A DNA stretch of 64,000 bases from positions 11,997 to 75,996 of the forward strand of contig JAQUKT010000001.1 of NCBI GenBank assembly GCA_028718945.1, in the 5' to 3' direction. A program made the translations under genes and the position numbers. The DNA is from Actinomycetota bacterium. GTDB lineage: Bacteria; Actinomycetota; Geothermincolia; Fen-727; JAQUKT01. Under the pieces are notes generated by a model. That model was not told the DNA's origin, did no database searches, and was given only the letters and a program-made list of their open reading frames with translations. Positions within the stretch are counted from its first letter, which is position 1. Each line of letters opens with the position of its first letter. Positions 1 through 64,000 of this stretch are shown here, one piece after another.

Positions 1-7
1 GCTTGCC

Positions 8-787
8 CTAATCCCCCCTGTTCCATGCAGTCATACGCAGCACACAGGCTAAAAAAAGCAAAACTCCAAAAGCAATCAAAACGAGTGATGATATCAGAGG
101 TCCAAAATAATCCTTGAAGCCAAGCCCACATCTGATAAGGTCGGTAGCATAGGAAACGGGACTGAACCAGGAAACTATCCTTGCCCAGTGAGGAAGTTCG
201 AAAATTGGAACAAATATTCCGCTCATGAACATCATGGGAAGCCGGATGAGATTCAAAAGAAGCATGACGTTCTGCGGCTGCTTTGAACCAAAAGTAGAAA
301 TCAGTGTTCCCATGTTCGCAATTGAAGCATTACCAATAAATATGCCTAAAAACAATACCCACGCATTTGAAACTCTCGAGCCGAAGAAAAGGATTCCCAA
401 TAAAAGGGGAACAACGGACATAATCAACCCAAAAACCACCGCAGATATTGTTTTGCCAAGAGCGAGCGCAGAAACGGAAACAGGCGCAAAAAGAATGCGC
501 TCGAAAGTCCTGTTAAGTCTTTCCCATGGCATGCTGAATGGACCAACAGTCGTGGTTGAGAAAAAAAGTGTCAGCGCAATCAATCCAGGAAACAGTGCAC
601 TTGCGTCAACATTTCTCCCAACCGTGAAAGCGAAAAATATGGCAACGGGAAAAAGTATCCCAAATATCAGAATCGCGGGTTTGAAGTAATAAATCTTCAT
701 GTCCTTGATCGCTATTGAAAAGGACTTCATAAGTTCACTAAGAACTCCAGGCTTTTGGGGGACTCCCGCATCAAGCGTGACTTCCAA
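8..787 (-). CDS. ABC-2 type transporter permease (polytopic membrane protein)
   Basis: 259-aa hydrophobic ORF with about 6 predicted TM segments. Its start overlaps the stop of the upstream ABC ATPase gene, the usual exporter operon layout. Confidence 0.6.
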   Translation of the reverse strand: MEVTLDAGVPQKPGVLSELMKSFSIAIKDMKIYYFKPAILIFGILFPVAIFFAFTVGRNVDASALFPGLIALTLFFSTTTVGPFSMPWERLNRTFERILFAPVSVSALALGKTISAVVFGLIMSVVPLLLGILFFGSRVSNAWVLFLGIFIGNASIANMGTLISTFGSKQPQNVMLLLNLIRLPMMFMSGIFVPIFELPHWARIVSWFSPVSYATDLIRCGLGFKDYFGPLISSLVLIAFGVLLFLACVLRMTAWNRGD

Positions 788-1742
788 AACTTGCCTCCCT
801 GTCTGTGAGTTTGACGAAAACGTCCTCCAGCGTGGGCTTGAGTGTATTCAAGCCACAAATCCTCAAGTCATTACTAAAAGCGAAATGAAACACGCACTCA
901 ATGGCTTCTTCTGGATCTCCCGTAAAAAGTTTATAGCTATCTTTCATTGGAACAATTTTATGAAAAGGCCCCAAGGAAACCAGTTGCCTTTGCTCATTCT
1001 CATCAAGAACTCTGTTGAACTCAACCTGAATAACCTGTGCCTCAGTAGCTTCCCTTCTAAGCCTCTCGGGAGTGTCAACTGCGATTATTCTGCCGCGGTC
1101 TATTACAGCTATCCTGTTGCAGAGCTCATTCGCCTCCTCCATATTGTGGGTGGTGAGAAAAAATGTGGTCCCATGATACTTGAGATTCCTGAGGAGTTCC
1201 CGAATTTCTCGCGATGAAGAAACATCTAAACCTGAAGTGGGTTCATCGAGAAAAACAACTCTTGGCGAATGAACGATCGACATGGCAATGGCAAGCCTCC
1301 TTTTCAACCCATAGGAAAGCTGCCCCGCCTTCTTTTCCGAGTATTCACTAAGCCCCATGGTTTCAAGCAGGTCCTGCATCCTGCTCATTCTTTCCTTCCT
1401 CCCAATTCCATAGAGCGAAGCCGTAAAGAGGATGTTGGCCGTAGTGGAAATCTCGGAGAATACATTCGATACATCAGGAACAATACCTACAATTGACTTG
1501 ACTTCGATTGAATTTCGAACTGAATCAAGCCCAAAAACCCTTGCCTCTCCGGATGAGGGGCGGGTGAGATTCAAGAAAAGCCGAATTGTCGTTGTTTTTC
1601 CAGCCCCGTTAGGACCAAGAAACCCGAAAATCTCACCCTCTTCTACGCTGAATGAAATCCCATCAACAGCGGTTACTGAACCGAAGCGCTTGGTAAGATT
1701 TAGAGCTTCGAGCGCTGGAGTTCCACTTTCCTTCTCTCTCAC
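771..1742 (-). CDS. ABC transporter ATP-binding protein (ABC-2 / DrrA-like)
   Basis: Walker A GPNGAGKTTT, ABC signature LSYGLKRRL, Walker B VVFLDEPTSGLD. Translationally coupled to the permease. Confidence 0.85.
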   Translation of the reverse strand: MREKESGTPALEALNLTKRFGSVTAVDGISFSVEEGEIFGFLGPNGAGKTTTIRLFLNLTRPSSGEARVFGLDSVRNSIEVKSIVGIVPDVSNVFSEISTTANILFTASLYGIGRKERMSRMQDLLETMGLSEYSEKKAGQLSYGLKRRLAIAMSIVHSPRVVFLDEPTSGLDVSSSREIRELLRNLKYHGTTFFLTTHNMEEANELCNRIAVIDRGRIIAVDTPERLRREATEAQVIQVEFNRVLDENEQRQLVSLGPFHKIVPMKDSYKLFTGDPEEAIECVFHFAFSNDLRICGLNTLKPTLEDVFVKLTDREASFGSHA

Positions 1743-2176
1743 TTCCCGCCTTTCCTAAGCCTTCCATATCTCTTCTGAAAATCAGCAAGAAGTTCGGACA
1801 AGCCATCAAGCCCGGAAGCCCACATATCAAGCGCCTCGTAACCGTCATCAGTGAGTGAATACACCTTTCGGGGTGGACCGGAAGTTGACTCCTCGAGAGA
1901 ACTCGTCATGAGTCCTTCCTCCTCCATAGATTTGAGCATTCTGTAAAGAACTGAAGGATCAGCGCAAAACCCCTTTGGCATGGATTCTCTAAAAGAACGG
2001 GCAATCTCATACCCATGAGAAGGCCCCTCAGCGAGGAAAAGCAAGATAAAGGCACGCGCAAGCCGGCGTGGAATCCCATCCGCGCAATCAGATACCAAGG
2101 CGTGTGAGCCTCGAGAGTGCCCGTGCGGATGCATACAAAATTTCTCATCCGATTTCTCGTTTTTGTACATATCCAA
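1739..2176 (-). CDS. PadR family transcriptional regulator
   Basis: 145 aa. Winged-helix region (HGYEIARSF...SVLYRMLKSMEEEGL) typical of PadR. First gene of a padR-ABC operon. Confidence 0.7.
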   Translation of the reverse strand: MDMYKNEKSDEKFCMHPHGHSRGSHALVSDCADGIPRRLARAFILLFLAEGPSHGYEIARSFRESMPKGFCADPSVLYRMLKSMEEEGLMTSSLEESTSGPPRKVYSLTDDGYEALDMWASGLDGLSELLADFQKRYGRLRKGGK

Positions 2177-2213
2177 TCACCCCCAACATGGTGTAGTGAT
2201 AGTATACTAATAG

Positions 2214-2226
2214 TGACAATTTGTCA
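2214..2226. promoter_or_regulatory. Palindrome TGACAA-T-TTGTCA immediately upstream of padR start; candidate PadR operator
   Basis: Inverted repeat seen directly in the sequence about 40 nt upstream of the padR ATG. PadR proteins typically autoregulate through such dyads. Confidence 0.3.
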
Positions 2227-2511
2227 ATAGCTTAAACTTCATTTCACCAAACAGAGCTGCACATTTAGAAATATTCCGTTTTCCAATGCCTACCGGCATT
2301 CCATGCGATACTTGAAGCAAAAATACTCAATCATGATATTCTATTCTTAGGAAAGCTTTCATGTCTCTTTTCAAGTCCGCCTCTTACATCCCATGCTCGT
2401 CATCCAAGTCAAAAGAAAGGCTTTGAAGATGCCAGCAACCATCTATGAATGAACCACTCGATCCTGTGTTATAATTCATTACGGATTTTCGCTCCTCATA
2501 GGACCTAATAG

Positions 2512-4140
2512 ATGAAAATGGATAACATCCCAATTGAAGATAGAAAAGCAATAGAACTGGGCATGAATCAGTTTGTTTATAGTGCCCTCGAAAATCTCAA
2601 GAAAAGGCGAGAGATAATAAACTTCCTCAACGTTTTTCCAGTTCCCGATGGAGACACCGGAACAAACATGTACGTTACCCTTCTTTCATGCTTCGAGGAG
2701 CTGAAAAACCGCAACGAACGCCCGATAAATGAACGCCTGAAGGGCATGCTTGATGGAGCAATCAAAGGTTCCCGGGGGAACTCAGGATTCATCCTCGCTC
2801 AATTCATTGAAGGGGCAATAAATGCTCTTGCTGACGGAGAATCAAAACCACTCTACGATGCAGCCCTCCTGACTGAATCAATAGAGCAGGGAGCAAAGGT
2901 TGCACGCGAATCGGTTCTTGAGCCCCTTGAAGGCACAATTCTGACTGTGCTTTCTGACATCGCCGCAAGTCTCAAAAGGGGGAAGCCTGAAAACATTTGT
3001 TTGCTTGTAAAGACAGCTCACGAAGAAGCATGCGAATCCCTCAGGCGAACACCGCTGATTCTAAAACCCCTTGCAGAAGCGGGAGTTGTTGATTCTGGTG
3101 GAGCAGGCATAGTTGCGATTCTTGAGGGTTTGATGGAAGCACTCGAATGCCCCTTTGAGTGCTTTGAGTGGAAAAGCTATGAGAAAATGGTGTCTCTACC
3201 ATCATACGATGGGCCAAAATGGGAAGTAGAATTCACGCTCGACATCAAGGCTGACAAAGCGAAGGCAAGAGCAAAACTCCTCGACGCCCTAAAGAAAACC
3301 GGTGAATCAGTGGTAGTCGCCGGCTCGAACCCTTTGAAGGTTCACGTCCACTGCGATCAACATGAGGAAATACTTTCTTTCGCGCGTACTCTCGGGAATA
3401 TCCGAGACCTGGATTTGCAAGAATTCCCTTCAAGAAAATCGTTCAACGAGGTGAAAACGAGCGCCCCCAATAAACTGGGCGTCATCGCTTTCTCCTGTGG
3501 GCCGGGGCTATCAAGTCTTTTCGCTGACCTCGGCTGTCAGGTGATTGAATCTCTGCCCGGGGCAAGACCGGGGACTTCGAAAATTCTTGAGAAAATAGGA
3601 CTTTTAGGATCTGAGTTCATTATCATTTTGCCAAATGACCCTGATTTGATTCCGTGCGCGATAAAAGCCGCCGAAATCTCACGTTCGCAGGGTCGCAATG
3701 TAGAACTAATTCCAACGAAGTCGCCAGTTCAGGCTATTTCTGCTCTCGATGAATTCACGGAAGGTGAAGAGATTTTTGAAATATTTGAAAAAATGAAGAG
3801 AGCTGCTTCAGAAACAGACTGGGGAATGGTTGCATGGGCAATAAGGAGTGTTCGCATCTTTGGTGTTTCAATAAAGGAAGGTGAATATTTCGGAGTTGCT
3901 TCCGGGAAACCTGTCGTATCGTCAAGTAAACTAACATACGCAGTCATCGAAACCTGCAAGAAAATTTACAGCGAAGGAAAGTGCGCGTCTTTTCTTTTCA
4001 TAAGTGGAGAAGAATTGTCAGAAAACATAAGTGAAGAAATAAGAGCAGAGATTGAAAACAATTTCCCTGGTGTCAATTCTGAGTGGCTCTACGGCGGTCA
4101 GCAGTATTATCCACTGCTGATTGGCGCTCGGAAAGCGTAG
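2512..4140 (+). CDS. fakA: DAK2 domain fatty-acid kinase subunit FakA (YloV-like)
   Basis: 542 aa. DAK2 signature DGDTGTNM near the N-terminus. The adjacent DegV gene completes the FakA/FakB pair. Confidence 0.75.
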   Translation: MKMDNIPIEDRKAIELGMNQFVYSALENLKKRREIINFLNVFPVPDGDTGTNMYVTLLSCFEELKNRNERPINERLKGMLDGAIKGSRGNSGFILAQFIEGAINALADGESKPLYDAALLTESIEQGAKVARESVLEPLEGTILTVLSDIAASLKRGKPENICLLVKTAHEEACESLRRTPLILKPLAEAGVVDSGGAGIVAILEGLMEALECPFECFEWKSYEKMVSLPSYDGPKWEVEFTLDIKADKAKARAKLLDALKKTGESVVVAGSNPLKVHVHCDQHEEILSFARTLGNIRDLDLQEFPSRKSFNEVKTSAPNKLGVIAFSCGPGLSSLFADLGCQVIESLPGARPGTSKILEKIGLLGSEFIIILPNDPDLIPCAIKAAEISRSQGRNVELIPTKSPVQAISALDEFTEGEEIFEIFEKMKRAASETDWGMVAWAIRSVRIFGVSIKEGEYFGVASGKPVVSSSKLTYAVIETCKKIYSEGKCASFLFISGEELSENISEEIRAEIENNFPGVNSEWLYGGQQYYPLLIGARKA

Positions 4141-4195
4141 ATAGTGATATTTCACACAGTCCATATTTTGAAAGTAACGCAAAAGGAGAGGTTGC

Positions 4196-5035
4196 ATGCA
4201 GAAAGTTGGCATCATAACCTGTAGTGGAGGATGCATTCCCCAGAGTTTTGTAGAGGAATATGCAATAGAGGTCATTCCTCTTACTCTGATTGTGAATGAA
4301 AATGTCTACAGGGACGGGCTCGATATATCAAAGGACGAAGTATATTCCGCATTGAAAAGGGACTTTTCCTCAGTCAGCACTTCCGCGCCATCTGTGGGCG
4401 AGTACGCTCAGGCATACAGGAAGATGCTTGAGCGCTTCAGTAAAGTCCTATGCATAACAATGTCCAAAGAACTGAGCCTTTCTTTCTCTTCTGCAGTCAA
4501 AGCAGCAGAAATGGAGAAGTCAGCCCAGGTGGAGGTGCTCGATTCCGAAACAGCAACAACAGGTCAAGGGCTCGTTGCAATGCACGCAGCCAGAGTCGCG
4601 AAAGAAGGTGCAGATCTACCAGAGGTCAGGAAGGAAGCGGAAAATGTCTCACAAAAAGTAATGGTCTTAGGAGTTCTCGACACGCTTTCCTACCTCAAAA
4701 AAAGTGGAAGAGCAAAATCAATCTCGGCACTAACTGCTGAAATGTTGAACATAAAGCCTGTCTTAATAGTCGAACATGGAGATGTGCACCTTTTCGCGAA
4801 AACAATCTCAAGGCAAAGAGGATTTGAAAGAGTTATGAAATCTATCCGCGAGTACTACGAGAAAAACGGTCCAATACACCTTGGTGTCTTCCACGCTATG
4901 GCAAGAGAGGAAGCCGACAAACTCGAAGAGCGAATAAGAAAGGAAGTTGAATGCATTGATCCCTTCATGGGGGAATTCACGCCTGTGTTGGGAAAGCACA
5001 CCGGACCGGGTATTGTTGGGGCAAGCTTCTATTGA
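4196..5035 (+). CDS. fakB: DegV family fatty-acid binding protein (FakB)
   Basis: 279 aa with DegV/EDD fold features. Immediately downstream of the DAK2 protein. Confidence 0.75.
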   Translation: MQKVGIITCSGGCIPQSFVEEYAIEVIPLTLIVNENVYRDGLDISKDEVYSALKRDFSSVSTSAPSVGEYAQAYRKMLERFSKVLCITMSKELSLSFSSAVKAAEMEKSAQVEVLDSETATTGQGLVAMHAARVAKEGADLPEVRKEAENVSQKVMVLGVLDTLSYLKKSGRAKSISALTAEMLNIKPVLIVEHGDVHLFAKTISRQRGFERVMKSIREYYEKNGPIHLGVFHAMAREEADKLEERIRKEVECIDPFMGEFTPVLGKHTGPGIVGASFY

Positions 5036-5047
5036 AATCGGCTTCTC

Positions 5048-5692
5048 TCATCCACATTGAGAGCGATACTCCCTGTCATCAATCAGTCTGGAAATGATGA
5101 CCTTCTTCTTCGGGACATACATGTTTTCACTCCCAACCTCAGGACTCCCCTTGAGCCTCCTTGCAAAACCAAGAACCATGGCACCAAAAGAAAAGAAAAT
5201 CCATGGAAATGGCTCGGGACGTAGAAGAGCCATCACAGGCCAGATAATCAGAGAAAACCCGTAGTACATTGCAAGGGTTCGGGTAAGCACTGCATATAGA
5301 TAGATTCCAAGAACAATAAAACTCTCCCAGGGAAGAAAAATTAGAAAAGCAGTAAGAGTAACCGCCATTCCTCTTCCGCCCTTGAATTTAGTGAATATAG
5401 ACCAGTTGTGCCCCACGATTACAGCGAGCGCGCCAAGAGACTGAACCATGAGGGGGAAACCAAGAATCCTGAAAACAGAAAGCACCAGCCCCATTTTCGC
5501 GCAATCGAGAAAAAATACCACCACTCCCGCTAATTTTCCCACCTCTTTGGTAACATTGCTGGCACCGAGATTGCCACTCCCAATTTTCCTCAAGTCCTTC
5601 CTGGAAATCATTTCGCCCGCAATGTAGGCGAAGGGAATGGAGCCAACAATATATGAAATTACTATTGAAATGACATACCCGACGAAACGCAA
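5048..5692 (-). CDS. plsY: Glycerol-3-phosphate acyltransferase PlsY
   Basis: 214-aa membrane protein with GSGNLGASNV motif. Uses the acyl-phosphate made by FakAB. Confidence 0.85.
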   Translation of the reverse strand: MRFVGYVISIVISYIVGSIPFAYIAGEMISRKDLRKIGSGNLGASNVTKEVGKLAGVVVFFLDCAKMGLVLSVFRILGFPLMVQSLGALAVIVGHNWSIFTKFKGGRGMAVTLTAFLIFLPWESFIVLGIYLYAVLTRTLAMYYGFSLIIWPVMALLRPEPFPWIFFSFGAMVLGFARRLKGSPEVGSENMYVPKKKVIISRLIDDREYRSQCG

Positions 5693-5784
5693 AAAACCTA
5701 CCCTTTCACGAACTTGAAACTACTCTGCTTTCCACCGAAGAGAATTCCCCTTCTGCCTCATTCATTTCCAATTCCCGGACTTTT

Positions 5785-6270
5785 TCATCGCCTGATGAAA
5801 ACTCCAGATTTTCCTCCCCTTTTTTCAATTAGTCTTATGTTTCGTATCTCTACCTGACGCTCAACAGACTTGCACATATCATAGAAAGCAAGCCCCGCAA
5901 CAGCCACGGAGGTAAGTGCCTCCATCTCGACACCTGTTTTCTCAGTTGCCGAAACCCTCGACACTATTCGCACTTTGTTTTCCTCATGATTCACCTCAAA
6001 ATCAACGTCTATGCTATCAATCCTTATAGGATGGCACAAAGGAATAAGTTCAGGTGTTTTTTTTGCCGCCATTACCCCCGCTATACGTGAAATAGAAAAA
6101 ACGTCTCCCTTTGGAAGTAATCCGTCAGTAATGAGTTCAAGTGTCTCTTGCGACATTGATACATAAGCCTCAGCAACCGCTTCTCTTCTGCTTTCATGTT
6201 TTTCCCCTATATCAACCATTTTTGCTTTCCCTTCCTTACCTATGTGAGTCAAACGGGGTTTCTCAGTCAT
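5785..6270 (-). CDS. moaC: Cyclic pyranopterin monophosphate synthase MoaC
   Basis: 161 aa. Conserved GDVFSISRIAGVMAAKKT...LCHP block. Confidence 0.9.
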   Translation of the reverse strand: MTEKPRLTHIGKEGKAKMVDIGEKHESRREAVAEAYVSMSQETLELITDGLLPKGDVFSISRIAGVMAAKKTPELIPLCHPIRIDSIDVDFEVNHEENKVRIVSRVSATEKTGVEMEALTSVAVAGLAFYDMCKSVERQVEIRNIRLIEKRGGKSGVFIRR

Positions 6271-6306
6271 TCTTAGACCTCCTAAAGAGTTTTCCTGTCT
6301 TCCAAA

Positions 6307-7284
6307 TTATCCACCAATTCTCGACATATGGTCATGAACATAAGCGCCAACTTCGGGTTTGAGATTCCGTTCTTTCATCTTCCGCTCGAGTTCCTTCCGA
6401 ATTACATCACGAATAGTTTCGACCTTTGCCCCTCCCCTTATCATACTTTTTATATCAACTCCATTTTCATCGAAAAGGCAGGTCTTGAGCCTTCCATCCG
6501 CGGTGACCCTTAGTCTGTTACACGTATCGCAGATATGACAACTCACAGGAGAGATCAAACCAATTGTTCCAGGAGCGCCCCTTATCCTGTAATACTTTGC
6601 AGGTCCCCATCCCTTTTCGAAATTGATAGGCTCAACTTTAGCGAAACTCTGAATTCTTTCGAGCACCACGCTCGATGGAATGTAATACGAGCCCTTCTCC
6701 CTGAAATATGGCATGTACTCTATGAAACGAACGTGAACCGGCATCTCAAGAGCAAGTTTTACAAATGGAAGAGGGTCATCATTGATTCCAGCAAGAACAA
6801 CCACGTTGATTTTCACCGGTTTCAAACCGACCTCGATTGCTTTTTTTATTCCAAGAAGCGGACGTGAAATATCACCAACTCTGGTTATCATGCGGTAAGT
6901 ATCCGGATCAAGCGAATCGAGGCTCACATTTACTCTGTTTACACCCGATTTTTTTAGTTCCGTCGCAAATTCCGCAAGAAGCACTCCATTCGTAGTAAGA
7001 GTCACACGAACCTTTGAGGAGAGAGAATCGAGTTTCTTCAAGAACTCGGTAGCACCCTTCCTTACAAGAGGCTCCCCTCCAGTAACCCTGATTTTCCTTA
7101 TTCCATTCTTTACGGCTACATCTGTGAAAAAAAGGAGCTCCTCGTAAGTGATTATGTCCTCATGCTTAAGAGGCGGAACACCTTTTTCTGGCATGCAATA
7201 GGTGCATCTCAAGTTACATCTATCGGTGATGGATAACCTCAGATAATCAACGCGCCTCTTCACCTGGCTTTTCTCATCTTCCAT
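6307..7284 (-). CDS. moaA: GTP 3',8-cyclase MoaA (radical SAM)
   Basis: CNLRCTYCMP radical-SAM cluster motif. 325 aa with MoaA C-terminal cysteines. Confidence 0.9.
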   Translation of the reverse strand: MEDEKSQVKRRVDYLRLSITDRCNLRCTYCMPEKGVPPLKHEDIITYEELLFFTDVAVKNGIRKIRVTGGEPLVRKGATEFLKKLDSLSSKVRVTLTTNGVLLAEFATELKKSGVNRVNVSLDSLDPDTYRMITRVGDISRPLLGIKKAIEVGLKPVKINVVVLAGINDDPLPFVKLALEMPVHVRFIEYMPYFREKGSYYIPSSVVLERIQSFAKVEPINFEKGWGPAKYYRIRGAPGTIGLISPVSCHICDTCNRLRVTADGRLKTCLFDENGVDIKSMIRGGAKVETIRDVIRKELERKMKERNLKPEVGAYVHDHMSRIGG

Positions 7285-7314
7285 CCATCTATTCCTTTTT
7301 TTCGCAGATCACCA

Positions 7315-9252
7315 TCAAAGGTCAATCGGAATAAACTCACCCGCCTGCTCTAAGTCATAACCACCCAGTCTATCAACCTCATTCTTGAACTCCTCACCTT
7401 TTATCTCACGACGTATGAGGTTGAAAGCCTCTGTCTCAGTGAAGGAGCGACGACCGAGCAAATCGTACCTCTCCTTTGAAACCGGAACAAAATCGAGACT
7501 AAGAGCCTTTGCAGATGCCATCGTCCCGAGCCCCGCATCCGCCGAATCGCTTTCAACAGCAGCAGCAACAGCCATGTGAGTGAAAACCTCCCTCTCATAT
7601 CCATTTATAGATGACGGCTTGATATTTTCCTTGAACAAGAGATAATCGAGAAGAATTCTCGTGCCGCTGCCACGCTGCCTGTTTATGAAAGACAGACCTT
7701 TCCCGGCAATATCTTTCAGGCTGTTGATATTCTTCGGATTTCCCTCTTTCACGATCAAACCCTGTGTCCTCCAGCAAAGGTTCATCAGAAAAAGCCGCTC
7801 GCTTGTTTGTTTCTCTTTTATGTAAGGAACGTTGAATTCGCCGCTTTTCGGGTCAAAAAGATGTATCCCCCCCATGTGGGCATAGCCGTCGATAACCGCG
7901 GCAATTCCACCAGCACTTCCAACGTTAACGGCAGAAAAAACAAGCCCATAATTGCGAAAAAGGAGACTTGAAAGAATGTCGAGGCCGTGGTCGTTGCTTC
8001 CAATCACCAAGACAACCCTTTCCGGATCAAACTGCTCGCCTTTCAGAAAAACCTCAACTTCATCCAGGCGCTCAATCCCTTCACAGCCTCTTTTGACGCG
8101 TATATATCCATCAGAGCGGACAAGTGACATCGATATGCCAGAACCCCTCGAAAGCGGAACGGCTATCAACTCCCCGGAAACCTCCCCAACCTTCACGCCG
8201 ATGAACTCATCGAAACCAGAACGCGAGGAAATTCTTCTTGCCACCTTTGCCCTTATTACCTTTTCCTTTTCTCTTCTCCTCCCAAGAAATTCGCGGAGCA
8301 AAGGCTTTAAGAATTCCTCGGCAGCACGCCAGTTCGCAACCGGGAAACCTGGCAGCCCGAGGACAGGTTTTCCACAGGCAACACCAAGAATGACGGGTTT
8401 GCCTGGCTTCATAGCAACCCCATGAATAGAAACTTTGCCAAACTCCTCAATTATTTTCTTTGTGAAATCTTCCCTTCCAGCGGAAGTTCCCGCATTGATT
8501 ATAACCGCGTCCGAACTTTCCAGCGCATTTTCAACAGCCCTCCTGATCTCATCCCAGTCATCCGGAACCAGTTTATTTCTCAATGGAAATCCGCCAAGGT
8601 GCTCAACCAAAGATAGGAGCGCCCATGAATTGCTCTCAATCACCTTTCCCTGCTCGAGCAAACATAGGTTCTCAACGAGTTCGGTCCCGGTTGGAATAAT
8701 TGCAACAATCGGCTTCCGCCTCACTGGAATTTTTTCAAGCCCCGAATTCAGAAGAGCTCCAACATCCTGTGCCCTTACCTGATGTCCTCCTGGAAGAACC
8801 ATTTCGCCGCGCGTAATGTCCTCACCAATTGGTCTTATGTTCTGCCACGGAACAGCGGGCTTGATTATCTCTATTGAGCCACTCTCCAGTTCATTGACAT
8901 CCTCAATCATTATGACAGCGTCAAACTCGGGGGGGACAGGCTCGCCAGTGTCGATATATTGAGCATTTCGCCCCAATTCAAAAACAGCCGGATTATCCTC
9001 GCTTGCCCCGAATGTCTCTTTTGCGCGGACCGCAACCCCATCCATCGCGGAGGAATTGAATGGAGGAGAGGAAATCAAGGCAAAAAGAGATTCTGCAGTT
9101 ATTCTCCCCACGGAGTTCCTTACATCCACAAACTCGGACTCGGTGGGAAAACACACACCTTCAAGCCTGCAAAGTGAAAGCCATCTGGAAAGCGCCTCTT
9201 CAAGGGGCGTATTTTCAAGAAAGATATTTCTACGCACAACCGCTCTCCTCAA
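7315..9252 (-). CDS. moeA: Molybdopterin molybdo/tungsto-transferase MoeA fused to C-terminal periplasmic-binding-protein-like domain
   Basis: N-terminal MoeA_N/MoCF (SAMDGVAV, GTSAGREDF) and MoeA_C regions, followed by a ~230-aa PBP-like domain. 645 aa in total. Confidence 0.8.
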   Translation of the reverse strand: MRRAVVRRNIFLENTPLEEALSRWLSLCRLEGVCFPTESEFVDVRNSVGRITAESLFALISSPPFNSSAMDGVAVRAKETFGASEDNPAVFELGRNAQYIDTGEPVPPEFDAVIMIEDVNELESGSIEIIKPAVPWQNIRPIGEDITRGEMVLPGGHQVRAQDVGALLNSGLEKIPVRRKPIVAIIPTGTELVENLCLLEQGKVIESNSWALLSLVEHLGGFPLRNKLVPDDWDEIRRAVENALESSDAVIINAGTSAGREDFTKKIIEEFGKVSIHGVAMKPGKPVILGVACGKPVLGLPGFPVANWRAAEEFLKPLLREFLGRRREKEKVIRAKVARRISSRSGFDEFIGVKVGEVSGELIAVPLSRGSGISMSLVRSDGYIRVKRGCEGIERLDEVEVFLKGEQFDPERVVLVIGSNDHGLDILSSLLFRNYGLVFSAVNVGSAGGIAAVIDGYAHMGGIHLFDPKSGEFNVPYIKEKQTSERLFLMNLCWRTQGLIVKEGNPKNINSLKDIAGKGLSFINRQRGSGTRILLDYLLFKENIKPSSINGYEREVFTHMAVAAAVESDSADAGLGTMASAKALSLDFVPVSKERYDLLGRRSFTETEAFNLIRREIKGEEFKNEVDRLGGYDLEQAGEFIPIDL

Positions 9253-10496
9253 TCAATCAATTCAACAATAACTTTTTGACCTTTTTCAATTCCTTCAGAT
9301 TCCTCCTTGATACGAACGAGCCCCACAGCCTTGGACAAAGTTCCTATGAGATTTGACTTCCCCGTAACCGGCTCCGCGTAAAGTCCTCCGTCTTCCCTTA
9401 AGTAAACAGGCACGAATTCCATTCTTCCGGTAATAGAAGAAATAGATTTTGTTATCACCGCCTCCACAGTCCTGGGAGGAAGTAGAAATGATTGATTTTC
9501 TCCTCTAAGTCTCAAAAGTACGGGCTTCACAAGCTCCCTCAGTACAATGAGAGCAGATGAAGGGTTCCCTGGAAGTCCGAATGCTGGCTTACCATCACAA
9601 ATCGCGGCAATCGTCGGTTTTCCGGGTTTCAGTTTGAGACCGTGAACGAGGATTCCTGGCTTGCCGAGCCTGGAAATAACCGTAGATGTTTCATCTTTCA
9701 TTCCCATGGAACTCCCGCCACTTATGAGGAGAACATCGCATGACGAAAGGGCAATTTCCGCAACTGTAAGAATTTTCTCGAGTTTATCCTCCACTATTCC
9801 AAAATGCTCAGACTCGCAACCATAGAACTCAACCTGAGCACAGAGAGCAGGCGTGTTGATATCCCTTATCTGCCCCACACCAGGCTCCTCTTCAGGCGGA
9901 ACAATTTCATCGCCTGTGGCAATGACGCCTACCCGTGGTTTCGAATAAACCTCCACCTCTGTTACGCCAAGCCCCGCCATTGCGCCAATGTGTGAGGGGT
10001 TGAGCGCTGTTCCGCGACTTATCAAAAGCTCTCCGCAAGAAACATCCCCATCGGCACGTACTATGTTCTCCCCAGGAGCAACTCCGCGTTTTACATCAAG
10101 CATTCCCCGAGAAAGTTCCGTATCCTCAACCATAACAACCGCATCAGCGCCATCAGGAATCATGCCGCCTGTGAATACTCTCATGGCTTTGCCTGACTCA
10201 ACCGATCTGGTGGGCATGCTTCCCATTGGAACTTCCCCGAAAAGTTCGAGGGGAACCGGCTGAGACTCCCCTGCTCCAACCACATCCGAAGAGCAGACCG
10301 CAAATCCATCCATCGCCGAACGCTCAAAACCAGGAAGATCTCTCTGGGCAATCAAGTCCCTTGCAAGAACTCTCTTCAAAGACTCCGAAAGCGAAACCTT
10401 CTCGGTTCTTGGTTCGAAATCTTTGAGTTCCGAAAAAATCAAATCAAGCGCTTCGGAAACCCCGATAAGTGAAAGGAAACTTTCTGGCATAGACAC
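9249..10496 (-). CDS. moeA: Molybdopterin molybdotransferase MoeA (second paralog)
   Basis: 415 aa. SAMDGFAV, GGSSMGMKD and MoeA_C features. Overlaps the upstream moeA-PBP gene by 4 nt. Confidence 0.85.
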   Translation of the reverse strand: MSMPESFLSLIGVSEALDLIFSELKDFEPRTEKVSLSESLKRVLARDLIAQRDLPGFERSAMDGFAVCSSDVVGAGESQPVPLELFGEVPMGSMPTRSVESGKAMRVFTGGMIPDGADAVVMVEDTELSRGMLDVKRGVAPGENIVRADGDVSCGELLISRGTALNPSHIGAMAGLGVTEVEVYSKPRVGVIATGDEIVPPEEEPGVGQIRDINTPALCAQVEFYGCESEHFGIVEDKLEKILTVAEIALSSCDVLLISGGSSMGMKDETSTVISRLGKPGILVHGLKLKPGKPTIAAICDGKPAFGLPGNPSSALIVLRELVKPVLLRLRGENQSFLLPPRTVEAVITKSISSITGRMEFVPVYLREDGGLYAEPVTGKSNLIGTLSKAVGLVRIKEESEGIEKGQKVIVELID

Positions 10497-11672
10497 TCAC
10501 CTTCTATTCTCTCTTAGTTCCTCTTTAGTTGTTGAATCTTCGCATTCCAGCACGTGAATCGCTGTTGCCTTGAAACTCGCGTATAGATTTTTTCCGGGTT
10601 TCATCCCTAATTCCTCAACAGAGCGCTTTGTGATTAGAGAAACAAGTGTAAAGGGGCAATCGAGAAAAACCCTGGTTGAGCTTCCCTGAAAATCAATCTC
10701 ATTTACAATTCCCGACACACAATTCCTGCTGCTCGAGTTGTGCCTGCTCTTCTCTGTCAAAAGTGTTATATCCTCCGGTCTCAAACCAAGTGTAACTCTT
10801 TGCGGGGGTTTGAGTGATTCCGCAACTTCAATCTGAACACCACCTACATCAACAATGCTCAATCCTTCTTTTGATTCCAAAACAATTCCCTCTAAGAGAT
10901 TCTCAAAACCAACGAATTGCGCCACGAATTTGTTCCTTGGCTTGAAAAAAATCTCACTCGTTCTACCGACCTGCTCTATTCTCCCCTTATCGAGTATGGC
11001 AATGCGGCTTCCCATTCTCGCCGCCTCAAACTGGTCATGGGTCACAAATATGGCAGTAATATTCTTCTTGCGAAAGAGCCTCCTCACATCTTCCTGCAAC
11101 TTCAATCTCAAGAGAGTATCAAGGTTCGCAAAGGGCTCATCTAAAAGGAGTAATTCCGGCTTCAAAACAAGAGCGCGAGCAAGAGCAACACGCTGTGCCT
11201 CACCGCCGGACAGAGTACGCGCATTTCTTTTCTCAAAACCTTGAAGACCAACGAGGTTTAGAACATCAGAGACTTCCGCCAAGCGCTCACTTAAAGGAAC
11301 ACGCCTTACTTTCAATCCATAGGCAACATTATCAAAGACACTTCCTCTGAACAGCATGGGATCCTGAAAAATCATAGTCATTCTTCTTGACGTCTCAATA
11401 CGCTCTTTTCCTTTCAGATTTTGAATCTCTTCCCCGAAGAAAAAAACTCTTCCCCTGGTGGGAGCTTCAAGCAGATTCAAAATCCTTAGCAAAACGCTTT
11501 TGCCCGCACCACTTGGACCAAGGACAACAAGAACCTCTCCCGTTTTTACAATAAGCGAACCAATATCGAGAACAACTCTTTCGCCATAACTTTTCAAAAG
11601 ATTTTCAACACGAACGGCGGGAATCTCTTGCTCACCCATGGATATAAGCTCCCGTAACACCCTCGCTTTCAA
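10497..11672 (-). CDS. Tungstate/molybdate ABC transporter ATP-binding protein (TupC/ModC-like, C-terminal TOBE domain)
   Basis: Walker A GPSGAGKS, signature LSGGEAQRVALARAL, Walker B LLLLDEP. C-terminal ~120-aa TOBE-like extension. Confidence 0.8.
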   Translation of the reverse strand: MKARVLRELISMGEQEIPAVRVENLLKSYGERVVLDIGSLIVKTGEVLVVLGPSGAGKSVLLRILNLLEAPTRGRVFFFGEEIQNLKGKERIETSRRMTMIFQDPMLFRGSVFDNVAYGLKVRRVPLSERLAEVSDVLNLVGLQGFEKRNARTLSGGEAQRVALARALVLKPELLLLDEPFANLDTLLRLKLQEDVRRLFRKKNITAIFVTHDQFEAARMGSRIAILDKGRIEQVGRTSEIFFKPRNKFVAQFVGFENLLEGIVLESKEGLSIVDVGGVQIEVAESLKPPQRVTLGLRPEDITLLTEKSRHNSSSRNCVSGIVNEIDFQGSSTRVFLDCPFTLVSLITKRSVEELGMKPGKNLYASFKATAIHVLECEDSTTKEELRENRR

Positions 11673-12273
11673 CTATGTCTCTTTCCTTTGTTGTCTGAAG
11701 TCGCGTGAAAAGAATATTTACTACTACGGCAATGAGTATAAGGACGAGACCCTCGGCAAGCGCGATGTCATAGTTCCCGATTCTCGTGCTCAAGACGATA
11801 TCAGTCGTAAGCATGCGCGTACTTCCCTTTATGTTCCCTCCAACCATCATGATCGCGCCCACCTCGGAAACGACACCACCAAATCCGCCAATGAGGGCAG
11901 CGACAACGCCAGAGCGCGCCTCACGAATTTTCATCAAAATCGCCTGAAATCTCGTGGCTCCCAGACTCTTCGCCTGCATGCCAATGCGACTGTCGAGCTC
12001 CTCGAGAGAAGCGTTCGTGAATCCGGCAATAATGGGCGCAGAAAGCACTACCTGAACAAGAATGAGCGCCGGAACTGTATATAAGAGATTCAGGAAGCCA
12101 AATGGTCCACTCCTCGAAAAAAGCAGGACAAAGAATACGCCCGCAACAACTGGAGGAAGACCCATGAAAGTATGGACTATTATCAATAGAGCTTTTTTTC
12201 CGGGAAACCTGAATTCAGCCAAAGCCATCCCGATTGGAATTCCAACAATCGCTCCAAACGCGGTAGCGGTCAT
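11632..12273 (-). CDS. Tungstate/molybdate ABC transporter permease (TupB/ModB-like)
   Basis: 213-aa membrane protein with an EAA-like loop. Overlaps the ATPase gene. Confidence 0.7.
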   Translation of the reverse strand: MTATAFGAIVGIPIGMALAEFRFPGKKALLIIVHTFMGLPPVVAGVFFVLLFSRSGPFGFLNLLYTVPALILVQVVLSAPIIAGFTNASLEELDSRIGMQAKSLGATRFQAILMKIREARSGVVAALIGGFGGVVSEVGAIMMVGGNIKGSTRMLTTDIVLSTRIGNYDIALAEGLVLILIAVVVNILFTRLQTTKERDIVESEGVTGAYIHG

Positions 12274-12390
12274 GTTGACAAGAAGAGTAATGCCGAGAAT
12301 TCCATAGAACTCGGGATCGAGCCTTATTATGAGTAAGAATGCTTCCTTAAAAGCCCTTAATATACTTTCCAGTTTTTCCTACCGCAACGC

Positions 12391-13265
12391 TTACAATTTG
12401 AGGCCGCCAAGTCCACGAGTTTGCTCCTTGGCACATGGGTGAAAAAGTTGAAATCCTTCTTTTTCGTATTTGCCGATGAGCTCCTGACCCTTTTCACCCG
12501 TAACGAACCAGGCGAACTCTCCTGCCCCCTCCGTATTGAGTTTGAGATCTGGAAATTCTTTGGGATTTACAACTATTACACTATACGGATTTACGAGAGA
12601 TTTATCTTTCTCGACAAGAATCTTGAGTTTAAGGGATTCACGCATGAAAATGAATGTCGCCCTGTCGCTTAGAGTGTAGCCCTGCTTTTCGGATGTCATC
12701 GCAAGAACTTCTCCCATTCCCTGTCCTGCCTCAACATACCAGGGCTTTCCATGGGGGTCTATTCCCGCTTCCTTCCACAGAGATAGTTCTTTCTTGTTGG
12801 TTCCCGAATCATCGGCGCGGCTCACGAATGTTACTCCCCTTAAGGCAATCTTTTTGAACGCTTCCACAGCATTCGTTCCTCCCTTTATATTAGCAGTGTC
12901 GCTCTTGGGTCCAACTATGACAAAGTCATTCCACATGATCTCAACCCTTTCCAGTCCATATCCTTTCTTTACGAATTCCTCCTCTGAGGACTTCGCGTGA
13001 ACAAGAAGAGCATCAGCATCGCCTTTCTCGCCCATCTTGAGAGCCTCGCCAGTCCCTACTGCAATAGTTCTTACTTTCACGTTGCAATCCTTTTCAAAGG
13101 CCGGTAGCAAAACATCCAGCAAGCCAGAATCCTGGACACTGGTCGTAGTGGCAAGAATAAGATTGCCCGGCTCTCCGCAACCAAAAAAAGAAGCGGAGAA
13201 AGGAATAGGAGAATAGCAAGAACAAAAACTGAACTCGACCTTTGCACTCTCTTTATTTTATACAT
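12391..13265 (-). CDS. tupA: Tungstate-binding lipoprotein TupA-like, reading frame interrupted at A7 homopolymer (13183-13189)
   Basis: Mature part carries the TupA-type ATTTSVQDSGLLDVLLPAFEK motif. An SD-preceded ATG at 13265 encodes signal peptide MYKIKRVQRSSSVFVLAILLFLSPLLF in a different frame. Adding one base to the homopolymer restores a ...LLFFGCGEPG lipobox fusion. Confidence 0.65.
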
Positions 13266-13575
13266 CCCTCCTCCTTCAAATGACAAAAGAAAATCTACAT
13301 TTTCTCAATGAAACTGACCACAATATAGAGCGCTCTTTCGGAGGTGGTCTTCTATCAAAAGTGCAGTAATTTCTTTGATTCAAACATAAAAAACCCGCCG
13401 TGCAAAAAGGCAGGTTTATCATCTTACCTCTCCTTTCCAAACACGGGAGGCACAACCGTTTCCAGTTGCACCCCATCGCCCTCGCGCCATTGCAGATGCT
13501 TTAGGCGCTTCAGGTCGGAGATATTTTCGTTAAACTAACAAAAACATGGAAAAATGTCAACAAACAAATCAAAGC

Positions 13576-13603
13576 GGGATCAGGTCTTGCAATGACACAT
13601 TTT
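13576..13603 (-). repeat. Copy of 28-nt repeat family (reverse orientation, C variant)
   Basis: GGGATCAGGTCTTGCAATGACACATTTT is the reverse complement of AAAATGTGTCATTGCAAGACCTGATCCC. It forms an inverted pair with the 14103-14130 copy. Confidence 0.7.
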
Positions 13604-14102
13604 CAATCCTTTTCTGCCCTTCCGCTTATTGAACAATCGCCAAGGGCAGCGTTTCCCACAATTATTTTTTCGAATTGACTTGCTCATTCCTTGTTTAGGA
13701 GAAACGGAAGCGGTTTGATCTACAAATCGAAAACGAAACATCAAACCCCGGATTATCGATATGTAGAGTAAAGCCCTATCACTTGTTGAGTAAACGGAAT
13801 AATCGACAAAGGATTGGACTGGAGTGAAATGGGAACTATTTCAAGAGATGGCTATGGCTCGCCCTTGAAGAGAAACCTATTCTACATCTATGAAAAGATG
13901 GGTTAGCCTCTTGGAAAGTTTCAACCCCTGAAAGCACTGCATGGAAGTAGGCTGCGTAAGAAAAGCACTTTTGACCTCATGGACTTTTTTGCCCCCACTT
14001 TCCTTTCAATCAGGCAACAGAACCCTCGAAATGCACGATGCAAGACTACGTTCTTCTCTTTTGGGCTGCTTTCAGCAAAGCAGACGACCGTGCTGGTTCA
14101 CT

Positions 14103-14130
14103 AAAATGTGTCATTGCAAGACCTGACCCC
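14103..14130 (+). repeat. Copy of 28-nt repeat family (forward, C variant)
   Basis: AAAATGTGTCATTGCAAGACCTGACCCC, directly 3' of the stop of the 14150-15238 gene. Confidence 0.7.
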
Positions 14131-14162
14131 ATTATCGGGGGTGACCCCATTATCGGGGGCGC
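14127..14162. repeat. 18-nt tandem duplication (CCCCATTATCGGGGGYGM x2) at the element end, overlapping the 3' end of the downstream gene
   Basis: Direct tandem repeat seen in the sequence. It produces the artefactual DPIIGGDPIIGG ORF on the plus strand. Confidence 0.6.
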
Positions 14163-15238
14163 ACTGGCTGGGGGGGTGCCTGAACCCTTATCGGCCAGGG
14201 GCGAAAAGAAATCAGAAAGGCTACGGCAGCCGCTATCGAAAAAACTATTAGCCAGTCCTTGGTGGGAAATTCATGCACAAAAGTCTCGAGCGCATTCTTG
14301 AAATTCTCAATTGTTGGAATGTTGATAATCCTTATGGCCGGGAACCAGACGGTAAGCATATACATAAGTATCCTGCCCGCACTAACGAAAATCATGGAAA
14401 GACCAAGAGCAATCCCTCCAAGGACAAAATTGAAGTGTCTTCCAGAACCAAGAACCACCGCAACGCCAACCACTATGCCAAGTGCCCAGCCGGTAATACC
14501 ATATTCTTTATGTGTCCACCATGCTATGCCCGCATAAGCACCGGAGCAAAGCGCGCCAGCGAGGGCTCCGTACAAAACCGATTTCAAATAAGACGGCTCG
14601 GGCGTTATTTCACCATCATACTCATCGGGCATCTGCATTGATACTATACCCTCACCGGGGATTCTCCTCTTTTTTCTTGGCGCATGCTTTCGTCTTGCTT
14701 CAACCCCCTCAAAAGGCTGTGTTGTGGGGAAACCTTCGGCGGTCAATACCGCCTTCTCTCTCATATCAACAGGAACCGCTCTTCTCTTTTCGCTTTCCGG
14801 AATAACCGGGGGGGCCTTCATAGGTGTTTCCCCAACTATTGCCGCTTGAGGGTGCTCCTTTGCAGACCTCCTTGCTCTTCTCCTGCCACCTTCAAGGTCG
14901 CCCCAGAACATGTCGGCTTCGAGGCTTTTTTCGGGAACACTTTCCATGGGTTTGGTTTCTTTCACAACAGGAACAGTTCCAGAAGGCTTCTCTATTGGCT
15001 TTCTTAAAGCCTTTTTCTCGACCTTCTTTTTCGCCTCTTCTTTGACCCCCGATGCATTTTCCTTCTTAGGCTTTTCCCTCACAACCATCCGGGCGGCAAT
15101 TTTTTCAAGTTCAAGCCTGTGGCATTCGGGGCAGTAGTTGGTGTCACGTGTTTCTATCACGCACTTCCTGCAGAAGTTCGCACCGCACGCCAAGCACGTA
15201 AGTTCAGCCTCGTTACCTGGATGCCATTTGCATTCCAA
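14150..15238 (-). CDS. Zinc-ribbon membrane protein (N-terminal CxxC zinc ribbon, Pro/Lys/Glu-rich linker, C-terminal 4-TM domain)
   Basis: N-terminal CKWHPG...CLACGANFCRKC...CPEC cysteine array, a low-complexity charged middle, and a hydrophobic C-terminal ~150 aa. Last gene of the sigma/repeat-protein block. Confidence 0.55.
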   Translation of the reverse strand: MECKWHPGNEAELTCLACGANFCRKCVIETRDTNYCPECHRLELEKIAARMVVREKPKKENASGVKEEAKKKVEKKALRKPIEKPSGTVPVVKETKPMESVPEKSLEADMFWGDLEGGRRRARRSAKEHPQAAIVGETPMKAPPVIPESEKRRAVPVDMREKAVLTAEGFPTTQPFEGVEARRKHAPRKKRRIPGEGIVSMQMPDEYDGEITPEPSYLKSVLYGALAGALCSGAYAGIAWWTHKEYGITGWALGIVVGVAVVLGSGRHFNFVLGGIALGLSMIFVSAGRILMYMLTVWFPAIRIINIPTIENFKNALETFVHEFPTKDWLIVFSIAAAVAFLISFRPWPIRVQAPPQPVRPR

Positions 15239-15473
15239 TTTCTATCCCCTTCACGAAAAGGCGCTATTCGATAGATGCTATCTATTATAAGACATTTCCA
15301 ATTCGCAAACCGTTGAAACGACACAGATACATACTCTCACCTCACCGCCGGAGAGCATGTTCTCCCACCACTTCTATCGAGTAAACTGCAAACTCGACCA
15401 AAATTGGGCTTTGAAGAATTTCACGGCAACAGAAATCTATACCGGATAAGAAAGACTTTGCGCCAAGGAATCA

Positions 15474-15502
15474 AAATGTGTTATTGCAAGACCTGACCCC
15501 AT
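15474..15502 (+). repeat. Solo copy of 28-nt repeat family (T variant)
   Basis: AAAATGTGTTATTGCAAGACCTGACCCCA, 4 nt after the stop codon of the 15507-18023 gene. Confidence 0.7.
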
Positions 15503-15506
15503 ACGC

Positions 15507-18023
15507 TCAAGGGTAAGGCTCGACAGCCGCACTTTTGAAAACACCGTAGCAGTCCGCCCGGTCAATTGGGAATTGTTTTTCGATCAAGGTTTTGAATGTA
15601 ACCCACCTCAACGCGCTTGCCGGATTGCTACCGGATGTATTCATGTTGAGCTGATCTACAAGCTTATGTAGGGCACCCAAACCGGGTTCGGTTCCAAGGG
15701 CAATCATCATCTGGCGAGAAGCTTCAAGTGCCTCGGGCGTTTTCATAGCATCTGCGATATTCTGCATTGCAGTGGGGTTATTCGCAAGCAGGTTAACAAT
15801 TGACATCACAAAGTTTCTTCCGTTAGTCGATTCAAGTATCGATGCAGTAGCCGCAGGATCCCCCTTGCCCATCAAATCACCTATGAAATCGGGGCAAGAG
15901 TTAACAATATTTGCGACTAATTGCGGGTCAATTCCGCCCTCCGCAACCGGTTTTACCAGGTCATATAACATTCCCTTGGGCCCGCCGGGTTCATAGCTCT
16001 TCTTGGTTGCCCTATTCATCGCTTCGTTCAGGGCACCAGCATCGAGATTTGCAATCAGGTTTGTGATAAACGTCTGGTTGTTGTTGATAATCGAGACGAC
16101 AAGGTTTGTGCTTATGCCAAAATCCGGGTCCATTAGTGCCTTCGTAAAATACTTCGTTGCCTCAGGCGATAAAGCCATCTGAGCCGGGTCCATGTTCTTG
16201 ATTACGCCAGAAATAAGCGCTTCTCCAGCATCCGTATTTATGGCGTTGCATAGAACAACGGGATTAAGGTTTGAAAGAAGCCCATCGATGAATGCTCCAT
16301 TGTTATTCACAATATATGCAACAGCCTTAGGGTCAAGAGCCTTCATCATCTTATCGGTGTTTTTCGGGTCTTGGGCGTTTACCACATTTGCTATGACCTT
16401 CGGATTGAGGAATGAGATGAGATTCGTGACAAACTCAATGTTGTTGTTAATGGCAACGGCAGTCCCGCTTGGGTCGAGTTTACCCATGAGTCTTGTAATG
16501 AATGTCTCATTGTTGTTAACCACACCCGCAATTACCTGAGGATTAAGCTTCGAAACCACATTTATCATGAAACTCGGGTCGCCATTCATACTTGAAGCCA
16601 GAGCATCGGCATCCAGTTTCCCTATCAACTTCGTGATAAACGCTCCATTGGCATTCACAACTCCAGCGATAACCGCCGGGTCGAGCCTTGCTAACATTCT
16701 GCTTGTCCACTCCCAGTTCTTGGCGCTCATCTCGTTTATTTTGTCTATATCGAGATACTTGAGAACACCCTTCAAGAATCCTGGATTTGCGTTTATTGCA
16801 ACAGCAGTTCCAGCCATACTCATGTTTCCCATCAAGCCCGACAGGAAAGCGCCATTTGCATTTACCGCATTTGCAATAGGCGTCGGATCAAGTTTTGCAA
16901 GGACCTGACACATCATCTCGGTATTGCTTGAAACTGCCCGTATGAGATCCGTGGAAAGATAACCGACAAGCGAACTTATGAATGGAGCCGAATTGTTCAA
17001 TATGCCCGCTATAACCCCGGGATCCAAATAACCTATCAACTTGGTCGTAAAATCGCTCGTTGTTCCTGTATTTTTCGCAAGTCCTGCAGGGTCCATCTTC
17101 GATATCAATCTCGTGAGAAATGCCTGATTGCTCCCGATTGTAGCAATGAACTCCGGACTTATGTTCATTGCGACATCGTATGTAAATTTATTTGTTTCAG
17201 GAGTTGACATCGAGAGCTGGTCGGGGTCCATATAGGACACAAGTTTCGTCAAAAACGCCTGATTTCCGTTTACCACTCCTGCAATAACTGACGGGTCGAG
17301 ATAACCCATAAGGTCCCGAATCATGTTCACATTACTTGCCATTCCAGCGCTCATACCTTCAGCGTCGATTTTTCCAAGGAGTTCAGTTATCCATGCTCCG
17401 TTGTTGTTGACAACCCCCGCTATTGTATCCGGACTCAGATATCCAACAAGCTCACTTGTAAATGTCGGGTCTGCATTCATGGCCTCAGCGGTAGTCGCGG
17501 GATCCGTATATCGAACAACCTCAACGAGGAAATCTCCATTTGCGTTTATCGCATCCGCGATAACTTTTGCGTTGAGATTTCCCACCAGAGAAGCGATGAA
17601 AGGCCCTGCCTTGTTTACGATTTCCGCGGTGATTTTCGGGTCCCCATTAGCCATCATTTCGTTTATGAACTTCTCGTTTTTATTTACAGCCTCAGCAATT
17701 ACCTTTCCATCGATGTAGCCCAGTAAATCCGAAATCCATTCGGGATTCTCGTTTACCGCGATTGCAGTTCCCTTGGGGTCTGAATACTTCATTACCTCAT
17801 TTATGAACTCAGGGTTATCATTTATCGCCTCGGCAACCGCCTTGACATCAAGAGAGCGAAGCATTGCAGCGGTTCCCTTGGGATTGCTGCTCATCTTTCC
17901 AATCATCTTACCAAGAGGGCTTCGGGTTGGAATGAAACCAACAGCGCCAACTGCCGCAAGTGCAACAACTACAATTAAGACCACCGCATTTACCAATGTT
18001 TGAATGCCCTTGTTATAGATCAT
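15507..18023 (-). CDS. Membrane-anchored 23-residue-repeat protein, paralog 1 (about 30 repeats, consensus LDPxVIAxAVNxNxxFIxxLIxx)
   Basis: N-terminal TM helix, conserved PLGKMIGKM segment, then periodic DPxVIAxxVNxN repeats across 838 aa. Low-complexity antisense ORFs occur throughout. Confidence 0.7.
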   Translation of the reverse strand: MIYNKGIQTLVNAVVLIVVVALAAVGAVGFIPTRSPLGKMIGKMSSNPKGTAAMLRSLDVKAVAEAINDNPEFINEVMKYSDPKGTAIAVNENPEWISDLLGYIDGKVIAEAVNKNEKFINEMMANGDPKITAEIVNKAGPFIASLVGNLNAKVIADAINANGDFLVEVVRYTDPATTAEAMNADPTFTSELVGYLSPDTIAGVVNNNGAWITELLGKIDAEGMSAGMASNVNMIRDLMGYLDPSVIAGVVNGNQAFLTKLVSYMDPDQLSMSTPETNKFTYDVAMNISPEFIATIGSNQAFLTRLISKMDPAGLAKNTGTTSDFTTKLIGYLDPGVIAGILNNSAPFISSLVGYLSTDLIRAVSSNTEMMCQVLAKLDPTPIANAVNANGAFLSGLMGNMSMAGTAVAINANPGFLKGVLKYLDIDKINEMSAKNWEWTSRMLARLDPAVIAGVVNANGAFITKLIGKLDADALASSMNGDPSFMINVVSKLNPQVIAGVVNNNETFITRLMGKLDPSGTAVAINNNIEFVTNLISFLNPKVIANVVNAQDPKNTDKMMKALDPKAVAYIVNNNGAFIDGLLSNLNPVVLCNAINTDAGEALISGVIKNMDPAQMALSPEATKYFTKALMDPDFGISTNLVVSIINNNQTFITNLIANLDAGALNEAMNRATKKSYEPGGPKGMLYDLVKPVAEGGIDPQLVANIVNSCPDFIGDLMGKGDPAATASILESTNGRNFVMSIVNLLANNPTAMQNIADAMKTPEALEASRQMMIALGTEPGLGALHKLVDQLNMNTSGSNPASALRWVTFKTLIEKQFPIDRADCYGVFKSAAVEPYP

Positions 18024-18064
18024 CTTTTAAGCTCCTGTGAACTTGTCAGTTCAATCCCTCCAAA

Positions 18065-20527
18065 TCAAAACGGACCCACTGGCTGACCAGCTGTCGTGCA
18101 AAGTCGAGCATCAACAATCTGGGTCCACCCCTCAATGTTAATCAAGCCCAAAAGCTGCAGCTGGCCAAAACTCCATATCTTCGTTATTGCATTGTCCTCG
18201 TGATGCCCGGTAGGTCCATGTATTACTTCCACTATGGTTTGTGGTGATATTCCGCCCGCGTTTTTGTTCAATAGCCCACTGATGAAGTTCCCGCTTTGTT
18301 CAAGTATGGGCGCTGTTCCATCCGGGTCCATACTTGCCATCAATGAACTTATGAAGTTTGTGATATCGGGTGCATCTTCAAGAATAGTCATGAGAATATT
18401 TGGGTCTATCCCTTGAGGAGGCGGAGCGAGCATCGCTTCCATCATTTCAGGATGCGCCCCCATCGCTTGAGCAAGAACATCGGTATCAAGATAACCAAGA
18501 AGTTTCTGAATCATCGGGATAACAGCCGGATTGTTGTTGAGGGTATCGGTGATGTCCGCGGTGTTTGAAAGCTCTGACATCTTAGCGATGAAATCTCCAT
18601 TTAGATTTATTGCGTTGGCTATGACAGCGGGATTCATATGACTCACCAAGTTTGAAATCCAGGTTGCGTTCGTATTCAATAGGTCTGCTATCATGTACGG
18701 GTCAAGGGCACCAGGTTGCAAGAGGCGCTCAACAAAATCGGTGTCGCTCATCTCAATTGAATTCGGATCTATACTTGCTATTACGCCCGTCAGAAATGCC
18801 TGATTGTTGTTTATTGCATAGGTTACTGTTTCTGGCTTTATCTCATGTAACAGACTGGTAATGAACTCCTTGTTCTCATTGATCATCTTTGCGGTTCCCT
18901 TTGGGTCCATTTTGTTCATCAGGTTCGTTATGAATGTCTGATTAGCGTTAACAACGCTTGCAATTACCGCCGGATCAAGATATTTGAGCATATCGCTCAT
19001 CATTTGCGGGTTTGCATTCACCGCGTTGGCAATAACAGTAGTGTTCAGGTTCTTGACCAGATTTGTAATGAATGTTCCATTGGAGTTTACAACCCCGGCT
19101 ATTACCGATGGATAAAGATACTTTGTTATATCAGATGCTGATCCAGTACTCGAATTCACCACAGCGGCAATGACAGCAGGGTCGAGCTTACTCACAAGAG
19201 CAGTCAAGAAATTACCCGACTGGTTGACGCTTTTTGCAGTTGCATCGACGGACATGAGCGGCATCATCTCTCCAATCCAGTTAGTATTAGAATTTACTAT
19301 TCCCGCTATGACCTTTGGGTCAAGCGCCGCAAGAGTTCCAGCCATCAAGTTACTCGTCGCATTCATCGCATTTGCTATCGCAACCGGATTGAGACGCGCT
19401 ATGACATCGGTCAAGAATTTCTCATTCTTCAAAACGGTTACCATCATGTCGGGGTCAGCGTTCCCGCTTGCGGCAACTATGAAATCGATGTTGTTGTTCA
19501 AAACGCTCGCAATAACTGTCGGGTCGAGTGAGTTTATCAAGCCAACCGCAAATCCCCCGATTTGATTCACGAGCCCTCCTATTGAAGCAGGAGAAAGCTT
19601 TTCCATCAACTTCGATGTTGAGGAAGTGTTGTTTACGACGGCGCTCAAAAGCTCAGGGGAAATATTTTCAAGCACGCCGCTAACGGTATTCGCGCTTCTA
19701 TTTACTATTCCCGCTATCACAACAGGGTCGAGTTTCTTTATCAAATTGATGCTCATCTGGGGGTCCTGGCTTGTTGCTCTTGCGATAATCTCTGGATTCA
19801 GTTTCCCCAATAGTTCAGTTATGAAGGGACCATTCTGGTTGACGATATCGGCAATCACATCGAGATTAATGTAGTTTATTACCTCTGAACTTGCGCTGGT
19901 ATTGGAGTTCATCAGGTTCGCTAAAACATCCGTTGATATAAGACCTACCGTCTCGCTGAGGAAAGCCTCGTTTCCGTTTACTGCGTCAGCAATTACCTTC
20001 GGGTCTATGTATGAGGTGACCTTATTCATGAACTCCGTATTGCCCACACCGCTTGTCGCTAATTTTTTCGCGTCAAGCTCACCAATCAGTTCTGTAATGA
20101 ACTTCCCGTTGGCATTTACCGCTCCGGCAATTACCTTCGGGTTCAAGTAATTGAGAAGCTCAACGACGAAATCCGTATTCGCATCCATGCCCTCACTCAT
20201 TGCGGAGGGGTCCATATAACTTATGAGCTCTGTAATCCACTTGCCATTCTTGTTTATAGCATCAGCAATAACTTTCGGGTCGAGAGCGGAAAGGGTTTTC
20301 GACATCATCGTCGGGTCCGCATTCATCGCGTTGGCAAGAACCTTCGGGTCAAGCTGCGAAAGTAAGCCGGATATCAAACCTTTCTGGCTTGCCATCTTTC
20401 CCATCAGCACGCTCAGAGGTGGATTCGAACTGGGTATCATCATGGTCACGCCCAAAATGAGCGATAGCAATAATGCCATAATTATTACTATATTTATAAG
20501 CCCTTGAACTCCTCTTGAAAGTAACAT
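18065..20527 (-). CDS. Membrane-anchored 23-residue-repeat protein, paralog 2
   Basis: 820 aa. Same architecture as paralog 1 (TM helix, PLSVLMGKM segment, repeats of exact 23-residue period). Confidence 0.7.
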   Translation of the reverse strand: MLLSRGVQGLINIVIIMALLLSLILGVTMMIPSSNPPLSVLMGKMASQKGLISGLLSQLDPKVLANAMNADPTMMSKTLSALDPKVIADAINKNGKWITELISYMDPSAMSEGMDANTDFVVELLNYLNPKVIAGAVNANGKFITELIGELDAKKLATSGVGNTEFMNKVTSYIDPKVIADAVNGNEAFLSETVGLISTDVLANLMNSNTSASSEVINYINLDVIADIVNQNGPFITELLGKLNPEIIARATSQDPQMSINLIKKLDPVVIAGIVNRSANTVSGVLENISPELLSAVVNNTSSTSKLMEKLSPASIGGLVNQIGGFAVGLINSLDPTVIASVLNNNIDFIVAASGNADPDMMVTVLKNEKFLTDVIARLNPVAIANAMNATSNLMAGTLAALDPKVIAGIVNSNTNWIGEMMPLMSVDATAKSVNQSGNFLTALVSKLDPAVIAAVVNSSTGSASDITKYLYPSVIAGVVNSNGTFITNLVKNLNTTVIANAVNANPQMMSDMLKYLDPAVIASVVNANQTFITNLMNKMDPKGTAKMINENKEFITSLLHEIKPETVTYAINNNQAFLTGVIASIDPNSIEMSDTDFVERLLQPGALDPYMIADLLNTNATWISNLVSHMNPAVIANAINLNGDFIAKMSELSNTADITDTLNNNPAVIPMIQKLLGYLDTDVLAQAMGAHPEMMEAMLAPPPQGIDPNILMTILEDAPDITNFISSLMASMDPDGTAPILEQSGNFISGLLNKNAGGISPQTIVEVIHGPTGHHEDNAITKIWSFGQLQLLGLINIEGWTQIVDARLCTTAGQPVGPF

Positions 20528-20581
20528 CCGAGTTTCCTCCGGTTATCCCTTCCTCCTGTCTTCCTCCTGTTAAAGTTTCCT

Positions 20582-23350
20582 CTAAAAACCTGGTGGCTTA
20601 GCCGTCGAAGAGTACTTCGTCCACAGATTCTCATCCATAGTAACCCACCCAATAAAAGTGTGAGCTTTTGCCGTCGTCGTAAGGCGCAAATTCTTCATTA
20701 GGGTTGGGTCATCCTCGAGCGTCGAGCACAGTACAATCGGGTCAAGTTTGGCAAGCAATTCGGGCAGAAGCTGCTGGTTCGAGTTTATTGCATCGGCAAT
20801 TACCCGCGGATCGAGATTCGCAAGCAACCGACCTGTCATCTCGGGATGCTTCCCCATCGCCTCAGCAAGAACAGCCGGGTCGAGGTAACCCGGACTTATA
20901 AGCGTTTTAATCAAATCCATGGTATTAGGTTGGTTAATAAGATCAGCCGTAATGCTCGGGTCACTGGTTCCCATGAACTCGGCAATGAAACTCCCGTTCG
21001 CGTTTATCGCATTTGCTACCACCTGAAGTGCGCTTGGATTAGCATCGAGCGCGGCAATTATCCTCCCCACAAAATCATTCGACCCCTGCTCGAGATGAAG
21101 TTCATGCTGCACATCCACCATTGCCTGTACATCGGTGCTTGCTATCATCTCACGAATAAACCCGGGATTTTCGTTTACAGCAGATGCAATCCTTTCGGGG
21201 TCGAGCCCTGAAATCAAATTCGAAAGGAATGCTTCGTTGTTGTTTACTGCCTCACCTATGACCTCGGCATCGAGGTTGTTCATCAAAGCAGTTGTGAAAG
21301 CGGTTGCTTCCTCACTTGCCCTGGTAAGAACAGCCGGGTCAAGGTATTTGATGACATTCTTCAAGAAAACCTTGTTCGCGTTTACCGCGGACGCTATCGC
21401 TGCCGGCGATAAGTATGGAAGCATCTTTGAGGTTGAATCGGGATTCGCGTTCATTGCGTTTGCAATTACCTGAGCGTTGAGATATTTCAAAAGATTTTTT
21501 ATGAACGTCGCGTTCGAGTTTATTATTGCCGCTGTAGTTGATGGGTCTCCTTTGCTCATTACTTTCGAAATGAATGGTCCATTCGAGTTTATGACACTTG
21601 CAAGCATGGCTGGATTCAGTTTCCCAACAAGAGCGGTTATGAAGGGTCCATTCTTGTTTACTATTTTCGCGGTAACTTGGGGGTCGCTCTTCGACATCAT
21701 CTTCTTCAAGAACTCGCCTGAATCGTTTACCACGCCAGCAATAACACTCGAGTCGAGATTGTCGAGAAGTTCCTTTGTCGAGTTTGGATTCGCACTCATT
21801 GCATCCGCAATCACCTTCGGATTCAGTTTTGGCAATAGGGAATTTATAAACGCGACATTCCGGTTGAGAATTGTTGCCGTTGCGGCAGGGTCCCCGGCAC
21901 TCATAACTTTTATGAGGAATTCCTGATTGTTGACTATCGATGCGACAAGGTCTGGCGATATTCCGCCAACAACCGCATAAACGAAATCCTCCTGTTGTTT
22001 GTCCATTGGCTTGGTCAGCTCAGCCGGGTCGAGATTCCTCACAAGTTCAGTCATGAACGCACCGTTTGCATTGAGCGCGCCGGCAATCGCAGCCGGGTTG
22101 AGCGCGCCAATTACCTTGAGCATGAATCCCTGGTTGTTTATGATATCCGCCATCACTGTCGGGTCTGCCGAGTTCACTACCTGAACGATAGTACTCACAT
22201 TTCCATTTATTATCCCTGCTATCACATTAACATTGAGATGAGAAACAAGCCTTGCTATCCAGTCTCCATTCGCATTCACCGCGTTCGCGATAGGAGTCGG
22301 ATCTGAGCTTCGCATCATTGCCATCAGGAAAGCTTCGTTCGAATTCACTACATTCGCTATCACGGTTGGATCAAGCCTTCCCAATAGAGCGCCAATGAAT
22401 GGACCATTGTTATTGACAATATATGCTGTTATCTTGGGGTCTGAATACTGCATCATCGCCTGAAGGAATGGACCGTTTTCATTCACAACATCAGCAACAA
22501 CAACAGGCGATATGTAGGAGATTAGATCAGTAATGAATTTGCCGTTCTCGTTTACTATATAGGCAATCACCTGTGGGTCGAGATATTTCATCAGGTCATT
22601 GCTCATTTCGGGATTTGCTGTTATTATCTCTGCAAGCATGGCTGGGTCGAGATTCCTGATAATATCTGCTATGAGTTTTCCATTTTTGTTTATCGGATAA
22701 GCCAAAGCTTTCGGCTCAAGCAGAGAAATAAGCTTCGTGCTCATCTCTGGATTCGCACCCATCGCATCAGCAATAACCTTTGCAGGAAGTGCGGAAATCA
22801 GTTCAGAAATAAATTCGGGGTTTTCATTCAGTGCCTTCGCCGTTGCCTTCGGATCTCCGCTTGTCATAATTCCCTCGAGGAGATATCTGTGATTCGCGAT
22901 TTCTCCGATCATTTTTCCCAAAGGAGTTTTATCTACCGGAACAATCGCGAATCCAGCAAATAGAATGGTGAAAAGAAGTCCTATTATCACCACAACATTC
23001 ACAAGTGTCTGAAGGTGTGGACCAAGTAGAAAGCCCCCTCCTGGTTGCGGCGCCCGTGCCTTTGCCCTGACCTGAGTAATTTCCGGCCTCGGAGCAACTT
23101 TGGGTGCAATCTGAACTTTTGCTTCGGCGCCAAGAGCGAGTACTTTCTGCCTGTACTCCTGCCTTGCGCGTGCCTGCATCGAAGGATGTTCGACAGAACT
23201 TATAGTTAGCGCTGTCTTGAGGATGAACTCTACCTCCGCTCTATCCTTTTGCTTAGCAAGGAGACTCTCGAGCTTTGTTCTATCCTTCGAAACTGCATCA
23301 AGAAGCTTATCAATCAGGTTGGCTGAACTATTGTCATCCAAGCTAACCAC
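20582..23350 (-). CDS. 23-residue-repeat protein, paralog 3, with ~130-aa cytoplasmic N-terminal domain and single TM (anti-sigma-factor-like architecture)
   Basis: 922 aa. Helical charged N-terminal domain, then TM (LVNVVVIIGLLFTILFAGFAIV), then PLGKMIGEI and the repeat array. Immediately downstream of the ECF sigma gene. Confidence 0.65.
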   Translation of the reverse strand: MVSLDDNSSANLIDKLLDAVSKDRTKLESLLAKQKDRAEVEFILKTALTISSVEHPSMQARARQEYRQKVLALGAEAKVQIAPKVAPRPEITQVRAKARAPQPGGGFLLGPHLQTLVNVVVIIGLLFTILFAGFAIVPVDKTPLGKMIGEIANHRYLLEGIMTSGDPKATAKALNENPEFISELISALPAKVIADAMGANPEMSTKLISLLEPKALAYPINKNGKLIADIIRNLDPAMLAEIITANPEMSNDLMKYLDPQVIAYIVNENGKFITDLISYISPVVVADVVNENGPFLQAMMQYSDPKITAYIVNNNGPFIGALLGRLDPTVIANVVNSNEAFLMAMMRSSDPTPIANAVNANGDWIARLVSHLNVNVIAGIINGNVSTIVQVVNSADPTVMADIINNQGFMLKVIGALNPAAIAGALNANGAFMTELVRNLDPAELTKPMDKQQEDFVYAVVGGISPDLVASIVNNQEFLIKVMSAGDPAATATILNRNVAFINSLLPKLNPKVIADAMSANPNSTKELLDNLDSSVIAGVVNDSGEFLKKMMSKSDPQVTAKIVNKNGPFITALVGKLNPAMLASVINSNGPFISKVMSKGDPSTTAAIINSNATFIKNLLKYLNAQVIANAMNANPDSTSKMLPYLSPAAIASAVNANKVFLKNVIKYLDPAVLTRASEEATAFTTALMNNLDAEVIGEAVNNNEAFLSNLISGLDPERIASAVNENPGFIREMIASTDVQAMVDVQHELHLEQGSNDFVGRIIAALDANPSALQVVANAINANGSFIAEFMGTSDPSITADLINQPNTMDLIKTLISPGYLDPAVLAEAMGKHPEMTGRLLANLDPRVIADAINSNQQLLPELLAKLDPIVLCSTLEDDPTLMKNLRLTTTAKAHTFIGWVTMDENLWTKYSSTAKPPGF

Positions 23351-23485
23351 TTCCTACCTCTCCACAAGCAAACCCAAAAAATTATCGCTCGAATAATAAT
23401 AACGATTTTGACTCTCAAAGGATACTGGTTTTCCTCAAAAAAGCGTGAAATTCACATGGGTAAATGGAACCGGCACGAAGTGAAA

Positions 23486-24052
23486 TCAGAGGAAACTTGA
23501 AGGACTCGACTGGGAAAGTATTCTGTTTAGGGCAAAAAGACCTCTTTTCTGAGTGGATTTGACTGCACCAACTGATACACCCATAATCTCTGCAATCTGA
23601 GCGTTAGAAAGATTATCGATAAACTTGAGAACTATTACTTCGCGCTGGTTGTGAGTGAGTCTTTGAAGGGCAAGATAGAGTCTTTCACTATCGAGGTCTG
23701 CCATTGCAGTTTCCATTGGATTGCCTTTCGCAGCAGGAGTAGGCGACTGCTCGTCAATAGGAACATTCTCCCTTCTTGACTCACTTCTGAAAAAATCAAC
23801 AGCGAGATTGTGCGCAATTCTGAAAAGCCATGACGAAAATGATACATCACGAGTCTCGTAGTATTGAATATTCTCGAACGCTTTCAAGAAGGTCTGTCCT
23901 GTAAGGTCCTGTGCGTCATTCTGATTTCCAACCTTGTAATAAATATATCTGAATATCTGATCAACATATTCATCGTAAAGCTCCCCAAATGCCTCCGGGT
24001 CGCGTTCTTTTGCTCTCTTCACAAGGTTTTGAATAGCGCTCTCTCTGGACAT
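23486..24052 (-). CDS. ECF-type RNA polymerase sigma-70 family factor
   Basis: 188 aa. Region 2 (DLTGQTFLKAFENI...WLFRIAHNLAVDFFR) and region 4 HTH (NAQIAEIMGVSVGAVKSTQKRG). Confidence 0.85.
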   Translation of the reverse strand: MSRESAIQNLVKRAKERDPEAFGELYDEYVDQIFRYIYYKVGNQNDAQDLTGQTFLKAFENIQYYETRDVSFSSWLFRIAHNLAVDFFRSESRRENVPIDEQSPTPAAKGNPMETAMADLDSERLYLALQRLTHNQREVIVLKFIDNLSNAQIAEIMGVSVGAVKSTQKRGLFALNRILSQSSPSSFL

Positions 24053-24317
24053 ACATGCTCCGTTCTACGAAAAAACTTATGCCCCTCCTGTCAGTCTATT
24101 TAACTTAAGTAAAAAAGCGTTAACCGAAGTATACTATACTTAAAAAAATTTTCAAATTTTTTTGTCAACACAAATGAATGGCACTCCCAATAAGCTGCAA
24201 ATAGTTCGCAACGGATGATACTCAAAAGTGTCAAATTTGAATATCACCCGACAAGAGCAGCTTTTACCTTAGAAAGGAGCTTGTTCCTTCCTCACGAAAC
24301 GAAGCCCATTGCTTTCC

Positions 24318-27300
24318 TCACCAGAGAGGAAACCCTATCACGTCATGCCCACCAGTCCAGCCATAGAAATCAAAATACATCGGTCGTTCGACGATTATTC
24401 CTTTATTATCTTCCCCGAGCGCAACCACTTTGGCGCCAGCATCCTTGCCCCAGCCAATAGAACCGTTCACATCAACCGTCACTCTTGCGTGACCGGGCAC
24501 AGCTAATTTCTGCTCCTTGTTCTCCCCACCGGTCAGCATGTAGGTTATTCTTACCTCGGCTTCCTTGTCACCCGGGTTCTGGATACTCAACCATTCCTGG
24601 AATCCTTGCATAGTTGTTCCCTCTGCAAAGTACCACTGAGAAGCAGTTGAATTTGCACCTATTACATCATGCCCCCCGGTTATGCCAACATAATCGAAGT
24701 AAATCGGGCGCTCGGCAATTATCGGCTGACTCGAGGTAATGCGCGCGGAAACATCATGCTCCCTTTCAACTGCACCATGAACATCTACTGTAACCCTGGA
24801 AGTCCCCAATACACTCAAGCTCTGAGCCTTGGTTTCACCAGTTTCAAGCATGTATGTAATCTTCACATCAGCCACATAGGTTCCAGGATTCAACAGGCAA
24901 ATCCATTCATCGAATCCCGAACGAGTGGTGCCCTCGGCAAAATACCAGGTCTCTGAAGGCGAAGTCGCGCCCATGCAGTCGTGTCCGCCAGTCCACATAT
25001 TTTTGTAGTTGAAATACATCGGTCGCTCGGCAACAATGCCTACATCCGAGGTAACCTTCGCGGCGCAATCAACTCCCGGTCCAAGGAACTGCTTGGCACT
25101 GATTGTTCTCCTCGACTTCGCAGGAACTTTAACGCCCTGAGCTCTTGTTCCTCCTCCGGTAAGCATATACTTGATTTCAACCGCCGCTTCATGTTCAGAA
25201 GGATTTTGGAGGCATATCCATTCCTCAAACTCGTCTCTGGTATTACCCTCAGCGAAATACCATTCTTTCGATGCACCAACAGCCCCCATGACATCGTGTC
25301 CGCCTGTCCATACTCCGTTATAGTTGAAATACATGGGTCGCTCGGCAACTATTTGTTTGTCAGAATCCACCCTTGCAGAAACATCCTTCTCTTTGCCAAC
25401 CACATCCTCCACGCGCACGGTCAGCCTGCTTTTAGCCGAGACCTCGAGCTCATGAGTCTGGTTGGGACCCTCCGAGAGCATGTAAGTGATGGTCACGCTT
25501 GCAGCAGTATCATTGGGGTTCATCAAGCAAATAAATTCCTGGAACCCCTGCCTCGTGGTCCCTTCTGCGAAGTAGAAAGTCTTGGGAAGAGTAACCGAAA
25601 ATTGGATTCCGTTCGATGTTCCAACTGGAGTTGTAATTGTCACATTACCCGTTTTTGCCCCCATAGGAACTTTTGCCCTTACGCTTGAATCAGACCATGA
25701 TTCCACATCAATGGCATCAACATTAGCGAACCTAACCTTGCTCGTGCCCTGCTCATCACCAAAGTTCTTCCCGCTCACAGTAACAGAGATTCCAGCAGGA
25801 CCGTTCAAAGGTGAAACCGATGAAATGTATGGACCTGCGGTGAACTGAACAGAATTGCTTTGCCCACTCGGCGTTGTAACTATTACTCCCCCGCTTGTCA
25901 CAGCCGCTGGAACTCTTGTCTCTATCTTCGTTTTCGACCAGGATTTTGCCTTTCCGGCATCCACACCCGCAAACGTTACCTTGCTCGAGCCCTGTGTCTC
26001 GCCGAAAGTGAATCCATTTATTGTGACAATCGTGGTTCCCGGTATCCCGCTCGATGGAGAAATAGATGTTATCTTTGGCAGAACCTTGAAGGATTTTTGG
26101 TTGCTTTCAACATCGTTGACAGTAACAATGACCGAGCCACTGGTTGCTTTTGCCGGAACACTTACAGTTATCTTAGTTGATGTCCAGCCTTCCACCTGAG
26201 CAGGTTCCCCATTGAATTTCACCGTGTTCGAACCCTTTGAAGCGCCAAACCCGGTTCCATTGATTGTTACGGAATCGCCAACTCTTCCTTCGGATGAACT
26301 CAACCAGTCGATAACCGGTGTAACGTTGAAGGGAATCAAATTGCTTTCTCCGTAAAGAGTCTGAACCTTCAATTGACCGCTTGTTGCATTCTCGGGAACA
26401 TTCACCACAATCCTGTTGTAGCCCCAGGTTGATGCGGTTCCAGAATCCACATTGTTGAAATATACCTTCCCATTTGCGCCCTGCACTTCCCCGAATCCAG
26501 AGCCATCTATGGTGACTGAATCCCCCACTTTTGCAGTTGTCGTTGAAGTTCCCGAAATCCAGGGGGTTATGCTCAAAACCGGGTCTTGCGTGCTTGCACT
26601 CGAGTTTCTCAAAACCCGAACAGGTCCAGTCCATGGCTGGAAAACCGCGGGGTCATCAGGAATCTTGAACTTGATATTTGTGTTATTCCATGAGACCATA
26701 AAGGCTTCCGGAACCATCTCGAGGCTCACATTTCCATCTTCATCCATCTTCTGCATTTTCACGCAGTTGTTAGGGTCATAAGGAAGTGGACTTGTCCCGA
26801 AATTCCCGCCATTTATCTCGATTTCATCACCGGTCTTGCCCGAGTCGGGTGAGAGTTTCTCAATCTTCGGGATGACATTGACATTCAATGGTGGTGCGCT
26901 CTCCTTTCCACCCGCTGTAACCGTCACTGGAACACCAATTCCTGGCTCTATATCAGGGGGAAGAGTGAACTTGATTTCCGTACGCGTCCAGGACGTGAAG
27001 CTCCCATCTGGAATCTGCCCGCCATTTACCTTTACATTGTTCGTATCGGTGCTTCTATTCCCTGAACCAGGGTCATTACCAAAACCGGTTCCGGTAATTG
27101 TAACCGCTGTTCCGTATGACATTTGCGTTGGGCTCACGTTAGTAATATTCGGAAGAACTGTAAAGGTAACACCATTTGAACTCCCCCCGTCATGAACAAC
27201 ATGAACATTTCCAGTAATGGCATTGTTCGGAACAACCGCTTTTATCTCGGTGCCGGTCCATGTATTAATTGATGCCTCCGTTTCACCACCAAAATATACA

Positions 27301-30300
27301 TGACCGTTCACGCTTGGCTGGCCCGCGCCGAAACTCGAGCCATTTATGGTTACCTCGGTGCCCGTTACCCCATTGCCTGGAACAAGTGGAGGAGTTATTA
27401 CCGGAGCGGCAAGGCTCTGGCTACAAACCTGAATTCTCCCAAAACTGCCGCATGAATATGCCTTTATCCTGTCAGTATCCCAGATGCTCGAGATGCCCAT
27501 AAGAGACCTGTTGACGCCCGTAGCGCTTTCAATTTCACCCCATGTTCCGCCTCCATTTGAAGTATAAAGCGCGCAGGCGGGCTCAGTTACAGCCGGGCTG
27601 GCTCCAACAATGAGGCCATTTCTTGTATCAGAATGCCCCGGGGCGCCAAAGGAAACTCCAAAAAGTTCATCGCTTACAGGACCTTCCTGAAAAACCCAGT
27701 TGTCTCCACCATCATCCGAGTACCAGATTGAGCCTCCTTCTCCAACTGCCCAGACATCGCTTTTACCGCCCATTGAGACATCATTGATTTTCACAGAGCC
27801 AGCGGGGGGATTTGCAGGAGTCTGCCAGGTTGCTCCTCCATCATCCGTCCACCTCACGCTTTCCGTGCTTCCCGCGGTTCCCCCAACCGCAACTCCACAT
27901 TCTTCGTCGAAGAAATCAACCGCTCTTAAATTCGCGGTTGGATTGCTCTCCTGTTCTGTCCATGTATCCCCTGAATCCGCGGAAATCCATATATGCCCGT
28001 TATCACCAACAGCCCATGCGTGAGTTGAATCTATGAAATCAACAGAGCTCAAATTATTTGAAACAGGCGGACTTGTTGCAGGTGACCATGTTTGACCGCC
28101 ATTGGAAGTTCTTCTGACAGTTGCGTTATCTCCAACCGCAATGCCTCGATAGACACCACCATCAAGATACATTGACACATCATTGAGATTCTTGTCTGTA
28201 ACGCTATCAGAGGGCATCCAGGTTGCCCCCGCGTCGGTCGTATAAAGAACAACTCCCTTTTCCCCGCAGGCAATTCCATTGTTTGCATCCGCAAATGACA
28301 TTCCATTGAGGTTATTCGCGGGGCCCTGAAGGAAGTTCCAGTTTGCGCCCTTATTCGTGCTACCAATTATCGTTCCATAATCCCCGGAAGAAAAGGCCCT
28401 TGAGAATGCTGATTCAAACCAGGAAGCGCGAAGATCGTTCCTGTTGAAACTCGACCCTGCGTCCCAGTTTGCTCCACCATCGCTCGTATAGTAAATATTA
28501 CCATCCGAGCCAACCGTTACTCCCTCGAAATTTGGTATAGCTCCATTGTAATCAATCGAGATATCCCTCAGGTTAACCGTTCCGGGAACAGCTCCCTGAG
28601 GATTCCAGGTTACACCGTCCCAGCATAGAACGGTTCCGGAATCTCCAGCCGCCCAGACATTATTCGAGTCATAGGCATCAATGCCATAAAGAGGAGGAAT
28701 CCCAGCAGCAAGCTCCTGATTGAAGGTTATGCCGCCATTTGTTGTGTGACAGATGATTCCTCTGGAAGAATCCTCGAAGCCAACCTCGAAGCCAACTGCG
28801 TAGAAATTGGAGGAATCAACAAAATCGGAAGCGAAAAGAGCGGAGGGAGATGGTATCTCGGAAATTGTATTCCACGTATTACCATCTGTGCTCCTTATTA
28901 TTGTCCTTACTTCTCCCACAGCCCAGCACTGATAGTTCACTCCATCATGAAGGGCAGAAACCGCGTTCAAACGATTGTTTGTCTGTGAGGTTTGCTCCGC
29001 CCAGTTATCGCCGTTATTGGTGCCCCCATATACCTTCCCACCATCCCCAACAACCCACGCGTAGTTATTCGTGGAATCTCCAAACTCAACTCCTCTCAAG
29101 TTATTGGCAGTTGAAGGAGGAGCCGCAGGGTCAGCCCAGTTCTGACCTCCGTTCGTGGAACGAATTACCCGTCCGTTTTCACCGCAGGCAATTCCTTGAG
29201 TTAATGAAACAATGTCAACACCAAAAAGGTCATCCGTATGCCCGCTCGAGGAGGCATTCCAGTTTGCTCCATTATTGTTTGTGAACCTTACGACGCCATT
29301 TGAACCAACTGTAGAGCCCGTATCATTTGAACCATTGTTACAAAGTGAAATTCCATAGAGGTCTTCAGTTGTCCCCGAAGTTTGCGTTTGAAACGCTACG
29401 TTATAGTGAAGTATGAATCCGGAGGAACCACAGAACCAGCCCTCGATAGCAGTAGGAAATGATATGTCATAAATTGTGTTCGTTGCTTGAAGGACGCTCA
29501 ATGTGTTCCATGTCGAGCCATCGGAAGTACTTATGACCAGCCGCCCGTCACCAACCGCGAATCCCGCAGGTCCTGAATACATCGAGATTCCCCTCAATTC
29601 AAGAGATGTCCCGCTCGTTTGTGGACCAACAGTTCCATTAAGATAGCGATAGAGCATCCCAGCCTGACCGCAAATCCATCCATTGCTCGAGTCGGTGAAA
29701 TCAAGAGCGAGGAAATCGTTTGTCGTTTTTTGAACCCCGGAATAAAGCGCCCATGAAGAACCCCCACTGTTTGTCCAAGCCATGAGCCTGCTCTCACCAG
29801 CAATGACTCCAGCACTCGCGTCCGTGAAATCAATCCCGTACAGGTTATTCGATGTCGGACTCGTTATTACTGACCATGTGCCATCCCTTCCTACGATGGT
29901 TCCATCTTGACCGCAGGCAAAAGCATTGTTCGAGGATACTGCGGAGACCGATTCGAGATTTTTCGTGGTGCTGGAATTCTCTTTTGTGAAAAGACCATTT
30001 CTCGCAAGATAAACAATTCCAGAATTTCCAACCACCCATCCGTATTTAGAAGCAGTATCAAAATCAATTCCGTTCAAGTTGTCCGTTCCCTCCAAGGATG
30101 AGATTTTCGTCCATCCTGGACCCGTTGAATCGTACTTCCACATCGTCCTGTTCATACCGGAAGCAAAAGCAAGTGAAGCACTTGAGAACGATATCCCCGT
30201 AAGGTCCCTTGTTCCCGAATCCATACTGACTGGAGAGCCAAATGATCCACCCGTGATGGGAACCCTGTAGCCCTCGGTTCCGCTTCCGCCAACCGCAAAG

Positions 30301-32774
30301 CCGTTACCGGACACGAGGTCTAAGTCGTAAAGATTTGGGGTTGGCGGTCCAACCTGAGCGGGAGCCTGCCATACACCAGCGAGAAGCTGAACATAATAAC
30401 CATTTGCACCAACCGCGTATCCATTCGCGGCATCGGAAAGATAAACGGAATTCAAATCGGGGGTTGGGGCTCCAACCTGAGCGGGAGCCTGCCATGCACC
30501 AGCGAGAAGCTGAACATAATAACCATTTGCACCAACCGCGTATCCATTCGTGGCATCGGAAAGATAAACGGAATTCAAATCGGGGGTTGGGGCTCCAACC
30601 TGAGCGGGAGCCTGCCATCCACTAAGGTATTGAATTGTAATTCCATTTTCACCGACTACATATCCATTGTTAGAATCCACGAAATAGACTGAATTTAATT
30701 TTTCAGAAGTCCACGCCGTGGTGTTGAACTCAATGGAATAATTAGTGCCATCATAATGAATAATCGTTCCTCCACTTCCTACCCAGTAAGCCGTGCCATC
30801 GGGGAGAGAAAAAACATCCTCGAGGTCAACGAGGCTCCAGTGGGGAGTAGCAGAAGAACCATCGAGGGTCTGCCATACAGTTCCTCCCTCTCCAACAGCC
30901 CAGCCAACATCCTTGTTGAGAAAATCTACGGAGAGAAGATTTGTGGCACCAGGGGTTGAAGCGGGATTTCTATCCGTCCACGTGGCAGTTGCGGGAATGT
31001 GAGTCGCCTGCCTTATATGACCACCATCTCCAACCCAAGTAATGTAATAAGTTCCAGGACTTCCGCTATCCTCGACGATTGAGACATCCCTGTTTGAGAA
31101 AGCGCCATCAGCAACAGGATTCCACACCGTCGCGCCGCCATCATTCGTCCAGACCGCCGCCCCATTCTGCCCGACAGCGAATACATAATTCGTTCCATCT
31201 CCCCCAACCTCAACCGCACGCAGGTTCTCTGGAGTTCCAGAATCCTGAGCTTTCCAGGTATTCCCATCTCTCTTTATGATTGCTCCGCCGCCACCAACAT
31301 AGTACTCGATGTCTGCATCGGGTTTTGCCACATCGTAAATGTCAAAGGGACCCCAGGTAGTGCCATTCCTCGTCTGCCAGATACCACCATCCCAAGCCGT
31401 AGCAAACCAGATTCCCGTTGTTTTAGAGAAAGAGACATCAGTGAAATTTGTGGTTCCAACTCCACTCGCATTTGTCCAGTTTGCCCCTCCGTTCGATGTG
31501 TATGCCAGAGTTCCGGAAAGTCCGGCAACATAGCCGCTCGCAGCGCTCTCGAACTCAACTCCAAGCAAATCCTGAGCAGGAGGTGGACCAACAGGGGTAG
31601 ACCATGCAGCAGGAGTGCCACCGGGTGGCGCGTCAGTTGTGTAGAAAAGAGCGCCTCCATCGCCACAAGCCCATACGAGATAATTTCCGCTTCCGCCTGA
31701 ATCATTGTAAACAAAAACATCATTGAGATTTGCAGCAAGTGCGGGACCCGCATTCCAATTAGAGCCACCATCTGTGGTATAAAGATTCACATTGTTTTCG
31801 CCAACAGCCCAGCCATAGTTCGCATTTATGAAATGAATGCCATTCAAATTACTTGTTGTGGTGCTATTCTGAACGGTCCATGAAGAGCCATCATAGAATA
31901 GGATTAGCCCGCGCTGTCCGGCAATCCAGGTGTGTGTTGAATCAAGAGAAAAAACGGCATTTGCCCCGAAATCAGAACTCCACGTGGTTCCCCCATCAAC
32001 AGTGTGAAGAATCGTTCCATCTTTTCCTCCAACCCAGGCTTCATCTTGAGATATCGCAAAAACGGAATTGAGTCTTTTCGTTGTCCCGCTTGCCTGAAGG
32101 CTCCAGGTTGTGCCCCCATCATTCGTCGCGATAATCACGCCGCCGTCCCCGACTGCCCATCCATTGTTAGAGTCAGCAAATGAGACATCGAGTAGGGCCA
32201 TGCTCGACCAGGATGCTCCTCCATCCACAGTCTTCATCACGATTGGCGACCAGGTCGAGGGCTTTTCTAAATCAAGCATATTCGCGCCAACCACTATGGC
32301 TTCAGTGTCGCTCGGCGCGAATACATCAAAGAAAACATTGGTGGTTTCTCCCATATAAACTATGTTCCATGTCCCAACACCAGTTGAATCCGTACACTTT
32401 GATATCAATCCCGAATCTCCAACTGCATAGCCAAGATTGGGACTGCGAAAGTAAACGCCACGAATTGTCAATAGATGAAGGAAAGGATCGTCGCCGACCC
32501 TTTGCCCCGTCCAGGTTGTACCACCATCAGTTGTATGCCAGCAATCGTAGAAGGTGGTTCCATCCAGTGATTGCTGCGGTTGTCCAACCGCCCAGCCCTC
32601 AACTCCGCCGGGCAAGAAGAAAATGTCTTCAAAATGGCTTTCAATAAGATCCTCCCTTTGAGGAGACCATGTGCCAGCAGCGGAAGCCGGAGAGAAAGAA
32701 AGCAAAGCCAGCAAAGAAGCACACAAGACCAAAGACAACAATGAAGTCCTTCTAAACCTTCTAAATACCTTCAA
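24318..32774 (-). CDS. Giant secreted protein (2818 aa): signal peptide, multiple Ycf48/BNR-type beta-propeller regions, 7 IPT/TIG domains, 4 C-terminal ~105-aa repeats of unknown family
   Basis: N-terminal signal peptide ending SPASAAG. Dozens of T/VDGGxTW Asp-box-like motifs. IPT-like P-x-I-x-x-S-P-x-x-G-x-x-G-T-x-V-T-I-x-G-x-x-F-G units. Four repeats starting WYFAEGTTRxGFxEWICLxNP and ending GGHDVxGA. Confidence 0.8.
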   Translation of the reverse strand: MKVFRRFRRTSLLSLVLCASLLALLSFSPASAAGTWSPQREDLIESHFEDIFFLPGGVEGWAVGQPQQSLDGTTFYDCWHTTDGGTTWTGQRVGDDPFLHLLTIRGVYFRSPNLGYAVGDSGLISKCTDSTGVGTWNIVYMGETTNVFFDVFAPSDTEAIVVGANMLDLEKPSTWSPIVMKTVDGGASWSSMALLDVSFADSNNGWAVGDGGVIIATNDGGTTWSLQASGTTKRLNSVFAISQDEAWVGGKDGTILHTVDGGTTWSSDFGANAVFSLDSTHTWIAGQRGLILFYDGSSWTVQNSTTTSNLNGIHFINANYGWAVGENNVNLYTTDGGSNWNAGPALAANLNDVFVYNDSGGSGNYLVWACGDGGALFYTTDAPPGGTPAAWSTPVGPPPAQDLLGVEFESAASGYVAGLSGTLAYTSNGGANWTNASGVGTTNFTDVSFSKTTGIWFATAWDGGIWQTRNGTTWGPFDIYDVAKPDADIEYYVGGGGAIIKRDGNTWKAQDSGTPENLRAVEVGGDGTNYVFAVGQNGAAVWTNDGGATVWNPVADGAFSNRDVSIVEDSGSPGTYYITWVGDGGHIRQATHIPATATWTDRNPASTPGATNLLSVDFLNKDVGWAVGEGGTVWQTLDGSSATPHWSLVDLEDVFSLPDGTAYWVGSGGTIIHYDGTNYSIEFNTTAWTSEKLNSVYFVDSNNGYVVGENGITIQYLSGWQAPAQVGAPTPDLNSVYLSDATNGYAVGANGYYVQLLAGAWQAPAQVGAPTPDLNSVYLSDAANGYAVGANGYYVQLLAGVWQAPAQVGPPTPNLYDLDLVSGNGFAVGGSGTEGYRVPITGGSFGSPVSMDSGTRDLTGISFSSASLAFASGMNRTMWKYDSTGPGWTKISSLEGTDNLNGIDFDTASKYGWVVGNSGIVYLARNGLFTKENSSTTKNLESVSAVSSNNAFACGQDGTIVGRDGTWSVITSPTSNNLYGIDFTDASAGVIAGESRLMAWTNSGGSSWALYSGVQKTTNDFLALDFTDSSNGWICGQAGMLYRYLNGTVGPQTSGTSLELRGISMYSGPAGFAVGDGRLVISTSDGSTWNTLSVLQATNTIYDISFPTAIEGWFCGSSGFILHYNVAFQTQTSGTTEDLYGISLCNNGSNDTGSTVGSNGVVRFTNNNGANWNASSSGHTDDLFGVDIVSLTQGIACGENGRVIRSTNGGQNWADPAAPPSTANNLRGVEFGDSTNNYAWVVGDGGKVYGGTNNGDNWAEQTSQTNNRLNAVSALHDGVNYQCWAVGEVRTIIRSTDGNTWNTISEIPSPSALFASDFVDSSNFYAVGFEVGFEDSSRGIICHTTNGGITFNQELAAGIPPLYGIDAYDSNNVWAAGDSGTVLCWDGVTWNPQGAVPGTVNLRDISIDYNGAIPNFEGVTVGSDGNIYYTSDGGANWDAGSSFNRNDLRASWFESAFSRAFSSGDYGTIIGSTNKGANWNFLQGPANNLNGMSFADANNGIACGEKGVVLYTTDAGATWMPSDSVTDKNLNDVSMYLDGGVYRGIAVGDNATVRRTSNGGQTWSPATSPPVSNNLSSVDFIDSTHAWAVGDNGHIWISADSGDTWTEQESNPTANLRAVDFFDEECGVAVGGTAGSTESVRWTDDGGATWQTPANPPAGSVKINDVSMGGKSDVWAVGEGGSIWYSDDGGDNWVFQEGPVSDELFGVSFGAPGHSDTRNGLIVGASPAVTEPACALYTSNGGGTWGEIESATGVNRSLMGISSIWDTDRIKAYSCGSFGRIQVCSQSLAAPVITPPLVPGNGVTGTEVTINGSSFGAGQPSVNGHVYFGGETEASINTWTGTEIKAVVPNNAITGNVHVVHDGGSSNGVTFTVLPNITNVSPTQMSYGTAVTITGTGFGNDPGSGNRSTDTNNVKVNGGQIPDGSFTSWTRTEIKFTLPPDIEPGIGVPVTVTAGGKESAPPLNVNVIPKIEKLSPDSGKTGDEIEINGGNFGTSPLPYDPNNCVKMQKMDEDGNVSLEMVPEAFMVSWNNTNIKFKIPDDPAVFQPWTGPVRVLRNSSASTQDPVLSITPWISGTSTTTAKVGDSVTIDGSGFGEVQGANGKVYFNNVDSGTASTWGYNRIVVNVPENATSGQLKVQTLYGESNLIPFNVTPVIDWLSSSEGRVGDSVTINGTGFGASKGSNTVKFNGEPAQVEGWTSTKITVSVPAKATSGSVIVTVNDVESNQKSFKVLPKITSISPSSGIPGTTIVTINGFTFGETQGSSKVTFAGVDAGKAKSWSKTKIETRVPAAVTSGGVIVTTPSGQSNSVQFTAGPYISSVSPLNGPAGISVTVSGKNFGDEQGTSKVRFANVDAIDVESWSDSSVRAKVPMGAKTGNVTITTPVGTSNGIQFSVTLPKTFYFAEGTTRQGFQEFICLMNPNDTAASVTITYMLSEGPNQTHELEVSAKSRLTVRVEDVVGKEKDVSARVDSDKQIVAERPMYFNYNGVWTGGHDVMGAVGASKEWYFAEGNTRDEFEEWICLQNPSEHEAAVEIKYMLTGGGTRAQGVKVPAKSRRTISAKQFLGPGVDCAAKVTSDVGIVAERPMYFNYKNMWTGGHDCMGATSPSETWYFAEGTTRSGFDEWICLLNPGTYVADVKITYMLETGETKAQSLSVLGTSRVTVDVHGAVEREHDVSARITSSQPIIAERPIYFDYVGITGGHDVIGANSTASQWYFAEGTTMQGFQEWLSIQNPGDKEAEVRITYMLTGGENKEQKLAVPGHARVTVDVNGSIGWGKDAGAKVVALGEDNKGIIVERPMYFDFYGWTGGHDVIGFPLW
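30346..30627. repeat. Near-identical 123-bp tandem repeat (2 full + 1 partial copy) inside the giant gene
   Basis: Copies start at 30346, 30469 and 30592 with only a handful of mismatches. Each encodes the 41-aa unit WQAPAQVGAPTPDLNSVYLSDATNGYAVGANGYYVQLLAGA in frame. Confidence 0.85.
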
Positions 32775-33316
32775 TTCCTTACCTCCCTTGACCTAAGCTG
32801 CCCCATGAAAACCCTTTAATAAAACCGCACCAGAAAGATTTTTTGAACCTTGAATTGTTTGTTACGAGGCACCCCAAAAATTGAAAATCAGCTTGCATAT
32901 CTCATCTTCACACTTCTTAAGAAATCCCCGAACCCTGCCAGTACCTAATTATATAACAATTATCTAATAAATATTACGAAAAACAATCCCTCACGGATAC
33001 CAAGCCCTGCTCCTTCGATTCCCAATCCCAAAAATGCCTGAAGGTAAAATTCAACTTTTGTTTATTTCGGTTCTCGTCAACAATACCTTTAATTTCGCAT
33101 ACGATTCAACCTGTCTCACTTCTAAGTTTAGTAATCAATCCAAATTGAATGACTTAGATTCAAAGACTTACGACAATTCAGTTTGACCAAAACAAAACAT
33201 CGTGTTATATTTGCTTGTATTGCTGATTCGCTCAGAAGATTTTTTCGAATCAGCGTGATTGTCACCCTGTATTGTTTCTAAACCTGTTTCGATATGAGAG
33301 GGTCTAAACAAAAACT

Positions 33317-34096
33317 GTGATTGAGTGCGAAAACAATTATAGAATCTCAAACATCAGGGGTAAGGTTATTTCATTCACGGGCGGGAAAGGTGGTGTTGGA
33401 ACCACTACAATTCTCGGGGAAATCGCCTACTTGTTTTTCAAACTTGGAACAGAAACAGCATGCGTTGATTTCGATATCCACAACGGAAGTCTTCACATGA
33501 AATTCGACATAACTCTCACAGACAGGATACACACGGTTTCTGACCTCATCCCGCTTGTTGGGGAACTCACGCCAAGAACTATTAGCAATGCGGTCTCAAG
33601 CACAACGAGGGGAGTAAGAATCCTTCCAAGGCCGGAATCGATCGAACAGGCATCTTTGTTATCATCATCGCACATTGAAGCGATGATAAAGTCATTTTCA
33701 TTAACATATCCTCTCGTGTTGATCGATACCCCCGCAGGAGCAAACCCGATAGCCGTTTCAACCTGCTCCGTATCGGATATAACCGTTCTAATAACGACTC
33801 CTGAGATACCATCAATCATAGGGACCAAAAGGCTTCTTGATACTTTTTCCTCTTCAAAAACGCCCTTTCCTCTATTAGTCGTAAACCGCTCTTTTGTCGG
33901 GAAAGACGCCCTCACTCTTGGTGAAATAGAGTCATTCCTGGGCATGCACACATCGGTCATCATTGCCGAAGACACTTTCAATACAAGGCGCCTGAGCGAG
34001 GAAGGGAGATTCCTTTCAGACGAAAAGACACCCGTTTCTCGCGGGATAAGAGCCCTCCTCAAAGAACTTTCATCCCTGCTCCAAATTCATTCATGA
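33317..34096 (+). CDS. tadZ: Tad pilus assembly ATPase-like protein TadZ/CpaE (MinD/ParA superfamily, ATPase domain only)
   Basis: Deviant Walker A GGKGGVGTTT. 259 aa with no receiver-like N-domain. Confidence 0.7.
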   Translation: MIECENNYRISNIRGKVISFTGGKGGVGTTTILGEIAYLFFKLGTETACVDFDIHNGSLHMKFDITLTDRIHTVSDLIPLVGELTPRTISNAVSSTTRGVRILPRPESIEQASLLSSSHIEAMIKSFSLTYPLVLIDTPAGANPIAVSTCSVSDITVLITTPEIPSIIGTKRLLDTFSSSKTPFPLLVVNRSFVGKDALTLGEIESFLGMHTSVIIAEDTFNTRRLSEEGRFLSDEKTPVSRGIRALLKELSSLLQIHS

Positions 34097-34186
34097 GTTA
34101 CGAAAATAATAGGTGACAAAACACCAATTGACACTCGCTTCAGTGGCTGCTAAAATTTTGCTTGTATTGCTTCTAAGGGAAGTTAA

Positions 34187-35401
34187 ATGGAAGAAACCGC
34201 AAAAGCAAAGTTCGCTCATTCTTTTAGCGCATCAACAAGAGAAGAAGTCCGCAAGAGAGTGCTCCTCGACTTATCAGCATCTGGCAAGAATTTTCATGAA
34301 AAAGAAGAAATCGAAAAAAGGGTAGAAACTGTCCTACTTTCAATGGGGCTTCTGCTTCCTTCAAGCCAGGTAGAAACGCTTTGTTGCGAACTTCATGATG
34401 AGCTCTTTGGAATGGGACCACTTGAGCCTTTCTTCAAAGACCCGGAAATCTCCGAAATCATGGTCAACGGCGCATCAAAAACATTCATTGAAAAAAGAGG
34501 AGTAATCGAACAGGCGAATATCAGATTTGAAAATGAGGCGAAAATCCTCGAACTCGTTCGGCGGGTGCTCGCTCCGCTGAACCTCAGGCTCGACGAGACC
34601 TCACCCATGGTGGACGCAAGGCTTCCGGATGGCTCCCGCCTGAACGCGATAATCCCCCCGCTCTGCCTGAATGGACCAACAGTAACCATCAGACGTTTCA
34701 GGGTTCAGTCATTCACCAAAAAAGAACTTGTCGAACTCGGAACTTTCCCATCCGAAATTGCATCTTTCCTGGAGAAAAGTGTCATAGAAAAAGCGAACAT
34801 TCTGATATCCGGCGGCACCTCGAGCGGAAAAACAACCCTCCTAAACGTTCTTTCATCCCTTATACCGAAACAGGAAAGACTAATAACAATCGAGGATGCC
34901 GCTGAGCTAAGGATTGAACATCCTCATGTGATATCCCTTGAAAGCAGACCGCCAAGCATCGAGGGAAAGGGTGAGATTACTGTTCGAGACCTTGTTAGAA
35001 ATGCCCTGCGAATGAGACCCGATAGGATAATAGTAGGAGAAGTAAGGGGTCCCGAAGCCTTGGATATGCTCCAGGCAATGAATACTGGTCACCCCGGTTC
35101 CCTTTCAACTGCTCATGCAAACTCACCGATTGACCTCGTAAGCAGACTCGAAACCATGGTTCTAACGTCGGGGGTCAACCTCAACATCGATGCGGTAAGA
35201 AGGCAAATTGCCTCCGCGCTCGACCTAATAATCCACATGGAGCGCCTGAGAGATGGAAGGCGCGTTGTTTCCGAAATAGTGCGGGTTTCTCAAGGAAGTG
35301 ATTCATCAGTGAGATTCGATCCGATTTTCCTTGACGCCAAAGGCAGGAATAGGAATGCAGAAGACGATTCCTCCACTCTCAGGAAGGAAAAAATCTTATG
35401 A
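34187..35401 (+). CDS. tadA: Tad secretion ATPase TadA/CpaF (VirB11 family)
   Basis: Walker [15 protein letters not shown], Asp box, Walker B, His box ([13 protein letters not shown]). 404 aa. Confidence 0.85.
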
Positions 35402-35476
35402 AAGAGCATAAGTTTGACTTCAATTGAAACGCAAGAATAGTTAGCAACTTTTTCGACTCTAACGAGAGGAGAGACT

Positions 35477-36409
35477 TTGAAAATCGTAATTTCATTTGTG
35501 TTCTTCCTCCTTGCTGTTTATTTCCTTGGAAGAAGGCAAATCATTGAAAGTCATGCAAAAGCGCGCTCAAGACTTACGAATCAACTCGGAAAAAGGAACG
35601 AGAAAAACAAAGCGTGGTATCTTCGAACAATAAATCTCCTGGTAGGCACTTTCCACAAGCATGCAGAGAAAAAGGGGGTCAAGAAGCTTTTTGAAGATTC
35701 GGGCCTTAAGTTTTCCTTCCGCACTTTCATCGTTACCTGGATTGCAATAATAATATTTGTGCCCTCATTTGCATTCGTGACGACAAGAAACATTCTCCTT
35801 TTTTTCATTGCTCTTTTTGCCTCCTACGGTGTCCCGTTGCGCGCTTTGAAGCACCTCGCGCAAAGAGAAAGGAGAAAAGCAAGAGAGCAATGTGAGAAGT
35901 TCGCCGGCGATATTGCTATCCATCTAAAATGCGGGGTACCGCTGAAAGATTCAGTAATGCTTTCCGCGAAAGGTACCTGTTCGCCTCTTTGCGACATGGT
36001 TGAAGAATTCGCGTCGAGAGTAAATCTTGGCGAAAGACCGGAGAGCGTTTTTCTTGAACTATCCGAACTACTCGAAGATGAGGACCTTATGTTAATCGCC
36101 CACTCAGCGATAATTTCAGCGGAAACAGGAGCCAACGCTCGCGAGGTGATGAACGCCATTGGTGAAGCTATCAGGGAAAGGGCAGCAATAAGAAGAGAGC
36201 TCCTTTCCCAAACCGTTCAGGCAAGAATGTCAAGCAAAATCGTCGCCGCACTTCCATTCCTCTTCCTAACAATAACAGCGGGCGTATCAGGTGAGGCAAT
36301 ATCAACTCTTTTTGGCACTCTCCCAGGTCTGATTATGGTTGCGGTCGGCATTTTGCTGGATGTTGTGGGCTTGCTATGGATGAGGAAAATACTAAATGTC
36401 AAGGTTTAG
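35477..36409 (+). CDS. tadB: Tad pilus inner-membrane platform protein TadB (T2SSF domain)
   Basis: 310-aa membrane protein with T2SSF-like topology, immediately downstream of tadA. Confidence 0.7.
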   Translation: MKIVISFVFFLLAVYFLGRRQIIESHAKARSRLTNQLGKRNEKNKAWYLRTINLLVGTFHKHAEKKGVKKLFEDSGLKFSFRTFIVTWIAIIIFVPSFAFVTTRNILLFFIALFASYGVPLRALKHLAQRERRKAREQCEKFAGDIAIHLKCGVPLKDSVMLSAKGTCSPLCDMVEEFASRVNLGERPESVFLELSELLEDEDLMLIAHSAIISAETGANAREVMNAIGEAIRERAAIRRELLSQTVQARMSSKIVAALPFLFLTITAGVSGEAISTLFGTLPGLIMVAVGILLDVVGLLWMRKILNVKV

Positions 36410-36412
36410 CAT

Positions 36413-37312
36413 GTGAGTTTAATAGTTCCCAACGAAAGGAGAAAAATGGAACTACTCGCCGGTTCAATGCTTTTTGCTTTGGCTCTCTTCTTTTTAGGCA
36501 AAGGGCTCTCAAGAAACGCGATAGCCGGAAAAAGACTGGAAAGGCTCCAGGGCAAAGAGAAAGTAAAGGAAGAGAAAAATCACAGAAAACTATCTTTCTG
36601 GGGAGTGATGGACGCTGTATCAAAGATTGTGCCAGAAAGAACAAGAAAAATGTTGATATATGATATTGAAATTCCAGAAGATGCGAAAAATCTGAGCACC
36701 AATCAGCTCCTTGGAATCAGAATAACTGCAATTGCAATCGTGCCACTTGTGACCCTGAGAATAGCGGGATTTGGAGTCGGAGGAATTCTTTTGTCCATTG
36801 CAAGTGGAATCTCATCATTTTTCGTCCCAAACATCATTATTAGGAAGAAAAGAAATGAGCATCTAAACAGAGCTAAAGCGGCTCTCCCTCAATCGGTGGA
36901 CCTGCTATATGCCTATGTCTTAGGAGGAAAAAATCTCCGTCAGGCATTCCAGGGAATGGCTAATTTTTCACCCGAACCACTTGGCCATTATCTGAAAGCT
37001 GCGTCAAGGGAAATCGAACTTGGCTCATCCCTCAAAGAAGCTTTCGAAAGGCTTGAAATCAATGTTCCCATTCCCGAACTATCAACTCTTCTCTCAAGCA
37101 TTTTGGAAGCGGAAAATAAGGGATTCTCTGTTTCCGACACCCTCTCAGTTCTTTCCCGTGAAATAAGGCTAAAAAGACGCGATGAATTACGGTCAAAAAT
37201 TTCAAAGGCTCCATTGAAACTCCTTGCCCCACTTGTTTTCTTGATCCTGCCAGCCTCAATTATCCTTACAGTAGGGCCAGTCTTTCTTGTAGCACTAAGG
37301 CGGGGCATTTGA
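36413..37312 (+). CDS. tadC: Tad pilus inner-membrane platform protein TadC (T2SSF domain)
   Basis: 299-aa paralogous membrane protein following tadB. Confidence 0.7.
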   Translation: MSLIVPNERRKMELLAGSMLFALALFFLGKGLSRNAIAGKRLERLQGKEKVKEEKNHRKLSFWGVMDAVSKIVPERTRKMLIYDIEIPEDAKNLSTNQLLGIRITAIAIVPLVTLRIAGFGVGGILLSIASGISSFFVPNIIIRKKRNEHLNRAKAALPQSVDLLYAYVLGGKNLRQAFQGMANFSPEPLGHYLKAASREIELGSSLKEAFERLEINVPIPELSTLLSSILEAENKGFSVSDTLSVLSREIRLKRRDELRSKISKAPLKLLAPLVFLILPASIILTVGPVFLVALRRGI

Positions 37313-37448
37313 TTCCTCTTTAAGAATGTCACATAGACAACATTGATAATAATTAACGGATAATAATCTTGACTAATCACTACCCTAATGCTATGCTTGT
37401 ATTGCTTGTTGTAATGTTCATTTGAAGTCAGGAAAGGAGGAGAATTCA

Positions 37449-37628
37449 ATGAACGAACTGGAAAGATTCCTCAGAGAAGAGGAAGCGCAAACAACAGCGG
37501 AGTATGCACTGGTAATCTTGGGCGCCGCAGCCGTTGCCGGGGTTCTTATTACCTGGGTTGGCGGTGGCGATACAATCAAGAAGTTTTTCAAGAAAATATT
37601 CGACAAACTCATTGAAGCAGTCGGGTAA
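37449..37628 (+). CDS. flp: Flp-family type IVb pilin
   Basis: SD GGAGG precedes ATG at 37449. The product MNELERFLREEEAQTTAEYALVILGAAAVAGVLI matches the Flp class-III leader plus TAEYALV core. Confidence 0.8.
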   Translation: MNELERFLREEEAQTTAEYALVILGAAAVAGVLITWVGGGDTIKKFFKKIFDKLIEAVG

Positions 37629-37630
37629 AG

Positions 37631-38143
37631 ATGCTCCAGTTAATATTGCTCATTGCCTTCAGCGGTGCCTCGATTTACTTCGACTTGAAATTTGGGCGGG
37701 TCCCCAATTTACTCTGTGGTGCTGGTCTTGCTACAGGACTCGCCCTATCGATTGCGACAAAAGGATTGAGCGGTCTTGAAGAAAGCATTATTGGTTCTGC
37801 TCTCGGCTTTGTAATCCTCATTATTCCATTTCTTCTGCACATGGTTGGCGGAGGCGACGTCAAATTTCTTTCCGCCGCGGGGGCAATCGTGGGTTGGAGA
37901 GCTCTATGGCCCTCCTTCCTTTTAGGCTCATTTATGGGAGGTGTAATAGCACTTCTTCTTATGGTATGGAAAGACCGGTCCTTGTTTCCCTTGAGAAAAA
38001 GAATTGTGCTCATCCTCAATGGAGTTTGGCATCAGCCTGAATCAATGAAGCAAACAACTCGTGTGCCATTGATTCCTTACGCACTGCCACTTTCGCTCGG
38101 GCTGCTCCTTTTCAATTCAATGTACAAGATAGTGGGAAGGTGA
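37631..38143 (+). CDS. tadV: Prepilin peptidase TadV/CpaA (A24 family)
   Basis: 170-aa polytopic membrane protein with conserved Asp-containing motifs (YFDLKFGRVPN...GGGDVKF). Confidence 0.75.
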   Translation: MLQLILLIAFSGASIYFDLKFGRVPNLLCGAGLATGLALSIATKGLSGLEESIIGSALGFVILIIPFLLHMVGGGDVKFLSAAGAIVGWRALWPSFLLGSFMGGVIALLLMVWKDRSLFPLRKRIVLILNGVWHQPESMKQTTRVPLIPYALPLSLGLLLFNSMYKIVGR

Positions 38144-38150
38144 CTAACTG

Positions 38151-38549
38151 ATGCTATTTCGCAGACTTGTTCGTCACTCGCGCGGCCAGGCTACAGTAGA
38201 GTTTGTGATGGTGCTTCCCGTGCTCCTGATTGTAATAGCCGCGGCGTTTCAGACTACCCTGGCATTGAACTGCTGTCTCATGGTTTCATCTGCCTCGAGA
38301 GAAGGAGCAAGAAGAGGCGCTGAGACAGGCGATTCTGAGGAAGCCAAAAACGCGGCTCTTGATGCAGCAAGCGGGCTCCCGGGGGAGAAACCAAACATCG
38401 ATGTTGATTTTCCCTACGGACACTCAAAGGGGCAACCAATCAGGGTGAGGGTAAGCCATAGGATGCCCATTTTAATTCCCGGGCTCGAACACATCATTCC
38501 AGAAGTCAGTTTCACAAAATCTACATCAATGTCGCTGGAAAGAGAGTAA
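38151..38549 (+). CDS. tadE: TadE-like pseudopilin
   Basis: N-terminal GQATVEFVMVLPVLLIVIAAAFQ TadE-type motif. 132 aa. Confidence 0.7.
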   Translation: MLFRRLVRHSRGQATVEFVMVLPVLLIVIAAAFQTTLALNCCLMVSSASREGARRGAETGDSEEAKNAALDAASGLPGEKPNIDVDFPYGHSKGQPIRVRVSHRMPILIPGLEHIIPEVSFTKSTSMSLERE

Positions 38550-38554
38550 ATGCA

Positions 38555-39382
38555 ATGTTTAAGCGGTTTATCAGAAAAGATGAAGGAAGCATTACGCCTG
38601 TTATGTTCTGCGCGCTTGCTCTTATCATTCTTCTATGCGTTTTCATAGCAGACTTCGGGATGTTTATCCTGACAATGCATAGAGCACAGGATGCCGCTGA
38701 TGCCGCTGCTCTTTCAGCCGTCCAGGAATCCTTTCCACTTTTCTCATCGGGCTCTAATCCCGAAACGGTTGCAAAAAGATATTCCCGTGAAAATGGTGCC
38801 TCGCTGGAAACGCTCGAGGTTTTTTCAGGAGGAACAAAGGCACAGGTTGAGGTATCGGTCAAGGTCAAATCGCTAATCCTTGAGAAGTTTGGAATCACGC
38901 CCGAAGAAGTCAGAGCAAAAGCGGCGGCGGAAGTTGATATGGAAGCACTTATCGCAAGCAATGATATATGGCTTGTTGACCCATCAATCATACGTGAGAT
39001 AGTTGCTTCGCTCGGACCTCTTTCAAATCACCAGTCCAGTGCAACGATGGTAGTCCTCCTTGCCCTTCAGCATCTTGGGGAACCCTATGTCTCTGGTGCC
39101 CAGGGTCCAAATAAGTTTGATTGCAGCGGTTTAGTCTATTATGTATATGCGCAAGTAGGAATTCGCCTGCCAAGAGTTACCTTTGACCAGGTTCGTGTCG
39201 GTAAAGCAGTATCCTTGGAAAATCTTGAGCCAGGAGACCTCGTCTTCTTCAGGAAAAACGGTCATGTGGGCATATACATAGGTGCTGGTCAGTTCATACA
39301 CGCGCCACGAACTGGAGATGTTGTCAAAATATCACCACTTTCAAAAAGAAAAGACATATCGGCTTGCCGAAGAATCATTTGA
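38555..39382 (+). CDS. TadG-like pilus assembly protein fused to C-terminal NlpC/P60 (C40) peptidoglycan endopeptidase domain
   Basis: N-terminal TM plus Tad motif (RAQDAADAAALSAVQ). C-terminal DCSGLVYYVYAQVG...GDLVFF...HVGIYIG...FIHAP Cys-His-His catalytic arrangement. Confidence 0.7.
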   Translation: MFKRFIRKDEGSITPVMFCALALIILLCVFIADFGMFILTMHRAQDAADAAALSAVQESFPLFSSGSNPETVAKRYSRENGASLETLEVFSGGTKAQVEVSVKVKSLILEKFGITPEEVRAKAAAEVDMEALIASNDIWLVDPSIIREIVASLGPLSNHQSSATMVVLLALQHLGEPYVSGAQGPNKFDCSGLVYYVYAQVGIRLPRVTFDQVRVGKAVSLENLEPGDLVFFRKNGHVGIYIGAGQFIHAPRTGDVVKISPLSKRKDISACRRII

Positions 39383-39402
39383 GAGCAAAAGTAAGCAGGC
39401 TT

Positions 39403-41100
39403 CTAAACAACAACCCTCAGTACTTCCTCTACTGAAGTTACCCCCTCCCTGCACTTCTCGAAGCCATCCATGCGCATTGTTTTCATGCCCTGCTCAACTG
39501 CAACCTTTTTGATATCGGCCGTGCTCGCTTCTTCGAGGGTGAGCTGCTCTATCTCAGCACTCGTAAGCATTATCTCAACAAGAGCAATCCTTCCTTTGTA
39601 ACCGGTCCCATTGCAACGAGGACATCCCCCCTTTTTCGGTCGGTAAAGAACGATATCCTCACCGTCATCACAGGGGAAACCCCATCTTTCGAGTAGTCCT
39701 CTCGACGGCTCGTATGGCTCCTTGCAGGCACAAAGTCTCCTGCCAAGCCTCTGAGCGAGGGTTGCCACAATTCCAGAGGCTGTGAGGAAGGGCTCAATTC
39801 CCATCTCTGTGAGCCGGGTAATAGCTCCCGGAGCATCATTGGTATGCAGGGTGCTGAAAACAAGGTGTCCTGTGAGCGCTGACTCAATTGCAATCTGAGC
39901 GGTCTCGAGGTCTCTAATCTCACCGATCATTATTATGTCCGGTGAAGTTCTCAAAATCGAACGCAGGGCATTTGCGAAAGTGAGACCCGCCTTGGTATTT
40001 ATCTGAATCTGGTTTATTCCTGAAAGTCTGTACTCGACCGGGTCCTCAACAGTAGTGATATTTTTTGTTTCATCATTCAAAACATTCAGAGTGGCATAAA
40101 GAGTCGTGGACTTCCCGCTACCAGTTGGACCGGTTACTAAGATTGCACCATTAGGTCTCCTGAACGAATTTTCATACTTTCCTAAAGTCTCGCCATCATA
40201 ACCCAAGTCTGAGAGCCTCAAAAGGATACTTGATTTGTCAAGGATTCGGAAGACTATCTTTTCGCCGAAAACTGTCGGAAGCACTGCCACGCGGAAATCT
40301 ATAGGCTTCCCGTCCACTACCCTTTCATAATGACCATCCTGTGGTATTCTTTTCTCGGCAATGTTCAAATCCGACATAATTTTCAGTCGAGAAGATAGGG
40401 CTGGAAATGTTTTGATTGGCAGGCTTTTCATATCGTGAAGAACACCATCAACCCTGTATCTGATAACCAACTCCTTTTCCTGGGGGTCGAAATGAATATC
40501 GCTTGCTCCGCTCTTTACTGCCTCACCAATCACAAAACTTACAAATCTCACTATAGGTGCATCATCCACCATGATGCCAAGTGCCTCTGCGATTTCGCTG
40601 TCGTCATAAGCTGTCTCCTCAGCTGATAGAATTTCCTGCACTTCTGTAGCTTCCCCTGCTTCCCTGTAGTATGTCCTGATAGCATCTTCGATATCGGTTT
40701 TGGTAGCCACTACGGGTTTAACAGGATGACCGGTATACATCTTTACATCATCCAGGGCAAACAAGTTTGTAGGATCAGCCATTGCCACAATGAGGATAGT
40801 GTCATCAAAAGCAATCGGTATAGTGAGGTACCTGCTCGCAATTTTCTCATCCAGAAGGGCAACAGCCGACATGTCAACGTGGTAGGACGAAAGGTCAATA
40901 AATTCAAGCCCTAAGTGATTCGCAATGACTTCCGTCATTTTCTCCTCTGTGATAAAGCCCATATCTATCAGATTTCGAGAAAGTGACTTGCCCGTTTCCT
41001 TTTTTCTTTCAAGAGCCTCAATTAGCTGTTCCTCGGCTACTACTCCTTCATCTATAAGGAACTGGGTAAGTGATTTTGATTTTTTCGCTGCTTTTGCCAA
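39403..41100 (-). CDS. Type IV pilus/T2SS assembly ATPase PilB/GspE family
   Basis: N-terminal GSPII_E_N-like domain, Walker A GPTGSGKSTTLYA, tetracysteine motif CxxC...CxxC, 565 aa. Confidence 0.85.
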   Translation of the reverse strand: MAKAAKKSKSLTQFLIDEGVVAEEQLIEALERKKETGKSLSRNLIDMGFITEEKMTEVIANHLGLEFIDLSSYHVDMSAVALLDEKIASRYLTIPIAFDDTILIVAMADPTNLFALDDVKMYTGHPVKPVVATKTDIEDAIRTYYREAGEATEVQEILSAEETAYDDSEIAEALGIMVDDAPIVRFVSFVIGEAVKSGASDIHFDPQEKELVIRYRVDGVLHDMKSLPIKTFPALSSRLKIMSDLNIAEKRIPQDGHYERVVDGKPIDFRVAVLPTVFGEKIVFRILDKSSILLRLSDLGYDGETLGKYENSFRRPNGAILVTGPTGSGKSTTLYATLNVLNDETKNITTVEDPVEYRLSGINQIQINTKAGLTFANALRSILRTSPDIIMIGEIRDLETAQIAIESALTGHLVFSTLHTNDAPGAITRLTEMGIEPFLTASGIVATLAQRLGRRLCACKEPYEPSRGLLERWGFPCDDGEDIVLYRPKKGGCPRCNGTGYKGRIALVEIMLTSAEIEQLTLEEASTADIKKVAVEQGMKTMRMDGFEKCREGVTSVEEVLRVVV

Positions 41101-41208
41101 CTTTAAACCCTCCTCATCTTGTTGGTCCGAAGTTGACCTTAAATTCTACATATCTGCTTAAATTATACGCCAAAAGAGCATGCAAAATCCTTTTGTATTC
41201 ACCTTGTC

Positions 41209-42711
41209 CTAATGGTCAAATCTTTTGTCAACCACATGAAGTTCTTTTGTCTCACTTCCGACTTTTAGCCGCTCGAGCATTTCCTCCATTGAAAGGAACT
41301 CAACCCTGTTTGGCTTTATATCGGCGCGCTCAAAAACCAACCTCTTGAGCTCTTCCGAAAGCACTTCAAATTCAGCATTTTCGCCCGGAACAACGTAAAC
41401 ATTCATTACGTCAACCTCGAATGGATCTCCACGAGCCTTGTCAATTTCAACCTGCCATTCCCTCACAGAAGGATGTTCGCTCAAGACCTCGCGAAAAGCA
41501 GAAACATTCACGAGGGTTCCTTTTATCTTTTTGAACAGTATTCCTTTAACTGCTCCCCCCCTCGATATATCACCAACTAATCTTGGAACTATCCTGCCAC
41601 ACATAGGGCAAGGCTCGTGAACTATTCCACCCTCTACAAAATCTCCGGTCCTGAATCTTAGAAGAACAGTTCCTTGACCTTCAAGACAACTATATACAAG
41701 TTCACCGCCCTCTCCATCTGGAAGCACCTCTCCTGTATCCGGGTCAACTATCTCAAGATAATCCATGTCGGGATAGGTGTGATAACCGGTATTTTCCGCG
41801 CCTTCGAGACACTCCGAGTAACTCTTCCGAGCCTCAGTAAACCCGAAAGCAGCAACAATCTTGAAATCCCTCGCGCCCATATCCTCGAGAAGAAGAGACA
41901 TCTTGTCTCTCATCCCCTCGGGAATTCTCTCCCCTGCTACAAGAACAATCTTAACAGAGGAGAAATCACAACGAGATTCCGCTGCGACGCGAAGTAAATG
42001 GTAAACATAAGATGGCATCCCAACGATGCCGGTTGCCCCCATGTTCTCAATAGCGGAAATTATTCTCGTTGTTCCAAGTATCCGACCCCCGCCAGCATGA
42101 ATTGAGAATACGCCTGAATCATCCAAAGCATTGGCGACCATCCAGAAACCAAGGTGGGGCGCGAAAGGCATCGCATTCACCACTCTGACTTCGGGATACC
42201 TGTACGCCTTACCAAATCCGCACAAATCGAGGATTCTTCTTCCCGCTTCATTCATCCTCAAAACATCATCACCTGCATAAGCAATCGGGGTTGGTAAAGC
42301 ACTGGTTCCAGCAGTGAACTGGATGTGAACCGGACCGAACTTCCTCCATAAACGATATTGCGGATAATACTCACCTCTTGTAAGCTTCGCGAGTCTGTTA
42401 CGAATGAGCGAAACCCCTTTGAGCTCTGTCACAGTTTGCTCGTCAGGCTGGAGGACAAAATCCTCCGGCCTTGCTGGATTCTCAGCAGTTGGCGCGAGGT
42501 CCTCCTTGCATGTGAATGGAAGCCTTCTCAAATCCTTCACTGTTCTTATTTCTTCCGGTTTCACTCCGTTTTCGTCAAACAACTTTCTGTAGAAAGGACT
42601 GTAAGGGTAAAGCTGTGTCCGGACAAAATAGGCAAGTTTCCGGTTCCTGTATTCTGCCTGCTCTTCAAAAGTCATTCTTTCCCAGTTTCTCGAAAAAATT
42701 TCTCTTGCCAC
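41209..42711 (-). CDS. Phenylacetate-CoA ligase-like adenylate-forming enzyme (PaaK / coenzyme F390 synthetase family)
   Basis: 500 aa. Adenylation-domain features and overall PaaK-like organisation. No specific substrate inferable. Confidence 0.55.
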   Translation of the reverse strand: MAREIFSRNWERMTFEEQAEYRNRKLAYFVRTQLYPYSPFYRKLFDENGVKPEEIRTVKDLRRLPFTCKEDLAPTAENPARPEDFVLQPDEQTVTELKGVSLIRNRLAKLTRGEYYPQYRLWRKFGPVHIQFTAGTSALPTPIAYAGDDVLRMNEAGRRILDLCGFGKAYRYPEVRVVNAMPFAPHLGFWMVANALDDSGVFSIHAGGGRILGTTRIISAIENMGATGIVGMPSYVYHLLRVAAESRCDFSSVKIVLVAGERIPEGMRDKMSLLLEDMGARDFKIVAAFGFTEARKSYSECLEGAENTGYHTYPDMDYLEIVDPDTGEVLPDGEGGELVYSCLEGQGTVLLRFRTGDFVEGGIVHEPCPMCGRIVPRLVGDISRGGAVKGILFKKIKGTLVNVSAFREVLSEHPSVREWQVEIDKARGDPFEVDVMNVYVVPGENAEFEVLSEELKRLVFERADIKPNRVEFLSMEEMLERLKVGSETKELHVVDKRFDH

Positions 42712-42896
42712 AAAATCACCTTCCGTTCAGTATTGTAACCTGCCAAATCTATTAGATACTATTTTAATTAACTCAGACAGAAATAACTAAGTGCTTGCGG
42801 TTGATAATTAGGTGATTTTATCTAATTTTGGATATGGAAAAACGACCAACACATGGTTATGTTATTATTCTTAGAACAAAAGAGGTATATGGGAAT

Positions 42897-43358
42897 ATGA
42901 AAAGGTTCTGCGTTCATGTAACGATATTTTCTACAGTGGTTTTTCTCCTTCTGGTAATGCAAGCAGGCTGTGGAGGAAAGCCCTCAAAGCCTTCAGTCCT
43001 CACATTCTCAAGCAAGGATTCAAAATCAGCCAAGGAATTCAAGCAAACCCTTGACAAGCTTAAGAAAAAATACGAAGGAAGAGTCGTTTTCATTGACTAT
43101 GACATGAAAAATACGAAGAACAAAAAAATCATCGAGAAGTATCATGTAACAATGGACCCCACTTACGTTGTGCTCAACGCAAAAGGCGAGGTAAAAGAGA
43201 CTTTTTTGGGAAAACCTTATGAAGAAATGCTCAGAGGCGCAATAGAAAGCTATATCCCGCACAAAGGAAAAAATGCGCCGCAAACATCTACTCCTTCAAT
43301 ATCAGTTCCCACCCCGCTGAGCACTGAGCCTATACCGGGCACCAAATCAACGCCTTAG
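42897..43358 (+). CDS. Thioredoxin-fold-like lipoprotein (no CxxC), hypothetical
   Basis: SD AGAGG precedes ATG at 42897. Lipobox LVMQAGCGG. Thioredoxin-like beta-alpha pattern (VVFIDYDM...YHVTMDPTYVVLNAKGE). Confidence 0.5.
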   Translation: MKRFCVHVTIFSTVVFLLLVMQAGCGGKPSKPSVLTFSSKDSKSAKEFKQTLDKLKKKYEGRVVFIDYDMKNTKNKKIIEKYHVTMDPTYVVLNAKGEVKETFLGKPYEEMLRGAIESYIPHKGKNAPQTSTPSISVPTPLSTEPIPGTKSTP

Positions 43359-43568
43359 GAATTTTCCTGAAAGATCAAATCTTTTCAAGGAGTGAAAAAT
43401 GCCTCATCGGGAAAGAGTAAACCCAAGTGATAAAAGAAAGCTTTTGGTCAATCTCACCATATCAGCAGTATTTCTTTCACTTTTTCTGTATGGTCTTCTC
43501 TCAGGCGGTTTTCATGAGGTATTCACAAATGGAATTCGAATTTGCCTTGACTGCATGGGCATAATCTG

Positions 43569-44462
43569 ATGCAAACTCGTCGCTATAGCCAGGTTCTTTC
43601 AACTTTAGCCGCAAACCCGTATATCGCATATTTCAAAACAAGGGTTATTTACCAGGGGAAGATCAAAGGGATTTGCTTCCCGGGTCTAAATTGTCATGCA
43701 TGCCCCCTTGCCATCTTCTCCTGCCCAATAGGAAGCCTCCAACACTCCATGGCAATCATGAGCCCTTCAGATAAACTGGCTCAAGTTAGCGGACAAAACC
43801 TCTCGGGGGGTTCTTCTTCACTTTCAGCATTTCTTTATGTGACCGGATTCATTGGTCTAATTGGCTCCATTGTGGGAAGGATACCATGTGGGTGGCTCTG
43901 CCCTTTTGGGTTTCTTCAGGACATTCTATATAAGATTCCCCTAAGAAAAATTCGCTTTCCGTCAAAAGTAAGATACCTAAAATACTTTTCCCTCTTTATC
44001 GTCGCGATGCTTATTCCATTCTTAACCGGAGTTCACTGGTTCTCGAGGCTCTGCCCGGCAGGGACGCTCGAGGGGCTTCTCCCCTTACGAGCCATACCTC
44101 CCTTCCCTTCCCTTCCCCCCGGCGGGTGGTTCGTCTGGCTCAAAATTTTTATTCTTGCTTTTATTATGCTCTGGTCAATTTTCACCTCCAGACCATTCTG
44201 CAGAGCAATCTGCCCTCTTGGAGCCGCACTCTCGCTTTTCAACCCGATAAGTCTTTATCGGATGGAAGTAAAAAGCGAAAGGTGTACGAATTGCGGAAAA
44301 TGCAAAAATGTTTGCCCCGTAGGTGTCGATGTAACCTTAGAGCCGAACTCACATGAGTGCATAAGATGCCTTACCTGCAAAAAAGAATGCCCGACCGGTG
44401 CAATCGATAGCGGTTTTCTTCTCTTGAAAACGAGAAAAAAGCAGGAGCAAAAAGCTAAATAA
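43569..44462 (+). CDS. Membrane-bound polyferredoxin (NapH/MauN-like 4Fe-4S protein)
   Basis: TM helices plus CxxCxxCxxxCP motifs (CTNCGKCKNVCPVG, CIRCLTCKKECPTG) and an N-terminal CHACPLAIFSCP. Confidence 0.65.
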   Translation: MQTRRYSQVLSTLAANPYIAYFKTRVIYQGKIKGICFPGLNCHACPLAIFSCPIGSLQHSMAIMSPSDKLAQVSGQNLSGGSSSLSAFLYVTGFIGLIGSIVGRIPCGWLCPFGFLQDILYKIPLRKIRFPSKVRYLKYFSLFIVAMLIPFLTGVHWFSRLCPAGTLEGLLPLRAIPPFPSLPPGGWFVWLKIFILAFIMLWSIFTSRPFCRAICPLGAALSLFNPISLYRMEVKSERCTNCGKCKNVCPVGVDVTLEPNSHECIRCLTCKKECPTGAIDSGFLLLKTRKKQEQKAK

Positions 44463-44511
44463 CAATAGAATTTCAGCTATCAGAAGAAAAAAGATCAATC
44501 ATATTCGCGCG

Positions 44512-44943
44512 CTACTTGAAAACGAACAGGTTCAGAAAAAGAAATACGAAAAACCCGACTGTAGCGCTGAAAACAAGCGATCCAATAGCTTTTCTCGTCC
44601 CCTCATTTATGCGAGTCATTACGAAGTCAAAGCCAAGCGCGGAAAATATCTCAAGCGCCCCAATTACAATCATCGGAATACAAATTATGCCCTTCCCGGG
44701 AAACCTATTCCACAACCAGACACCCATGAGCACAAGGAAAAAGCCCGAAAGGCAGAGCCCGAAGAATACCGTAAGCTGCTTCTTTGTATGGCAATTTCTT
44801 TTGCGTTGCAGCTCTTGCTGTTTTGCCTGCTTGTACTCAAAGGATTCACGAAAGGCTTTGTTTCTCTTTTCAAGTAAGCGTACGTATCCGGAAAAACCCC
44901 TCTTGAAAGTTTTAGATATCCTGTTTCCATTTGAACTGTTCAT
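44512..44943 (-). CDS. Small membrane protein (hypothetical), translationally coupled to upstream M23 gene
   Basis: 143 aa, basic N-terminus, 2-3 TM helices. ATGA overlap with the 44940-46580 gene. Confidence 0.45.
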   Translation of the reverse strand: MNSSNGNRISKTFKRGFSGYVRLLEKRNKAFRESFEYKQAKQQELQRKRNCHTKKQLTVFFGLCLSGFFLVLMGVWLWNRFPGKGIICIPMIVIGALEIFSALGFDFVMTRINEGTRKAIGSLVFSATVGFFVFLFLNLFVFK

Positions 44944-46580
44944 TCTATTACCTCCTTCGTTCCGACAACCTTTTCAGCACCTTCCTGAACTCCCGTTTTC
45001 ATTCCCCTGGATAAAATCTTGGAAGCGAGCCTTGATACAATTTCCTTCCCAAACCTTCCAAGTTTTTCTCTGAAGAAACGGAATTTAGACAAGAAGCCTC
45101 TAATCCCTTCACCGCCGAAAGCAAGAGAAAGAACTCCCATAAGAGCCCCTGTGGAAAACGCCGCGAAGCAATTAGCCCAAGTGACCGATGCTCCGCTCAA
45201 TTTACAGGCTGTTACGCTTACAATAACGCCAATTCCACCAGTTAGCCCAATGTGGGCAAGCCTTGTTGCGAATTTTATCCCCCCTTCTCTCATCAAGGTG
45301 ACCATACCCTCCTTCACAACCCTGCTTATTCCTCCCGAAAAGAAGCCTATGCAGGCAGCAATAGCAATTGAAGTCCAGCTTGGCCTGCTCCAGGTAATGC
45401 CGCACTTGAGTAGTTCAAATCCAAGAGAAAAAGACGCACTTTTCAGCCCCTCCTTCATGAACCCAAAAAGAGTGAGCTTTAAGAATCCCTGAGCAATCGC
45501 TCCAGAAAGAACCCCAACGCAAACAACGAATAATCCTGCCGAGGCGCCTGCCGTCAGGCCCGCGATGAAGCACGATAGGAAAATAGAGTTGCCGGGATGT
45601 GTTGCCGCAACATAAAAAGAAAAACCAATTGATGAAAGAGCAGCAACAGCAGCTGCTATCAGCGCAAATGTTGCGCTAACAGGAAGGAAAATCACCGCTA
45701 CGACAACTATACCTATTGCCACCACCGCAGCGCAAATTGCAGCAACCGTAGCCTGAACCCACCTGTTCCTCCAAACCCACAAGACTGCGGTTTTCGCTTT
45801 CCTTCCAACGAAACAAAGCCCGCTCCATATCCCCGAACCAGCAGCTTTGAGCCCCCTCAAACATAATGAACAACCGGAGCGGAGGGCATCATAAACCCCC
45901 TTGAAGGGACTCAAGCCCTTTGAGACAAAGGTCTTAAACCCATTCTTTATCCGGGTGAAGAAACCTGGACCACCACTTGAAGGCTCCGAACCGCCTACGG
46001 GATTCCTCACGGCTCTCTCGACAGGACACAACCTTATGAAGTCGCTTGCGTCTATTCCAGACATCAGGAGCCTTGGATCAATCGGAACACCATTCACAGA
46101 CGCGCTGAAATGAAGATGGCTTTGTGGACTGGAGTCGTCTCGTGTGCCGTAAACGGTCCCGATAACCTGACCGCGCCTAACCTTTTTGCCTTTCGAAACA
46201 TCTACGCGCTCGAGATCAAGATATGTTGTCTTTGCTCCACCGGAGTGCGCGATTGACACGAATCTTCCTCTCGGCAGTTCTCCTGTCCAGAGAACCTCTC
46301 CGTCGCCAGCCGATTTCACAGGAGTACCCTTTATGGCGGCAATATCAATGCCCTGGTGTCCACCCTCACCATAAGGTCCTGTTGGTTTCTCAAAGCCCCT
46401 GACTATTCGACCCCTCAAAGGCCATGAAAAGCCTGAAGGTGAAGCACTTGCGGGGACATTCGAGAACAAGAAAAGACAGGGAAGGGTAAGGAAAGCAAGC
46501 AAAATGCAAATTATTGTTTCGCGTTTTGTTTTACTAAAAATCATCTGAAAGTATCTTTCATGCTGGACTTTTCGCGGCAA
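44940..46580 (-). CDS. M23 family metallopeptidase fused to a C-terminal polytopic membrane domain
   Basis: Signal/TM, then M23 motifs (HQGIDIAA, GDGEV, HLHF), then about 300 aa of Gly/Ala-rich TM helices. Confidence 0.65.
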   Translation of the reverse strand: MPRKVQHERYFQMIFSKTKRETIICILLAFLTLPCLFLFSNVPASASPSGFSWPLRGRIVRGFEKPTGPYGEGGHQGIDIAAIKGTPVKSAGDGEVLWTGELPRGRFVSIAHSGGAKTTYLDLERVDVSKGKKVRRGQVIGTVYGTRDDSSPQSHLHFSASVNGVPIDPRLLMSGIDASDFIRLCPVERAVRNPVGGSEPSSGGPGFFTRIKNGFKTFVSKGLSPFKGVYDALRSGCSLCLRGLKAAGSGIWSGLCFVGRKAKTAVLWVWRNRWVQATVAAICAAVVAIGIVVVAVIFLPVSATFALIAAAVAALSSIGFSFYVAATHPGNSIFLSCFIAGLTAGASAGLFVVCVGVLSGAIAQGFLKLTLFGFMKEGLKSASFSLGFELLKCGITWSRPSWTSIAIAACIGFFSGGISRVVKEGMVTLMREGGIKFATRLAHIGLTGGIGVIVSVTACKLSGASVTWANCFAAFSTGALMGVLSLAFGGEGIRGFLSKFRFFREKLGRFGKEIVSRLASKILSRGMKTGVQEGAEKVVGTKEVIE

Positions 46581-46858
46581 AAACTATCTTAAGAAGCATA
46601 GCAAGCAAATTATAACCGACCAATTCAAGCAAGTCAACCAAAACCTACCTTTTTATCAAATTGAACAAAAAATTTCATCCGATAGAAGGATATTTTCATG
46701 AAAGGCTTTACTTCAAAGATTTTGTTTTCTATGATACTTGCCAAACCTGACGCAGGGCTCGGAATACCAGCATGGAAAAAACAAGGATTGCCTGTAATAG
46801 TACTCAAGGAATAAGTTTAATCTTGAATCGCATCTGAGGAATATGAAGAGGAGGAAAT

Positions 46859-48751
46859 TTGGACGCAAACTTGAAATACTTAGAACCGATAATGGAACAG
46901 GAACAATTCGACAAACTTGCTTGTCTGAACCAGCCGAAACTGTTCCAATTTGTCAGGGCAGCCTACGACATCTGCGAACCTGAACGTATATTCGTCTCAA
47001 CCGATTCCCAGAGTGACACCGAATATATACGAAGAATGGCGCTCGAGCTCAAAGAAGAACAAAAACTCAAGACCGCCGGGCACACCTGCCACTTCGATGG
47101 CCCCAAAGACCAAGGAAGAGATAAGGCTAACACCAGGTATCTCCTGCCTCCCGATATCCACTTGGGGAATCACATAAATTCGATGCCCCGCGAGGAAGGG
47201 CTCTCAGAGGTTCTGGACATATTCAGAGGCTCAATGAGAGGAAAAACAATGATAGTTCTTCTTTACTGCCTTGGACCATTGAATTCCATATTCGGCCAAC
47301 TCGCATGCCAGATAACAGACTCATTCTATGTTGCACACAGTGAAAATCTTCTTTATAGGCAGGGATATGAGGAGTTTAGAAGAGTATCGGGCAATGACCC
47401 GGAAATCTTTCGTTTCCTTCACTCAGCAGGCAGGCTTGAAAACGGCGTCTGCGCAGACATCGACAAAAGAAGAGTCTATATAGACCTCAAGACGAATACG
47501 GTTTACAGCGTGAACACTCAATACGGCGGAAATACAATGGGTCTCAAGAAACTCGCAATGCGCCTGGGAATATCAAAAAGCCTGCGTGAAGGATGGCTGA
47601 CGGAACACATGTTCATCGTTGGAGTTCATGGAAAAAATGAAAGGATAACCTACATAACTGGCGCCTACCCGAGCCTCTGCGGAAAAACTTCCACCGCGAT
47701 GCTTGAAGGTCAGACGATCGTTGGAGATGACATTGCGTACTTGAAGAAAATAAATGGTGAGGTGCACGCGGTAAATGTCGAGTGTGGCATATTCGGGATA
47801 ATTGAAGATGTAAACCCGCATGACGACCCTGCCATTTACAAAGCGCTTACGGAGCCCGGTGAGGTGATATTCTCAAATGTTCTTCTAAAAGATGGATATC
47901 CATACTGGACCGGAATGGGCAAGGAATTACCCAAAAGCGGAATAAACTACGCTGGTGAATGGTTCGAAGGCAAGAAAGACGGAAAGGGAAAAGAAATCAA
48001 ACCATCACATCCAAACGCGAGGTTCACCATCAGGCTCCAGGAACTCCCAAACTGCGACCCGAGACTCGATGATCCAGAGGGGTTGAAAATCGAGGCGATG
48101 ATTTTTGGTGGAAGAGACACGGACACCTCTGTTCCGGTTGAACAGGCTTTCAATTGGGCACACGGGGTAATTACAAAGGCTGCCTCACTCGAATCCGAAA
48201 CAACAGCCGCCACTTTGGGGCAGGAAGGCATAAGAGAATTCAATCCGATGTCAAACCTCGACTTCCTGGCTGCCTCTCTCGATACCTATATCCATAAATA
48301 CCTCGAGTTCGTAGAAGATCTATCTAACCCTCCCCTCATATTCTCGGTAAACTACTTCCTTACCGGAGAATCCGGAGAATACCTAACAGGGATGATGGAC
48401 AAAAAAGTCTGGATCCGCTGGGTAGAAGAGCGTGTTCATGGTGAGACTGGCGCTCTCCGCACCCCCACAGGACTAATCCCGCTTTACCACGACCTCAAGA
48501 GACTTTTCAATGACGCGCTTGGCAAAGAATACACCGAAGAGCAGTACCAGGAGCAGTTCATGCTCAGGATTCCACAGCTACTTTCAAAGATATCAAGGAT
48601 TGAGGAGATATATCGAAAAGAGTGGGGAATACCAGAAATCCTTTTTGCGACACTAAAAGAGCAGAGAGCAAGACTCGAAAATATGAGAAAAGAGTTTGGT
48701 GACTATATTTCGCCGCTCGTTTTGTCCCAAGCAAACATAGAGGGAAAGTGA
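46859..48751 (+). CDS. pckG: Phosphoenolpyruvate carboxykinase (GTP)
   Basis: 630 aa. Kinase-1a-like TGAYPSLCGKTSTAML and GGNTMGLKK blocks typical of GTP-dependent PEPCK. Confidence 0.8.
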   Translation: MDANLKYLEPIMEQEQFDKLACLNQPKLFQFVRAAYDICEPERIFVSTDSQSDTEYIRRMALELKEEQKLKTAGHTCHFDGPKDQGRDKANTRYLLPPDIHLGNHINSMPREEGLSEVLDIFRGSMRGKTMIVLLYCLGPLNSIFGQLACQITDSFYVAHSENLLYRQGYEEFRRVSGNDPEIFRFLHSAGRLENGVCADIDKRRVYIDLKTNTVYSVNTQYGGNTMGLKKLAMRLGISKSLREGWLTEHMFIVGVHGKNERITYITGAYPSLCGKTSTAMLEGQTIVGDDIAYLKKINGEVHAVNVECGIFGIIEDVNPHDDPAIYKALTEPGEVIFSNVLLKDGYPYWTGMGKELPKSGINYAGEWFEGKKDGKGKEIKPSHPNARFTIRLQELPNCDPRLDDPEGLKIEAMIFGGRDTDTSVPVEQAFNWAHGVITKAASLESETTAATLGQEGIREFNPMSNLDFLAASLDTYIHKYLEFVEDLSNPPLIFSVNYFLTGESGEYLTGMMDKKVWIRWVEERVHGETGALRTPTGLIPLYHDLKRLFNDALGKEYTEEQYQEQFMLRIPQLLSKISRIEEIYRKEWGIPEILFATLKEQRARLENMRKEFGDYISPLVLSQANIEGK

Positions 48752-48902
48752 GGGGTTTATCTTTGCCTTTGGAAGATTACCCATAGGTCAAACTCCTGCT
48801 TTCTGTTAGAAGCTCTAACGTCATCATTCACTCAGGCTAATGAATGGGTGTGCTTTCTGTGCTGCTTGGGAAACGGAAGACAATGCTCGATTAGTATCAT
48901 CT

Positions 48903-49664
48903 CTATGTTTTCTGCCAATTGGGCTGCTCAAGCGCTTTTAGCCATTGAAACAATATCTCAAGAACCCGCCCATCTCTTCTAAGACGGTGCCCTCCCCCTT
49001 GAAGAATCTTAAGTTCCTTGGGCGCACCAGCCATTTCGAAAAGCTCATATCCCTGCTCGACAGGAACAACCTCATCCTTTTCGCCATGAACAAAAAGCAA
49101 GGGGACAGGGCTTATTTTTGACACGAACGAAGTCGCATCATGGGAATCAATTTTTCTCTGCAAACCTGTTGAATCCAACGAAGCGTAATCATCGCGAATT
49201 ATTCCTGCAATTTTCGCACTCTCAATGAAACCAGAAAGCACCTCAGGCCTGAAAACATCTCCGAGCCTCGCTGGCGAAGCGAATGAAGCAACACCAAGTA
49301 AACCACCCTTGTTCGAAGCCGCATACCTCAATGAAAGCAAACCGCCAAATGAAAAACCCGCCATCACCCTTCGGTCAAAAAGTGAGGCGAAATTCATTAT
49401 CTCAATGAGGTCCTTGTACCATCCATCGGGGTCGAAACTTCCCTGTGAATCGCCCGTCCCGCGCATGTTCACAAAGAGAGCAGAATAACCCCCTTCATAT
49501 AAAGAGTCCGCAAGAGCATCGTAACCCGGGTCGCCAGGTTCTGATTTTGACAGCGGAATCCCGTGGCACAATACAACAAGTATTGATTCCTTTTTCTCAT
49601 GTTTCCAGATTTTACCCCGGAGTTTGAGCCCTTCCGATTCGATTGTTACTTTCTTCCCCTTCAA
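48903..49664 (-). CDS. Alpha/beta hydrolase (dienelactone hydrolase / esterase-like)
   Basis: GFSFGG nucleophile elbow plus HGxxD and Asp/His arrangement. 253 aa. Confidence 0.6.
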   Translation of the reverse strand: MKGKKVTIESEGLKLRGKIWKHEKKESILVVLCHGIPLSKSEPGDPGYDALADSLYEGGYSALFVNMRGTGDSQGSFDPDGWYKDLIEIMNFASLFDRRVMAGFSFGGLLSLRYAASNKGGLLGVASFASPARLGDVFRPEVLSGFIESAKIAGIIRDDYASLDSTGLQRKIDSHDATSFVSKISPVPLLFVHGEKDEVVPVEQGYELFEMAGAPKELKILQGGGHRLRRDGRVLEILFQWLKALEQPNWQKT

Positions 49665-49766
49665 GCTAACCTCAAAAGTGCACCTGATTACTATGAAACC
49701 CCAAAATACCTTTTTCTATATTATTATTTGAAAAAACTACTTGTAAGTAAAATAAGGCGAGGGAAA

Positions 49767-50915
49767 TTGAAAAAAGTTGCAATAGTTCGCTGTGAGAACT
49801 ACGACCCCGAACTCCTGAGACAAAAAACTAAGGAGGCATTTGAGCTACTTGGAGGAGCGAAAAACCTCGTTTCCCCCGAGGAGACTGTCTTCGTCAAGGT
49901 CAACGCCCTTGCTTCCTCTCCACCTGAAGAAGCCGTTGTGACCCACCCGGAACTCGCAAGAGCCGTCATCGAAGAACTTCTGAAAGTAACTCAAAAAGTC
50001 ATTATTGGTGACAGCCCCTCGGGTCCGTTCACACCATCTACCTTGAAGCGAATTTACAAAGGGTGCGGGTATGAGAAAATCGCACACGAAACCGGGGCTT
50101 CTCTTTCCTTTGATACAAGTGTCGAACAGGTAGAAGTCCCCGAAGGCAACGCGATAAAATCCGTATCACTCTGCAGGGCGATAAATGAAGCTGACCGCGT
50201 TGTTTCAATCTCAAAATGGAAAACCCACATGCTCACCGGAATAACCGGAGCAATAAAGAATATGTTTGGTGCAGTTGCGGGAATGAATAAAATTACATAT
50301 CACTCCCGCTTCAGCAGAGAAGAAGATTTTTCAGAGCTCCTTGTTGATGTTCTCCTCGCGAAGCCTCCCGATATCCACATTGTTGACGCAATCGTGGGAA
50401 TGGATGGAAACGGACCAAGAAGAGGGAACCTGAAACAAATGGGAATAATCGCAGCAGGGACCTGTGCCTTCGCACTTGACGCGGTAATGATGCGCCTCAT
50501 CAATCATGACATTAGCGAAAACAAACCACTTTTAGCAGCAATGAGGAGGGGTTTTCTCGACCCTGACCTTGAAGATGTGGAAATTCTCGGCGAAGACCCA
50601 AACTCCCTTGTGATAAACGACTTCATGATGCCGGACAAGAAGCAACTAAGTTCAAGGATCCCTTCTCCTCTCATGGATATCTTTGGAAGATGGCTTGCGC
50701 TCAATCCAAGACCAATCTTAGAAAATTGCACCTCCTGTGGCAAGTGCGTCGAGTCGTGCCCGGCAAAAGCAATCGAAATTGAAGGAAAATGCGCCAAAAT
50801 CAATCAAAAAAAGTGCATCAGGTGTTACTGCTGTCAGGAAATATGCGACTCAGAAGCAATCGAACTGAAAAAGCCTTTTATTTTCAAAATAGCAAGCAAA
50901 ATCGCAGGCGGATAG
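49767..50915 (+). CDS. DUF362 domain protein with C-terminal 2x[4Fe-4S] ferredoxin domain
   Basis: Probable TTG start at 49767 preceded by GGCGAGGG. The ATG at 49599 given in the ORF track would overlap the convergent hydrolase gene. C-terminal CTSCGKCVESCP / CIRCYCCQEICD. Confidence 0.6.
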   Translation: MKKVAIVRCENYDPELLRQKTKEAFELLGGAKNLVSPEETVFVKVNALASSPPEEAVVTHPELARAVIEELLKVTQKVIIGDSPSGPFTPSTLKRIYKGCGYEKIAHETGASLSFDTSVEQVEVPEGNAIKSVSLCRAINEADRVVSISKWKTHMLTGITGAIKNMFGAVAGMNKITYHSRFSREEDFSELLVDVLLAKPPDIHIVDAIVGMDGNGPRRGNLKQMGIIAAGTCAFALDAVMMRLINHDISENKPLLAAMRRGFLDPDLEDVEILGEDPNSLVINDFMMPDKKQLSSRIPSPLMDIFGRWLALNPRPILENCTSCGKCVESCPAKAIEIEGKCAKINQKKCIRCYCCQEICDSEAIELKKPFIFKIASKIAGG

Positions 50916-50919
50916 TCAA

Positions 50920-51735
50920 TCAAATAGGAGCCTCGATGGAAACTGGCTCGTTGAAATCAGAGAACTCTACATTGATGAAAACCTTCAGGATTTTCATTCC
51001 TAACTCCTTTATCTTCCCCGAAAAACTCATCTTTGTCTTCTCGAGGAAGAAAGTTTTTTCTTGAATCCAAACTTCCATTTTTGCTTTTGTTCCCTTGAAC
51101 AAGGAAGCATCGACGCCGGGCACCTTTACCCTTCCCACGTACTTTTCCATATCTACGAAAAACTCGAGATGATACCTGCCATCCTTGCGATCAACAAGTC
51201 TCAAATTCTCCGTGTATCGAAGATAGGAAGCAGCATCCACCGGAACAAAAACTCCGGCGGAGTCCGATTCGTCCTTCTCCGTCCAGCGCAAGGACCCGGA
51301 AGGTTTGACATAGGTTTTCTTGCCAATCTTTATTTCCTCGGTTGTCTTCCCACCGGTGGTGCTTTTCATCTGCATGCTCTCAGGAGCCTTGAAAAAGCCC
51401 TCAGACCTCGAACTGACCGATGTTATTACATCTCCCTCAGGCTCGGAAATGTTTATGTCGAGAAGAATCTCAATGTGCGACGATTCCATTTTCTTCTGCG
51501 AACGAATCGTTTTTTCGACTATGTTCTCAGGGTTAGAAAGAAGCTGTTCCCCGCAGCCAGTGAACTCAAGCAAAAGAAACGCGAGAAGAAGAAAAACGAG
51601 AAAAGGAAACTGGAAGACTCGCGTTAGTTCCCTTTGCTTCTTCTGAAGATTCCGATAACCTCGCATATTCCCAATTCTCTCTAAGCCTAACAAAAAATTG
51701 CTGAAGCCCGGGACAATCCTCTTCAACTCATCCAC
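50920..51735 (-). CDS. Hypothetical lipoprotein
   Basis: Signal peptide with lipobox LEFTGCGEQ. 271 aa, no recognisable catalytic motif. Confidence 0.45.
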   Translation of the reverse strand: MDELKRIVPGFSNFLLGLERIGNMRGYRNLQKKQRELTRVFQFPFLVFLLLAFLLLEFTGCGEQLLSNPENIVEKTIRSQKKMESSHIEILLDINISEPEGDVITSVSSRSEGFFKAPESMQMKSTTGGKTTEEIKIGKKTYVKPSGSLRWTEKDESDSAGVFVPVDAASYLRYTENLRLVDRKDGRYHLEFFVDMEKYVGRVKVPGVDASLFKGTKAKMEVWIQEKTFFLEKTKMSFSGKIKELGMKILKVFINVEFSDFNEPVSIEAPI

Positions 51736-51954
51736 ATTTAGCAGGCTGATTGAGGTCGAGTTTCCGCTTACCGCACTGCCGCCTCAACATATTCCCTAAC
51801 AGCACTGTACTGGCTGGCCTCGCGTCTCAGATAAGCGGATGAAAGAGCCGCCCTTCGACAAGAAAGCGCAATGACATTGGTAAAGGGGGAACCAACATCT
51901 ATTCCAAGAAAAGCTTCGTGTCCACCCATTTACTCACCCATGACATAGACCGAA

Positions 51955-53325
51955 CTACTCGATTATCTTTCTGTCCTCTTCGGCCGGATTCTCGAACTTC
52001 GAGTAAGACCCCATCCAGAGAAGTTCAAAGTGCCCGGTTCTGCCATTTCGATGCTTGGCAACATTTATCTCTGCGATACCCTTGAGGTCTTGATTTCTCG
52101 GGTCATCCACCTCGGGACGATAGATTAGAACAACCACGTCAGCATTTTGCTCAATTCCACCGGATTCCTTGAGATCCTCGAGGCTTGGCTCCTTTTTCGC
52201 TCCCTGAGCAGGTCTTCTGAGCTGAGATACCGCAATAAGCGGAACTTCAAGCTCCATTGCGATTACCTTGAGGTCTCGTGCAATTCGCGAAACATCCTGG
52301 GCTCGGTTCTCTGGCTTGGAACCATACATGAGTTGAATGTAATCAACTATGATTAGCCCGATGTTCTCTTTCGCTTTCCACTGCCTTGCAATCGTGCGCA
52401 TTTCCATGAGCTTGATATCGCCCGTATCGTCAATGAAAATCGGCGCGTTCGATAGAGTCCCACACGCGTGTACAATTTTTTCCACTTCTCTGTCGATCAA
52501 ATCACCGGTTCGATACTTAACCGAGTCAATGCGTGATTCCCCGAGAAGAAGTCTTTCAGCAATGTCAGTCTTGTTCATCTCGAGAGAAAATATGAGAACG
52601 CCTATTCCTTCATGAACAGCAGCGTGGTGTGCGATGTTCAGCGCAAAACTCGTCTTTCCCATAGACGTTCTACCGCCTATGATTATGAGATTTGATGGTT
52701 GAAGTCCGCAGGTTATGTAATCAAGGTCATAGAAACCAGTTGGAACGCCAGTAATCCGGGAACCCTTCTGCTGCGCCTCTGTCATCCTCTCGAAACTCTT
52801 TACCAAAGGGTCTTTGATATGGCTTATTCCTTCCCTTCTGAGCCGCTTGCCAAGTTCAAAAAGAGAGGATTCCGCTCTATCATAGAGAATTTCCGCTTCA
52901 TCTGATGTCTCGTATCCCATCGCAGCAACCCGATATCCGAGGTCTATCAGATTGCGACGAAGAGATGCCTGCCGGACAATTTCAGCGTAATGCCTCGCGC
53001 TGTGAGGATTCGGCGTGTGGTCAACAAGCATGTGTATGTAAGCCTTGTCACCAACCTCTTCAAGGATGCCACGCTTTTCGAGTTCCTCTGCTAAAACAAC
53101 CGGGTCTGTAACTGAACCCTTCGCGTAGAGCTCGACTAACACCTGAAATATCTTTCTGTGTGCATCCTTGTAGAAGTCCTCTGGAACAAGCAATTCCTGA
53201 GCAATTGCCACAGCCTGGTGTGAATATATCATTGAGCCGAGAACAGACTCCTCGGCATCGAGGTTATGGGGAGGCACGCGGTCAAAATTTGCTGCTTCAG
53301 CCGGCATTTGCACCTCAAGCCTCAC
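51955..53325 (-). CDS. dnaB: Replicative DNA helicase DnaB
   Basis: Walker A GGRTSMGKTSFALN, DnaB N-terminal domain. 456 aa, downstream of rplI. Confidence 0.9.
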   Translation of the reverse strand: MRLEVQMPAEAANFDRVPPHNLDAEESVLGSMIYSHQAVAIAQELLVPEDFYKDAHRKIFQVLVELYAKGSVTDPVVLAEELEKRGILEEVGDKAYIHMLVDHTPNPHSARHYAEIVRQASLRRNLIDLGYRVAAMGYETSDEAEILYDRAESSLFELGKRLRREGISHIKDPLVKSFERMTEAQQKGSRITGVPTGFYDLDYITCGLQPSNLIIIGGRTSMGKTSFALNIAHHAAVHEGIGVLIFSLEMNKTDIAERLLLGESRIDSVKYRTGDLIDREVEKIVHACGTLSNAPIFIDDTGDIKLMEMRTIARQWKAKENIGLIIVDYIQLMYGSKPENRAQDVSRIARDLKVIAMELEVPLIAVSQLRRPAQGAKKEPSLEDLKESGGIEQNADVVVLIYRPEVDDPRNQDLKGIAEINVAKHRNGRTGHFELLWMGSYSKFENPAEEDRKIIE

Positions 53326-53355
53326 CGCCTTTTTCTTTCCTGTCTAATACGCTTT

Positions 53356-53910
53356 TCAAGTCTCATTCTCTTTTTCCGACACTGCCTCTGTTTCGGAAGG
53401 TAGTTGTTCTGCTTCAACCTCGACCGGTTCCAAGGATTCCTCGGGAACAAAGCCCTCACACTCGACTAAAAGTTCCACCTGAAAATCGACATCAGGGTGG
53501 AGCCTCACCCGCGCTGAATAAGTCCCCACCGAGCGAATTTTTTCGTCAAGAAAAATCTTGTGACGGTCGATTTCCTCACCTAAAAGATCTGTCATCAACT
53601 CTGCTATATGCCTGTTCGTAACCGACCCGAAAAGCTTTCCCGTTTGAGAACACCTTACTTTGATCTTCAGGGGAAGCGAAGCCTTTATTCTTTCAGCAAT
53701 AGCCTCGTATTCTTGCCTTTGTTGCAGCGCCTTTTTCTCCAGAGCCTTTTTTCTCTCCTCGATTTCCTTCAAGCGCCCGCGCTCTACGGCCACCGCAAGA
53801 CCCTTTGGTATGAGGAAGTTTCGAGCATAACCACCCTTTACTTCCACAACCTCACCCATGCGGCCGAGATTTTCCATGTCCTGAACTAAGAGAACCCTCA
53901 AAATTCTCAC
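53356..53910 (-). CDS. rplI: 50S ribosomal protein L9 (with acidic C-terminal extension)
   Basis: MRILRVLLVQDMENLGRMGEVVEVKGGYARNFLIPKGLA N-domain. Extended Glu-rich tail (184 aa). Confidence 0.85.
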   Translation of the reverse strand: MRILRVLLVQDMENLGRMGEVVEVKGGYARNFLIPKGLAVAVERGRLKEIEERKKALEKKALQQRQEYEAIAERIKASLPLKIKVRCSQTGKLFGSVTNRHIAELMTDLLGEEIDRHKIFLDEKIRSVGTYSARVRLHPDVDFQVELLVECEGFVPEESLEPVEVEAEQLPSETEAVSEKENET

Positions 53911-53922
53911 CCCTCTTCAAGG

Positions 53923-54159
53923 TTACTTTCGAGGATAAGGAAGAAGCGCCATCTCTCTTGCGTTCTTTATCGCATTGGCAAGTTCTGATTGGTGAGAAGT
54001 GCACACTCCGGTCACGCGCCTTGGTCTTATCTTTCCTTTATCGGAAATGAAACGGCGAAGAGTAGGAATGTCTTTATAGTCTATGTATTCTATTTTTTCC
54101 TTGCAGAAATAACAGTACCTTTTCCTTTGCCTTCTAACATACCCGGTTTTCTCGTTCAA
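53923..54159 (-). CDS. rpsR: 30S ribosomal protein S18
   Basis: 78 aa. Conserved [31 protein letters not shown]. Confidence 0.9.
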
Positions 54160-54201
54160 CTTAAGCGAACACTCCCCTCAACACTCCTTAGACAAAAATC
54201 C

Positions 54202-54651
54202 CTAAAGCGGCAGGTAACCTCCCTCATCTCCCCCTTCAATCGGAGGGATATCTATATTATCCATTTCCCCGGCTATGCCTGCCGCGCCCTCGAATGCCCT
54301 TTCGTTAGGTGCCTCTCCGGCTCTCGGCAGAAATTGGACATTCTGGGCATTTACCTCAACCGCATACCTTTTCTGCCCGTCCTGAGTTTCCCATGTTCTT
54401 GACCGCAATTGACCATCAATGGCAACCGCGCGCCCCTTTCTCAAGTACTGATAACTTGTTTCCGCCTGCCTTCCAAAAACACTTATGTTGAAAAAATCCA
54501 CTCCCTCGACACGCTCCCCCTGCTCATTCGTGTAGGGCAAGCGGTTCACAGCAATGCCGAATCTCGTAACTTTTTTCCCAGAAGGCGTCATTCGCATCTC
54601 TGGGTCCCTCGTGAGATTCCCCACCAAGACAACCCTGTTAACCGAAGCCAT
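54202..54651 (-). CDS. ssb: Single-stranded DNA-binding protein
   Basis: OB-fold N-terminus MASVNRVVLVGNLTRDPEMRMTPSGKKVTRFGIAVNR. Gly-rich acidic tail. Confidence 0.9.
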   Translation of the reverse strand: MASVNRVVLVGNLTRDPEMRMTPSGKKVTRFGIAVNRLPYTNEQGERVEGVDFFNISVFGRQAETSYQYLRKGRAVAIDGQLRSRTWETQDGQKRYAVEVNAQNVQFLPRAGEAPNERAFEGAAGIAGEMDNIDIPPIEGGDEGGYLPL

Positions 54652-54655
54652 CCAC

Positions 54656-54946
54656 TTACTCCTTCTTCAAAACAAGCGTCTTCACGCGTAAAATTTCATC
54701 CCTCATACCAGCAGAACGCTCGAGTTCCGGAACTATCTCAGTTCCTGCCATAAACTTTAACACAGCGTAATGACCGTTATCCTGACGTTTTATGGGATAC
54801 TCGAGTTTTCTGGTCCCCCACATATCAATTCCGGTAACCTTCCCGCCGTGCTTATTGATTAGCACTTCCATCTCGCTCAGGACAGCTTTTGCCTGCTCAT
54901 CTGTAAGGCTCGGACTTAAAATGAACAAAGATTCGTAACTTCGCAA
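54656..54946 (-). CDS. rpsF: 30S ribosomal protein S6
   Basis: MRSYESLFILSPSL...KVTGIDMWGTRKLEYPI, 96 aa. Confidence 0.9.
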   Translation of the reverse strand: MRSYESLFILSPSLTDEQAKAVLSEMEVLINKHGGKVTGIDMWGTRKLEYPIKRQDNGHYAVLKFMAGTEIVPELERSAGMRDEILRVKTLVLKKE

Positions 54947-55238
54947 GAACAGCCTCCATTCAAAAAATGATATTCAAAAAAACGAAAAATCTCGCTTAAG
55001 CGTGCTGCATATTATAGCACCCGATTTCAGGGCAAGCAAACAAGGTTGGAAAAGCCTAATTTTCTTTGAAAACCACAAATTATTTGTCAATTTCCCAAAA
55101 AAGTAACATAAACCTTCGGAATGTCATTGGCAGATTCTTGTTGGATATTCTGATTGAAAATGCAAGCCGTATTATGATTTTGTCGCAGCATTATGATAAA
55201 TTTATTCTTGGTAGCTTTGCTCATGAACGGAGAGCAAG

Positions 55239-55502
55239 TTGAAACTAAAAAACGTTATGGAAGACCTCGTTGCGGAGTACGTTGATGAGGCAATTTCAAA
55301 CGATAACGACTTCTGCAAATGCGAGCGGTGCCGTCTTGACGTAATCGCGCTTGCCCTCAACAAACTCAAGCCAAAATATGTTGTCACAGAGAAAGGATAC
55401 GCTTACGCGCGCCTTGGCGAACTTCAGGCTCAGTTCCGAACAGATATGATTGTCGCAGTCAAAAAGGCGATGGACATCGTCAAGAAAAAAGCACGCCATT
55501 GA
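55239..55502 (+). CDS. comFB: ComFB-family late competence development protein
   Basis: 87 aa with the 4-Cys pattern (CKCERC...) and LVAEYVDEAI N-terminus typical of ComFB. Confidence 0.6.
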   Translation: MKLKNVMEDLVAEYVDEAISNDNDFCKCERCRLDVIALALNKLKPKYVVTEKGYAYARLGELQAQFRTDMIVAVKKAMDIVKKKARH

Positions 55503-56719
55503 GAGCCGGAAAAAGCGGTGAAAACTTGAATCCACATGAGAGCGAAACTCCAAAGCCTTTTAGATTTGAGTTCTGCAAAGAATGTGGTACGTGTTTCTCC
55601 CTTTGTCCCGTACTCTCCTTTCCCATAGAAAAGGCACAGGGCGAAATCAGAAAAGTCAAGTTTGGAGGAAGTTCCCCGGTTCTCTCAAAATGTACTGGCT
55701 GCATGGATTGCGACTTTTTCTGCCCTGAAGGAGCAAACCCGGCAGAACTAATCCTTTCAAGGTGGAGAAATATCAACCTCGAACGGAATCCCCTAATTCG
55801 CGCCAACTATTTTCTCCCTCATTCGAGACCAAACTTCAGAAGTTATGTAATCGAGCGGATGGGAAAACGCGAGAGGAAAATAATTGAATCCTGGAAGGAC
55901 ATGTCTCCCTCGAAACATATTTGTTATCCAGGCTGCAATATGATTGCAACCCCGCTTCTAACCCAAACAAAAGTGCTCGAGAAACTTGACATAAGAGGAA
56001 GCCTCGATGTCTGCTGCGGGGAGATGTACTGGCGAATGGGTCTTTTTGATGATGTTCGGACTTGCGCGGAAAAAACAACGAAATTTTTCCAGACACTAAA
56101 GGCAGAAAAGGTAACGATACTCTGCACGGCAGGCTATTATATGTTCACAGAGGTGCTCCCACATTTCGGAGGGGGATATCCATTCGAGATTGAATCGTAT
56201 CTCGAATTTCTTGACCGAGAAATTAGTGCCAGCGAAATAGAATTCCAGAGAACTCTCCCCATGAAAGTCACCATCCAAGAATCATGTTATGGCAAGCAAT
56301 TCGGGCATGAGTATATGGATATTCCAAGAAAAATTCTCAAAAGCGCCGGATGCCAGATTGTCGAGATGGAAAATTCGGGTGAAAAAATGCTCTGCTGCGG
56401 AATTGGAGCGGGCTTCAGCCCGGCAAGCGCCTACGACCCAATCAGAATGACACTCGCGGCTATGAGAGTACTGAGGCAAGCAAGAAAGACTGGAGCGGAT
56501 GCCTTGGTGGTGTATTGCTCTGGATGCCTTCAGATGCTCTCAACCGCACGGATTCTCTTGCCGCAAAGCCCGCCAATCTACCACATCCTGGAAATCATCG
56601 AGCTTGCAACAGGAGGAAATCCGGAGAAATCCTCACGAAAGTCAGGTTTTACCATGCTATCCGGCGTGGTGAGAAATCAGTTTCCTCTCCTGCTGAGCCG
56701 AAAGCGGCTTCCAGTTTGA
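55499..56719 (+). CDS. (Fe-S)-binding oxidoreductase subunit, GlcF/GlpC/HdrD family (2x 4Fe-4S + 2 CCG domains)
   Basis: CKECGTCFSLCP and CTGCMDCDFFCP ferredoxin motifs, then two CCG cysteine-rich domains (CCGEMYW, MLCCGIGAGF). Confidence 0.7.
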   Translation: MRAGKSGENLNPHESETPKPFRFEFCKECGTCFSLCPVLSFPIEKAQGEIRKVKFGGSSPVLSKCTGCMDCDFFCPEGANPAELILSRWRNINLERNPLIRANYFLPHSRPNFRSYVIERMGKRERKIIESWKDMSPSKHICYPGCNMIATPLLTQTKVLEKLDIRGSLDVCCGEMYWRMGLFDDVRTCAEKTTKFFQTLKAEKVTILCTAGYYMFTEVLPHFGGGYPFEIESYLEFLDREISASEIEFQRTLPMKVTIQESCYGKQFGHEYMDIPRKILKSAGCQIVEMENSGEKMLCCGIGAGFSPASAYDPIRMTLAAMRVLRQARKTGADALVVYCSGCLQMLSTARILLPQSPPIYHILEIIELATGGNPEKSSRKSGFTMLSGVVRNQFPLLLSRKRLPV

Positions 56720-57186
56720 GGATACATGGTAGAATGCAGCCCGTTTGACACATCAAAAGAAAACTACGGTGGGAAATAGGGACTCTCGGTAAGGGTTCAA
56801 GAAAGACAAAGATGCTTGATTAGTATATTTCAAGAGCAAGGGCTGTGCTTCTCCTCATTGCCCGCCTGGCATCGGATTTCACGGGGGCACGCTCAGAAGG
56901 CACCGTTTATGGTTTTTCAGTCAATAATTTGACCCCTTCTTGAAAACAATCAAATAACAGATGAAAAATTCAAAACATATCTTCTGTCATTGACAAAAAC
57001 GAAAAACTGTATTCTTTTATAAGAAGAACAATTCAAGTTCGCGTGAAGTATCGAGGAAGGAGGTCAAGTTGAAGAGATTTATGGTTCCGCGCGTAGCGCA
57101 CTGCGGCGAGGGTTGTTTATTGTAGTCCCGGGCAAGACGAAAAACTACCCATCGAGCGCTTGCCAGGAAGTTTCTTCCTGGCTTTT

Positions 57187-58338
57187 TTATGAAAGAATCC
57201 TCGTCGCAAGGTTCCACAGAAAACCGCGCACTATTTCTATGTTTGAAATATCGATGTTTTCAATCGTATCGGTTCCCCAGTGCCAGTTTGGAAGATTTCC
57301 CTCATCATCGAATGCCATTATGCTCATTGCGTGATATCCCCTTACGAGCGCCGGTGTTGCATCAGTTGAAAGAAGCCTGTATGAGGAGCGCCACATAGGA
57401 TAGCCTTTCTCTTTGATTACCTTTTCAGAAAGCCAAAGTAAAACTGAATCTGAATCATGCCCGATGAGCATGCCCTCCCTTTTGATATAGCAAAGATGGC
57501 CTTCCCCAAGATTGTCAAGATTTATTATTTTCGCATCCTTAAGCCGGCTACCATGCTTTTTCAAAAATTCAATCATTCCGGCAGTGCCGACCTCCTCAGC
57601 ACCAGTCGCAACGAACATTATCCCGGGAAGCCTTGATTCAGACTCGCTCAGCTTATCCATGAGCGCAAGCATGGCAACCACACCGCTCCCGTTGTCGTTT
57701 GCCCCAGGCGTGAAGTCCATTCTTATCTCCCTGTGTGCGAGGTTGACAAATGGAACAATAAGAAATGCCCCCAAGGCAGCTGCTGCAATCCAGAGACCAA
57801 AGTTCGCCTCTCCCTCAAGAATTCGAAGAGCCATATTCACCGCCGAGAGCAAACCAACTCCTATGATTCCGCCTATCATAAGGGAAAAGGAAATCCTGAA
57901 ATTCTTCACCAGTTTTGGATGGAATGAAAGTGCCGCTTTTGCACTGTCGTAGTGAGCAACAACAACCATGCTCACTTTTCCGTCTGAATCTGGAATCTCT
58001 CCGATGACATTCCGGCTCAAGCGATGAGGAAAAACTTTTGAGATTACGGGAATCGTCTCGAGGTCAATTGCAAAAAGGACAGCGTTGAGAAAAGCAATAG
58101 GGGCAGTATAAAGGACAAACCATTTTGAAAGAAAAGCGCACGAAATAGAAATAAAAAGATAAAACATGTAAAGATAGGAATAGGTATCAATCGTGAAGAA
58201 CTCCTGGGTTTTTGTGTCAAGCCCTCTCTCTTCGAATCTTTCCCTTATGTATCTCGCAGCTCTTGCTTCGGCAGGGCTCGAGGCTCCCCTCGGACCTATC
58301 TCAACCGTCAACTTCAAAAAGTCTTCCCGGATTCCCAT
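57187..58338 (-). CDS. M28-family metallopeptidase with membrane-spanning insert
   Basis: HYDS, NDNGSG and TGAEEVG zinc-ligand blocks. Two to four hydrophobic helices are inserted between them. Confidence 0.55.
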   Translation of the reverse strand: MGIREDFLKLTVEIGPRGASSPAEARAARYIRERFEERGLDTKTQEFFTIDTYSYLYMFYLFISISCAFLSKWFVLYTAPIAFLNAVLFAIDLETIPVISKVFPHRLSRNVIGEIPDSDGKVSMVVVAHYDSAKAALSFHPKLVKNFRISFSLMIGGIIGVGLLSAVNMALRILEGEANFGLWIAAAALGAFLIVPFVNLAHREIRMDFTPGANDNGSGVVAMLALMDKLSESESRLPGIMFVATGAEEVGTAGMIEFLKKHGSRLKDAKIINLDNLGEGHLCYIKREGMLIGHDSDSVLLWLSEKVIKEKGYPMWRSSYRLLSTDATPALVRGYHAMSIMAFDDEGNLPNWHWGTDTIENIDISNIEIVRGFLWNLATRILS

Positions 58339-58379
58339 CCCGATTTACCACCTTTGCTTCCACCAAGAATGGCAAGAAT

Positions 58380-58460
58380 GGGGTCAGGTCTTGCAATAAC
58401 ACATTCACTCATTATACACAAGGCAAGCGAAGAAATGTGTTATTGCAAGACCTGACCCCA
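58380..58460. repeat. Perfect 27-nt inverted repeat (two T-variant copies of the repeat family) with 28-nt spacer; stem-loop
   Basis: Left arm 58380-58405 is the exact reverse complement of right arm 58435-58460. It overlaps the last ~17 codons of the 58412-60088 gene. Confidence 0.85.
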
Positions 58461-60088
58461 TTTACCAACCAGCGAGAAACCTCGTCAAGCACATTTGTCT
58501 CAACTTTCGGGTGTGACATATATGGTTTCGAACCAGCTTCATCTATCATGTTCCCAAACCAGTGGTCAAGTCCATCAAAAGTGATAATCTTACTTTCAAA
58601 TCCTTTCCGCTTCTCCAGTGCTTCCATGAGCTCCCTGGCCTCCTCAACTGGAACAATTCTGTCGCTTGCGCCTGCCACGACCAAAACCGGAACTTCAAGG
58701 AGCTCAAGCGTTTGCAGGGTATCATGCTCCATGTGAGAGCGCATCCAACCGAGGAAAGGTTTGTGCTTGCCTATCGTTATTTTATCTACTGAACTTTCCA
58801 CCAGGCTTACGAGGTAATTGACCCATTCCCACTTTGATTCAAACTCTTCCTTCCCCAAATTTTCAGTTTTTCTTTCTTCATCAAGCATCCTCAAGAAAGT
58901 GTCAGGAAAATAAGGAGCGGATGGGGTGGCGATAAGGACACATGCTTGAATGTAGGGATTCGAGGACGCGGCAGCAGATGCAGAAATACCGCCTTCCCCG
59001 TAGCCAACAATACCAATTCTCTCAATATCAATATCTCCTCTCATCACCAAATAGTCAATCTTGGAATGGATATCCTGAACCTCTGTTTCGAGAGTATAGT
59101 ACCTGTAGTTTCCCTCGCTATCCGCTACGCCACGCCTGTCGCAGCTGAGAACCGCGAATCCCTCTTTTGCAAGTCTGTTCGCAAGTTGAGACAAAAAACC
59201 GCATCCAGTTCTATCCTGTGGTCCCTCATCTCCAACAAGAACAACTGCTTTGTATGGAGGTTTTCCGCGAGGGATCAGAAGAGAGCCTGCGAGTTCAATC
59301 CCATCAATGCTTGTTATCCTCACATCGAGGATTCTCCTTGCCCTCAAGGGATATGGCTTTGAAGCAGGTCTTCCGGGCCAGCCCTTTTTGAAAACCAGCC
59401 CCGTGCATCTGTCGCGTACCTCTACTATTTCGCCATTCCCATCGAATTTCAAAAGATAATTTATGCCGCTCGAGACAACTGCTACGGTTCGGTTTTTGGT
59501 CATTGTCGCAAAGGTCTCATAGAGCGACTTCCCTTGAGAAGGAATCATGGTCACCAGACGCAATTCCTTGCAATGAGACTCGAGTAATCTATCAAGCAGA
59601 ATCTGAAGAGAGCAAACGGATCCTCGCTCGAGAGGAAAAAAGTTCATTCCCGGATCAAAACCTGAAACATCCTCAAATGTCTGTAAGTCATCTCTAAAGT
59701 AGTTGTAACGTCCGATATCCGTTCTATCCAAACTTGCGCTGAAAATAGGACCACCTCTATCGTGCCCGCCGTAATATGCCAGCAAATATCCATTTTTCGA
59801 AATTTTTACCTCTTGCTCAAGAGTTGTCTCAAAATCGAGAAACGGGCGCCTGGTGGTGCTTTTATATATCACAAAATCATCATGTTCTTCCTTCCAGAAG
59901 CGCTCGCTTCCTATGACCTCATCGTTCTCGAGTATCGAATACCCCCTCACCGATATGCAGCCCTGAAGAAATGGAAAGAAAAGCGTGAAAAGCGAAACCG
60001 CAAGAACAATGGAAAAAGCGCGAAGTAGGCTATTTCTCTTTTTGCTTTTTGTTCGCCAAGACCTCTTTTGTCCCATCCTGTCCATCAT
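58412..60088 (-). CDS. S9/S15-like alpha/beta-hydrolase peptidase (dipeptidyl-aminopeptidase/acyl-aminoacyl peptidase-like)
   Basis: 558 aa. GYGEGG nucleophile motif with a C-terminal alpha/beta-hydrolase fold preceded by a beta-rich N-domain. The C-terminus is read from the inverted-repeat element. Confidence 0.6.
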   Translation of the reverse strand: MMDRMGQKRSWRTKSKKRNSLLRAFSIVLAVSLFTLFFPFLQGCISVRGYSILENDEVIGSERFWKEEHDDFVIYKSTTRRPFLDFETTLEQEVKISKNGYLLAYYGGHDRGGPIFSASLDRTDIGRYNYFRDDLQTFEDVSGFDPGMNFFPLERGSVCSLQILLDRLLESHCKELRLVTMIPSQGKSLYETFATMTKNRTVAVVSSGINYLLKFDGNGEIVEVRDRCTGLVFKKGWPGRPASKPYPLRARRILDVRITSIDGIELAGSLLIPRGKPPYKAVVLVGDEGPQDRTGCGFLSQLANRLAKEGFAVLSCDRRGVADSEGNYRYYTLETEVQDIHSKIDYLVMRGDIDIERIGIVGYGEGGISASAAASSNPYIQACVLIATPSAPYFPDTFLRMLDEERKTENLGKEEFESKWEWVNYLVSLVESSVDKITIGKHKPFLGWMRSHMEHDTLQTLELLEVPVLVVAGASDRIVPVEEARELMEALEKRKGFESKIITFDGLDHWFGNMIDEAGSKPYMSHPKVETNVLDEVSRWLVNGVRSCNNTFLRLPCV

Positions 60089-60654
60089 TCGAAGAATCCT
60101 CTTGATACTTCTTCACCCCTTCCGGAAACATTCATATTTTCGCATTGGAATTTGAAGCCCTCCTTGCTCGATAAATCACAAAAATCCTCTTCCTCAACAC
60201 TCATCCCGTAGTGATGCGCCACAATCCCCCCAATATTGCGAATGAGCGAAGCCTCTTTGAATCCCCTTTTGAGATCGCTGTGTATATCGTGCTTAGGAAC
60301 ATAGTTCTTCATTCCTTTCCAGCGAAGCCTGCTCTTCAGCCTCAAGAAAAGGTGCAGGGGAAAGAGCTCATGGTTTAAGGAAGGGCGTGCATCGATGTAT
60401 TCCATCAAAAGCCCTATTGCTCGAAGTTTCACGAGGCCAAAGGGAATCGGCGAGAGCTTTTCATAGATATCATTCACGCTCCTTTCGTCACTTTCGGCAA
60501 TCTTCAAGCAGGAACCCTTTGGAATTACTTTTTGCCTCAGGTCCTCGAGCTTCAAACGTAACAAGAAAGTTGCCAGGACGACGCCACTGATTACTCCAGC
60601 AATGAAGAGAAGGCAGAGGAAAAGCCGTTTCAGAAACAGGAAAACCCTTCTCAT
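60085..60654 (-). CDS. Hypothetical membrane-anchored protein
   Basis: 189 aa, single N-terminal TM. Overlaps the downstream gene by 4 nt. Confidence 0.4.
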   Translation of the reverse strand: MRRVFLFLKRLFLCLLFIAGVISGVVLATFLLRLKLEDLRQKVIPKGSCLKIAESDERSVNDIYEKLSPIPFGLVKLRAIGLLMEYIDARPSLNHELFPLHLFLRLKSRLRWKGMKNYVPKHDIHSDLKRGFKEASLIRNIGGIVAHHYGMSVEEEDFCDLSSKEGFKFQCENMNVSGRGEEVSRGFFE

Positions 60655-60759
60655 CTCACCGTCACCTTCTCATTACTCAGGTTCTACAATCATACCATCA
60701 AATAAGATGACACTTTTTCAAGCGATATTCAGGAAACAAAACTTTTTCTTGACCGGAAC

Positions 60760-62193
60760 TCAAAGCGAAAGGGCTTTGAGAAGAATTTTGCGCGCAATTG
60801 GGGCTGCAACCCTTCCGCCTTCCCCTGCGTTTTCAACAACAACCGAGATGGCCACCTTCGGCTCTATTGCAGGGGCAAAACAAATGAACCAGGAATGGGG
60901 TTTTGCGCCTTCAACTTCAGCCGTTCCGGTTTTCCCCGCCACATCGACACCCTCGATTTGAGCCGCAGTCCCAGTTCCCTTTTCCACAACATCAACCATC
61001 ATTTCTTCAAGTGTCTCGGCCGTTTCGGTGCTTATTGGTTCAAGCCACTTCTTGGGCGTAACCTGCTCAATTATCTTCCCGTTGTAGTCCTGGATTTCGT
61101 TCATAAGGAATGGCTTCATTATCACACCATTATTCGCCACCGCACACGCGACAAGAGCCATCTCAAGCGGTGTCGCAAGGTCATCTCCCTGACCAAAAGC
61201 GCTTGATGCAAGCGCGACCTTATCCATATCACTCGGCCGGTCAATCCTGCTATCAGCCACCGGTAGCTCGAATAAAATCTTTTGATTGAAACCGAAAAGT
61301 TCCGCAAAGTGAACCAGAACCTCTCCTCCGAGCCTCAATCCAACTTGAGCGAAAGTGATGTTGCATGAAACAGTTAGCGCTCTTCTGAAGTTGAGCCTTC
61401 CATGAGTCGTTCTGCCGTAGTCATAAATCGTGTATCCATGAACAGGGAGCTTGCCATTACAGGTGAATTCCGTTTCCGGTCGGGCAATTCCCGTCTCAAG
61501 AGCGGCAGCCGCCGTTATGACCTTGAAAGATGAGCCCGGTGGATAAAGCCCTTGAGTTGCCCTGTTCACCAAAGGATGCGTCTGGTCCTGCGTTAGATTC
61601 CCCCATGGGGTTTCTGTATCCCGACCGGGAAGAGGAATCACCACATTCGGGTCATACGTGGGGCTTGTTACCATTGCAAGAACTGCACCAGTTTTCGGGT
61701 CAATCACAACAGCCGCGCCTCTTCGACCCTCAAGTGCATCACTTGCTACCCTCTGCAGCCTCGAGTCAACCGTGAGCACTATCGAATTACCTTTCTTGCT
61801 CGCGCTGACAAGCCTGTTCAGCAAATTCGTGAAGGTTAGTTTTGAGCCCCTCCCCAAAAGTTCGTCGTTGAATCTTTCTTCAAGACCGGTGCGACCGTAC
61901 TTCCAGGAATCGTATCCCGTGATATCAGCAAAAAGTGAACCAGCTGGGTATTCTCTCTGATACCGATAAGGTGAGCTGCCCGCACCGACTTGCACGCATC
62001 TCGCTATCACCTGTTCGTCCGCGGTGATTATCTCTCCTCTTTGAATCCCGTATTCTTCTATTAGCCTCCTTTTGTTGAACGCATTGCCGCTTATCTCCTT
62101 AGCGCCAAATACCTGCACCCAGCTCAAGTTTACGACCACCATAAGAAGCAAAGCAATCAGAACTACGCAAAGTATTTTAATCTGCCTGTTCAA
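60760..62193 (-). CDS. Class B penicillin-binding protein (PbpA/PBP2-type transpeptidase)
   Basis: SxxK (SSFKVITAAAAL), SxN and KTG (KTGTAE) motifs. 477 aa with a short N-domain as in PbpA. Confidence 0.85.
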   Translation of the reverse strand: MNRQIKILCVVLIALLLMVVVNLSWVQVFGAKEISGNAFNKRRLIEEYGIQRGEIITADEQVIARCVQVGAGSSPYRYQREYPAGSLFADITGYDSWKYGRTGLEERFNDELLGRGSKLTFTNLLNRLVSASKKGNSIVLTVDSRLQRVASDALEGRRGAAVVIDPKTGAVLAMVTSPTYDPNVVIPLPGRDTETPWGNLTQDQTHPLVNRATQGLYPPGSSFKVITAAAALETGIARPETEFTCNGKLPVHGYTIYDYGRTTHGRLNFRRALTVSCNITFAQVGLRLGGEVLVHFAELFGFNQKILFELPVADSRIDRPSDMDKVALASSAFGQGDDLATPLEMALVACAVANNGVIMKPFLMNEIQDYNGKIIEQVTPKKWLEPISTETAETLEEMMVDVVEKGTGTAAQIEGVDVAGKTGTAEVEGAKPHSWFICFAPAIEPKVAISVVVENAGEGGRVAAPIARKILLKALSL

Positions 62194-63437
62194 CGCCTCG
62201 CCTCCTCTATTACTGACGAACTTCTCCTTGAGGCTCTATGCGAAATAACCAGAAGGAAAGCAAGGATGATAAAGTTTGCAAGAAGCGAGCTTCCACCATA
62301 ACTCACGAAAGGCAGAGTTATTCCTGTCAGTGGTATAAGCCTCGTTACCCCACCCATAATCAAAAACGATTGAATGCCCACAATACTTGTAAGACCTACT
62401 GAAAGTAGTTTGCCAAAATCATCGGGACATGAAAGGGAGATTTTCACCCCTCTCGCGACGAAAAGAAGATAAAGGATTACTACCGAAGCAGCACCCAAGA
62501 GGCCAAGCTCCTCACCCAAAGCGCTGAAGATGAAATCGGTTGTTACCGAGGGTATCAAAGTCGGATGACCAAGACCAAGGCCAGAGCCGGATACTCCTCC
62601 GGAGGAGAGCGCAAAGAGTGACTGTGAAATTTGATAAGACTGGTTTTCTATAGTTGCAGGGTTGAATGGGTCGAGCCATGTGCAAACCCGGGTGCGAACA
62701 TGGCCAAACCCAAGATAGCAAATATACGCGCCGAGAACAAAAAGGAGAAGGCCAAATACCACGTATGTCTTTCTACCCGTCGCGACAAAAAGCATCGCGA
62801 TGAAAATGCTGAAGAAAAGCAGTGAGGAGCCGAGGTCTTTCTGAAATATCATCATAAGAACGGAGATTCCCCACATCATAAGAAGTGGAACAAAATATTT
62901 GATTTCGGGAACCGTGATACCAAAAACCCTGTGAGTGCTTATCGAGAGCAGTTCTCTTTTCTCGGCGAAAAAAGCAGCCAGAAATATGACCAGCAGAACC
63001 TTTGCAAGTTCAGATGGCTGGAAGCTCAGCGGCCCAATTTTGAGCCAGAGCCTCGCTCCGTTGACCTCTTTTCCAATAATCATCGTTGATGAAAGCAGCG
63101 CAATCGCAATCAGCCCAAGTGAGTATTTGTACTGGGCAAGGAATTCGTAATTCTTGAAAAAAAGAATCACGAGAACAAATGAAAGGGCTGCGACAACAAT
63201 CCAGAGAGTCTGCTCGAGGGCAAGTTCAGGCTCGAGCCTTTCTATCAAAAGAACACCGATCATGGTGAGCGCTGCTGAAAGGGGAAGAACAATACTATCG
63301 GCAAGTGGAATCAGGAATCTCACCGCCAGATGAAGCACGATAAAAACGAAAGCAACAATTCCCGGGTAGATGAACCCGCGCGGCGAGATATGCCCATCGC
63401 GAGCAAGTTGAACTGAGGCAATCCCAAAGGCAAGCAA
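62190..63437 (-). CDS. SEDS-family peptidoglycan glycosyltransferase RodA/FtsW
   Basis: 415 aa with 10 TM helices and conserved SEDS motifs. Overlaps the downstream PBP gene. Confidence 0.85.
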   Translation of the reverse strand: MLAFGIASVQLARDGHISPRGFIYPGIVAFVFIVLHLAVRFLIPLADSIVLPLSAALTMIGVLLIERLEPELALEQTLWIVVAALSFVLVILFFKNYEFLAQYKYSLGLIAIALLSSTMIIGKEVNGARLWLKIGPLSFQPSELAKVLLVIFLAAFFAEKRELLSISTHRVFGITVPEIKYFVPLLMMWGISVLMMIFQKDLGSSLLFFSIFIAMLFVATGRKTYVVFGLLLFVLGAYICYLGFGHVRTRVCTWLDPFNPATIENQSYQISQSLFALSSGGVSGSGLGLGHPTLIPSVTTDFIFSALGEELGLLGAASVVILYLLFVARGVKISLSCPDDFGKLLSVGLTSIVGIQSFLIMGGVTRLIPLTGITLPFVSYGGSSLLANFIILAFLLVISHRASRRSSSVIEEARR

Positions 63438-63486
63438 TAACGCCAGAAAGACAATGAAAATAAGCTCCCTGTTTCGACCCCTGATG

Positions 63487-63984
63487 TCAAACCTCCTTGA
63501 ATCCGGCGGAGGAGACCACTTCTATCCTTACCTTCGAGCCCCTTCCAACCCTCACACCATAACCGGGTTTCTGACTCGTAACGGTCTCTGGCTCAACGTT
63601 CCTAAGTTGAATCAGTTCGGGCACGGGAACGAGACCTGCATTCTCGAGTTTCTCGAGCGCCTCATCGAGTTTCATTCCCAAAACACGTGGAACGATAACG
63701 GACCTCGTTTCCGCAAGCTTTTCGAGGTCTCTCATCGTTTCCTCGGCATCCTTTTGAGACTGCGCCTCGAGATTTCCCTTTACTTTCTCGCGCATCGAAT
63801 TCGGGAGAAACGAGATTTTCATTTCAGAAATGCTCTCAACTCTCGAAAGCCCCCAGAAAGGAAACCCGTGGTAAAGGGCAATTTCCCCATCCTTTTCACC
63901 AACAAAATAAGTCGTCTCATGAAGGTAATAAACTACCCCTAAAACAAGACCTATGAAGACAATTATTCCAAGGAGAATAGCCAC
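63487..63984 (-). CDS. Small membrane-anchored PASTA-domain protein
   Basis: N-terminal TM plus C-terminal PASTA-like unit (VPRVLGMKLDEALEKLENAGL...VRVGRGSKVRIEV). No kinase domain. Confidence 0.55.
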   Translation of the reverse strand: MAILLGIIVFIGLVLGVVYYLHETTYFVGEKDGEIALYHGFPFWGLSRVESISEMKISFLPNSMREKVKGNLEAQSQKDAEETMRDLEKLAETRSVIVPRVLGMKLDEALEKLENAGLVPVPELIQLRNVEPETVTSQKPGYGVRVGRGSKVRIEVVSSAGFKEV

Positions 63985-64000
63985 TAATCTTAAGATTCGC

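What the first reader, a model, noticed from the sequence alone, without database searches (positions are those of the whole stretch)
13576..14130. MITE-like 555-bp unit bounded by 28-nt inverted repeats in the tup-sigma locus intergenic region
GGGATCAGGTCTTGCAATGACACATTTT at 13576-13603 is the inverted partner of AAAATGTGTCATTGCAAGACCTGACCCC at 14103-14130. Both carry the GTCATT (C) variant, whereas the other copies in the window carry GTTATT. The two termini are therefore more similar to each other than to the other copies, as expected for the two ends of one element. The interior has no credible ORF. The right end is followed by an 18-nt tandem duplication that overlaps the 3' end of the neighbouring gene.
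Basis: seen in the sequence. Interest (0 to 1): 0.6.

Follow-up and report, generated by a model that had tools for sequence, protein, structure and literature searches.

The report
Tyrosine-transposase end repeats, not a MITE
The two 28-base inverted repeats are real copies of the end-repeat of a little-studied bacterial mobile element (a "TIRtron", moved by a tyrosine transposase called TIRYT) found in many phyla, but the 555-base stretch between them shows no sign of moving as one unit.

Summary
Observation confirmed. 13576-13603(+) and 14103-14130(-) are inverted copies with 27/28 matching (0 of 100 shuffles), and an exact 18-nt x2 tandem duplication lies at 14124-14159. The window holds five copies, also 15473-15500(-) and a perfect 80-bp hairpin dimer at 58380-58459. 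The repeat is not genome-specific: its 20-nt core occurs in more than 103 contigs labelled with at least 15 phyla. Its conserved block is 26 nt (GGGGTCAGGTCTTGCAAT[C/A/G]ACACATT). In nine loci two inverted copies bracket a ~280-aa Y1/HUH transposase with a C-terminal HTH. This matches the published TIRtron/TIRYT class, whose TIRs start GGGGWSAS. Copies occur as solos, tight dimers (39-94 bp), deletion derivatives that keep a transposase relic (156-258 bp) and full units (~0.9-1.2 kb). No target-site duplications flank pairs. The 555-bp pair is unique in size, has no transposase relic, no ORF with a family match, and no similarity to anything else fetched. Its right copy carries a flank-junction duplication that is typical of solo copies. 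So "mobile-element termini" is supported, while "one 555-bp MITE" is not shown. It is more likely two of three clustered solo copies. This is a new member of a known, obscure kind. The junction duplication (14% of copies, 23% of solos) appears undescribed.

The parts
13576..13603 (+). TIR copy c1 (GGGA variant, G at position 19); conserved 26-nt block is 13576-13601
   Evidence: 24/26 to family consensus; lies 44 nt upstream of the Moco riboswitch start at 13532
13604..14102 (.). 499-bp interior: apparently ordinary non-coding DNA with no transposase relic
   Evidence: HMM six-frame best i-E 3.3; no blastn similarity to 103 loci or the rest of the window; no Pfam hit for small ORFs; no Rfam hit; GC 0.40-0.46, like neighbouring intergenic DNA
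14103..14130 (-). TIR copy c2 (G at position 19), outer GGGG end facing the stop codon of the 362-aa ORF
   Evidence: 25/26 to consensus
14124..14159 (.). exact 18-nt x2 tandem duplication (TGACCCCATTATCGGGGG) made of 11 nt of host flank, including the TAA stop of the 362-aa ORF, plus the first 7 nt (GGGGTCA) of TIR c2
   Evidence: the same kind of junction duplication is seen in 27/189 family copies
15473..15500 (-). TIR copy c3 (A at position 19), beginning 6 nt after the TGA stop of the 838-aa ORF; similarity to c1 extends to 15465 (36 nt, 89%)
   Evidence: (I1)
58377..58462 (.). tight TIR dimer (c5 58377-58405 +, c4 58434-58462 -): perfect 29-nt arms and a 28-nt spacer. It is a REPIN-like hairpin, and c4 plus the spacer supply the last ~17 codons and the stop of the 558-aa esterase-like ORF
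   Evidence: I2; ssDNA fold -32.8 kcal/mol, z -10.3; the same dimer is in an independent Logan assembly, L104
58364..58381 (.). 9-nt x2 junction duplication (CAAGAATGG) whose second copy ends with the first two G of TIR c5
   Evidence: also present in L104

Best explanation
The 28-mers are copies of the ~26-nt terminal inverted repeat (TIR) of a TIRtron family. These are small elements whose only gene is a TIRYT, a Y1/HUH tyrosine transposase related to REP-associated RAYTs and carrying a C-terminal helix-turn-helix. In this window the copies are non-autonomous, since no TIRYT gene lies within 64 kb. The 555-bp 'unit' is most likely two separately deposited TIR copies. Together with c3 they form a cluster of three around the 362-aa gene, bracketing ordinary intergenic DNA. 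That DNA is the 3' flank of the 362-aa gene and the region upstream of the Moco-riboswitch/tupABC operon. It is probably not a single MITE. Inferred mechanism, by analogy with IS200/IS605 TnpA and RAYTs: the TIRYT recognises the TIR (perhaps through the HTH) and cleaves and rejoins one DNA strand through a 5'-phosphotyrosine intermediate. Paired TIRs can fold into a hairpin or panhandle in single-stranded DNA and move without target-site duplication, landing preferentially just after stop codons. At solo TIRs the reaction cannot be completed, and repair leaves a short duplication of the flank/TIR junction. Shown here: the repeat-transposase association, the geometry, the absence of TSDs, the deletion derivatives, the site preference and the junction duplications. 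Inferred only: the catalysis, the single-stranded intermediates and the origin of the duplications.
For: The 20-nt core is found in >103 contigs of many phyla. The conserved block is positions 1-26, with sharp edges at bases that were not in the search pattern. A ~280-aa ORF sits next to the repeat in 14 loci and is bracketed by inverted copies, GGGG outward, at 900-1182 bp in 9 loci. That protein matches Pfam Y1_Tnp (1e-14) plus a C-terminal HTH, and NCBIfam REP-associated tyrosine transposase at 78.9-80.0 bits against a cut-off of 80. HUH (NHYH) and RY motifs are visible in all nine full-length sequences. The literature describes TIRYT/TIRtrons with TIRs starting GGGGWSAS and occurring single, dimeric or grouped (PMC3733652). 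Subclass 2.1 TnpA-Y1 has C-terminal HTH domains (PMC6006769). Our TIR starts GGGGTCAG. A 46%-identical 'transposase' on a Legionella adelaidensis plasmid is bracketed by a diverged version of the same TIR. No TSDs flank 55 pairs. For the two-solos reading: the 555-bp span is unique among 56 pairs and there is no relic. Real deletion derivatives keep one (L014 and L041, i-E 8e-6 and 2e-5). The interior is unique. c2 carries the junction duplication found in 23% of solos but only 5% of dimer arms. c2 and c3 both abut stop codons, as 17% of family copies do against 4.5% of controls. c1's extended match is to c3, not c2.
Against: c1 and c2 are in the inward-facing, GGGG-outward orientation of genuine units and share the G19 variant not seen in the other three window copies. 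A 28-bp panhandle is predicted for the single strand. Deletion derivatives do exist in this family, so an older derivative whose interior has been replaced or has decayed cannot be excluded. No TIRYT gene was found for this organism, and the rest of the genome could not be searched. Position-19 concordance within pairs is only weakly above chance (32/53), so it argues little either way. No biochemical work on any TIRYT was found in the library searched.
Confidence: 0.6

Rival explanations
1. The 555 bp is one non-autonomous element: a TIRtron that lost its TIRYT gene, by internal deletion plus decay or by replacement with unrelated DNA, and that can still be mobilised in trans as a unit through its two intact TIRs.
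For: The arrangement is inverted and GGGG-outward, as in all genuine units. c1 and c2 share G19 and match at 25/26 of the conserved block. Internal-deletion derivatives are demonstrated in other genomes, one of them ~900 bp from its parent element (L041). A panhandle is predicted in ssDNA.
Against: The interior has no transposase relic, although the TIRs are nearly perfect and the known derivatives keep relics next to a TIR. The size class is otherwise empty. No second copy of the interior was found in any fetched sequence. c2 shows the solo-type junction duplication. c2 is as close to c3 as to c1, and c1's 36-nt match is to c3.
Confidence: 0.3
2. c1 and c3 (36-nt, 89% inverted match) are the ends of a 1925-bp composite that carries the 362-aa zinc-ribbon/membrane protein gene as cargo, with c2 a later internal insertion.
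For: The extended inverted match 13576-13611 / 15465-15500 is the longest inverted repeat in the window (I1). A 60%-identical homologue of the 362-aa gene in a metagenome contig sits in a different upstream context and has no TIR.
Against: The extra 8 nt match only 6/8, which is marginal after multiple comparisons. No unit longer than ~1.2 kb, and none carrying a gene other than the TIRYT, was seen among 56 pairs. c3 sits 6 nt after a stop codon, like an ordinary solo. The single relative is too distant for synteny arguments.
Confidence: 0.05
3. The 28-mer is a host regulatory site, for example a sigma-54-type promoter (GG-N10-GC with TTGCA) or an operator, and is not mobile DNA.
For: GGGGTCAGGTCTTGCA has GG and GC at the -24/-12 spacing and an exact TTGCA (sequence). 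All copies are intergenic or at gene ends.
Against: The orientations are convergent or face gene ends, not gene starts. The identical sequence occurs in many phyla next to unrelated genes and specifically brackets a transposase gene. The -24 element matches only at GG. Hairpin dimers and deletion derivatives are hallmarks of mobile DNA.
Confidence: 0.03

Closest known systems
TIRtrons / TIRYT (TIR-associated tyrosine transposases), Di Nocera et al. 2013 (PMC3733652); TnpA-Y1 subclass 2.1 of Quentin et al. 2018 (PMC6006769)
   Same: The TIR starts with the published GGGGWSAS motif (GGGGTCAG). The same repeat brackets a Y1/HUH transposase with a C-terminal HTH. The right TIR overlaps the 3' end of the gene ('3'ov'). 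TIR copies are dispersed as single, dimeric and grouped repeats.
   Different: No TIRYT gene lies in this window. The published work lists 26 examples from isolate genomes. Within what I could read (figures are not held), it does not report this 26-nt sequence, its conservation beside transposases only 42-79% identical to each other, the deletion derivatives, the stop-codon proximity or the junction duplication.
REPIN-RAYT systems (Bertels & Rainey 2011, PMC3116915; Nunvar et al. 2010, PMC2817692)
   Same: The repeats are short, non-autonomous, mostly extragenic and often arranged as inverted doublets that fold into long hairpins (c4/c5). The partner enzyme is a homologous Y1 transposase scoring at the NCBIfam RAYT cut-off. 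No TSDs occur.
   Different: The single repeat is not itself a palindrome and has no GTAG or CGTC tag. The transposase is about twice as long, with an HTH tail. The same repeat sequence is shared across phyla, whereas REPs are lineage-specific and vertically inherited.
IS200/IS605 family (IS608, ISDra2)
   Same: The catalytic core is HUH/Y1 (Pfam Y1_Tnp). Target-site duplication is absent, and a single-strand 'peel and paste' mechanism is the best available model.
   Different: IS200/IS605 elements have no terminal inverted repeats and use different subterminal hairpins at the two ends. Here both ends carry the same 26-nt sequence in inverted orientation.
Classical bacterial MITEs (e.g. RUP, Correia/NEMIS, Nezha), mobilised by DDE transposases
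   Same: They are short non-coding units bounded by 15-30-bp TIRs, they derive from autonomous elements by internal deletion, and they are often next to gene ends.
   Different: They create fixed-length TSDs and match the TIRs of DDE-type IS elements. Neither holds here.

Membership tests
TIRtron/TIRYT TIR repeats | TIR begins with the GGGGWSAS motif | tested here: met
   GGGGTCAG in c2-c5 and GGGATCAG in c1. In the family profile GGGG is 75-91% conserved although it was not part of the search pattern. The motif is as published.
TIRtron/TIRYT TIR repeats | The same repeat brackets a TIRYT gene in inverted orientation | tested here: met
   Nine loci have pairs at 900-1182 bp around a ~280-aa Y1 ORF. 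These are other genomes, not the window.
TIRtron/TIRYT TIR repeats | Associated protein has a Y1/HUH core and is distinguished from RAYTs by its length and C-terminal HTH | tested here: met
   Pfam Y1_Tnp 1.2e-14 plus HTH_38/HTH_23/HTH_28 at residues 253-284. NHYH and RY motifs are in all nine sequences.
TIRtron/TIRYT TIR repeats | A cognate TIRYT gene in the same genome | not testable with these tools
   None in the 64-kb window (tblastn best E 0.05; HMM best i-E 3.7).
TIRtron/TIRYT TIR repeats | Copies dispersed as single, dimeric or grouped repeats | tested here: met
   The window has a cluster of three (c1-c3) and one dimer (c4/c5). Across loci there are 92 unpaired copies and 38-40 tight dimers.
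REP/REPIN-RAYT | Each REP is a short imperfect palindrome tagged with GTAG (or CGTC) | tested here: not met
   The 26-mer has no such tag and only a 6-nt TTGCAA self-complementary core (sequence).
REP/REPIN-RAYT | Partner is a RAYT (NCBIfam NF047646) | tested here: inconclusive
   80.0 and 78.9 bits against a cut-off of 80, over the N-terminal 140 aa only.
Classical (DDE-type) MITE | Direct target-site duplication flanking the unit | tested here: not met
   Flanks CAAAGC|...|ATTATC share nothing. Across 55 pairs the exact direct-repeat lengths are 0 (35), 1 (13), 2 (5), 3 (1) and 5 (1), as expected by chance.
Classical (DDE-type) MITE | Multiple full-length copies of the same unit | tested here: inconclusive
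   The 499-bp interior has no second copy in the window or in 103 loci of other genomes. The rest of this genome could not be searched.
IS200/IS605 | No TIRs; distinct subterminal hairpins at the left and right ends | tested here: not met
   Both ends carry the same 26-nt sequence in inverted orientation.
sigma-54 promoter | TGGCAC-N5-TTGCW placed upstream of a gene and pointing into it | tested here: not met
   Only GG and TTGCA match. Copies converge on each other or face gene 3' ends.

The most novel reading that the evidence does not exclude
The one-sided flank/TIR junction duplication is 8-19 nt long and ends mostly after GGGGTC(A), between the GGTCA|GGTCT half-repeats. It may be a footprint of TIRYT chemistry: a site-specific nick about 7 nt inside the TIR which, at a solo end with no partner, is resolved by repair synthesis instead of transposition. 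If so, genome sequences alone reveal the cleavage site of a transposase family on which no biochemistry was found. They would also show a Y1 enzyme working on true terminal inverted repeats that stay nearly invariant (26 nt) while the enzyme itself has diverged to ~42-53% identity across at least 15 phyla.
Probability: 0.2. Interest if true: 0.6.

Novelty: new member of a known kind. Interest (0 to 1): 0.35.

Why it matters
For this window it explains five repeats, one gene-end duplication and one altered protein C-terminus as the work of a single mobile-element family, and it removes the case for a new MITE. More broadly, TIRYT/TIRtrons have been mentioned in only two papers in the library searched, and no mechanism is given. 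The data gathered here give testable handles on how these elements move and why their ends are so constrained. These are one 26-nt TIR shared across many phyla, deletion derivatives beside a parent element, absence of TSDs, a preference for sites just after stop codons, and a sharply localised junction duplication typical of solo copies.

Tried and rejected
(1) Sigma-54 promoter or operator reading: rejected on orientation and on the transposase association. (2) Decayed transposase inside the 555 bp: tblastn and a profile HMM over six frames found nothing (best i-E 3.3-3.7). (3) Structured RNA in the interior: Rfam at E<=1 gave only the neighbouring Moco riboswitch. (4) Small ORFs in the interior: no Pfam hit. 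(5) Other copies of the interior: none in the window or the fetched loci. (6) Filled versus empty orthologous sites: the only relative found (L105, 60% identity, contig ends at the gene) is too distant and has no TIR upstream. (7) Identifying the genome: exact-protein look-ups returned only two short Logan contigs from SRR22315506, which break at or near the repeats. (8) Phage carriage: no match in viral contigs. (9) Literature search for the sequence itself: only chance matches in honey-bee papers. (10) Hairpin-stalling as the cause of the junction duplication: disfavoured because the duplication is enriched at solos, which cannot form the hairpin, rather than at dimers. (11) Assembly artefact as the cause: disfavoured because the duplication occurs in MFD (Microflora Danica) contigs of 0.3-0.5 Mb, which I take to be long-read assemblies (not verified), and in two independent assemblies of this organism.

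Full report
OBSERVATION. The sequence is as described. GGGATCAGGTCTTGCAATGACACATTTT at 13576-13603(+) is matched by 14103-14130(-) with one mismatch. At up to 3 mismatches the window holds four copies, against none in 100 dinucleotide-preserving shuffles. The repeat finder added a fifth copy, 58377-58405(+). With 58434-58462(-) it forms a perfect 29-nt inverted pair separated by 28 nt (I2). A 26-mer consensus scan found no further copy (five at >=24/26, the next best 18/26). The 18-nt tandem duplication is exact (14124-14141 = 14142-14159) and contains the TAA stop of the 362-aa ORF on the minus strand. c2 differs from c3 (15473-15500) by one base, exactly as it differs from c1. The longest inverted match in the window is c1 with c3 (36 nt, 89%, I1).

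CONTEXT. To the left, on the minus strand, a Moco/tungsten riboswitch (13414-13532, 67 bits) precedes tupA/B/C-like ABC transporter genes, two moeA genes and a moaA-like gene. To the right lie a 362-aa protein with an N-terminal Cys-rich zinc-ribbon-like region and a hydrophobic C-terminal region (my reading of the sequence, not tested), then c3. Beyond c3 are three large paralogous repeat proteins and an ECF sigma factor.

WHAT THE REPEAT IS. These came from MAGs and isolates labelled Nitrospirota, Rokubacteria/Methylomirabilota, Actinomycetota, Beta-, Gamma- and 'Delta'-proteobacteria, Acidobacteriota, Verrucomicrobiota, Atribacterota, Caldisericota, Thermotogae, Elusimicrobia, Omnitrophota, Bipolaricaulota, Nitrospinota and others. 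A profile of 192 copies shows a conserved block of 26 nt, GGGGTCAGGTCTTGCAAT[C>A~G]ACACATT. Information drops to zero on both sides, including at GGGG and TT, which were not in the search pattern. Clustering of ORFs within 600 nt of the repeat gave one dominant family, present in 14 loci: a ~280-aa protein starting MARPLR...YHVTSRGN...CLMDNHYHLL. It matches Pfam Y1_Tnp (1e-14) and carries a C-terminal HTH. It scores 78.9-80.0 bits on NCBIfam 'REP-associated tyrosine transposase', whose cut-off is 80. In nine loci two inverted copies of the repeat, GGGG outward, bracket this gene at 900-1182 bp. In L083 the gene's stop codon lies inside the right repeat (sequence).

This matches a published but little-studied class. 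Di Nocera et al. 2013 named RAYT-like genes flanked by long TIRs 'TIRYT' and the elements 'TIRtrons'. They noted a shared GGGGWSAS start of the TIRs and TIR families occurring as single, dimeric or grouped copies (PMC3733652). Quentin et al. 2018 placed most TIRYTs in TnpA-Y1 subclass 2.1, which carries C-terminal HTH/DnaA-like domains (PMC6006769). Only these two papers in the library use the terms. An annotated example from a cultured organism supports a cognate enzyme-site pair: a 46%-identical 'transposase' on a Legionella adelaidensis plasmid is bracketed by a diverged version of the TIR (AGGGTCAGGCCTTGCCTTTTG). Conversely, nine TIRYTs that sit next to the near-identical TIR are only 42-79% (mean 53%) identical to one another. 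So the TIR is far more constrained than the protein. The exact core was the search criterion, which is an ascertainment caveat.

HOW COPIES ARE ARRANGED. Among 56 inward-facing pairs, outer spans fall into four classes. Tight dimers span 47-94 bp (38-40 pairs) and fold as long hairpins. The window's own dimer gives -32.8 kcal/mol, z = -10.3. Six pairs span 156-258 bp, the window pair spans 555 bp, and nine gene-bearing units span 900-1182 bp. Three of the intermediate pairs are internal-deletion derivatives. L014 and L041 retain the first ~20 codons of the TIRYT (MARPLRLEL...; i-E 8e-6 and 2e-5), and L013 possibly retains the C-terminus (i-E 0.03). The L041 derivative lies about 900 bp from an intact parent on the same contig. 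No target-site duplication flanks any class (55 pairs), as expected for Y1/HUH elements of the IS200/IS605 type and unlike DDE-type MITEs. The outer GGGG end lies 0-30 nt after the stop codon of a >=100-aa ORF reading toward it in 17% of copies, against 4.5% of random positions. In the window, c2 was 1 nt and c3 is 6 nt after a stop, and c4 plus the dimer spacer encode the last ~17 residues and the stop of the 558-aa esterase-like ORF.

THE 18-nt DUPLICATION. It is not a TSD but an instance of a family-wide feature. A tandem duplication of 8-19 nt comprises host flank plus the first 0-9 nt of the TIR, with a mode at 6-7 nt (GGGGTC/A). It occurs in 27 of 175-189 copies (14-15%) against 1.2% at random positions, and 0.5-3.7% in every other 10-nt bin from -60 to +80. 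Most cases are exact. The feature is concentrated in solo copies (19/83, 23%) and is rare in dimer arms (4/75, 5%). It is present in 0.3-0.5-Mb MFD contigs, which I take to be long-read assemblies (not verified), and in two independent assemblies of this organism. An assembly artefact or hairpin-induced slippage is therefore unlikely. I found no mention of it in the two TIRYT papers ('duplication' occurs 0 times). Its cause is unknown. My working idea is abortive one-ended cleavage near TIR position 7 followed by repair synthesis (inference only).

IS THE 555 bp ONE ELEMENT? In favour: correct orientation, the shared G19, 25/26 identity of the conserved block, a predicted ssDNA panhandle, and the existence of deletion derivatives. 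Against: the size is unique, and there is no transposase relic by tblastn or profile HMM although the TIRs are almost perfect. The interior matches nothing else, has no supported ORF or RNA family, and has host-like intergenic composition. c2 carries the solo-type duplication and sits at a stop codon like c3, and c1's extended similarity is to c3. Position-19 concordance within pairs is only 32/53, against ~0.44 expected, so the shared G is weak evidence. I put about 0.6 on two independently deposited copies, part of a 'grouped' trio, and about 0.3 on a single non-autonomous unit. The genome scan hit its limit, and the organism is otherwise represented only by short Logan contigs that break at or near the repeats.

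VERDICT. The repeat belongs to a known, obscure family of mobile-element termini (TIRtron/TIRYT). The specific claim of a 555-bp MITE is not supported, though not excluded. Novelty: a new member of a known kind. The side observations may be worth a specialist's follow-up. These are the cross-phylum invariance of a 26-nt TIR, the deletion derivatives, the stop-codon proximity and the solo-linked junction duplication.

Noticed in passing
window 13414-13532 (-): A Moco/tungsten riboswitch (RF01055, 67 bits) lies upstream of a tupA/B/C-like ABC transporter, two moeA genes and a moaA-like radical-SAM gene (6307-13122, minus strand). A perfect TTGACA at 13555-13560(-) lies 15 nt from TIR c1, so c1 sits just upstream of the likely promoter.
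   Followed up: partly
window 15507-23350 (-): Three adjacent paralogous proteins (838, 820 and 922 aa) are built from dozens of 69-nt (23-aa) repeats with the motif ...LDPxVIAxAVNxN... They have essentially no Pfam assignment (only sub-threshold HTH_69) and lie downstream of an ECF sigma factor (23486-24052). This appears to be an uncharacterised repeat-protein family.
   Followed up: partly
window 58412-58462 (-): The last ~17 codons (NGVRSCNNTFLRLPCV) and the double stop of the 558-aa esterase-like ORF are encoded by TIR c4 and the dimer spacer. The element therefore replaced or extended the native C-terminus.
   Followed up: partly
TIR positions 18-20 (e.g. window 15481-15483, 14111-14113): In the frame GG|GGT|CAG|GTC|TTG|CAA|TRA, the A and G variants of TIR position 19 give an in-frame TAA or TGA. 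In the C variant, the reverse strand (TGTGTGA) supplies the TIRYT gene's own stop. Five ORFs in the data set end exactly 20 nt into a TIR.
   Followed up: partly
L041 2070-2257 and 264-1183: A 188-bp deletion derivative keeps the first ~14 codons (MARPLRLELSGGLY) of the TIRYT. It lies ~900 bp from the intact parent TIRtron on the same Hydrogenophilaceae contig, which is a snapshot of how a MITE-like unit arises.
   Followed up: yes
window 24318-32774 (-), repeats at 30337-30622: A 2818-aa ORF has BNR/YCF48-like, IPT/TIG and DUF5719 domains and contains near-identical 123-nt tandem repeats.
   Followed up: no
L104 and L107 (Logan, SRR22315506): Independent short-read contigs of the same organism are 100% identical to the window. 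One ends inside the TIR dimer (at window 58461). The other ends at window 13319, about 95 nt before the riboswitch and 257 nt before TIR c1.
   Followed up: partly
window 34187-35401 (+): A TadA/VirB11-family secretion ATPase (343 bits to TIGR03819) is followed by further plus-strand ORFs, possibly a Tad-type pilus locus.
   Followed up: no

What the first reader, a model, noticed from the sequence alone, without database searches (positions are those of the whole stretch)
14150..24052. ECF sigma factor heading a tandem triplet of paralogous, membrane-anchored giant repeat proteins plus a zinc-ribbon membrane protein
An ECF sigma gene is followed on the same strand by three paralogous genes (922, 820 and 838 aa). 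Each encodes a protein with a single N-terminal TM helix followed by about 30 copies of a strict 23-residue repeat, and a zinc-ribbon/4-TM protein follows them. The intergenic gaps are 135, 54, 41 and 268 nt, so this looks like one transcription unit. ECF sigma factors normally pair with one modest anti-sigma protein. A sigma followed by about 7.7 kb of paralogous repeat-protein genes is not an architecture I can assign to a described system. It could be an envelope-stress sensing system, a surface-layer system or a receptor system.
Basis: partly seen in the sequence, partly recalled or inferred. Interest (0 to 1): 0.8.

Follow-up and report, generated by a model that had tools for sequence, protein, structure and literature searches.

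The report
BldN-like sigma with solenoid anti-sigma triplet
An uncultured actinobacterium has a Streptomyces-BldN-like sigma factor whose probable anti-sigma partner is the first of three huge membrane-anchored proteins built from a previously undescribed 23-residue helical repeat, so the odd gene cluster is a new variant of a known regulatory module.

Summary
On the minus strand lie an ECF sigma gene, three paralogs (922, 820 and 838 aa) and a zinc-ribbon membrane protein. Each paralog has one TM helix followed by about 26-30 units of a 23-residue repeat.

The repeat matches no Pfam or NCBIfam family. AlphaFold predicts a helix-turn-helix solenoid. The family is rare and was found only in uncultured Actinomycetota.

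The cluster is not one undefined unit:
- The sigma's best solved relative is Streptomyces BldN.
- A motif invariant in 8/8 loci, CGTATC-N16-CGTTTA, lies in the sigma-A spacer. The BldN motif is CGTAAC-N16-CGTTGA.
- Only paralog A has a roughly 110-aa cytoplasmic N-terminal extension. This extension is homologous (hhalign 97.7%, E 1.7e-12) to the N-termini of the single-pass proteins that follow the nearest out-group sigmas.
- A sister clade has the triplet but neither the sigma nor the extension.

The best reading is a BldN/RsbN-type sigma/anti-sigma pair. The anti-sigma is one of three co-transcribed, length-matched envelope solenoid proteins. What the solenoids do is inferred only. I rate it a new variant of a known kind, of moderate interest.

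The parts
24128..24155 (-). Sigma-70-type promoter-like site TTGAAA-16-TATACT upstream of the sigma gene. It is followed by a partly conserved leader (GTTAAC...TTAAC).
   Evidence: This is the best-scoring site of the scan (10/12). The TATACT-like box and downstream leader motifs recur in relatives. Function was not tested.
23486..24052 (-). ECF sigma factor, BldN-like (188 aa).
   Evidence: Pfam Sigma70_r2 and r4_2. NCBIfam TIGR02952 (BldN family) scores 176.3 bits, below the 206.45 cut-off. The best PDB relative is 6DXO_A, S. venezuelae BldN, E 1.2e-29. Orthologs are 65-78% identical.
23401..23425 (-). ECF-type promoter motif aGTATC-N16-CGTTat, 50 nt upstream of the A start codon.
   Evidence: It is the only exact match in the 64-kb window. 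GTATC and CGTT are invariant in 8/8 independent loci while the flanks are unconserved. It lies upstream of A in every clade-1 locus that includes the spacer. The published BldN motif is CGTAAC-N16-CGTTGA (PMC2375139).
20582..23350 (-). Paralog A (922 aa), the putative anti-sigma factor. Its layout:
- N-terminal helical domain, aa 1-75 (23126-23350)
- A/P/K/R-rich linker
- TM, about aa 114-137 (22940-23011)
- about 30 units of the 23-aa repeat, aa 166-892 (20675-22855)
- short non-repeat C-terminus
   Evidence: The N-domain is homologous to the N-termini of the partners of out-group sigmas.
18065..20527 (-). Paralog B (820 aa). It has a 7-residue N-tail, a TM at about aa 8-31, about 28-30 repeat units (aa 60-756) and a roughly 65-aa non-repeat C-terminus.
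   Evidence: The AF2 model has a TM helix at 6-28 followed by about 60 short helices, pLDDT 65.9.
15507..18023 (-). Paralog C (838 aa). It has a 7-residue N-tail, a TM at about aa 8-31, at least 26 repeat units (aa 59-744) and a roughly 90-aa non-repeat C-terminus.
14150..15238 (-). Zn-ribbon membrane protein (362 aa). It has an N-terminal 8-9 Cys/His B-box-like module, a charged K/R/E/P linker (aa 46-215) and a C-terminal block of 3-5 hydrophobic segments. It is a conserved neighbour of unknown role.
   Evidence: Pfam hits are all sub-threshold: DUF7564, B-box. It is conserved downstream of the triplet in clade 1. A distant relative sits near a single repeat protein without a sigma in L021 and L022.
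24318..32774 (-). Giant secreted protein (2818 aa) with Ycf48-like BNR, 6 IPT/TIG and C-terminal DUF5719 repeats. It is a recurrent neighbour of the triplet and a possible partner.
   Evidence: Pfam. DUF5719-type proteins lie inside or next to the triplet locus in both clades.

Best explanation
This is a BldN/RsbN-type ECF sigma/anti-sigma module from an uncultured, deep-branching actinobacterium. It has been grafted onto a three-paralog set of membrane-anchored envelope proteins.

Proposed mechanism:
1. The sigma gene is transcribed from a housekeeping-type promoter.
2. The sigma then directs RNA polymerase to the conserved CGTATC-N16-CGTTTA promoter in the 135-nt spacer. This promoter drives A, B and C.
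3. A is a single-pass type II membrane protein. Its roughly 75-residue N-terminal helical domain faces the cytoplasm and sequesters the sigma, giving negative feedback as RsbN does for BldN.
4. The roughly 790-830-residue C-terminal parts of A, B and C lie outside the membrane. They are helix-turn-helix solenoids of about 30 units of 23 residues each.
5. B and C lack the sigma-binding domain. They probably associate with A through the strongly conserved TM and juxtamembrane segment and through their length-matched solenoids.
6. The complex would then act as an envelope scaffold or stalk, and its state (assembly, integrity or ligand) would be reported to the sigma through A.

What is shown: gene order, repeat anatomy, homologies, promoter conservation, and the phyletic pattern.
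What is inferred: sigma-A binding, topology, A-B-C association, and the nature of the signal.
For: Sigma identity: it is an ECF sigma whose best solved relative is BldN, and its best NCBIfam hit is the BldN family.

Promoter:
- GTATC-N16-CGTT is invariant in 8/8 loci within otherwise unalignable spacers, 41-64 nt before the A start.
- There is one match in the window against 0.18 expected.
- It is present before A in all clade-1 loci that include the spacer.
- It differs from the BldN motif CGTAAC-N16-CGTTGA by one base per hexamer and has the same spacer length (PMC2375139).
- In Streptomyces, rsbN also has its own BldN-dependent promoter (PMC4255298, PMC6101532).

Anti-sigma role of A:
- A occupies the slot directly after the sigma gene.
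- A has 113 residues before the TM anchor. RsbN has a 117-aa cytoplasmic region, a TM at 118-139 and a minimal binding region of 1-91 (PMC6101532).
- The extension occurs only in the paralog next to the sigma: 109-118 aa in 7 loci, against 6-10 aa in all the other paralogs except one whose longer N-terminus comes from the ORF-start choice.
- The extension is absent from all paralogs in the sigma-less clade.
- It is homologous to the N-termini of the single-pass proteins encoded right after the 43-51%-identical out-group sigmas. Those proteins carry different ectodomains (DUF5667, PepSY-like). hhalign gives Prob 97.7%, E 1.7e-12.
- The sigma is much better conserved (65-77%) than A, B or C (40-56%), as reported for BldN versus RsbN (PMC4255298).

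Solenoid.

Co-assembly hints:
- The Q-x2-[VI]-N...[IL]P-x-[KR]-x-P-x-G-x2-G-K segment is conserved across all paralogs and both clades.
- The three paralogs of a locus match in length within about 4% in most loci, while the two clades differ by about 18%.
- A, B and C are 1:1:1 orthologs across clade 1.
Against: - No binding or transcription data exist.
- The N-domain has no detectable sequence similarity to RsbN or to any solved anti-sigma domain.
- Its AF2 model is low confidence (pLDDT 54.5) and matches no fold.
- The out-group partners are themselves only presumed anti-sigmas.
- The sigma scores below the BldN equivalog cut-off.
- The sigma's own promoter looks housekeeping-type, so the usual ECF autoregulation is not evident.
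- Conserved K/R residues just after the TM of B and C make the N-in/C-out topology less than certain.
- The sigma-less clade shows that the solenoids have a job independent of sigma signalling.
- The solenoid model is only moderately confident (pLDDT 65.9, pTM 0.46).
Confidence: 0.6

Rival explanations
1. The primary function of the triplet is structural. A, B and C would form a membrane-anchored stalk or scaffold of defined length that holds or organises the giant DUF5719/TIG surface proteins, in an S-layer-like or fibre-like envelope structure. The sigma link would be a clade-specific regulatory add-on with no sensing role for the solenoids. This overlaps with the best explanation and differs only in denying a sensing role.
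For: - The triplet occurs without a sigma or the N-extension in a second clade.
- DUF5719-type proteins lie within or beside the locus in both clades.
- Lengths are matched within a locus and shift together between clades.
- BldN's known targets are also surface structural proteins, the chaplins and rodlins (PMC6101532).
Against: - There is no evidence of physical association with DUF5719 proteins.
- No ECF-type motif was found upstream of the giant genes or the Zn-ribbon gene.
- It does not explain why one subunit acquired a domain homologous to that of sigma partners.
Confidence: 0.3
2. The Zn-ribbon membrane protein (14150-15238) is the real anti-sigma factor, of a zinc-binding type. A, B and C would be only regulon members.
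For: It has a cytoplasmic Cys/His-rich N-terminus followed by membrane segments, and it is conserved downstream in clade 1.
Against: - It has no H-x3-C-x2-C ZAS motif, and its Pfam hits are B-box or DUF7564, all sub-threshold.
- It is separated from the sigma by 7.7 kb.
- In four relatives a terminator hairpin follows C, and in three of them, where the Zn-ribbon gene follows directly, a TATAAT-like box precedes it. In several loci a roughly 2100-aa gene is inserted between C and the Zn-ribbon gene.
- A distant relative occurs without any sigma in L021 and L022.
- The A N-domain, not this protein, is homologous to the partners of related sigmas.
Confidence: 0.07
3. The solenoids face the cytoplasm (N-out topology for B and C). 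They would act as membrane-tethered HEAT/ARM-like scaffolds, for example for the neighbouring Tad pilus machinery.
For: - Conserved K/R residues follow the TM of B and C, and their N-tails are very short.
- Alpha-solenoids are mostly cytoplasmic (my own knowledge).
- A Tad locus is adjacent in the window and in several relatives.
Against: - A's 113-residue N-extension ends in a K/R-rich linker that should stay cytoplasmic. This places A's homologous TM and solenoid outside.
- The R/K before the Q-x2-[VI]-N anchor is conserved in all paralogs, like a signal-anchor n-region.
- No Tad genes were seen in the fetched flanks of clade 2.
Confidence: 0.08

Closest known systems
BldN-RsbN sigma/anti-sigma pair of Streptomyces (PDB 6DXO; PMC6101532)
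   Same: - The sigma is the closest solved relative.
- The partner gene is immediately downstream.
- The partner has a cytoplasmic N-region of about 110-117 aa, one TM and a large extracytoplasmic part.
- The partner gene has its own sigma-type promoter, and the motif is nearly identical (CGTATC-N16-CGTTTA versus CGTAAC-N16-CGTTGA).
- The partner diverges much faster than the sigma.
- The regulon output is cell-surface proteins.
   Different: - The sigma is below the BldN equivalog cut-off.
- There is no sequence similarity to RsbN.
- The ectodomain is a roughly 790-aa repeat solenoid instead of 272 aa.
- Two additional paralogs without the sigma-binding domain are co-transcribed.
- The host is an uncultured, non-Streptomyces lineage (Geothermincolia-type MAGs).
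DUF5667- or FecR-type single-pass proteins encoded after related ECF sigmas (loci L026, L028, L030-L032)
   Same: The N-terminal roughly 65-residue domain is homologous. The position after a 43-51%-identical sigma is the same. L028 also has a GTAAC-N16-CGTT motif before the partner gene.
   Different: The ectodomains are unrelated (DUF5667, FecR, PepSY-like). These proteins are 295-616 aa long and have no paralogous companions.
HEAT/ARM alpha-solenoids and the ARM-like repeats of FliG and MgtE_N
   Different: - The period is 23 residues with two helices of about 10 residues. By my recollection, HEAT and ARM repeats are about 37-47 and about 42 residues.
- No HEAT, ARM or MgtE_N model reaches its threshold.
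- TM-scores are at most 0.26.
- The predicted location is extracytoplasmic.
SigI-RsgI systems of Clostridium thermocellum (my own knowledge, not tested here)
   Same: They are membrane anti-sigma factors with large, modular extracellular domains that read the cell exterior.
   Different: The RsgI paralogs each pair with their own sigma. Here there is one sigma, one anti-sigma-like paralog and two paralogs without a sigma-binding domain. The domains are unrelated.

Membership tests
ECF (group IV) sigma factors | [quoted passage not shown] | tested here: met
   Sigma70_r2 (E 3.7e-17) and Sigma70_r4_2 (E 1.8e-14), 188 aa. TIGR02937 scores 97 bits, above its 42.9 cut-off.
BldN family (NCBIfam TIGR02952, equivalog) | Score at or above the curated cut-off of 206.45 bits | tested here: not met
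   The score is 176.3 bits. It is the best NCBIfam hit but below the cut-off. The best PDB hit is BldN 6DXO_A, E 1.2e-29. I therefore call it 'BldN-like', not a BldN ortholog.
BldN/RsbN-type module | The anti-sigma gene is directly downstream and encodes a single-pass protein with a cytoplasmic N-region of about 100 aa | tested here: met
   A starts 135 nt after the sigma gene. It has 113 aa before the TM anchor and one TM. RsbN has 117 aa and a TM at 118-139 (PMC6101532).
BldN/RsbN-type module | The partner gene has its own sigma-dependent promoter resembling CGTAAC-N16-CGTTGA | tested here: met
   CGTATC-N16-CGTTTA is conserved in 8/8 loci. This shows sequence only. Sigma dependence was not tested.
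BldN/RsbN-type module | RsbN-type anti-sigma fold (three helices with a long alpha-3 clamped between sigma-2 and sigma-4) | tested here: inconclusive
   AF2 of A(1-100) predicts helices 5-22, 24-33, 37-52 and 56-79, but pLDDT is 54.5. Foldseek finds no significant match. There is no sequence match to any PDB chain.
BldN/RsbN-type module | Physical binding and inhibition of the sigma by the partner | not testable with these tools
   This needs two-hybrid, pull-down or multimer modelling.
Class I anti-sigma domain (ASD/ZAS) | Match to zf-HC2/RsrA-type models, or an H-x3-C-x2-C motif | tested here: not met
   No Pfam hit in A or in its N-domain alignment. The A-type N-domain contains no Cys or His motif.
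HEAT / ARM / PBS-lyase HEAT-like repeats | Significant match to the repeat models, and a period of about 30-47 residues | tested here: not met
   None of these families appears at E<=1. The period is 23. Only the generic fold class is shared.
Leucine-rich repeats (20-29-residue period with an Asn ladder) | A beta-strand/turn LxxLxLxxN unit and an LRR model match | tested here: not met
   No LRR Pfam hit. The AF2 secondary structure is all-helical.
Type IV pilin / Flp-like prepilins (considered because of the adjacent Tad locus and peptidase A24) | Gly (or Ala) at -1 of a class III signal peptide, with a short leader | tested here: not met
   The residue before the hydrophobic segment is G in some paralogs but S or P in others, and A has a 113-aa leader.

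The most novel reading that the evidence does not exclude
A, B and C form a heteromeric, envelope-spanning solenoid structure of defined length. One subunit (A) also acts as the anti-sigma factor. The cell would then read the assembly or integrity of its own surface structure directly through a structural subunit. This would be an assembly checkpoint comparable in logic to FlgM/sigma-28, built from a new repeat fold and restricted to deep-branching Actinomycetota.
Probability: 0.25. Interest if true: 0.75.

Novelty: new variant of a known kind. Interest (0 to 1): 0.55.

Why it matters
- It extends the BldN/RsbN regulatory logic, known from sporulating actinomycetes, to uncultured basal Actinomycetota. 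It also suggests that surface-protein control by this sigma lineage is ancient.
- It defines an unannotated N-terminal domain that recurs in the membrane partners of this sigma lineage. This domain is a candidate for a new anti-sigma domain family.
- It defines a new 23-residue helical repeat that builds roughly 800-residue membrane-anchored proteins, which come in conserved triplets.
- If the triplet is a structural envelope element with a built-in anti-sigma subunit, it would be a compact example of feedback from structure to transcription.
- It would also give a handle on the unknown cell envelope of these lineages.

Tried and rejected
- **Family searches.** Pfam, NCBIfam and PADLOC found no family for A, B or C.
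- **First homolog search.** The word-indexed search returned only 11 hits because repeat words saturated the candidate list. The exhaustive HMM search gave 231 hits.
- **Distant hits are unrelated.** P0074, P0114 and P0148 carry unrelated 23-residue 'DP' repeats of beta-like character in large BNR or lectin proteins. They are not family members.
- **First genome scan.** A scan with the 10-sequence alignment failed for lack of a conserved stretch. It worked with closer sequences.
- **Anti-sigma domain searches.** PDB and Pfam searches with the A N-domain found nothing. The 5.8-billion-protein search with its profile found only 3 fragments. Foldseek of its low-confidence model found nothing.
- **Single comparison with the L026 partner.** It was weak (E 0.0035). 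It became convincing only with a four-sequence out-group profile. The L028 partner showed no similarity on its own.
- **Prepilin idea.** Rejected, because G at -1 is not conserved.
- **LRR idea.** Rejected, because the model is all-helical.
- **Recent DNA repeat expansion.** Rejected, because TRF finds no 69-nt repeat.
- **Orthology between clades.** The three paralogs of the two clades could not be matched. One ancestral triplication versus two independent ones remains open.
- **Other ECF-type promoters.** I found none in the window, only intragenic or wrong-strand matches.
- **Literature.** No paper mentions DUF5719. No paper on these lineages describes this family.
Full report
**Observation**

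| Gene | Coordinates | Length |
|---|---|---|
| ECF sigma | 23486-24052 | 188 aa |
| Paralog A | 20582-23350 | 922 aa |
| Paralog B | 18065-20527 | 820 aa |
| Paralog C | 15507-18023 | 838 aa |
| Cys/His-rich membrane protein | 14150-15238 | 362 aa |

The gaps are 135, 54, 41 and 268 nt.

The 23-residue period is clear. Self-identity at lags 23, 46, 69, 92 and 115 is 0.13-0.22, against a mean of 0.07 over lags 1-119. A repeat HMM finds 30 hits each in A and B (a few in B are overlapping or marginal) and 26 in C. Spacing is almost always exactly 23, and the consensus is DPAVIANAVNANPEFITELLSY. There is also a 46-residue super-period, in which well-conserved units alternate with looser ones. No 69-nt repeat survives at the DNA level, so the arrays are old and are maintained at the protein level.

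The paralogs are 29-33% identical to each other.

A carries 113 residues before its membrane anchor, whereas B and C carry 7.

**Fold and family of the repeat proteins**

No Pfam, NCBIfam or PADLOC model matches the repeat proteins.

AlphaFold2 of B, using a 10-sequence alignment, gives an N-terminal TM helix (6-28). About 60 short helices follow, two helices of about 10 residues per repeat. The last roughly 70 residues are low-confidence. Mean pLDDT is 65.9 and pTM is 0.46.

The proteins are therefore alpha-solenoids with an unusually short unit. They are not members of the HEAT, ARM or LRR families.

**Distribution**

- An exhaustive HMM search of 1.84 billion representative proteins finds 231 hits at E<=0.001 and 42 at E<=1e-30. 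Most are fragments.
- The most distant hits are unrelated 23-residue repeats in other large proteins.
- A scan of one genome per species finds 15 loci. The 14 with an assignable title are Actinomycetota MAGs, including Candidatus Geothermincola and Candidatus Solincola.
- The window's sigma is identical to a protein from an NCBI 'Actinomycetota bacterium' MAG. Orthologs are labelled Geothermincolia and Ca. Anoxymicrobium.

**Gene neighbourhoods: two main arrangements**

*Clade 1.* This includes the window. At least 9 independent loci retain the upstream region. The gene order is:
1. sigma;
2. A, with the N-extension;
3. B;
4. C;
5. in some loci, a roughly 2100-aa TIG/DUF5719 protein;
6. the Zn-ribbon protein;
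7. a tungstate/molybdate ABC operon.

A, B and C are clean 1:1:1 orthologs across these loci. A Tad-pilus cluster is usually divergent upstream.

*Clade 2.* There are at least 5 loci. A subtilase-DUF5719 protein is followed by three paralogs of about 1000 aa. A profile search finds no sigma ORF in these loci, and none of the three paralogs has an N-extension.

A Solincola-type locus appears to carry a single, possibly frameshifted copy followed by a distant Zn-ribbon relative.

The sigma linkage is therefore clade-specific. The conserved core is the triplet plus DUF5719-type secreted proteins.

**The sigma and its promoter**

The sigma's best NCBIfam hit is the BldN family, at 176 bits against a cut-off of 206. 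Its best solved relative is S. venezuelae BldN from the RsbN-BldN complex, 6DXO_A, E 1.2e-29.

The sigma-A spacers of eight independent loci are 110-271 nt long and otherwise unalignable. Within them, GTATC-N16-CGTT is invariant, with consensus CGTATC-N16-CGTTTA. It ends 41-64 nt before the A start codon.

In the window this site is 23401-23425(-). It is the only exact match in 64 kb, against 0.18 expected. It precedes A in every clade-1 locus that contains the spacer.

The published BldN recognition motif is CGTAAC-N16-CGTTGA (PMC2375139). The two motifs share the spacer length and differ by one base in each hexamer.

An out-group sigma locus (L028) has GTAAC-N16-CGTT between the sigma gene and its partner gene.

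The sigma gene itself is preceded by the best sigma-70-type site in the region, TTGAAA-16-TATACT at 24155-24128(-). Its -10 box and leader motifs recur in relatives.

Four relatives have a GCGGGAAC...GTTCCCGC hairpin with a T-run after C. In three of them, where the Zn-ribbon gene follows C directly, a TATAAT-like box precedes it. I did not find the hairpin in the window.

The cluster is thus best read as two, and probably three, transcription units rather than one.

**Paralog A as the anti-sigma factor**

In Streptomyces, RsbN is encoded next to bldN and has its own BldN-dependent promoter. It has a 117-residue cytoplasmic N-region (minimal binding region 1-91, three helices), a TM at 118-139 and an extracytoplasmic domain. 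It diverges much faster than BldN (PMC6101532, PMC4255298).

A matches this description at each point that sequence analysis can check:
- **Position.** It lies directly after the sigma gene.
- **Promoter.** It has its own sigma-type promoter.
- **N-terminal layout.** A conserved roughly 75-residue helical region is followed by an A/P/K/R-rich linker and one TM.
- **Divergence.** The sigma is 65-77% identical across loci, while A is 40-56%.

The extension co-occurs strictly with the sigma.

The decisive comparison used the nearest out-group sigmas, which are 43-51% identical. Each is followed immediately by a single-pass protein with a different ectodomain: DUF5667, FecR+DUF5667, or PepSY-like. 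The N-termini of four of these proteins were aligned against the A extension. They are homologous and collinear from residue 1 (hhalign Prob 97.7%, E 1.7e-12, 63 columns). The L028 partner was not included, because it showed no similarity on its own.

A shared N-terminal module attached to varied ectodomains is the usual signature of cognate anti-sigma factors.

Limits of this inference:
- The module has no detectable similarity to RsbN or to any solved anti-sigma domain.
- Its AF2 model is low confidence.
- I could not model the complex.

**What the solenoids do (inference only)**

A's long, positively charged N-region should stay in the cytoplasm, which places its solenoid outside. B and C share the same TM and juxtamembrane motif, Q-x2-[VI]-N...[IL]P-x-[KR]-x-P-x-G-x2-G-K. 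This motif is conserved across all paralogs and both clades, which is unusual for a simple anchor. I therefore assign B and C the same topology. The conserved K/R after the TM is a caveat.

Measured from the anchor to the C-terminus, lengths are 779-852 aa in clade 1 and 958-1007 aa in clade 2. The three paralogs of a locus agree within about 4% in most loci.

Matched lengths, a conserved intramembrane motif and the persistence of exactly three paralogs all suggest co-assembly into a structure of defined length.

DUF5719/TIG/BNR giants are constant neighbours and are plausible partners. However, no ECF-type motif precedes them, and nothing is published on DUF5719.

Whether the two clades inherited one triplication or triplicated independently is unresolved.

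**Verdict**

The cluster is a BldN/RsbN-like sigma/anti-sigma module in which the anti-sigma is one of three paralogous, length-matched envelope solenoid proteins of a new repeat family. It is a new variant of a known kind.

Two things are worth follow-up: the candidate anti-sigma domain family, and the possibility that a structural subunit doubles as the sensor.

Noticed in passing
window 13414-13532 (-), with genes 7315-13122 (-): A Moco (molybdenum/tungsten cofactor) riboswitch (67 bits) lies upstream of a periplasmic-binding protein, permease and ATPase operon. Two MoeA genes follow, one of them fused to a PBP-like domain. The same operon follows the triplet locus in most clade-1 relatives. 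It looks independently regulated.
   Followed up: partly
window 33317-39382 (+): A Tad/Flp-type pilus cluster: a ParA/TadZ-like ATPase, a TadA-like T2SSE, two T2SSF proteins, a peptidase A24 and a TadE/G-like protein fused to an NlpC/P60 hydrolase. It is divergent from the sigma operon in several relatives. Whether the link is functional or mere synteny is unknown.
   Followed up: partly
window 24318-32774 (-): A 2818-aa secreted protein with at least 8 Ycf48-like BNR units, a Sortilin/Vps10-like region, 6 IPT/TIG domains and 3-4 C-terminal DUF5719 repeats. DUF5719-type proteins accompany the triplet in both clades. In clade 2 the DUF5719 domain is fused to an S8 protease. No paper in the library mentions DUF5719.
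   Followed up: partly
window 24053-24127 (-), and the equivalent leaders in L004, L010, L011, L008, L013: The leader between the sigma-70-like -10 box and the sigma start codon carries conserved elements: GTTAAC-N6-7-TTAAC, then GCACTGA. In some loci a GGG...CCC stem followed by a T-run is also present. This could be an operator for a repressor (BldD represses bldN in Streptomyces) or an attenuator. There is no Rfam match.
   Followed up: partly
L004, L008, L010, L011, just after gene C: A conserved terminator-like hairpin, GCGGGAAC-N4-6-GTTCCCGC plus a T-run, follows C. In L004 and L008 (and in L013, which lacks the hairpin) a TATAAT-like box precedes the Zn-ribbon gene. The hairpin was not detected in the window's 268-nt gap.
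   Followed up: partly
L007, L017, L019, L020 (clade 2), downstream of the triplet: The sigma-less triplets are followed by a DrrA-like ABC ATPase and, where gene calls are held (L007), an ABC-2 permease and a 7TM-HisKA histidine kinase. The kinase may be the alternative regulator in that clade.
   Followed up: no
P0074, P0114, P0148 (distant hits of the profile search): These are large proteins (two of them with BNR or Laminin_G_3 domains) carrying long arrays of a different 23-residue 'DP' repeat, for example ITPDLAQSLVTAFDPTLTVGSVS. They are probably beta-rich fibre-like repeats. The shared period and DP motif gave spurious profile matches.
   Followed up: partly
C-termini of A, B and C and their orthologs (for example window 15507-15750, 18065-18260, 20582-20720): The non-repeat C-terminal 40-90 residues are rich in aromatic and beta-type residues. 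They often end in a Pro-rich tail with a terminal aromatic residue (PPGF, GPF, PYP, GPW, PHW). AF2 confidence is low here. This could be an assembly or wall-binding element.
   Followed up: no

What the first reader, a model, noticed from the sequence alone, without database searches (positions are those of the whole stretch)
15507..23350. Unrecognised 23-residue alpha-helical repeat (consensus L-D-P-x-V-I-A-x-A-V-N-x-N-x-x-F-I-x-x-L-I-x-x) forming ~700-800-aa arrays
The period is exactly 23 residues across more than 80 repeats in the three proteins. A strong repeat and a weaker repeat alternate, giving a 46-residue super-repeat. The composition (A/V/I/L/N rich) and pattern suggest a two-helix solenoid. 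The period does not match TPR (34), ankyrin (33), Sel1 (36), PPR (35), LRR (beta, 24) or canonical HEAT/ARM. I do not recognise it as a named family. The repeat composition also produces long artefactual antisense ORFs on the plus strand.
Basis: seen in the sequence. Interest (0 to 1): 0.65.

Follow-up and report, generated by a model that had tools for sequence, protein, structure and literature searches.

The report
Membrane-anchored 23-residue helical-repeat protein triplet
Three neighbouring genes of an uncultured actinobacterium encode membrane-anchored proteins built almost entirely from about 28 copies of a 23-residue two-helix unit that no curated repeat family matches; they always come as a matched-length trio next to giant secreted proteins and probably form a cell-envelope stalk or scaffold.

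Summary
The repeat is real. Three minus-strand genes (A 15507-18023, B 18065-20527, C 20582-23350) each encode one N-terminal membrane helix followed by about 700 residues of a 23-residue unit, L-D-P-k-V-I-A-x-A-V-N-a-N-G/P-x-F-I-t-e-L-l-g-y. The lag-23 self-similarity lies 15-20 sd above shuffles. AlphaFold2 models each unit as two short helices stacked into an alpha-solenoid (pLDDT 90 for eight units).

The family is rare: 232 of 1.84 billion cluster representatives. All 28 genome loci found come from uncultured Actinomycetota, and the MAGs named below phylum are mostly Geothermincolia. In most complete loci it is a co-oriented tandem triplet with matched lengths (about 780-850 or 960-1005 residues), usually beside secreted DUF5719 proteins.

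In this clade a BldN-like ECF sigma gene precedes paralog C, which carries an extra cytoplasmic N-domain laid out like the anti-sigma factor RsbN.

Best reading (inferred, confidence about 0.4): a three-paralog, membrane-anchored envelope stalk or scaffold, with C doubling as anti-sigma factor. I class it as a new repeat family and a new variant of the alpha-solenoid class.

The parts
20582..23350 (-). Paralog C (922 aa, GTG start). It has an N-terminal helical domain plus low-complexity linker of about 110 aa, presumed cytoplasmic; one TM helix (aa 111-142); 28 units of the 23-residue repeat (aa 165-868, nt 20747-22858); and a non-repeat tail ending in ...KPPGF.
   Evidence: ORF and translation. 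Units. Hydrophobic segment. The N-terminal extension and its V-V-x-L-(N/D)-(E/D)-(D/N) start are conserved in the orthologs aligned (L001, L005, L012); phmmer also matches the extension in L006 and L008. First position of the triplet in clade I.
18065..20527 (-). Paralog B (820 aa). It has a short N-terminus, one TM helix (aa 5-35), 29 units (aa 59-755, nt 18263-20353) and a non-repeat tail ending in ...PVGPF.
   Evidence: AF2 models. Homologs P0001-P0011.
15507..18023 (-). Paralog A (838 aa). It has a short N-terminus, one TM helix (aa 5-36), 27 units (aa 58-743, nt 15795-17852) and a non-repeat tail ending in ...VEPYP.
   Evidence: Third position of the triplet in clade I.
23486..24052 (-). 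ECF sigma factor, closest to the BldN family. It lies directly upstream of paralog C and is probably the first gene of the operon.
   Evidence: Pfam Sigma70_r2 and r4_2. Best NCBIfam match is TIGR02952, BldN family, at 176 bits, below its cutoff of 206. Best PDB match is 6dxo_A, sigma-BldN, E 1.2e-29. It holds the same position in L001, L005, L006, L008 and L012.
14150..15238 (-). Downstream 362-aa protein. It has an N-terminal Cys-rich zinc-finger-like motif, a long charged linker and three C-terminal hydrophobic helices. It is a conserved neighbour in clade I.
   Evidence: Translation. Weak DUF7564 hit. Hydrophobic segments. Orthologs follow the triplet, or the triplet plus a giant gene, in L001, L006, L012, L027 and L029.
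24318..32774 (-). Giant secreted protein (2818 aa). It has a Sec-type signal peptide, BNR/Ycf48-like propeller repeats, six TIG domains and four DUF5719-like modules at the C-terminus, with no C-terminal anchor. Its DUF5719 part is the most widely conserved neighbour of the triplet.
   Evidence: Pfam. N- and C-terminal sequence and hydropathy. Its aa 2150-2815 region is matched by genes flanking the triplet in 17 fetched loci (16 places; L002 and L025 are the same contig).

Best explanation
A, B and C are three ancient paralogs of one previously undescribed protein family.

Architecture of each protein:
- One N-terminal membrane helix carries conserved polar residues (Q-x-x-[V/I/T]-N).
- A conserved P-x-[K/R]-x-P-x-G-x-x-x-G-K motif follows the helix.
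- Then come about 28 stacked 23-residue helix-turn-helix units forming an alpha-solenoid rod.
- A short non-repeat tail ends the protein.

Within the unit, the conserved residues are structural. D2-P3 caps and starts helix 1. N11 and N13 form the tight turn. V5, I6, A7, A9, V10, F16, I17, L20 and L21 form the core. The outward-facing positions vary.

Most likely mechanism (inferred):
- The three proteins are co-expressed and inserted N-in/C-out.
- They associate side by side through their membrane helices and matched-length arrays.
- Together they form a membrane-anchored stalk or scaffold some tens of nanometres long. The length is estimated from about 1 nm per solenoid unit and was not measured.
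- The stalk crosses the wall zone and positions or docks the large secreted DUF5719 proteins encoded beside them.

In this clade the first paralog (C) has gained a cytoplasmic N-terminal domain of about 110 residues and sits directly behind a BldN-like ECF sigma factor. It therefore probably also acts as an RsbN-like anti-sigma factor that reports the state of the assembly to transcription.

Shown: the repeat, the predicted fold, the single hydrophobic helix, the rarity and taxonomic range, triplet conservation, length matching and the gene neighbourhood.
Inferred: the topology, the hetero-complex, the scaffold or spacer role and the anti-sigma role.
For: - Repeat and fold.
- Conservation pattern: structural positions are 0.53-0.88 identical among orthologs, except I17 at 0.41. 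Variable positions are 0.30-0.44. This fits a scaffold rather than one repeated ligand site.
- Triplet: three co-oriented tandem paralogs occur in most complete loci. Positional orthology is perfect within each clade, 56/56 and 42/42 best hits.
- Age: the paralogs are only 30-33% identical to each other, about as far apart as the two clades (27-29%). The triplication is therefore old.
- Length: the distance from the membrane helix to the C-terminus stays matched. It is 809/813/831 in the window and 779-853 across clade I. It is 958-1007 in all three paralogs of clade II. The unit number is stable although tandem repeats usually vary.
- Membrane helix: polar Q and N in the helix and the post-helix P/G motif are conserved in all 36 triplet proteins examined.
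- Neighbours: a gene with DUF5719 modules lies next to the triplet in 17 fetched loci (16 places; L002 and L025 are the same contig) and in the window, fused to BNR/TIG domains or to an S8 peptidase. The window's giant protein has a signal peptide and no anchor.
- Anti-sigma part: the sigma factor is BldN-like. C has a 110-residue N-domain and then one TM helix, as RsbN has 117 residues and a TM at 118-139 and is encoded next to bldN (PMC6101532). The N-extension occurs only in the clade that has the sigma gene.
Against: - No experiment and no multimer model supports a complex.
- Topology is not settled. The charge bias across the membrane helix is weak: about +2.1 on the N side, counting the free N-terminus, against +1.5 on the C side.
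- Three loci closely syntenic with the window (L001, L006, L012) have no DUF5719 gene within the fetched flanks.
- One locus (L011) has a single 1268-aa gene rather than a triplet.
- The N-domain of C shows no detectable similarity to RsbN or to any Pfam or PDB anti-sigma domain.
- Matched lengths could partly be inheritance, and orthology between the two clades is scrambled.
- The C-terminal tails are modelled with low confidence.
Confidence: 0.4

Rival explanations
1. This is a signalling module only. The trio is the extracytoplasmic sensor of the ECF sigma factor. C is the anti-sigma factor, and A and B are co-sensors or modulators. The long arrays detect an envelope or external cue and have no structural role of their own.
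For: - The order sigma-C-B-A is conserved in L001, L005, L006, L008, L012 and the window.
- The layout of C resembles RsbN.
- ECF anti-sigma factors commonly carry large extracytoplasmic domains (PMC6101532).
Against: - Clade II triplets (L002, L013, L021-L026) have no sigma gene in the flanks, and their first paralog starts directly at the membrane helix. The ancestral function is therefore independent of a sigma factor.
- Three arrays of about 700 residues with conserved unit number are far more than known sensors need.
Confidence: 0.2
2. This is a scaffoldin-like docking array. Individual units or groups of units each bind copies of secreted proteins (DUF5719 enzymes or adhesins), as cohesin arrays do in cellulosomes. 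The paralogs act independently rather than as one rod-like complex.
For: - The triplet is adjacent to DUF5719 proteins that carry different catalytic or binding heads (S8 peptidase, BNR, TIG).
- The variable surface positions are still 30-44% identical among orthologs that are 50% identical overall. That leaves room for position-specific binding sites.
Against: - There is no repeated conserved surface patch, because the conserved residues are the structural ones.
- Strict triplet conservation and length matching are not required by this model.
- The DUF5719 neighbour is absent from some loci.
Confidence: 0.15
3. This is an accessory of the neighbouring Tad pilus machine, for example an alignment or stator-like component.
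For: A divergent Tad operon lies beside the cluster in the window (33317-39382) and in L001, L006, L011 and L012.
Against: - No Tad genes lie within 10 kb in the clade II loci.
- The N-termini are not prepilin-like. The Gly before the hydrophobic stretch is not conserved and there is no Glu at +5.
- Known Tad systems need no such component (established knowledge of Tad/Flp systems).
Confidence: 0.05
4. The arrays are cytoplasmic. The proteins insert N-out/C-in, so the arrays form a membrane-tethered cytoskeleton-like or adaptor solenoid inside the cell.
For: - The charge bias across the membrane helix is ambiguous.
- HEAT/ARM-like solenoids are typically cytoplasmic, and those are the natural structural matches.
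- There are faint sequence echoes of the cytoplasmic FliG and MgtE_N motifs.
Against: - The N-termini of A and B have a short basic n-region followed by a long hydrophobic stretch, which is typical of signal anchors.
- C would then expose its conserved N-domain outside, away from the adjacent sigma factor.
- The conserved neighbours are secreted proteins.
- The arrays contain only 1-4 Cys and are acidic.
Confidence: 0.1

Closest known systems
De novo designed helical repeat proteins (PDB 8eox_D C4HR1_4r; 8ugc_B FD15, 'flat repeat helix-turn-helix-turn')
   Different: They are artificial and share only 6-7% identity, so there is no evolutionary relation. They are soluble and have no membrane anchor.
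HEAT/ARM alpha-solenoids (importin-beta/transportins, SF3B1, beta-catenin, TOG domains)
   Different: - Their units are 37-47 residues with longer helices, and ARM units have three helices.
- No HEAT or ARM Pfam model is hit.
- Those proteins are cytoplasmic or nuclear, whereas these are membrane-anchored and probably extracytoplasmic.
Leucine-rich repeat variant (LRV, Pfam PF01816; Azotobacter vinelandii protein 1LRV)
   Same: It has the nearest period I know of for a helical repeat: 24 residues of alternating alpha and 3-10 helices in a right-handed superhelix. It also has an L..L..D....V..A-type motif. This comparison is from memory and is a lead only.
   Different: - PF01816 is not hit, even at E up to 10 on an idealised consensus array.
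- Here both elements are modelled as alpha-helices of 8-10 residues.
RsbN, anti-sigma factor of sigma-BldN in Streptomyces (PDB 6DXO; PMC6101532). This applies to paralog C only.
   Same: - It is encoded directly next to a BldN-type ECF sigma factor.
- It is a single-pass membrane protein with a cytoplasmic N-region of about 110-117 residues that begins with a helical part.
- It has a large C-terminal domain of unknown function.
- It shows no similarity to classical anti-sigma domains.
   Different: - No sequence similarity is detectable.
- RsbN's outer domain is 272 residues and not this repeat.
- RsbN homologs were reported only in Streptomyces.
- Binding to the sigma factor is untested here.
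DC-SIGN/DC-SIGNR neck (23-residue repeats in a type II membrane protein)
   Same: It is a type II single-pass protein whose extracellular stalk is a tandem array of 23-residue, largely helical repeats. The stalk oligomerises the protein and projects the C-terminal domain away from the membrane (PMC5275740, title and abstract seen; the rest is from memory).
   Different: It is an unrelated eukaryotic protein with about 7.5 repeats forming a coiled-coil-like tetramer rather than a two-helix solenoid. This is an analogy of use, not homology.
FliG / MgtE_N ARM-like helical motif
   Same: There are faint sequence echoes. The FliG middle domain reads '...LSYLDPPVAAQIL...' against 'L-x-x-L-D-P-x-V-I-A-x-V-V-N' here. 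The PDB profile hits to FliG have E 1.1-1.6. MgtE_N scores E 0.13 on A and is precomputed on P0009.
   Different: None of these is significant. They are not recovered by structure search. Those domains have only a few units and are cytoplasmic.

Membership tests
   Scans of A, B and C, of three natural eight- or nine-unit segments and of a consensus array found no repeat family. HTH_69 reaches 29.3 bits for whole protein B, but no stretch passes on its own.
HEAT / ARM (Pfam clan TPR-like) | Unit of 37-47 residues, made of two long helices (HEAT) or three helices (ARM) | tested here: not met
   The unit is 23 residues, with helices of about 10 and 8-10 residues.
HEAT / ARM (Pfam clan TPR-like) | Match to a HEAT or ARM sequence profile | tested here: not met
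   No HEAT, HEAT_2, HEAT_PBS or Arm model is listed at E up to 10.
HEAT / ARM (Pfam clan TPR-like) | Structural superposition on solved HEAT/ARM solenoids | tested here: inconclusive
LRV (PF01816) | 24-residue unit matched by the PF01816 profile | tested here: not met
   PF01816 is not listed in any scan, including the consensus array at E up to 10.
LRV (PF01816) | Alternating alpha and 3-10 helix superhelix, as in 1LRV | tested here: not met
TPR / Sel1 / PPR / ankyrin / LRR | Periods of 34, 36, 35, 33 and 20-29 residues (LRR with a beta strand), with the matching profile | tested here: not met
   The period is 23 and the model is all-alpha. None of these profiles is hit.
MgtE_N / FliG helical motif | Significant profile or structure match | tested here: not met
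XopAD/SKWP effector repeats (NF041399) | 42-residue SKWP repeats and a score above the cutoff of 2000 bits | tested here: not met
   The score is 15.9 bits, E 0.0015, for B only.
RsbN-type anti-sigma factor (paralog C) | Encoded adjacent to a BldN-family ECF sigma gene | tested here: met
   The sigma gene at 23486-24052 lies 135 bp upstream. Its best NCBIfam match is the BldN family (below cutoff) and its best PDB match is sigma-BldN, 6dxo_A.
RsbN-type anti-sigma factor (paralog C) | Single-pass membrane protein with a cytoplasmic N-region of about 117 residues | tested here: met
   A region of about 110 residues precedes the only hydrophobic helix, aa 111-142. RsbN values are from PMC6101532. 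The orientation itself is inferred.
RsbN-type anti-sigma factor (paralog C) | Sequence or fold similarity to RsbN(1-91), a three-helix domain | tested here: not met
   Pfam and PDB profile searches with the aligned N-domains gave no hit. The fold was not modelled.
RsbN-type anti-sigma factor (paralog C) | Binds and inhibits its sigma factor | not testable with these tools
   This needs a binding assay or a complex prediction.
Type IV / Tad prepilin-like proteins | Class III signal peptide: Gly at -1, hydrophobic +1, Glu at +5 | tested here: not met
   The residue before the conserved Q-x-x-x-N stretch is G, S, T, P, V, L, I, F or M depending on the protein, and there is no Glu at +5.

The most novel reading that the evidence does not exclude
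The three paralogs form an obligate 1:1:1 heterotrimeric rod whose unit number acts as a molecular ruler. The ruler sets the distance between the cytoplasmic membrane and an outer protein layer built from the DUF5719 giants in Geothermincolia-type Actinomycetota. Distortion or incomplete assembly of this rod is read out mechanically through paralog C, a second and unrelated example of an RsbN-style anti-sigma factor. This would be an envelope architecture and an envelope-to-transcription coupling not described in any cultured bacterium, built on a natural repeat geometry otherwise seen only in designed proteins.
Probability: 0.15. Interest if true: 0.8.

Novelty: new variant of a known kind. 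Interest (0 to 1): 0.55.

Why it matters
1. It would add an uncurated repeat family with a very short two-helix unit. No 23-residue helix-turn-helix-turn natural solenoid appears among the solved structures searched. The nearest solved structures are computer-designed repeat proteins, so it is a natural test case for repeat-protein design rules (Asp-Pro helix starts and an Asn-x-Asn turn).

2. The strictly conserved, length-matched triplet next to giant secreted proteins points to an unknown envelope structure in an uncultured, deep-branching actinobacterial class found in hot springs and the subsurface.

3. Paralog C may show that the RsbN style of ECF sigma control, so far reported only in Streptomyces, is older and more widespread in Actinomycetota.

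None of this changes a major paradigm. The function remains inferred.

Tried and rejected
- The search for related loci with the full-length alignment failed because it had no conserved stretch. A four-unit alignment of strong repeats worked instead.
- The afdb50 fold library was not available, so there is no comparison with predicted structures or UniProt descriptions.
- One Pfam call exceeded the size limit.
- The weaker long hits of the exhaustive search (P0064, P0113, P0122, P0124) turned out to be a different repeat of about 22-23 residues, 'x-T-P-x-A-x-S-A-I-A-x-x-x-D-P-T-V-x-L-G-S', attached to Laminin_G_3 or BNR domains. I rejected them as family members.
- A prepilin-like N-terminus is rejected.
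- Functional linkage to the molybdate/tungstate and Moco genes downstream is rejected. A Moco riboswitch at 13414-13532 starts a separate unit, and clade II loci lack those genes.
- Classical anti-sigma domains (zf-HC2, RskA and others) are not found in C.
- The promoter and terminator scans were uninformative, with counts at shuffle level for promoters.
- A DNA-level tandem repeat is absent.
- Literature searches for DUF5719 and for 23-residue repeats found no description of this family.
Full report
**1. The observation**

The stated coordinates hold three consecutive minus-strand ORFs: A 15507-18023 (838 aa), B 18065-20527 (820 aa) and C 20582-23350 (922 aa, GTG start). They are separated by 41 and 54 bp.

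Autocorrelation of each protein peaks at lags 23, 46, 69 and 92. The mean BLOSUM62 score at lag 23 is +0.29, +0.58 and +0.61. In 200 shuffles it is about -0.8 with sd 0.07, so the signal lies 15-20 sd above chance.

A unit HMM built from the proteins gives the following counts:
- It recovers 27, 29 and 28 units, 84 in all.
- 65 of them score 10 bits or more.
- 62 of the 81 steps between successive units are exactly 23 residues.

TRF finds no 69-bp DNA repeat, so the units are old.

The eight plus-strand ORFs of 103-149 aa lie entirely inside the genes, six of them in one antisense phase. The minus-strand genes have homologs elsewhere, so these ORFs are by-products.

The one claim that fails is the regular alternation of strong and weak units:
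- Parity permutation tests give p = 0.10, 0.15 and 0.53.
- Only A has lag 46 above lag 23.

**2. Anatomy**

Each protein has one strongly hydrophobic segment near the N-terminus (A 5-36, B 5-35, C 111-142) and none elsewhere.

The segment begins with a conserved Q-x-x-[V/I/T]-N. It is followed by P-x-[K/R]-x-P-x-G-x-x-x-G-K in all 36 triplet proteins examined.

The arrays cover A 58-743, B 59-755 and C 165-868. A non-repeat tail of about 55-95 residues follows, ending in a Pro-rich stretch, usually with a terminal aromatic residue.

The region after the membrane helix is acidic (pI 4.4-4.7), with about 12% Ala, 10% Asn and only 1-4 Cys.

**3. Fold**

AlphaFold2 on B with a 14-sequence family alignment gives an all-alpha model. 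Mean pLDDT is 69, rising to 80-92 for residues 400-590, and the tail is poorly modelled.

Every unit is a helix of about 10 residues (positions 3-12) and a helix of 8-10 residues (positions 14-23).

An eight-unit segment (B402-585) modelled with in-register segments of the three proteins reaches pLDDT 89.8 and pTM 0.82.

The conserved residues are the ones expected to build such a unit:
- D-P starts helix 1.
- N-x-N makes the turn.
- The hydrophobic positions form the core.

Among orthologs about 50% identical overall, structural positions are 0.53-0.88 identical, except I17 at 0.41. The x positions are 0.30-0.44.

**4. Comparison with known families**

Pfam and NCBIfam give no repeat family. 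I scanned the whole proteins, natural eight- or nine-unit segments and an idealised consensus array.

PF22979 HTH_69 exceeds its whole-protein cutoff for B only (29.3 against 27 bits). It does so by summing partial matches to half of the profile, and no stretch passes on its own.

PDB sequence searches give nothing for B. For the unit profile they give only E 1.1-1.6 hits to the FliG middle domain. These echo weak MgtE_N hits. I treat that as a lead, not a finding.

Structure searches gave these results:
- Foldseek: retrieves HEAT solenoids with TM 0.23 or less.
- 1LRV, the 24-residue LRV repeat, which is the closest period I know of, is not among the 60 best matches of either search.

The afdb50 library was unavailable.

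**5. Distribution**

The word-indexed search of 5.8 billion clusters found 11 relatives. All were unnamed or 'hypothetical', and one came from an Actinobacteria MAG.

The exhaustive profile search of 1.84 billion representatives found 232 proteins at E 0.001 or better and 42 at 1e-30 or better, many of them fragments.

The weaker long hits are a different repeat.

A scan of 185,579 species genomes with the motif VIA[GN][VIA]VN[AS]N gave 28 loci:
- All come from uncultured Actinomycetota.
- The MAGs named below phylum level are mostly Ca. Geothermincolales, Ca. Geothermincola and Ca. Solincola, of the class Ca. Geothermincolia. Two are labelled Acidimicrobiales or Acidimicrobium.

The window itself comes from an 'Actinomycetota bacterium' MAG. 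Its MoaC protein is MDD5747449.1, on a 98.7-kb contig.

**6. Conserved gene organisation**

In most loci with complete flanks the family occurs as three co-oriented tandem genes.

Two clades are visible:
- Clade I: the window, L001, L004-L008 and L012.
- Clade II: L002/L025, L013, L021-L024 and L026.

Within each clade, the best hit of a gene in every other locus sits at the same position in the triplet, in 56/56 and 42/42 cases. Between clades the correspondence is scrambled.

Paralogs within the window are 30-33% identical. That is hardly more than their 27-29% identity to clade II proteins, so the triplication is old.

Even so, the length from the membrane helix to the C-terminus stays matched:
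- Window: 809, 813 and 831.
- Clade I overall: 779-853.
- Clade II: 958-1007 in all three paralogs.

Neighbours:
- A gene containing DUF5719-like modules, homologous to aa 2150-2815 of the window's 2818-aa protein, flanks the triplet in 17 fetched loci (16 places, because L002 and L025 are the same contig). It is fused to BNR/TIG domains or to an S8 peptidase.
- The window's giant protein has a Sec signal peptide, four such modules and no anchor.
- Clade I adds an ECF sigma gene upstream.
- In several clade I loci a 362-aa protein lies downstream. It has a Cys-rich zinc-finger-like N-terminus, a charged linker and three membrane helices.
- A divergent Tad pilus operon lies nearby in the window, L001, L006, L011 and L012, but not in clade II.
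- The Mo/W transporter and Moco genes downstream are a separate unit headed by a Moco riboswitch at 13414-13532.

**7. The sigma link**

The sigma factor's best NCBIfam model is the BldN family, at 176 bits, below the equivalog cutoff of 206. Its best solved relative is sigma-BldN of the RsbN complex, 6dxo_A, E 1.2e-29.

RsbN has these properties (PMC6101532):
- It is encoded next to bldN.
- It has a 117-residue cytoplasmic N-region, one membrane helix (118-139) and a large outer domain of unknown function.
- It resembles no other protein.

Paralog C has the same layout, with about 110 residues before the helix at 111-142. Its N-extension is conserved exactly in the loci that carry the sigma gene. 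Clade II first paralogs start at the membrane helix.

No sequence similarity to RsbN or to classical anti-sigma domains is detectable. The anti-sigma role is an inference from position and architecture.

**8. Mechanism**

My best reading, at confidence about 0.4, has three parts:
- The three paralogs insert N-in/C-out and associate through the polar membrane helices and along arrays of equal length.
- They form a membrane-anchored stalk or scaffold in the envelope that positions or docks the secreted DUF5719 proteins.
- In clade I, paralog C also sequesters the BldN-like sigma factor.

What is shown: the repeat, the predicted fold, the single helix, rarity, taxonomic range, triplet conservation, length matching and synteny.

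What is inferred:
- Topology. The charge bias across the helix is weak, +2.1 against +1.5.
- Complex formation.
- Physical length. The estimate assumes about 1 nm per solenoid unit and was not measured.
- Function.

The rivals I considered:

| Rival reading | Confidence |
|---|---|
| Pure sensor module for the sigma factor | 0.2 |
| Scaffoldin-like docking arrays acting independently | 0.15 |
| Cytoplasmic orientation | 0.1 |
| Tad pilus accessory | 0.05 |

**9. Verdict**

The finding is real and the family appears to be undescribed. No curated model, no solved relative and no paper was found.

It belongs to the known class of alpha-solenoid repeats but differs in several ways:
- its very short 23-residue unit;
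- its geometry, which resembles designed repeat proteins rather than any natural solved protein;
- its membrane anchoring;
- its obligate, length-matched triplet organisation.

I rate it a new variant of a known kind, with interest 0.55.

Noticed in passing
window 13414-13532 (-): A Moco (molybdenum/tungsten cofactor) riboswitch scores 67 bits against a gathering score of 36. It lies upstream of a periplasmic binding protein, an ABC transporter and the MoeA/MoeA-PBP/MoaA/MoaC genes (5785-13122, minus strand). It marks a transcription unit separate from the repeat genes.
   Followed up: partly
window 33317-39382 (+): A Tad/Flp-type pilus operon lies divergent from the giant-protein gene. It encodes a CpaE-like ATPase, TadA, TadB, TadC, an A24 prepilin peptidase and a TadE/G-like protein fused to an NlpC/P60 peptidase domain. 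A second MshEN-T2SSE ATPase lies at 39403-41100 (-).
   Followed up: partly
window 24318-32774 (-): A 2818-aa secreted protein carries Ycf48/BNR-type propeller repeats, six TIG domains and four tandem DUF5719-like modules with the motif W-Y-F-A-E-G-T...I-V-A-E-R-P-M-Y-F. No paper mentions DUF5719. In other loci the module is fused to an S8 peptidase.
   Followed up: partly
window 14150-15238 (-): A 362-aa protein has an N-terminal C-x2-H...C-x2-C...C-x2-C...C-x2-C zinc-finger-like motif (weak DUF7564 hit), a Lys/Glu/Pro-rich linker of about 200 residues and three membrane helices. It is conserved downstream of the triplet in clade I, and longer relatives occur in Geothermincola and Solincola loci.
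   Followed up: partly
proteins P0064, P0113, P0122, P0124 (from, not in the window): Large metagenomic proteins with Laminin_G_3 or BNR domains carry long arrays of a different repeat of about 22-23 residues, 'x-T-P-x-A-x-S-A-I-A-S-T-x-D-P-T-V-V-L-G-S'. No Pfam model matched the repeat regions of these proteins either. They match the family profile only weakly (E 1e-10 to 1e-23).
   Followed up: partly
loci L014-L021, L027-L029: In many MAGs the contig ends within or next to the repeat genes. This suggests that these genes tend to break assemblies, so the family may be under-counted.
   Followed up: no
locus L011 7226-11029; locus L010: L011 has a single 1268-aa family member with about 33 units instead of a triplet. 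In L010 the second and third genes look frameshifted, with Arg/Gly/Pro-rich out-of-frame tails.
   Followed up: no
window proteins A, B, C (all arrays): There is a minor self-similarity signal at lag 12. BLOSUM is about -0.4 to -0.56 against -0.8 in shuffles. This hints that the 23-residue unit may derive from two half-units of about 11.5 residues, or it may simply reflect the hydrophobic pattern of the two helices.
   Followed up: no
window 2512-5035 (+): FakA-like (Dak2) and DegV fatty-acid kinase genes are ordinary housekeeping context. No tRNA genes occur in the 64-kb window.
   Followed up: no
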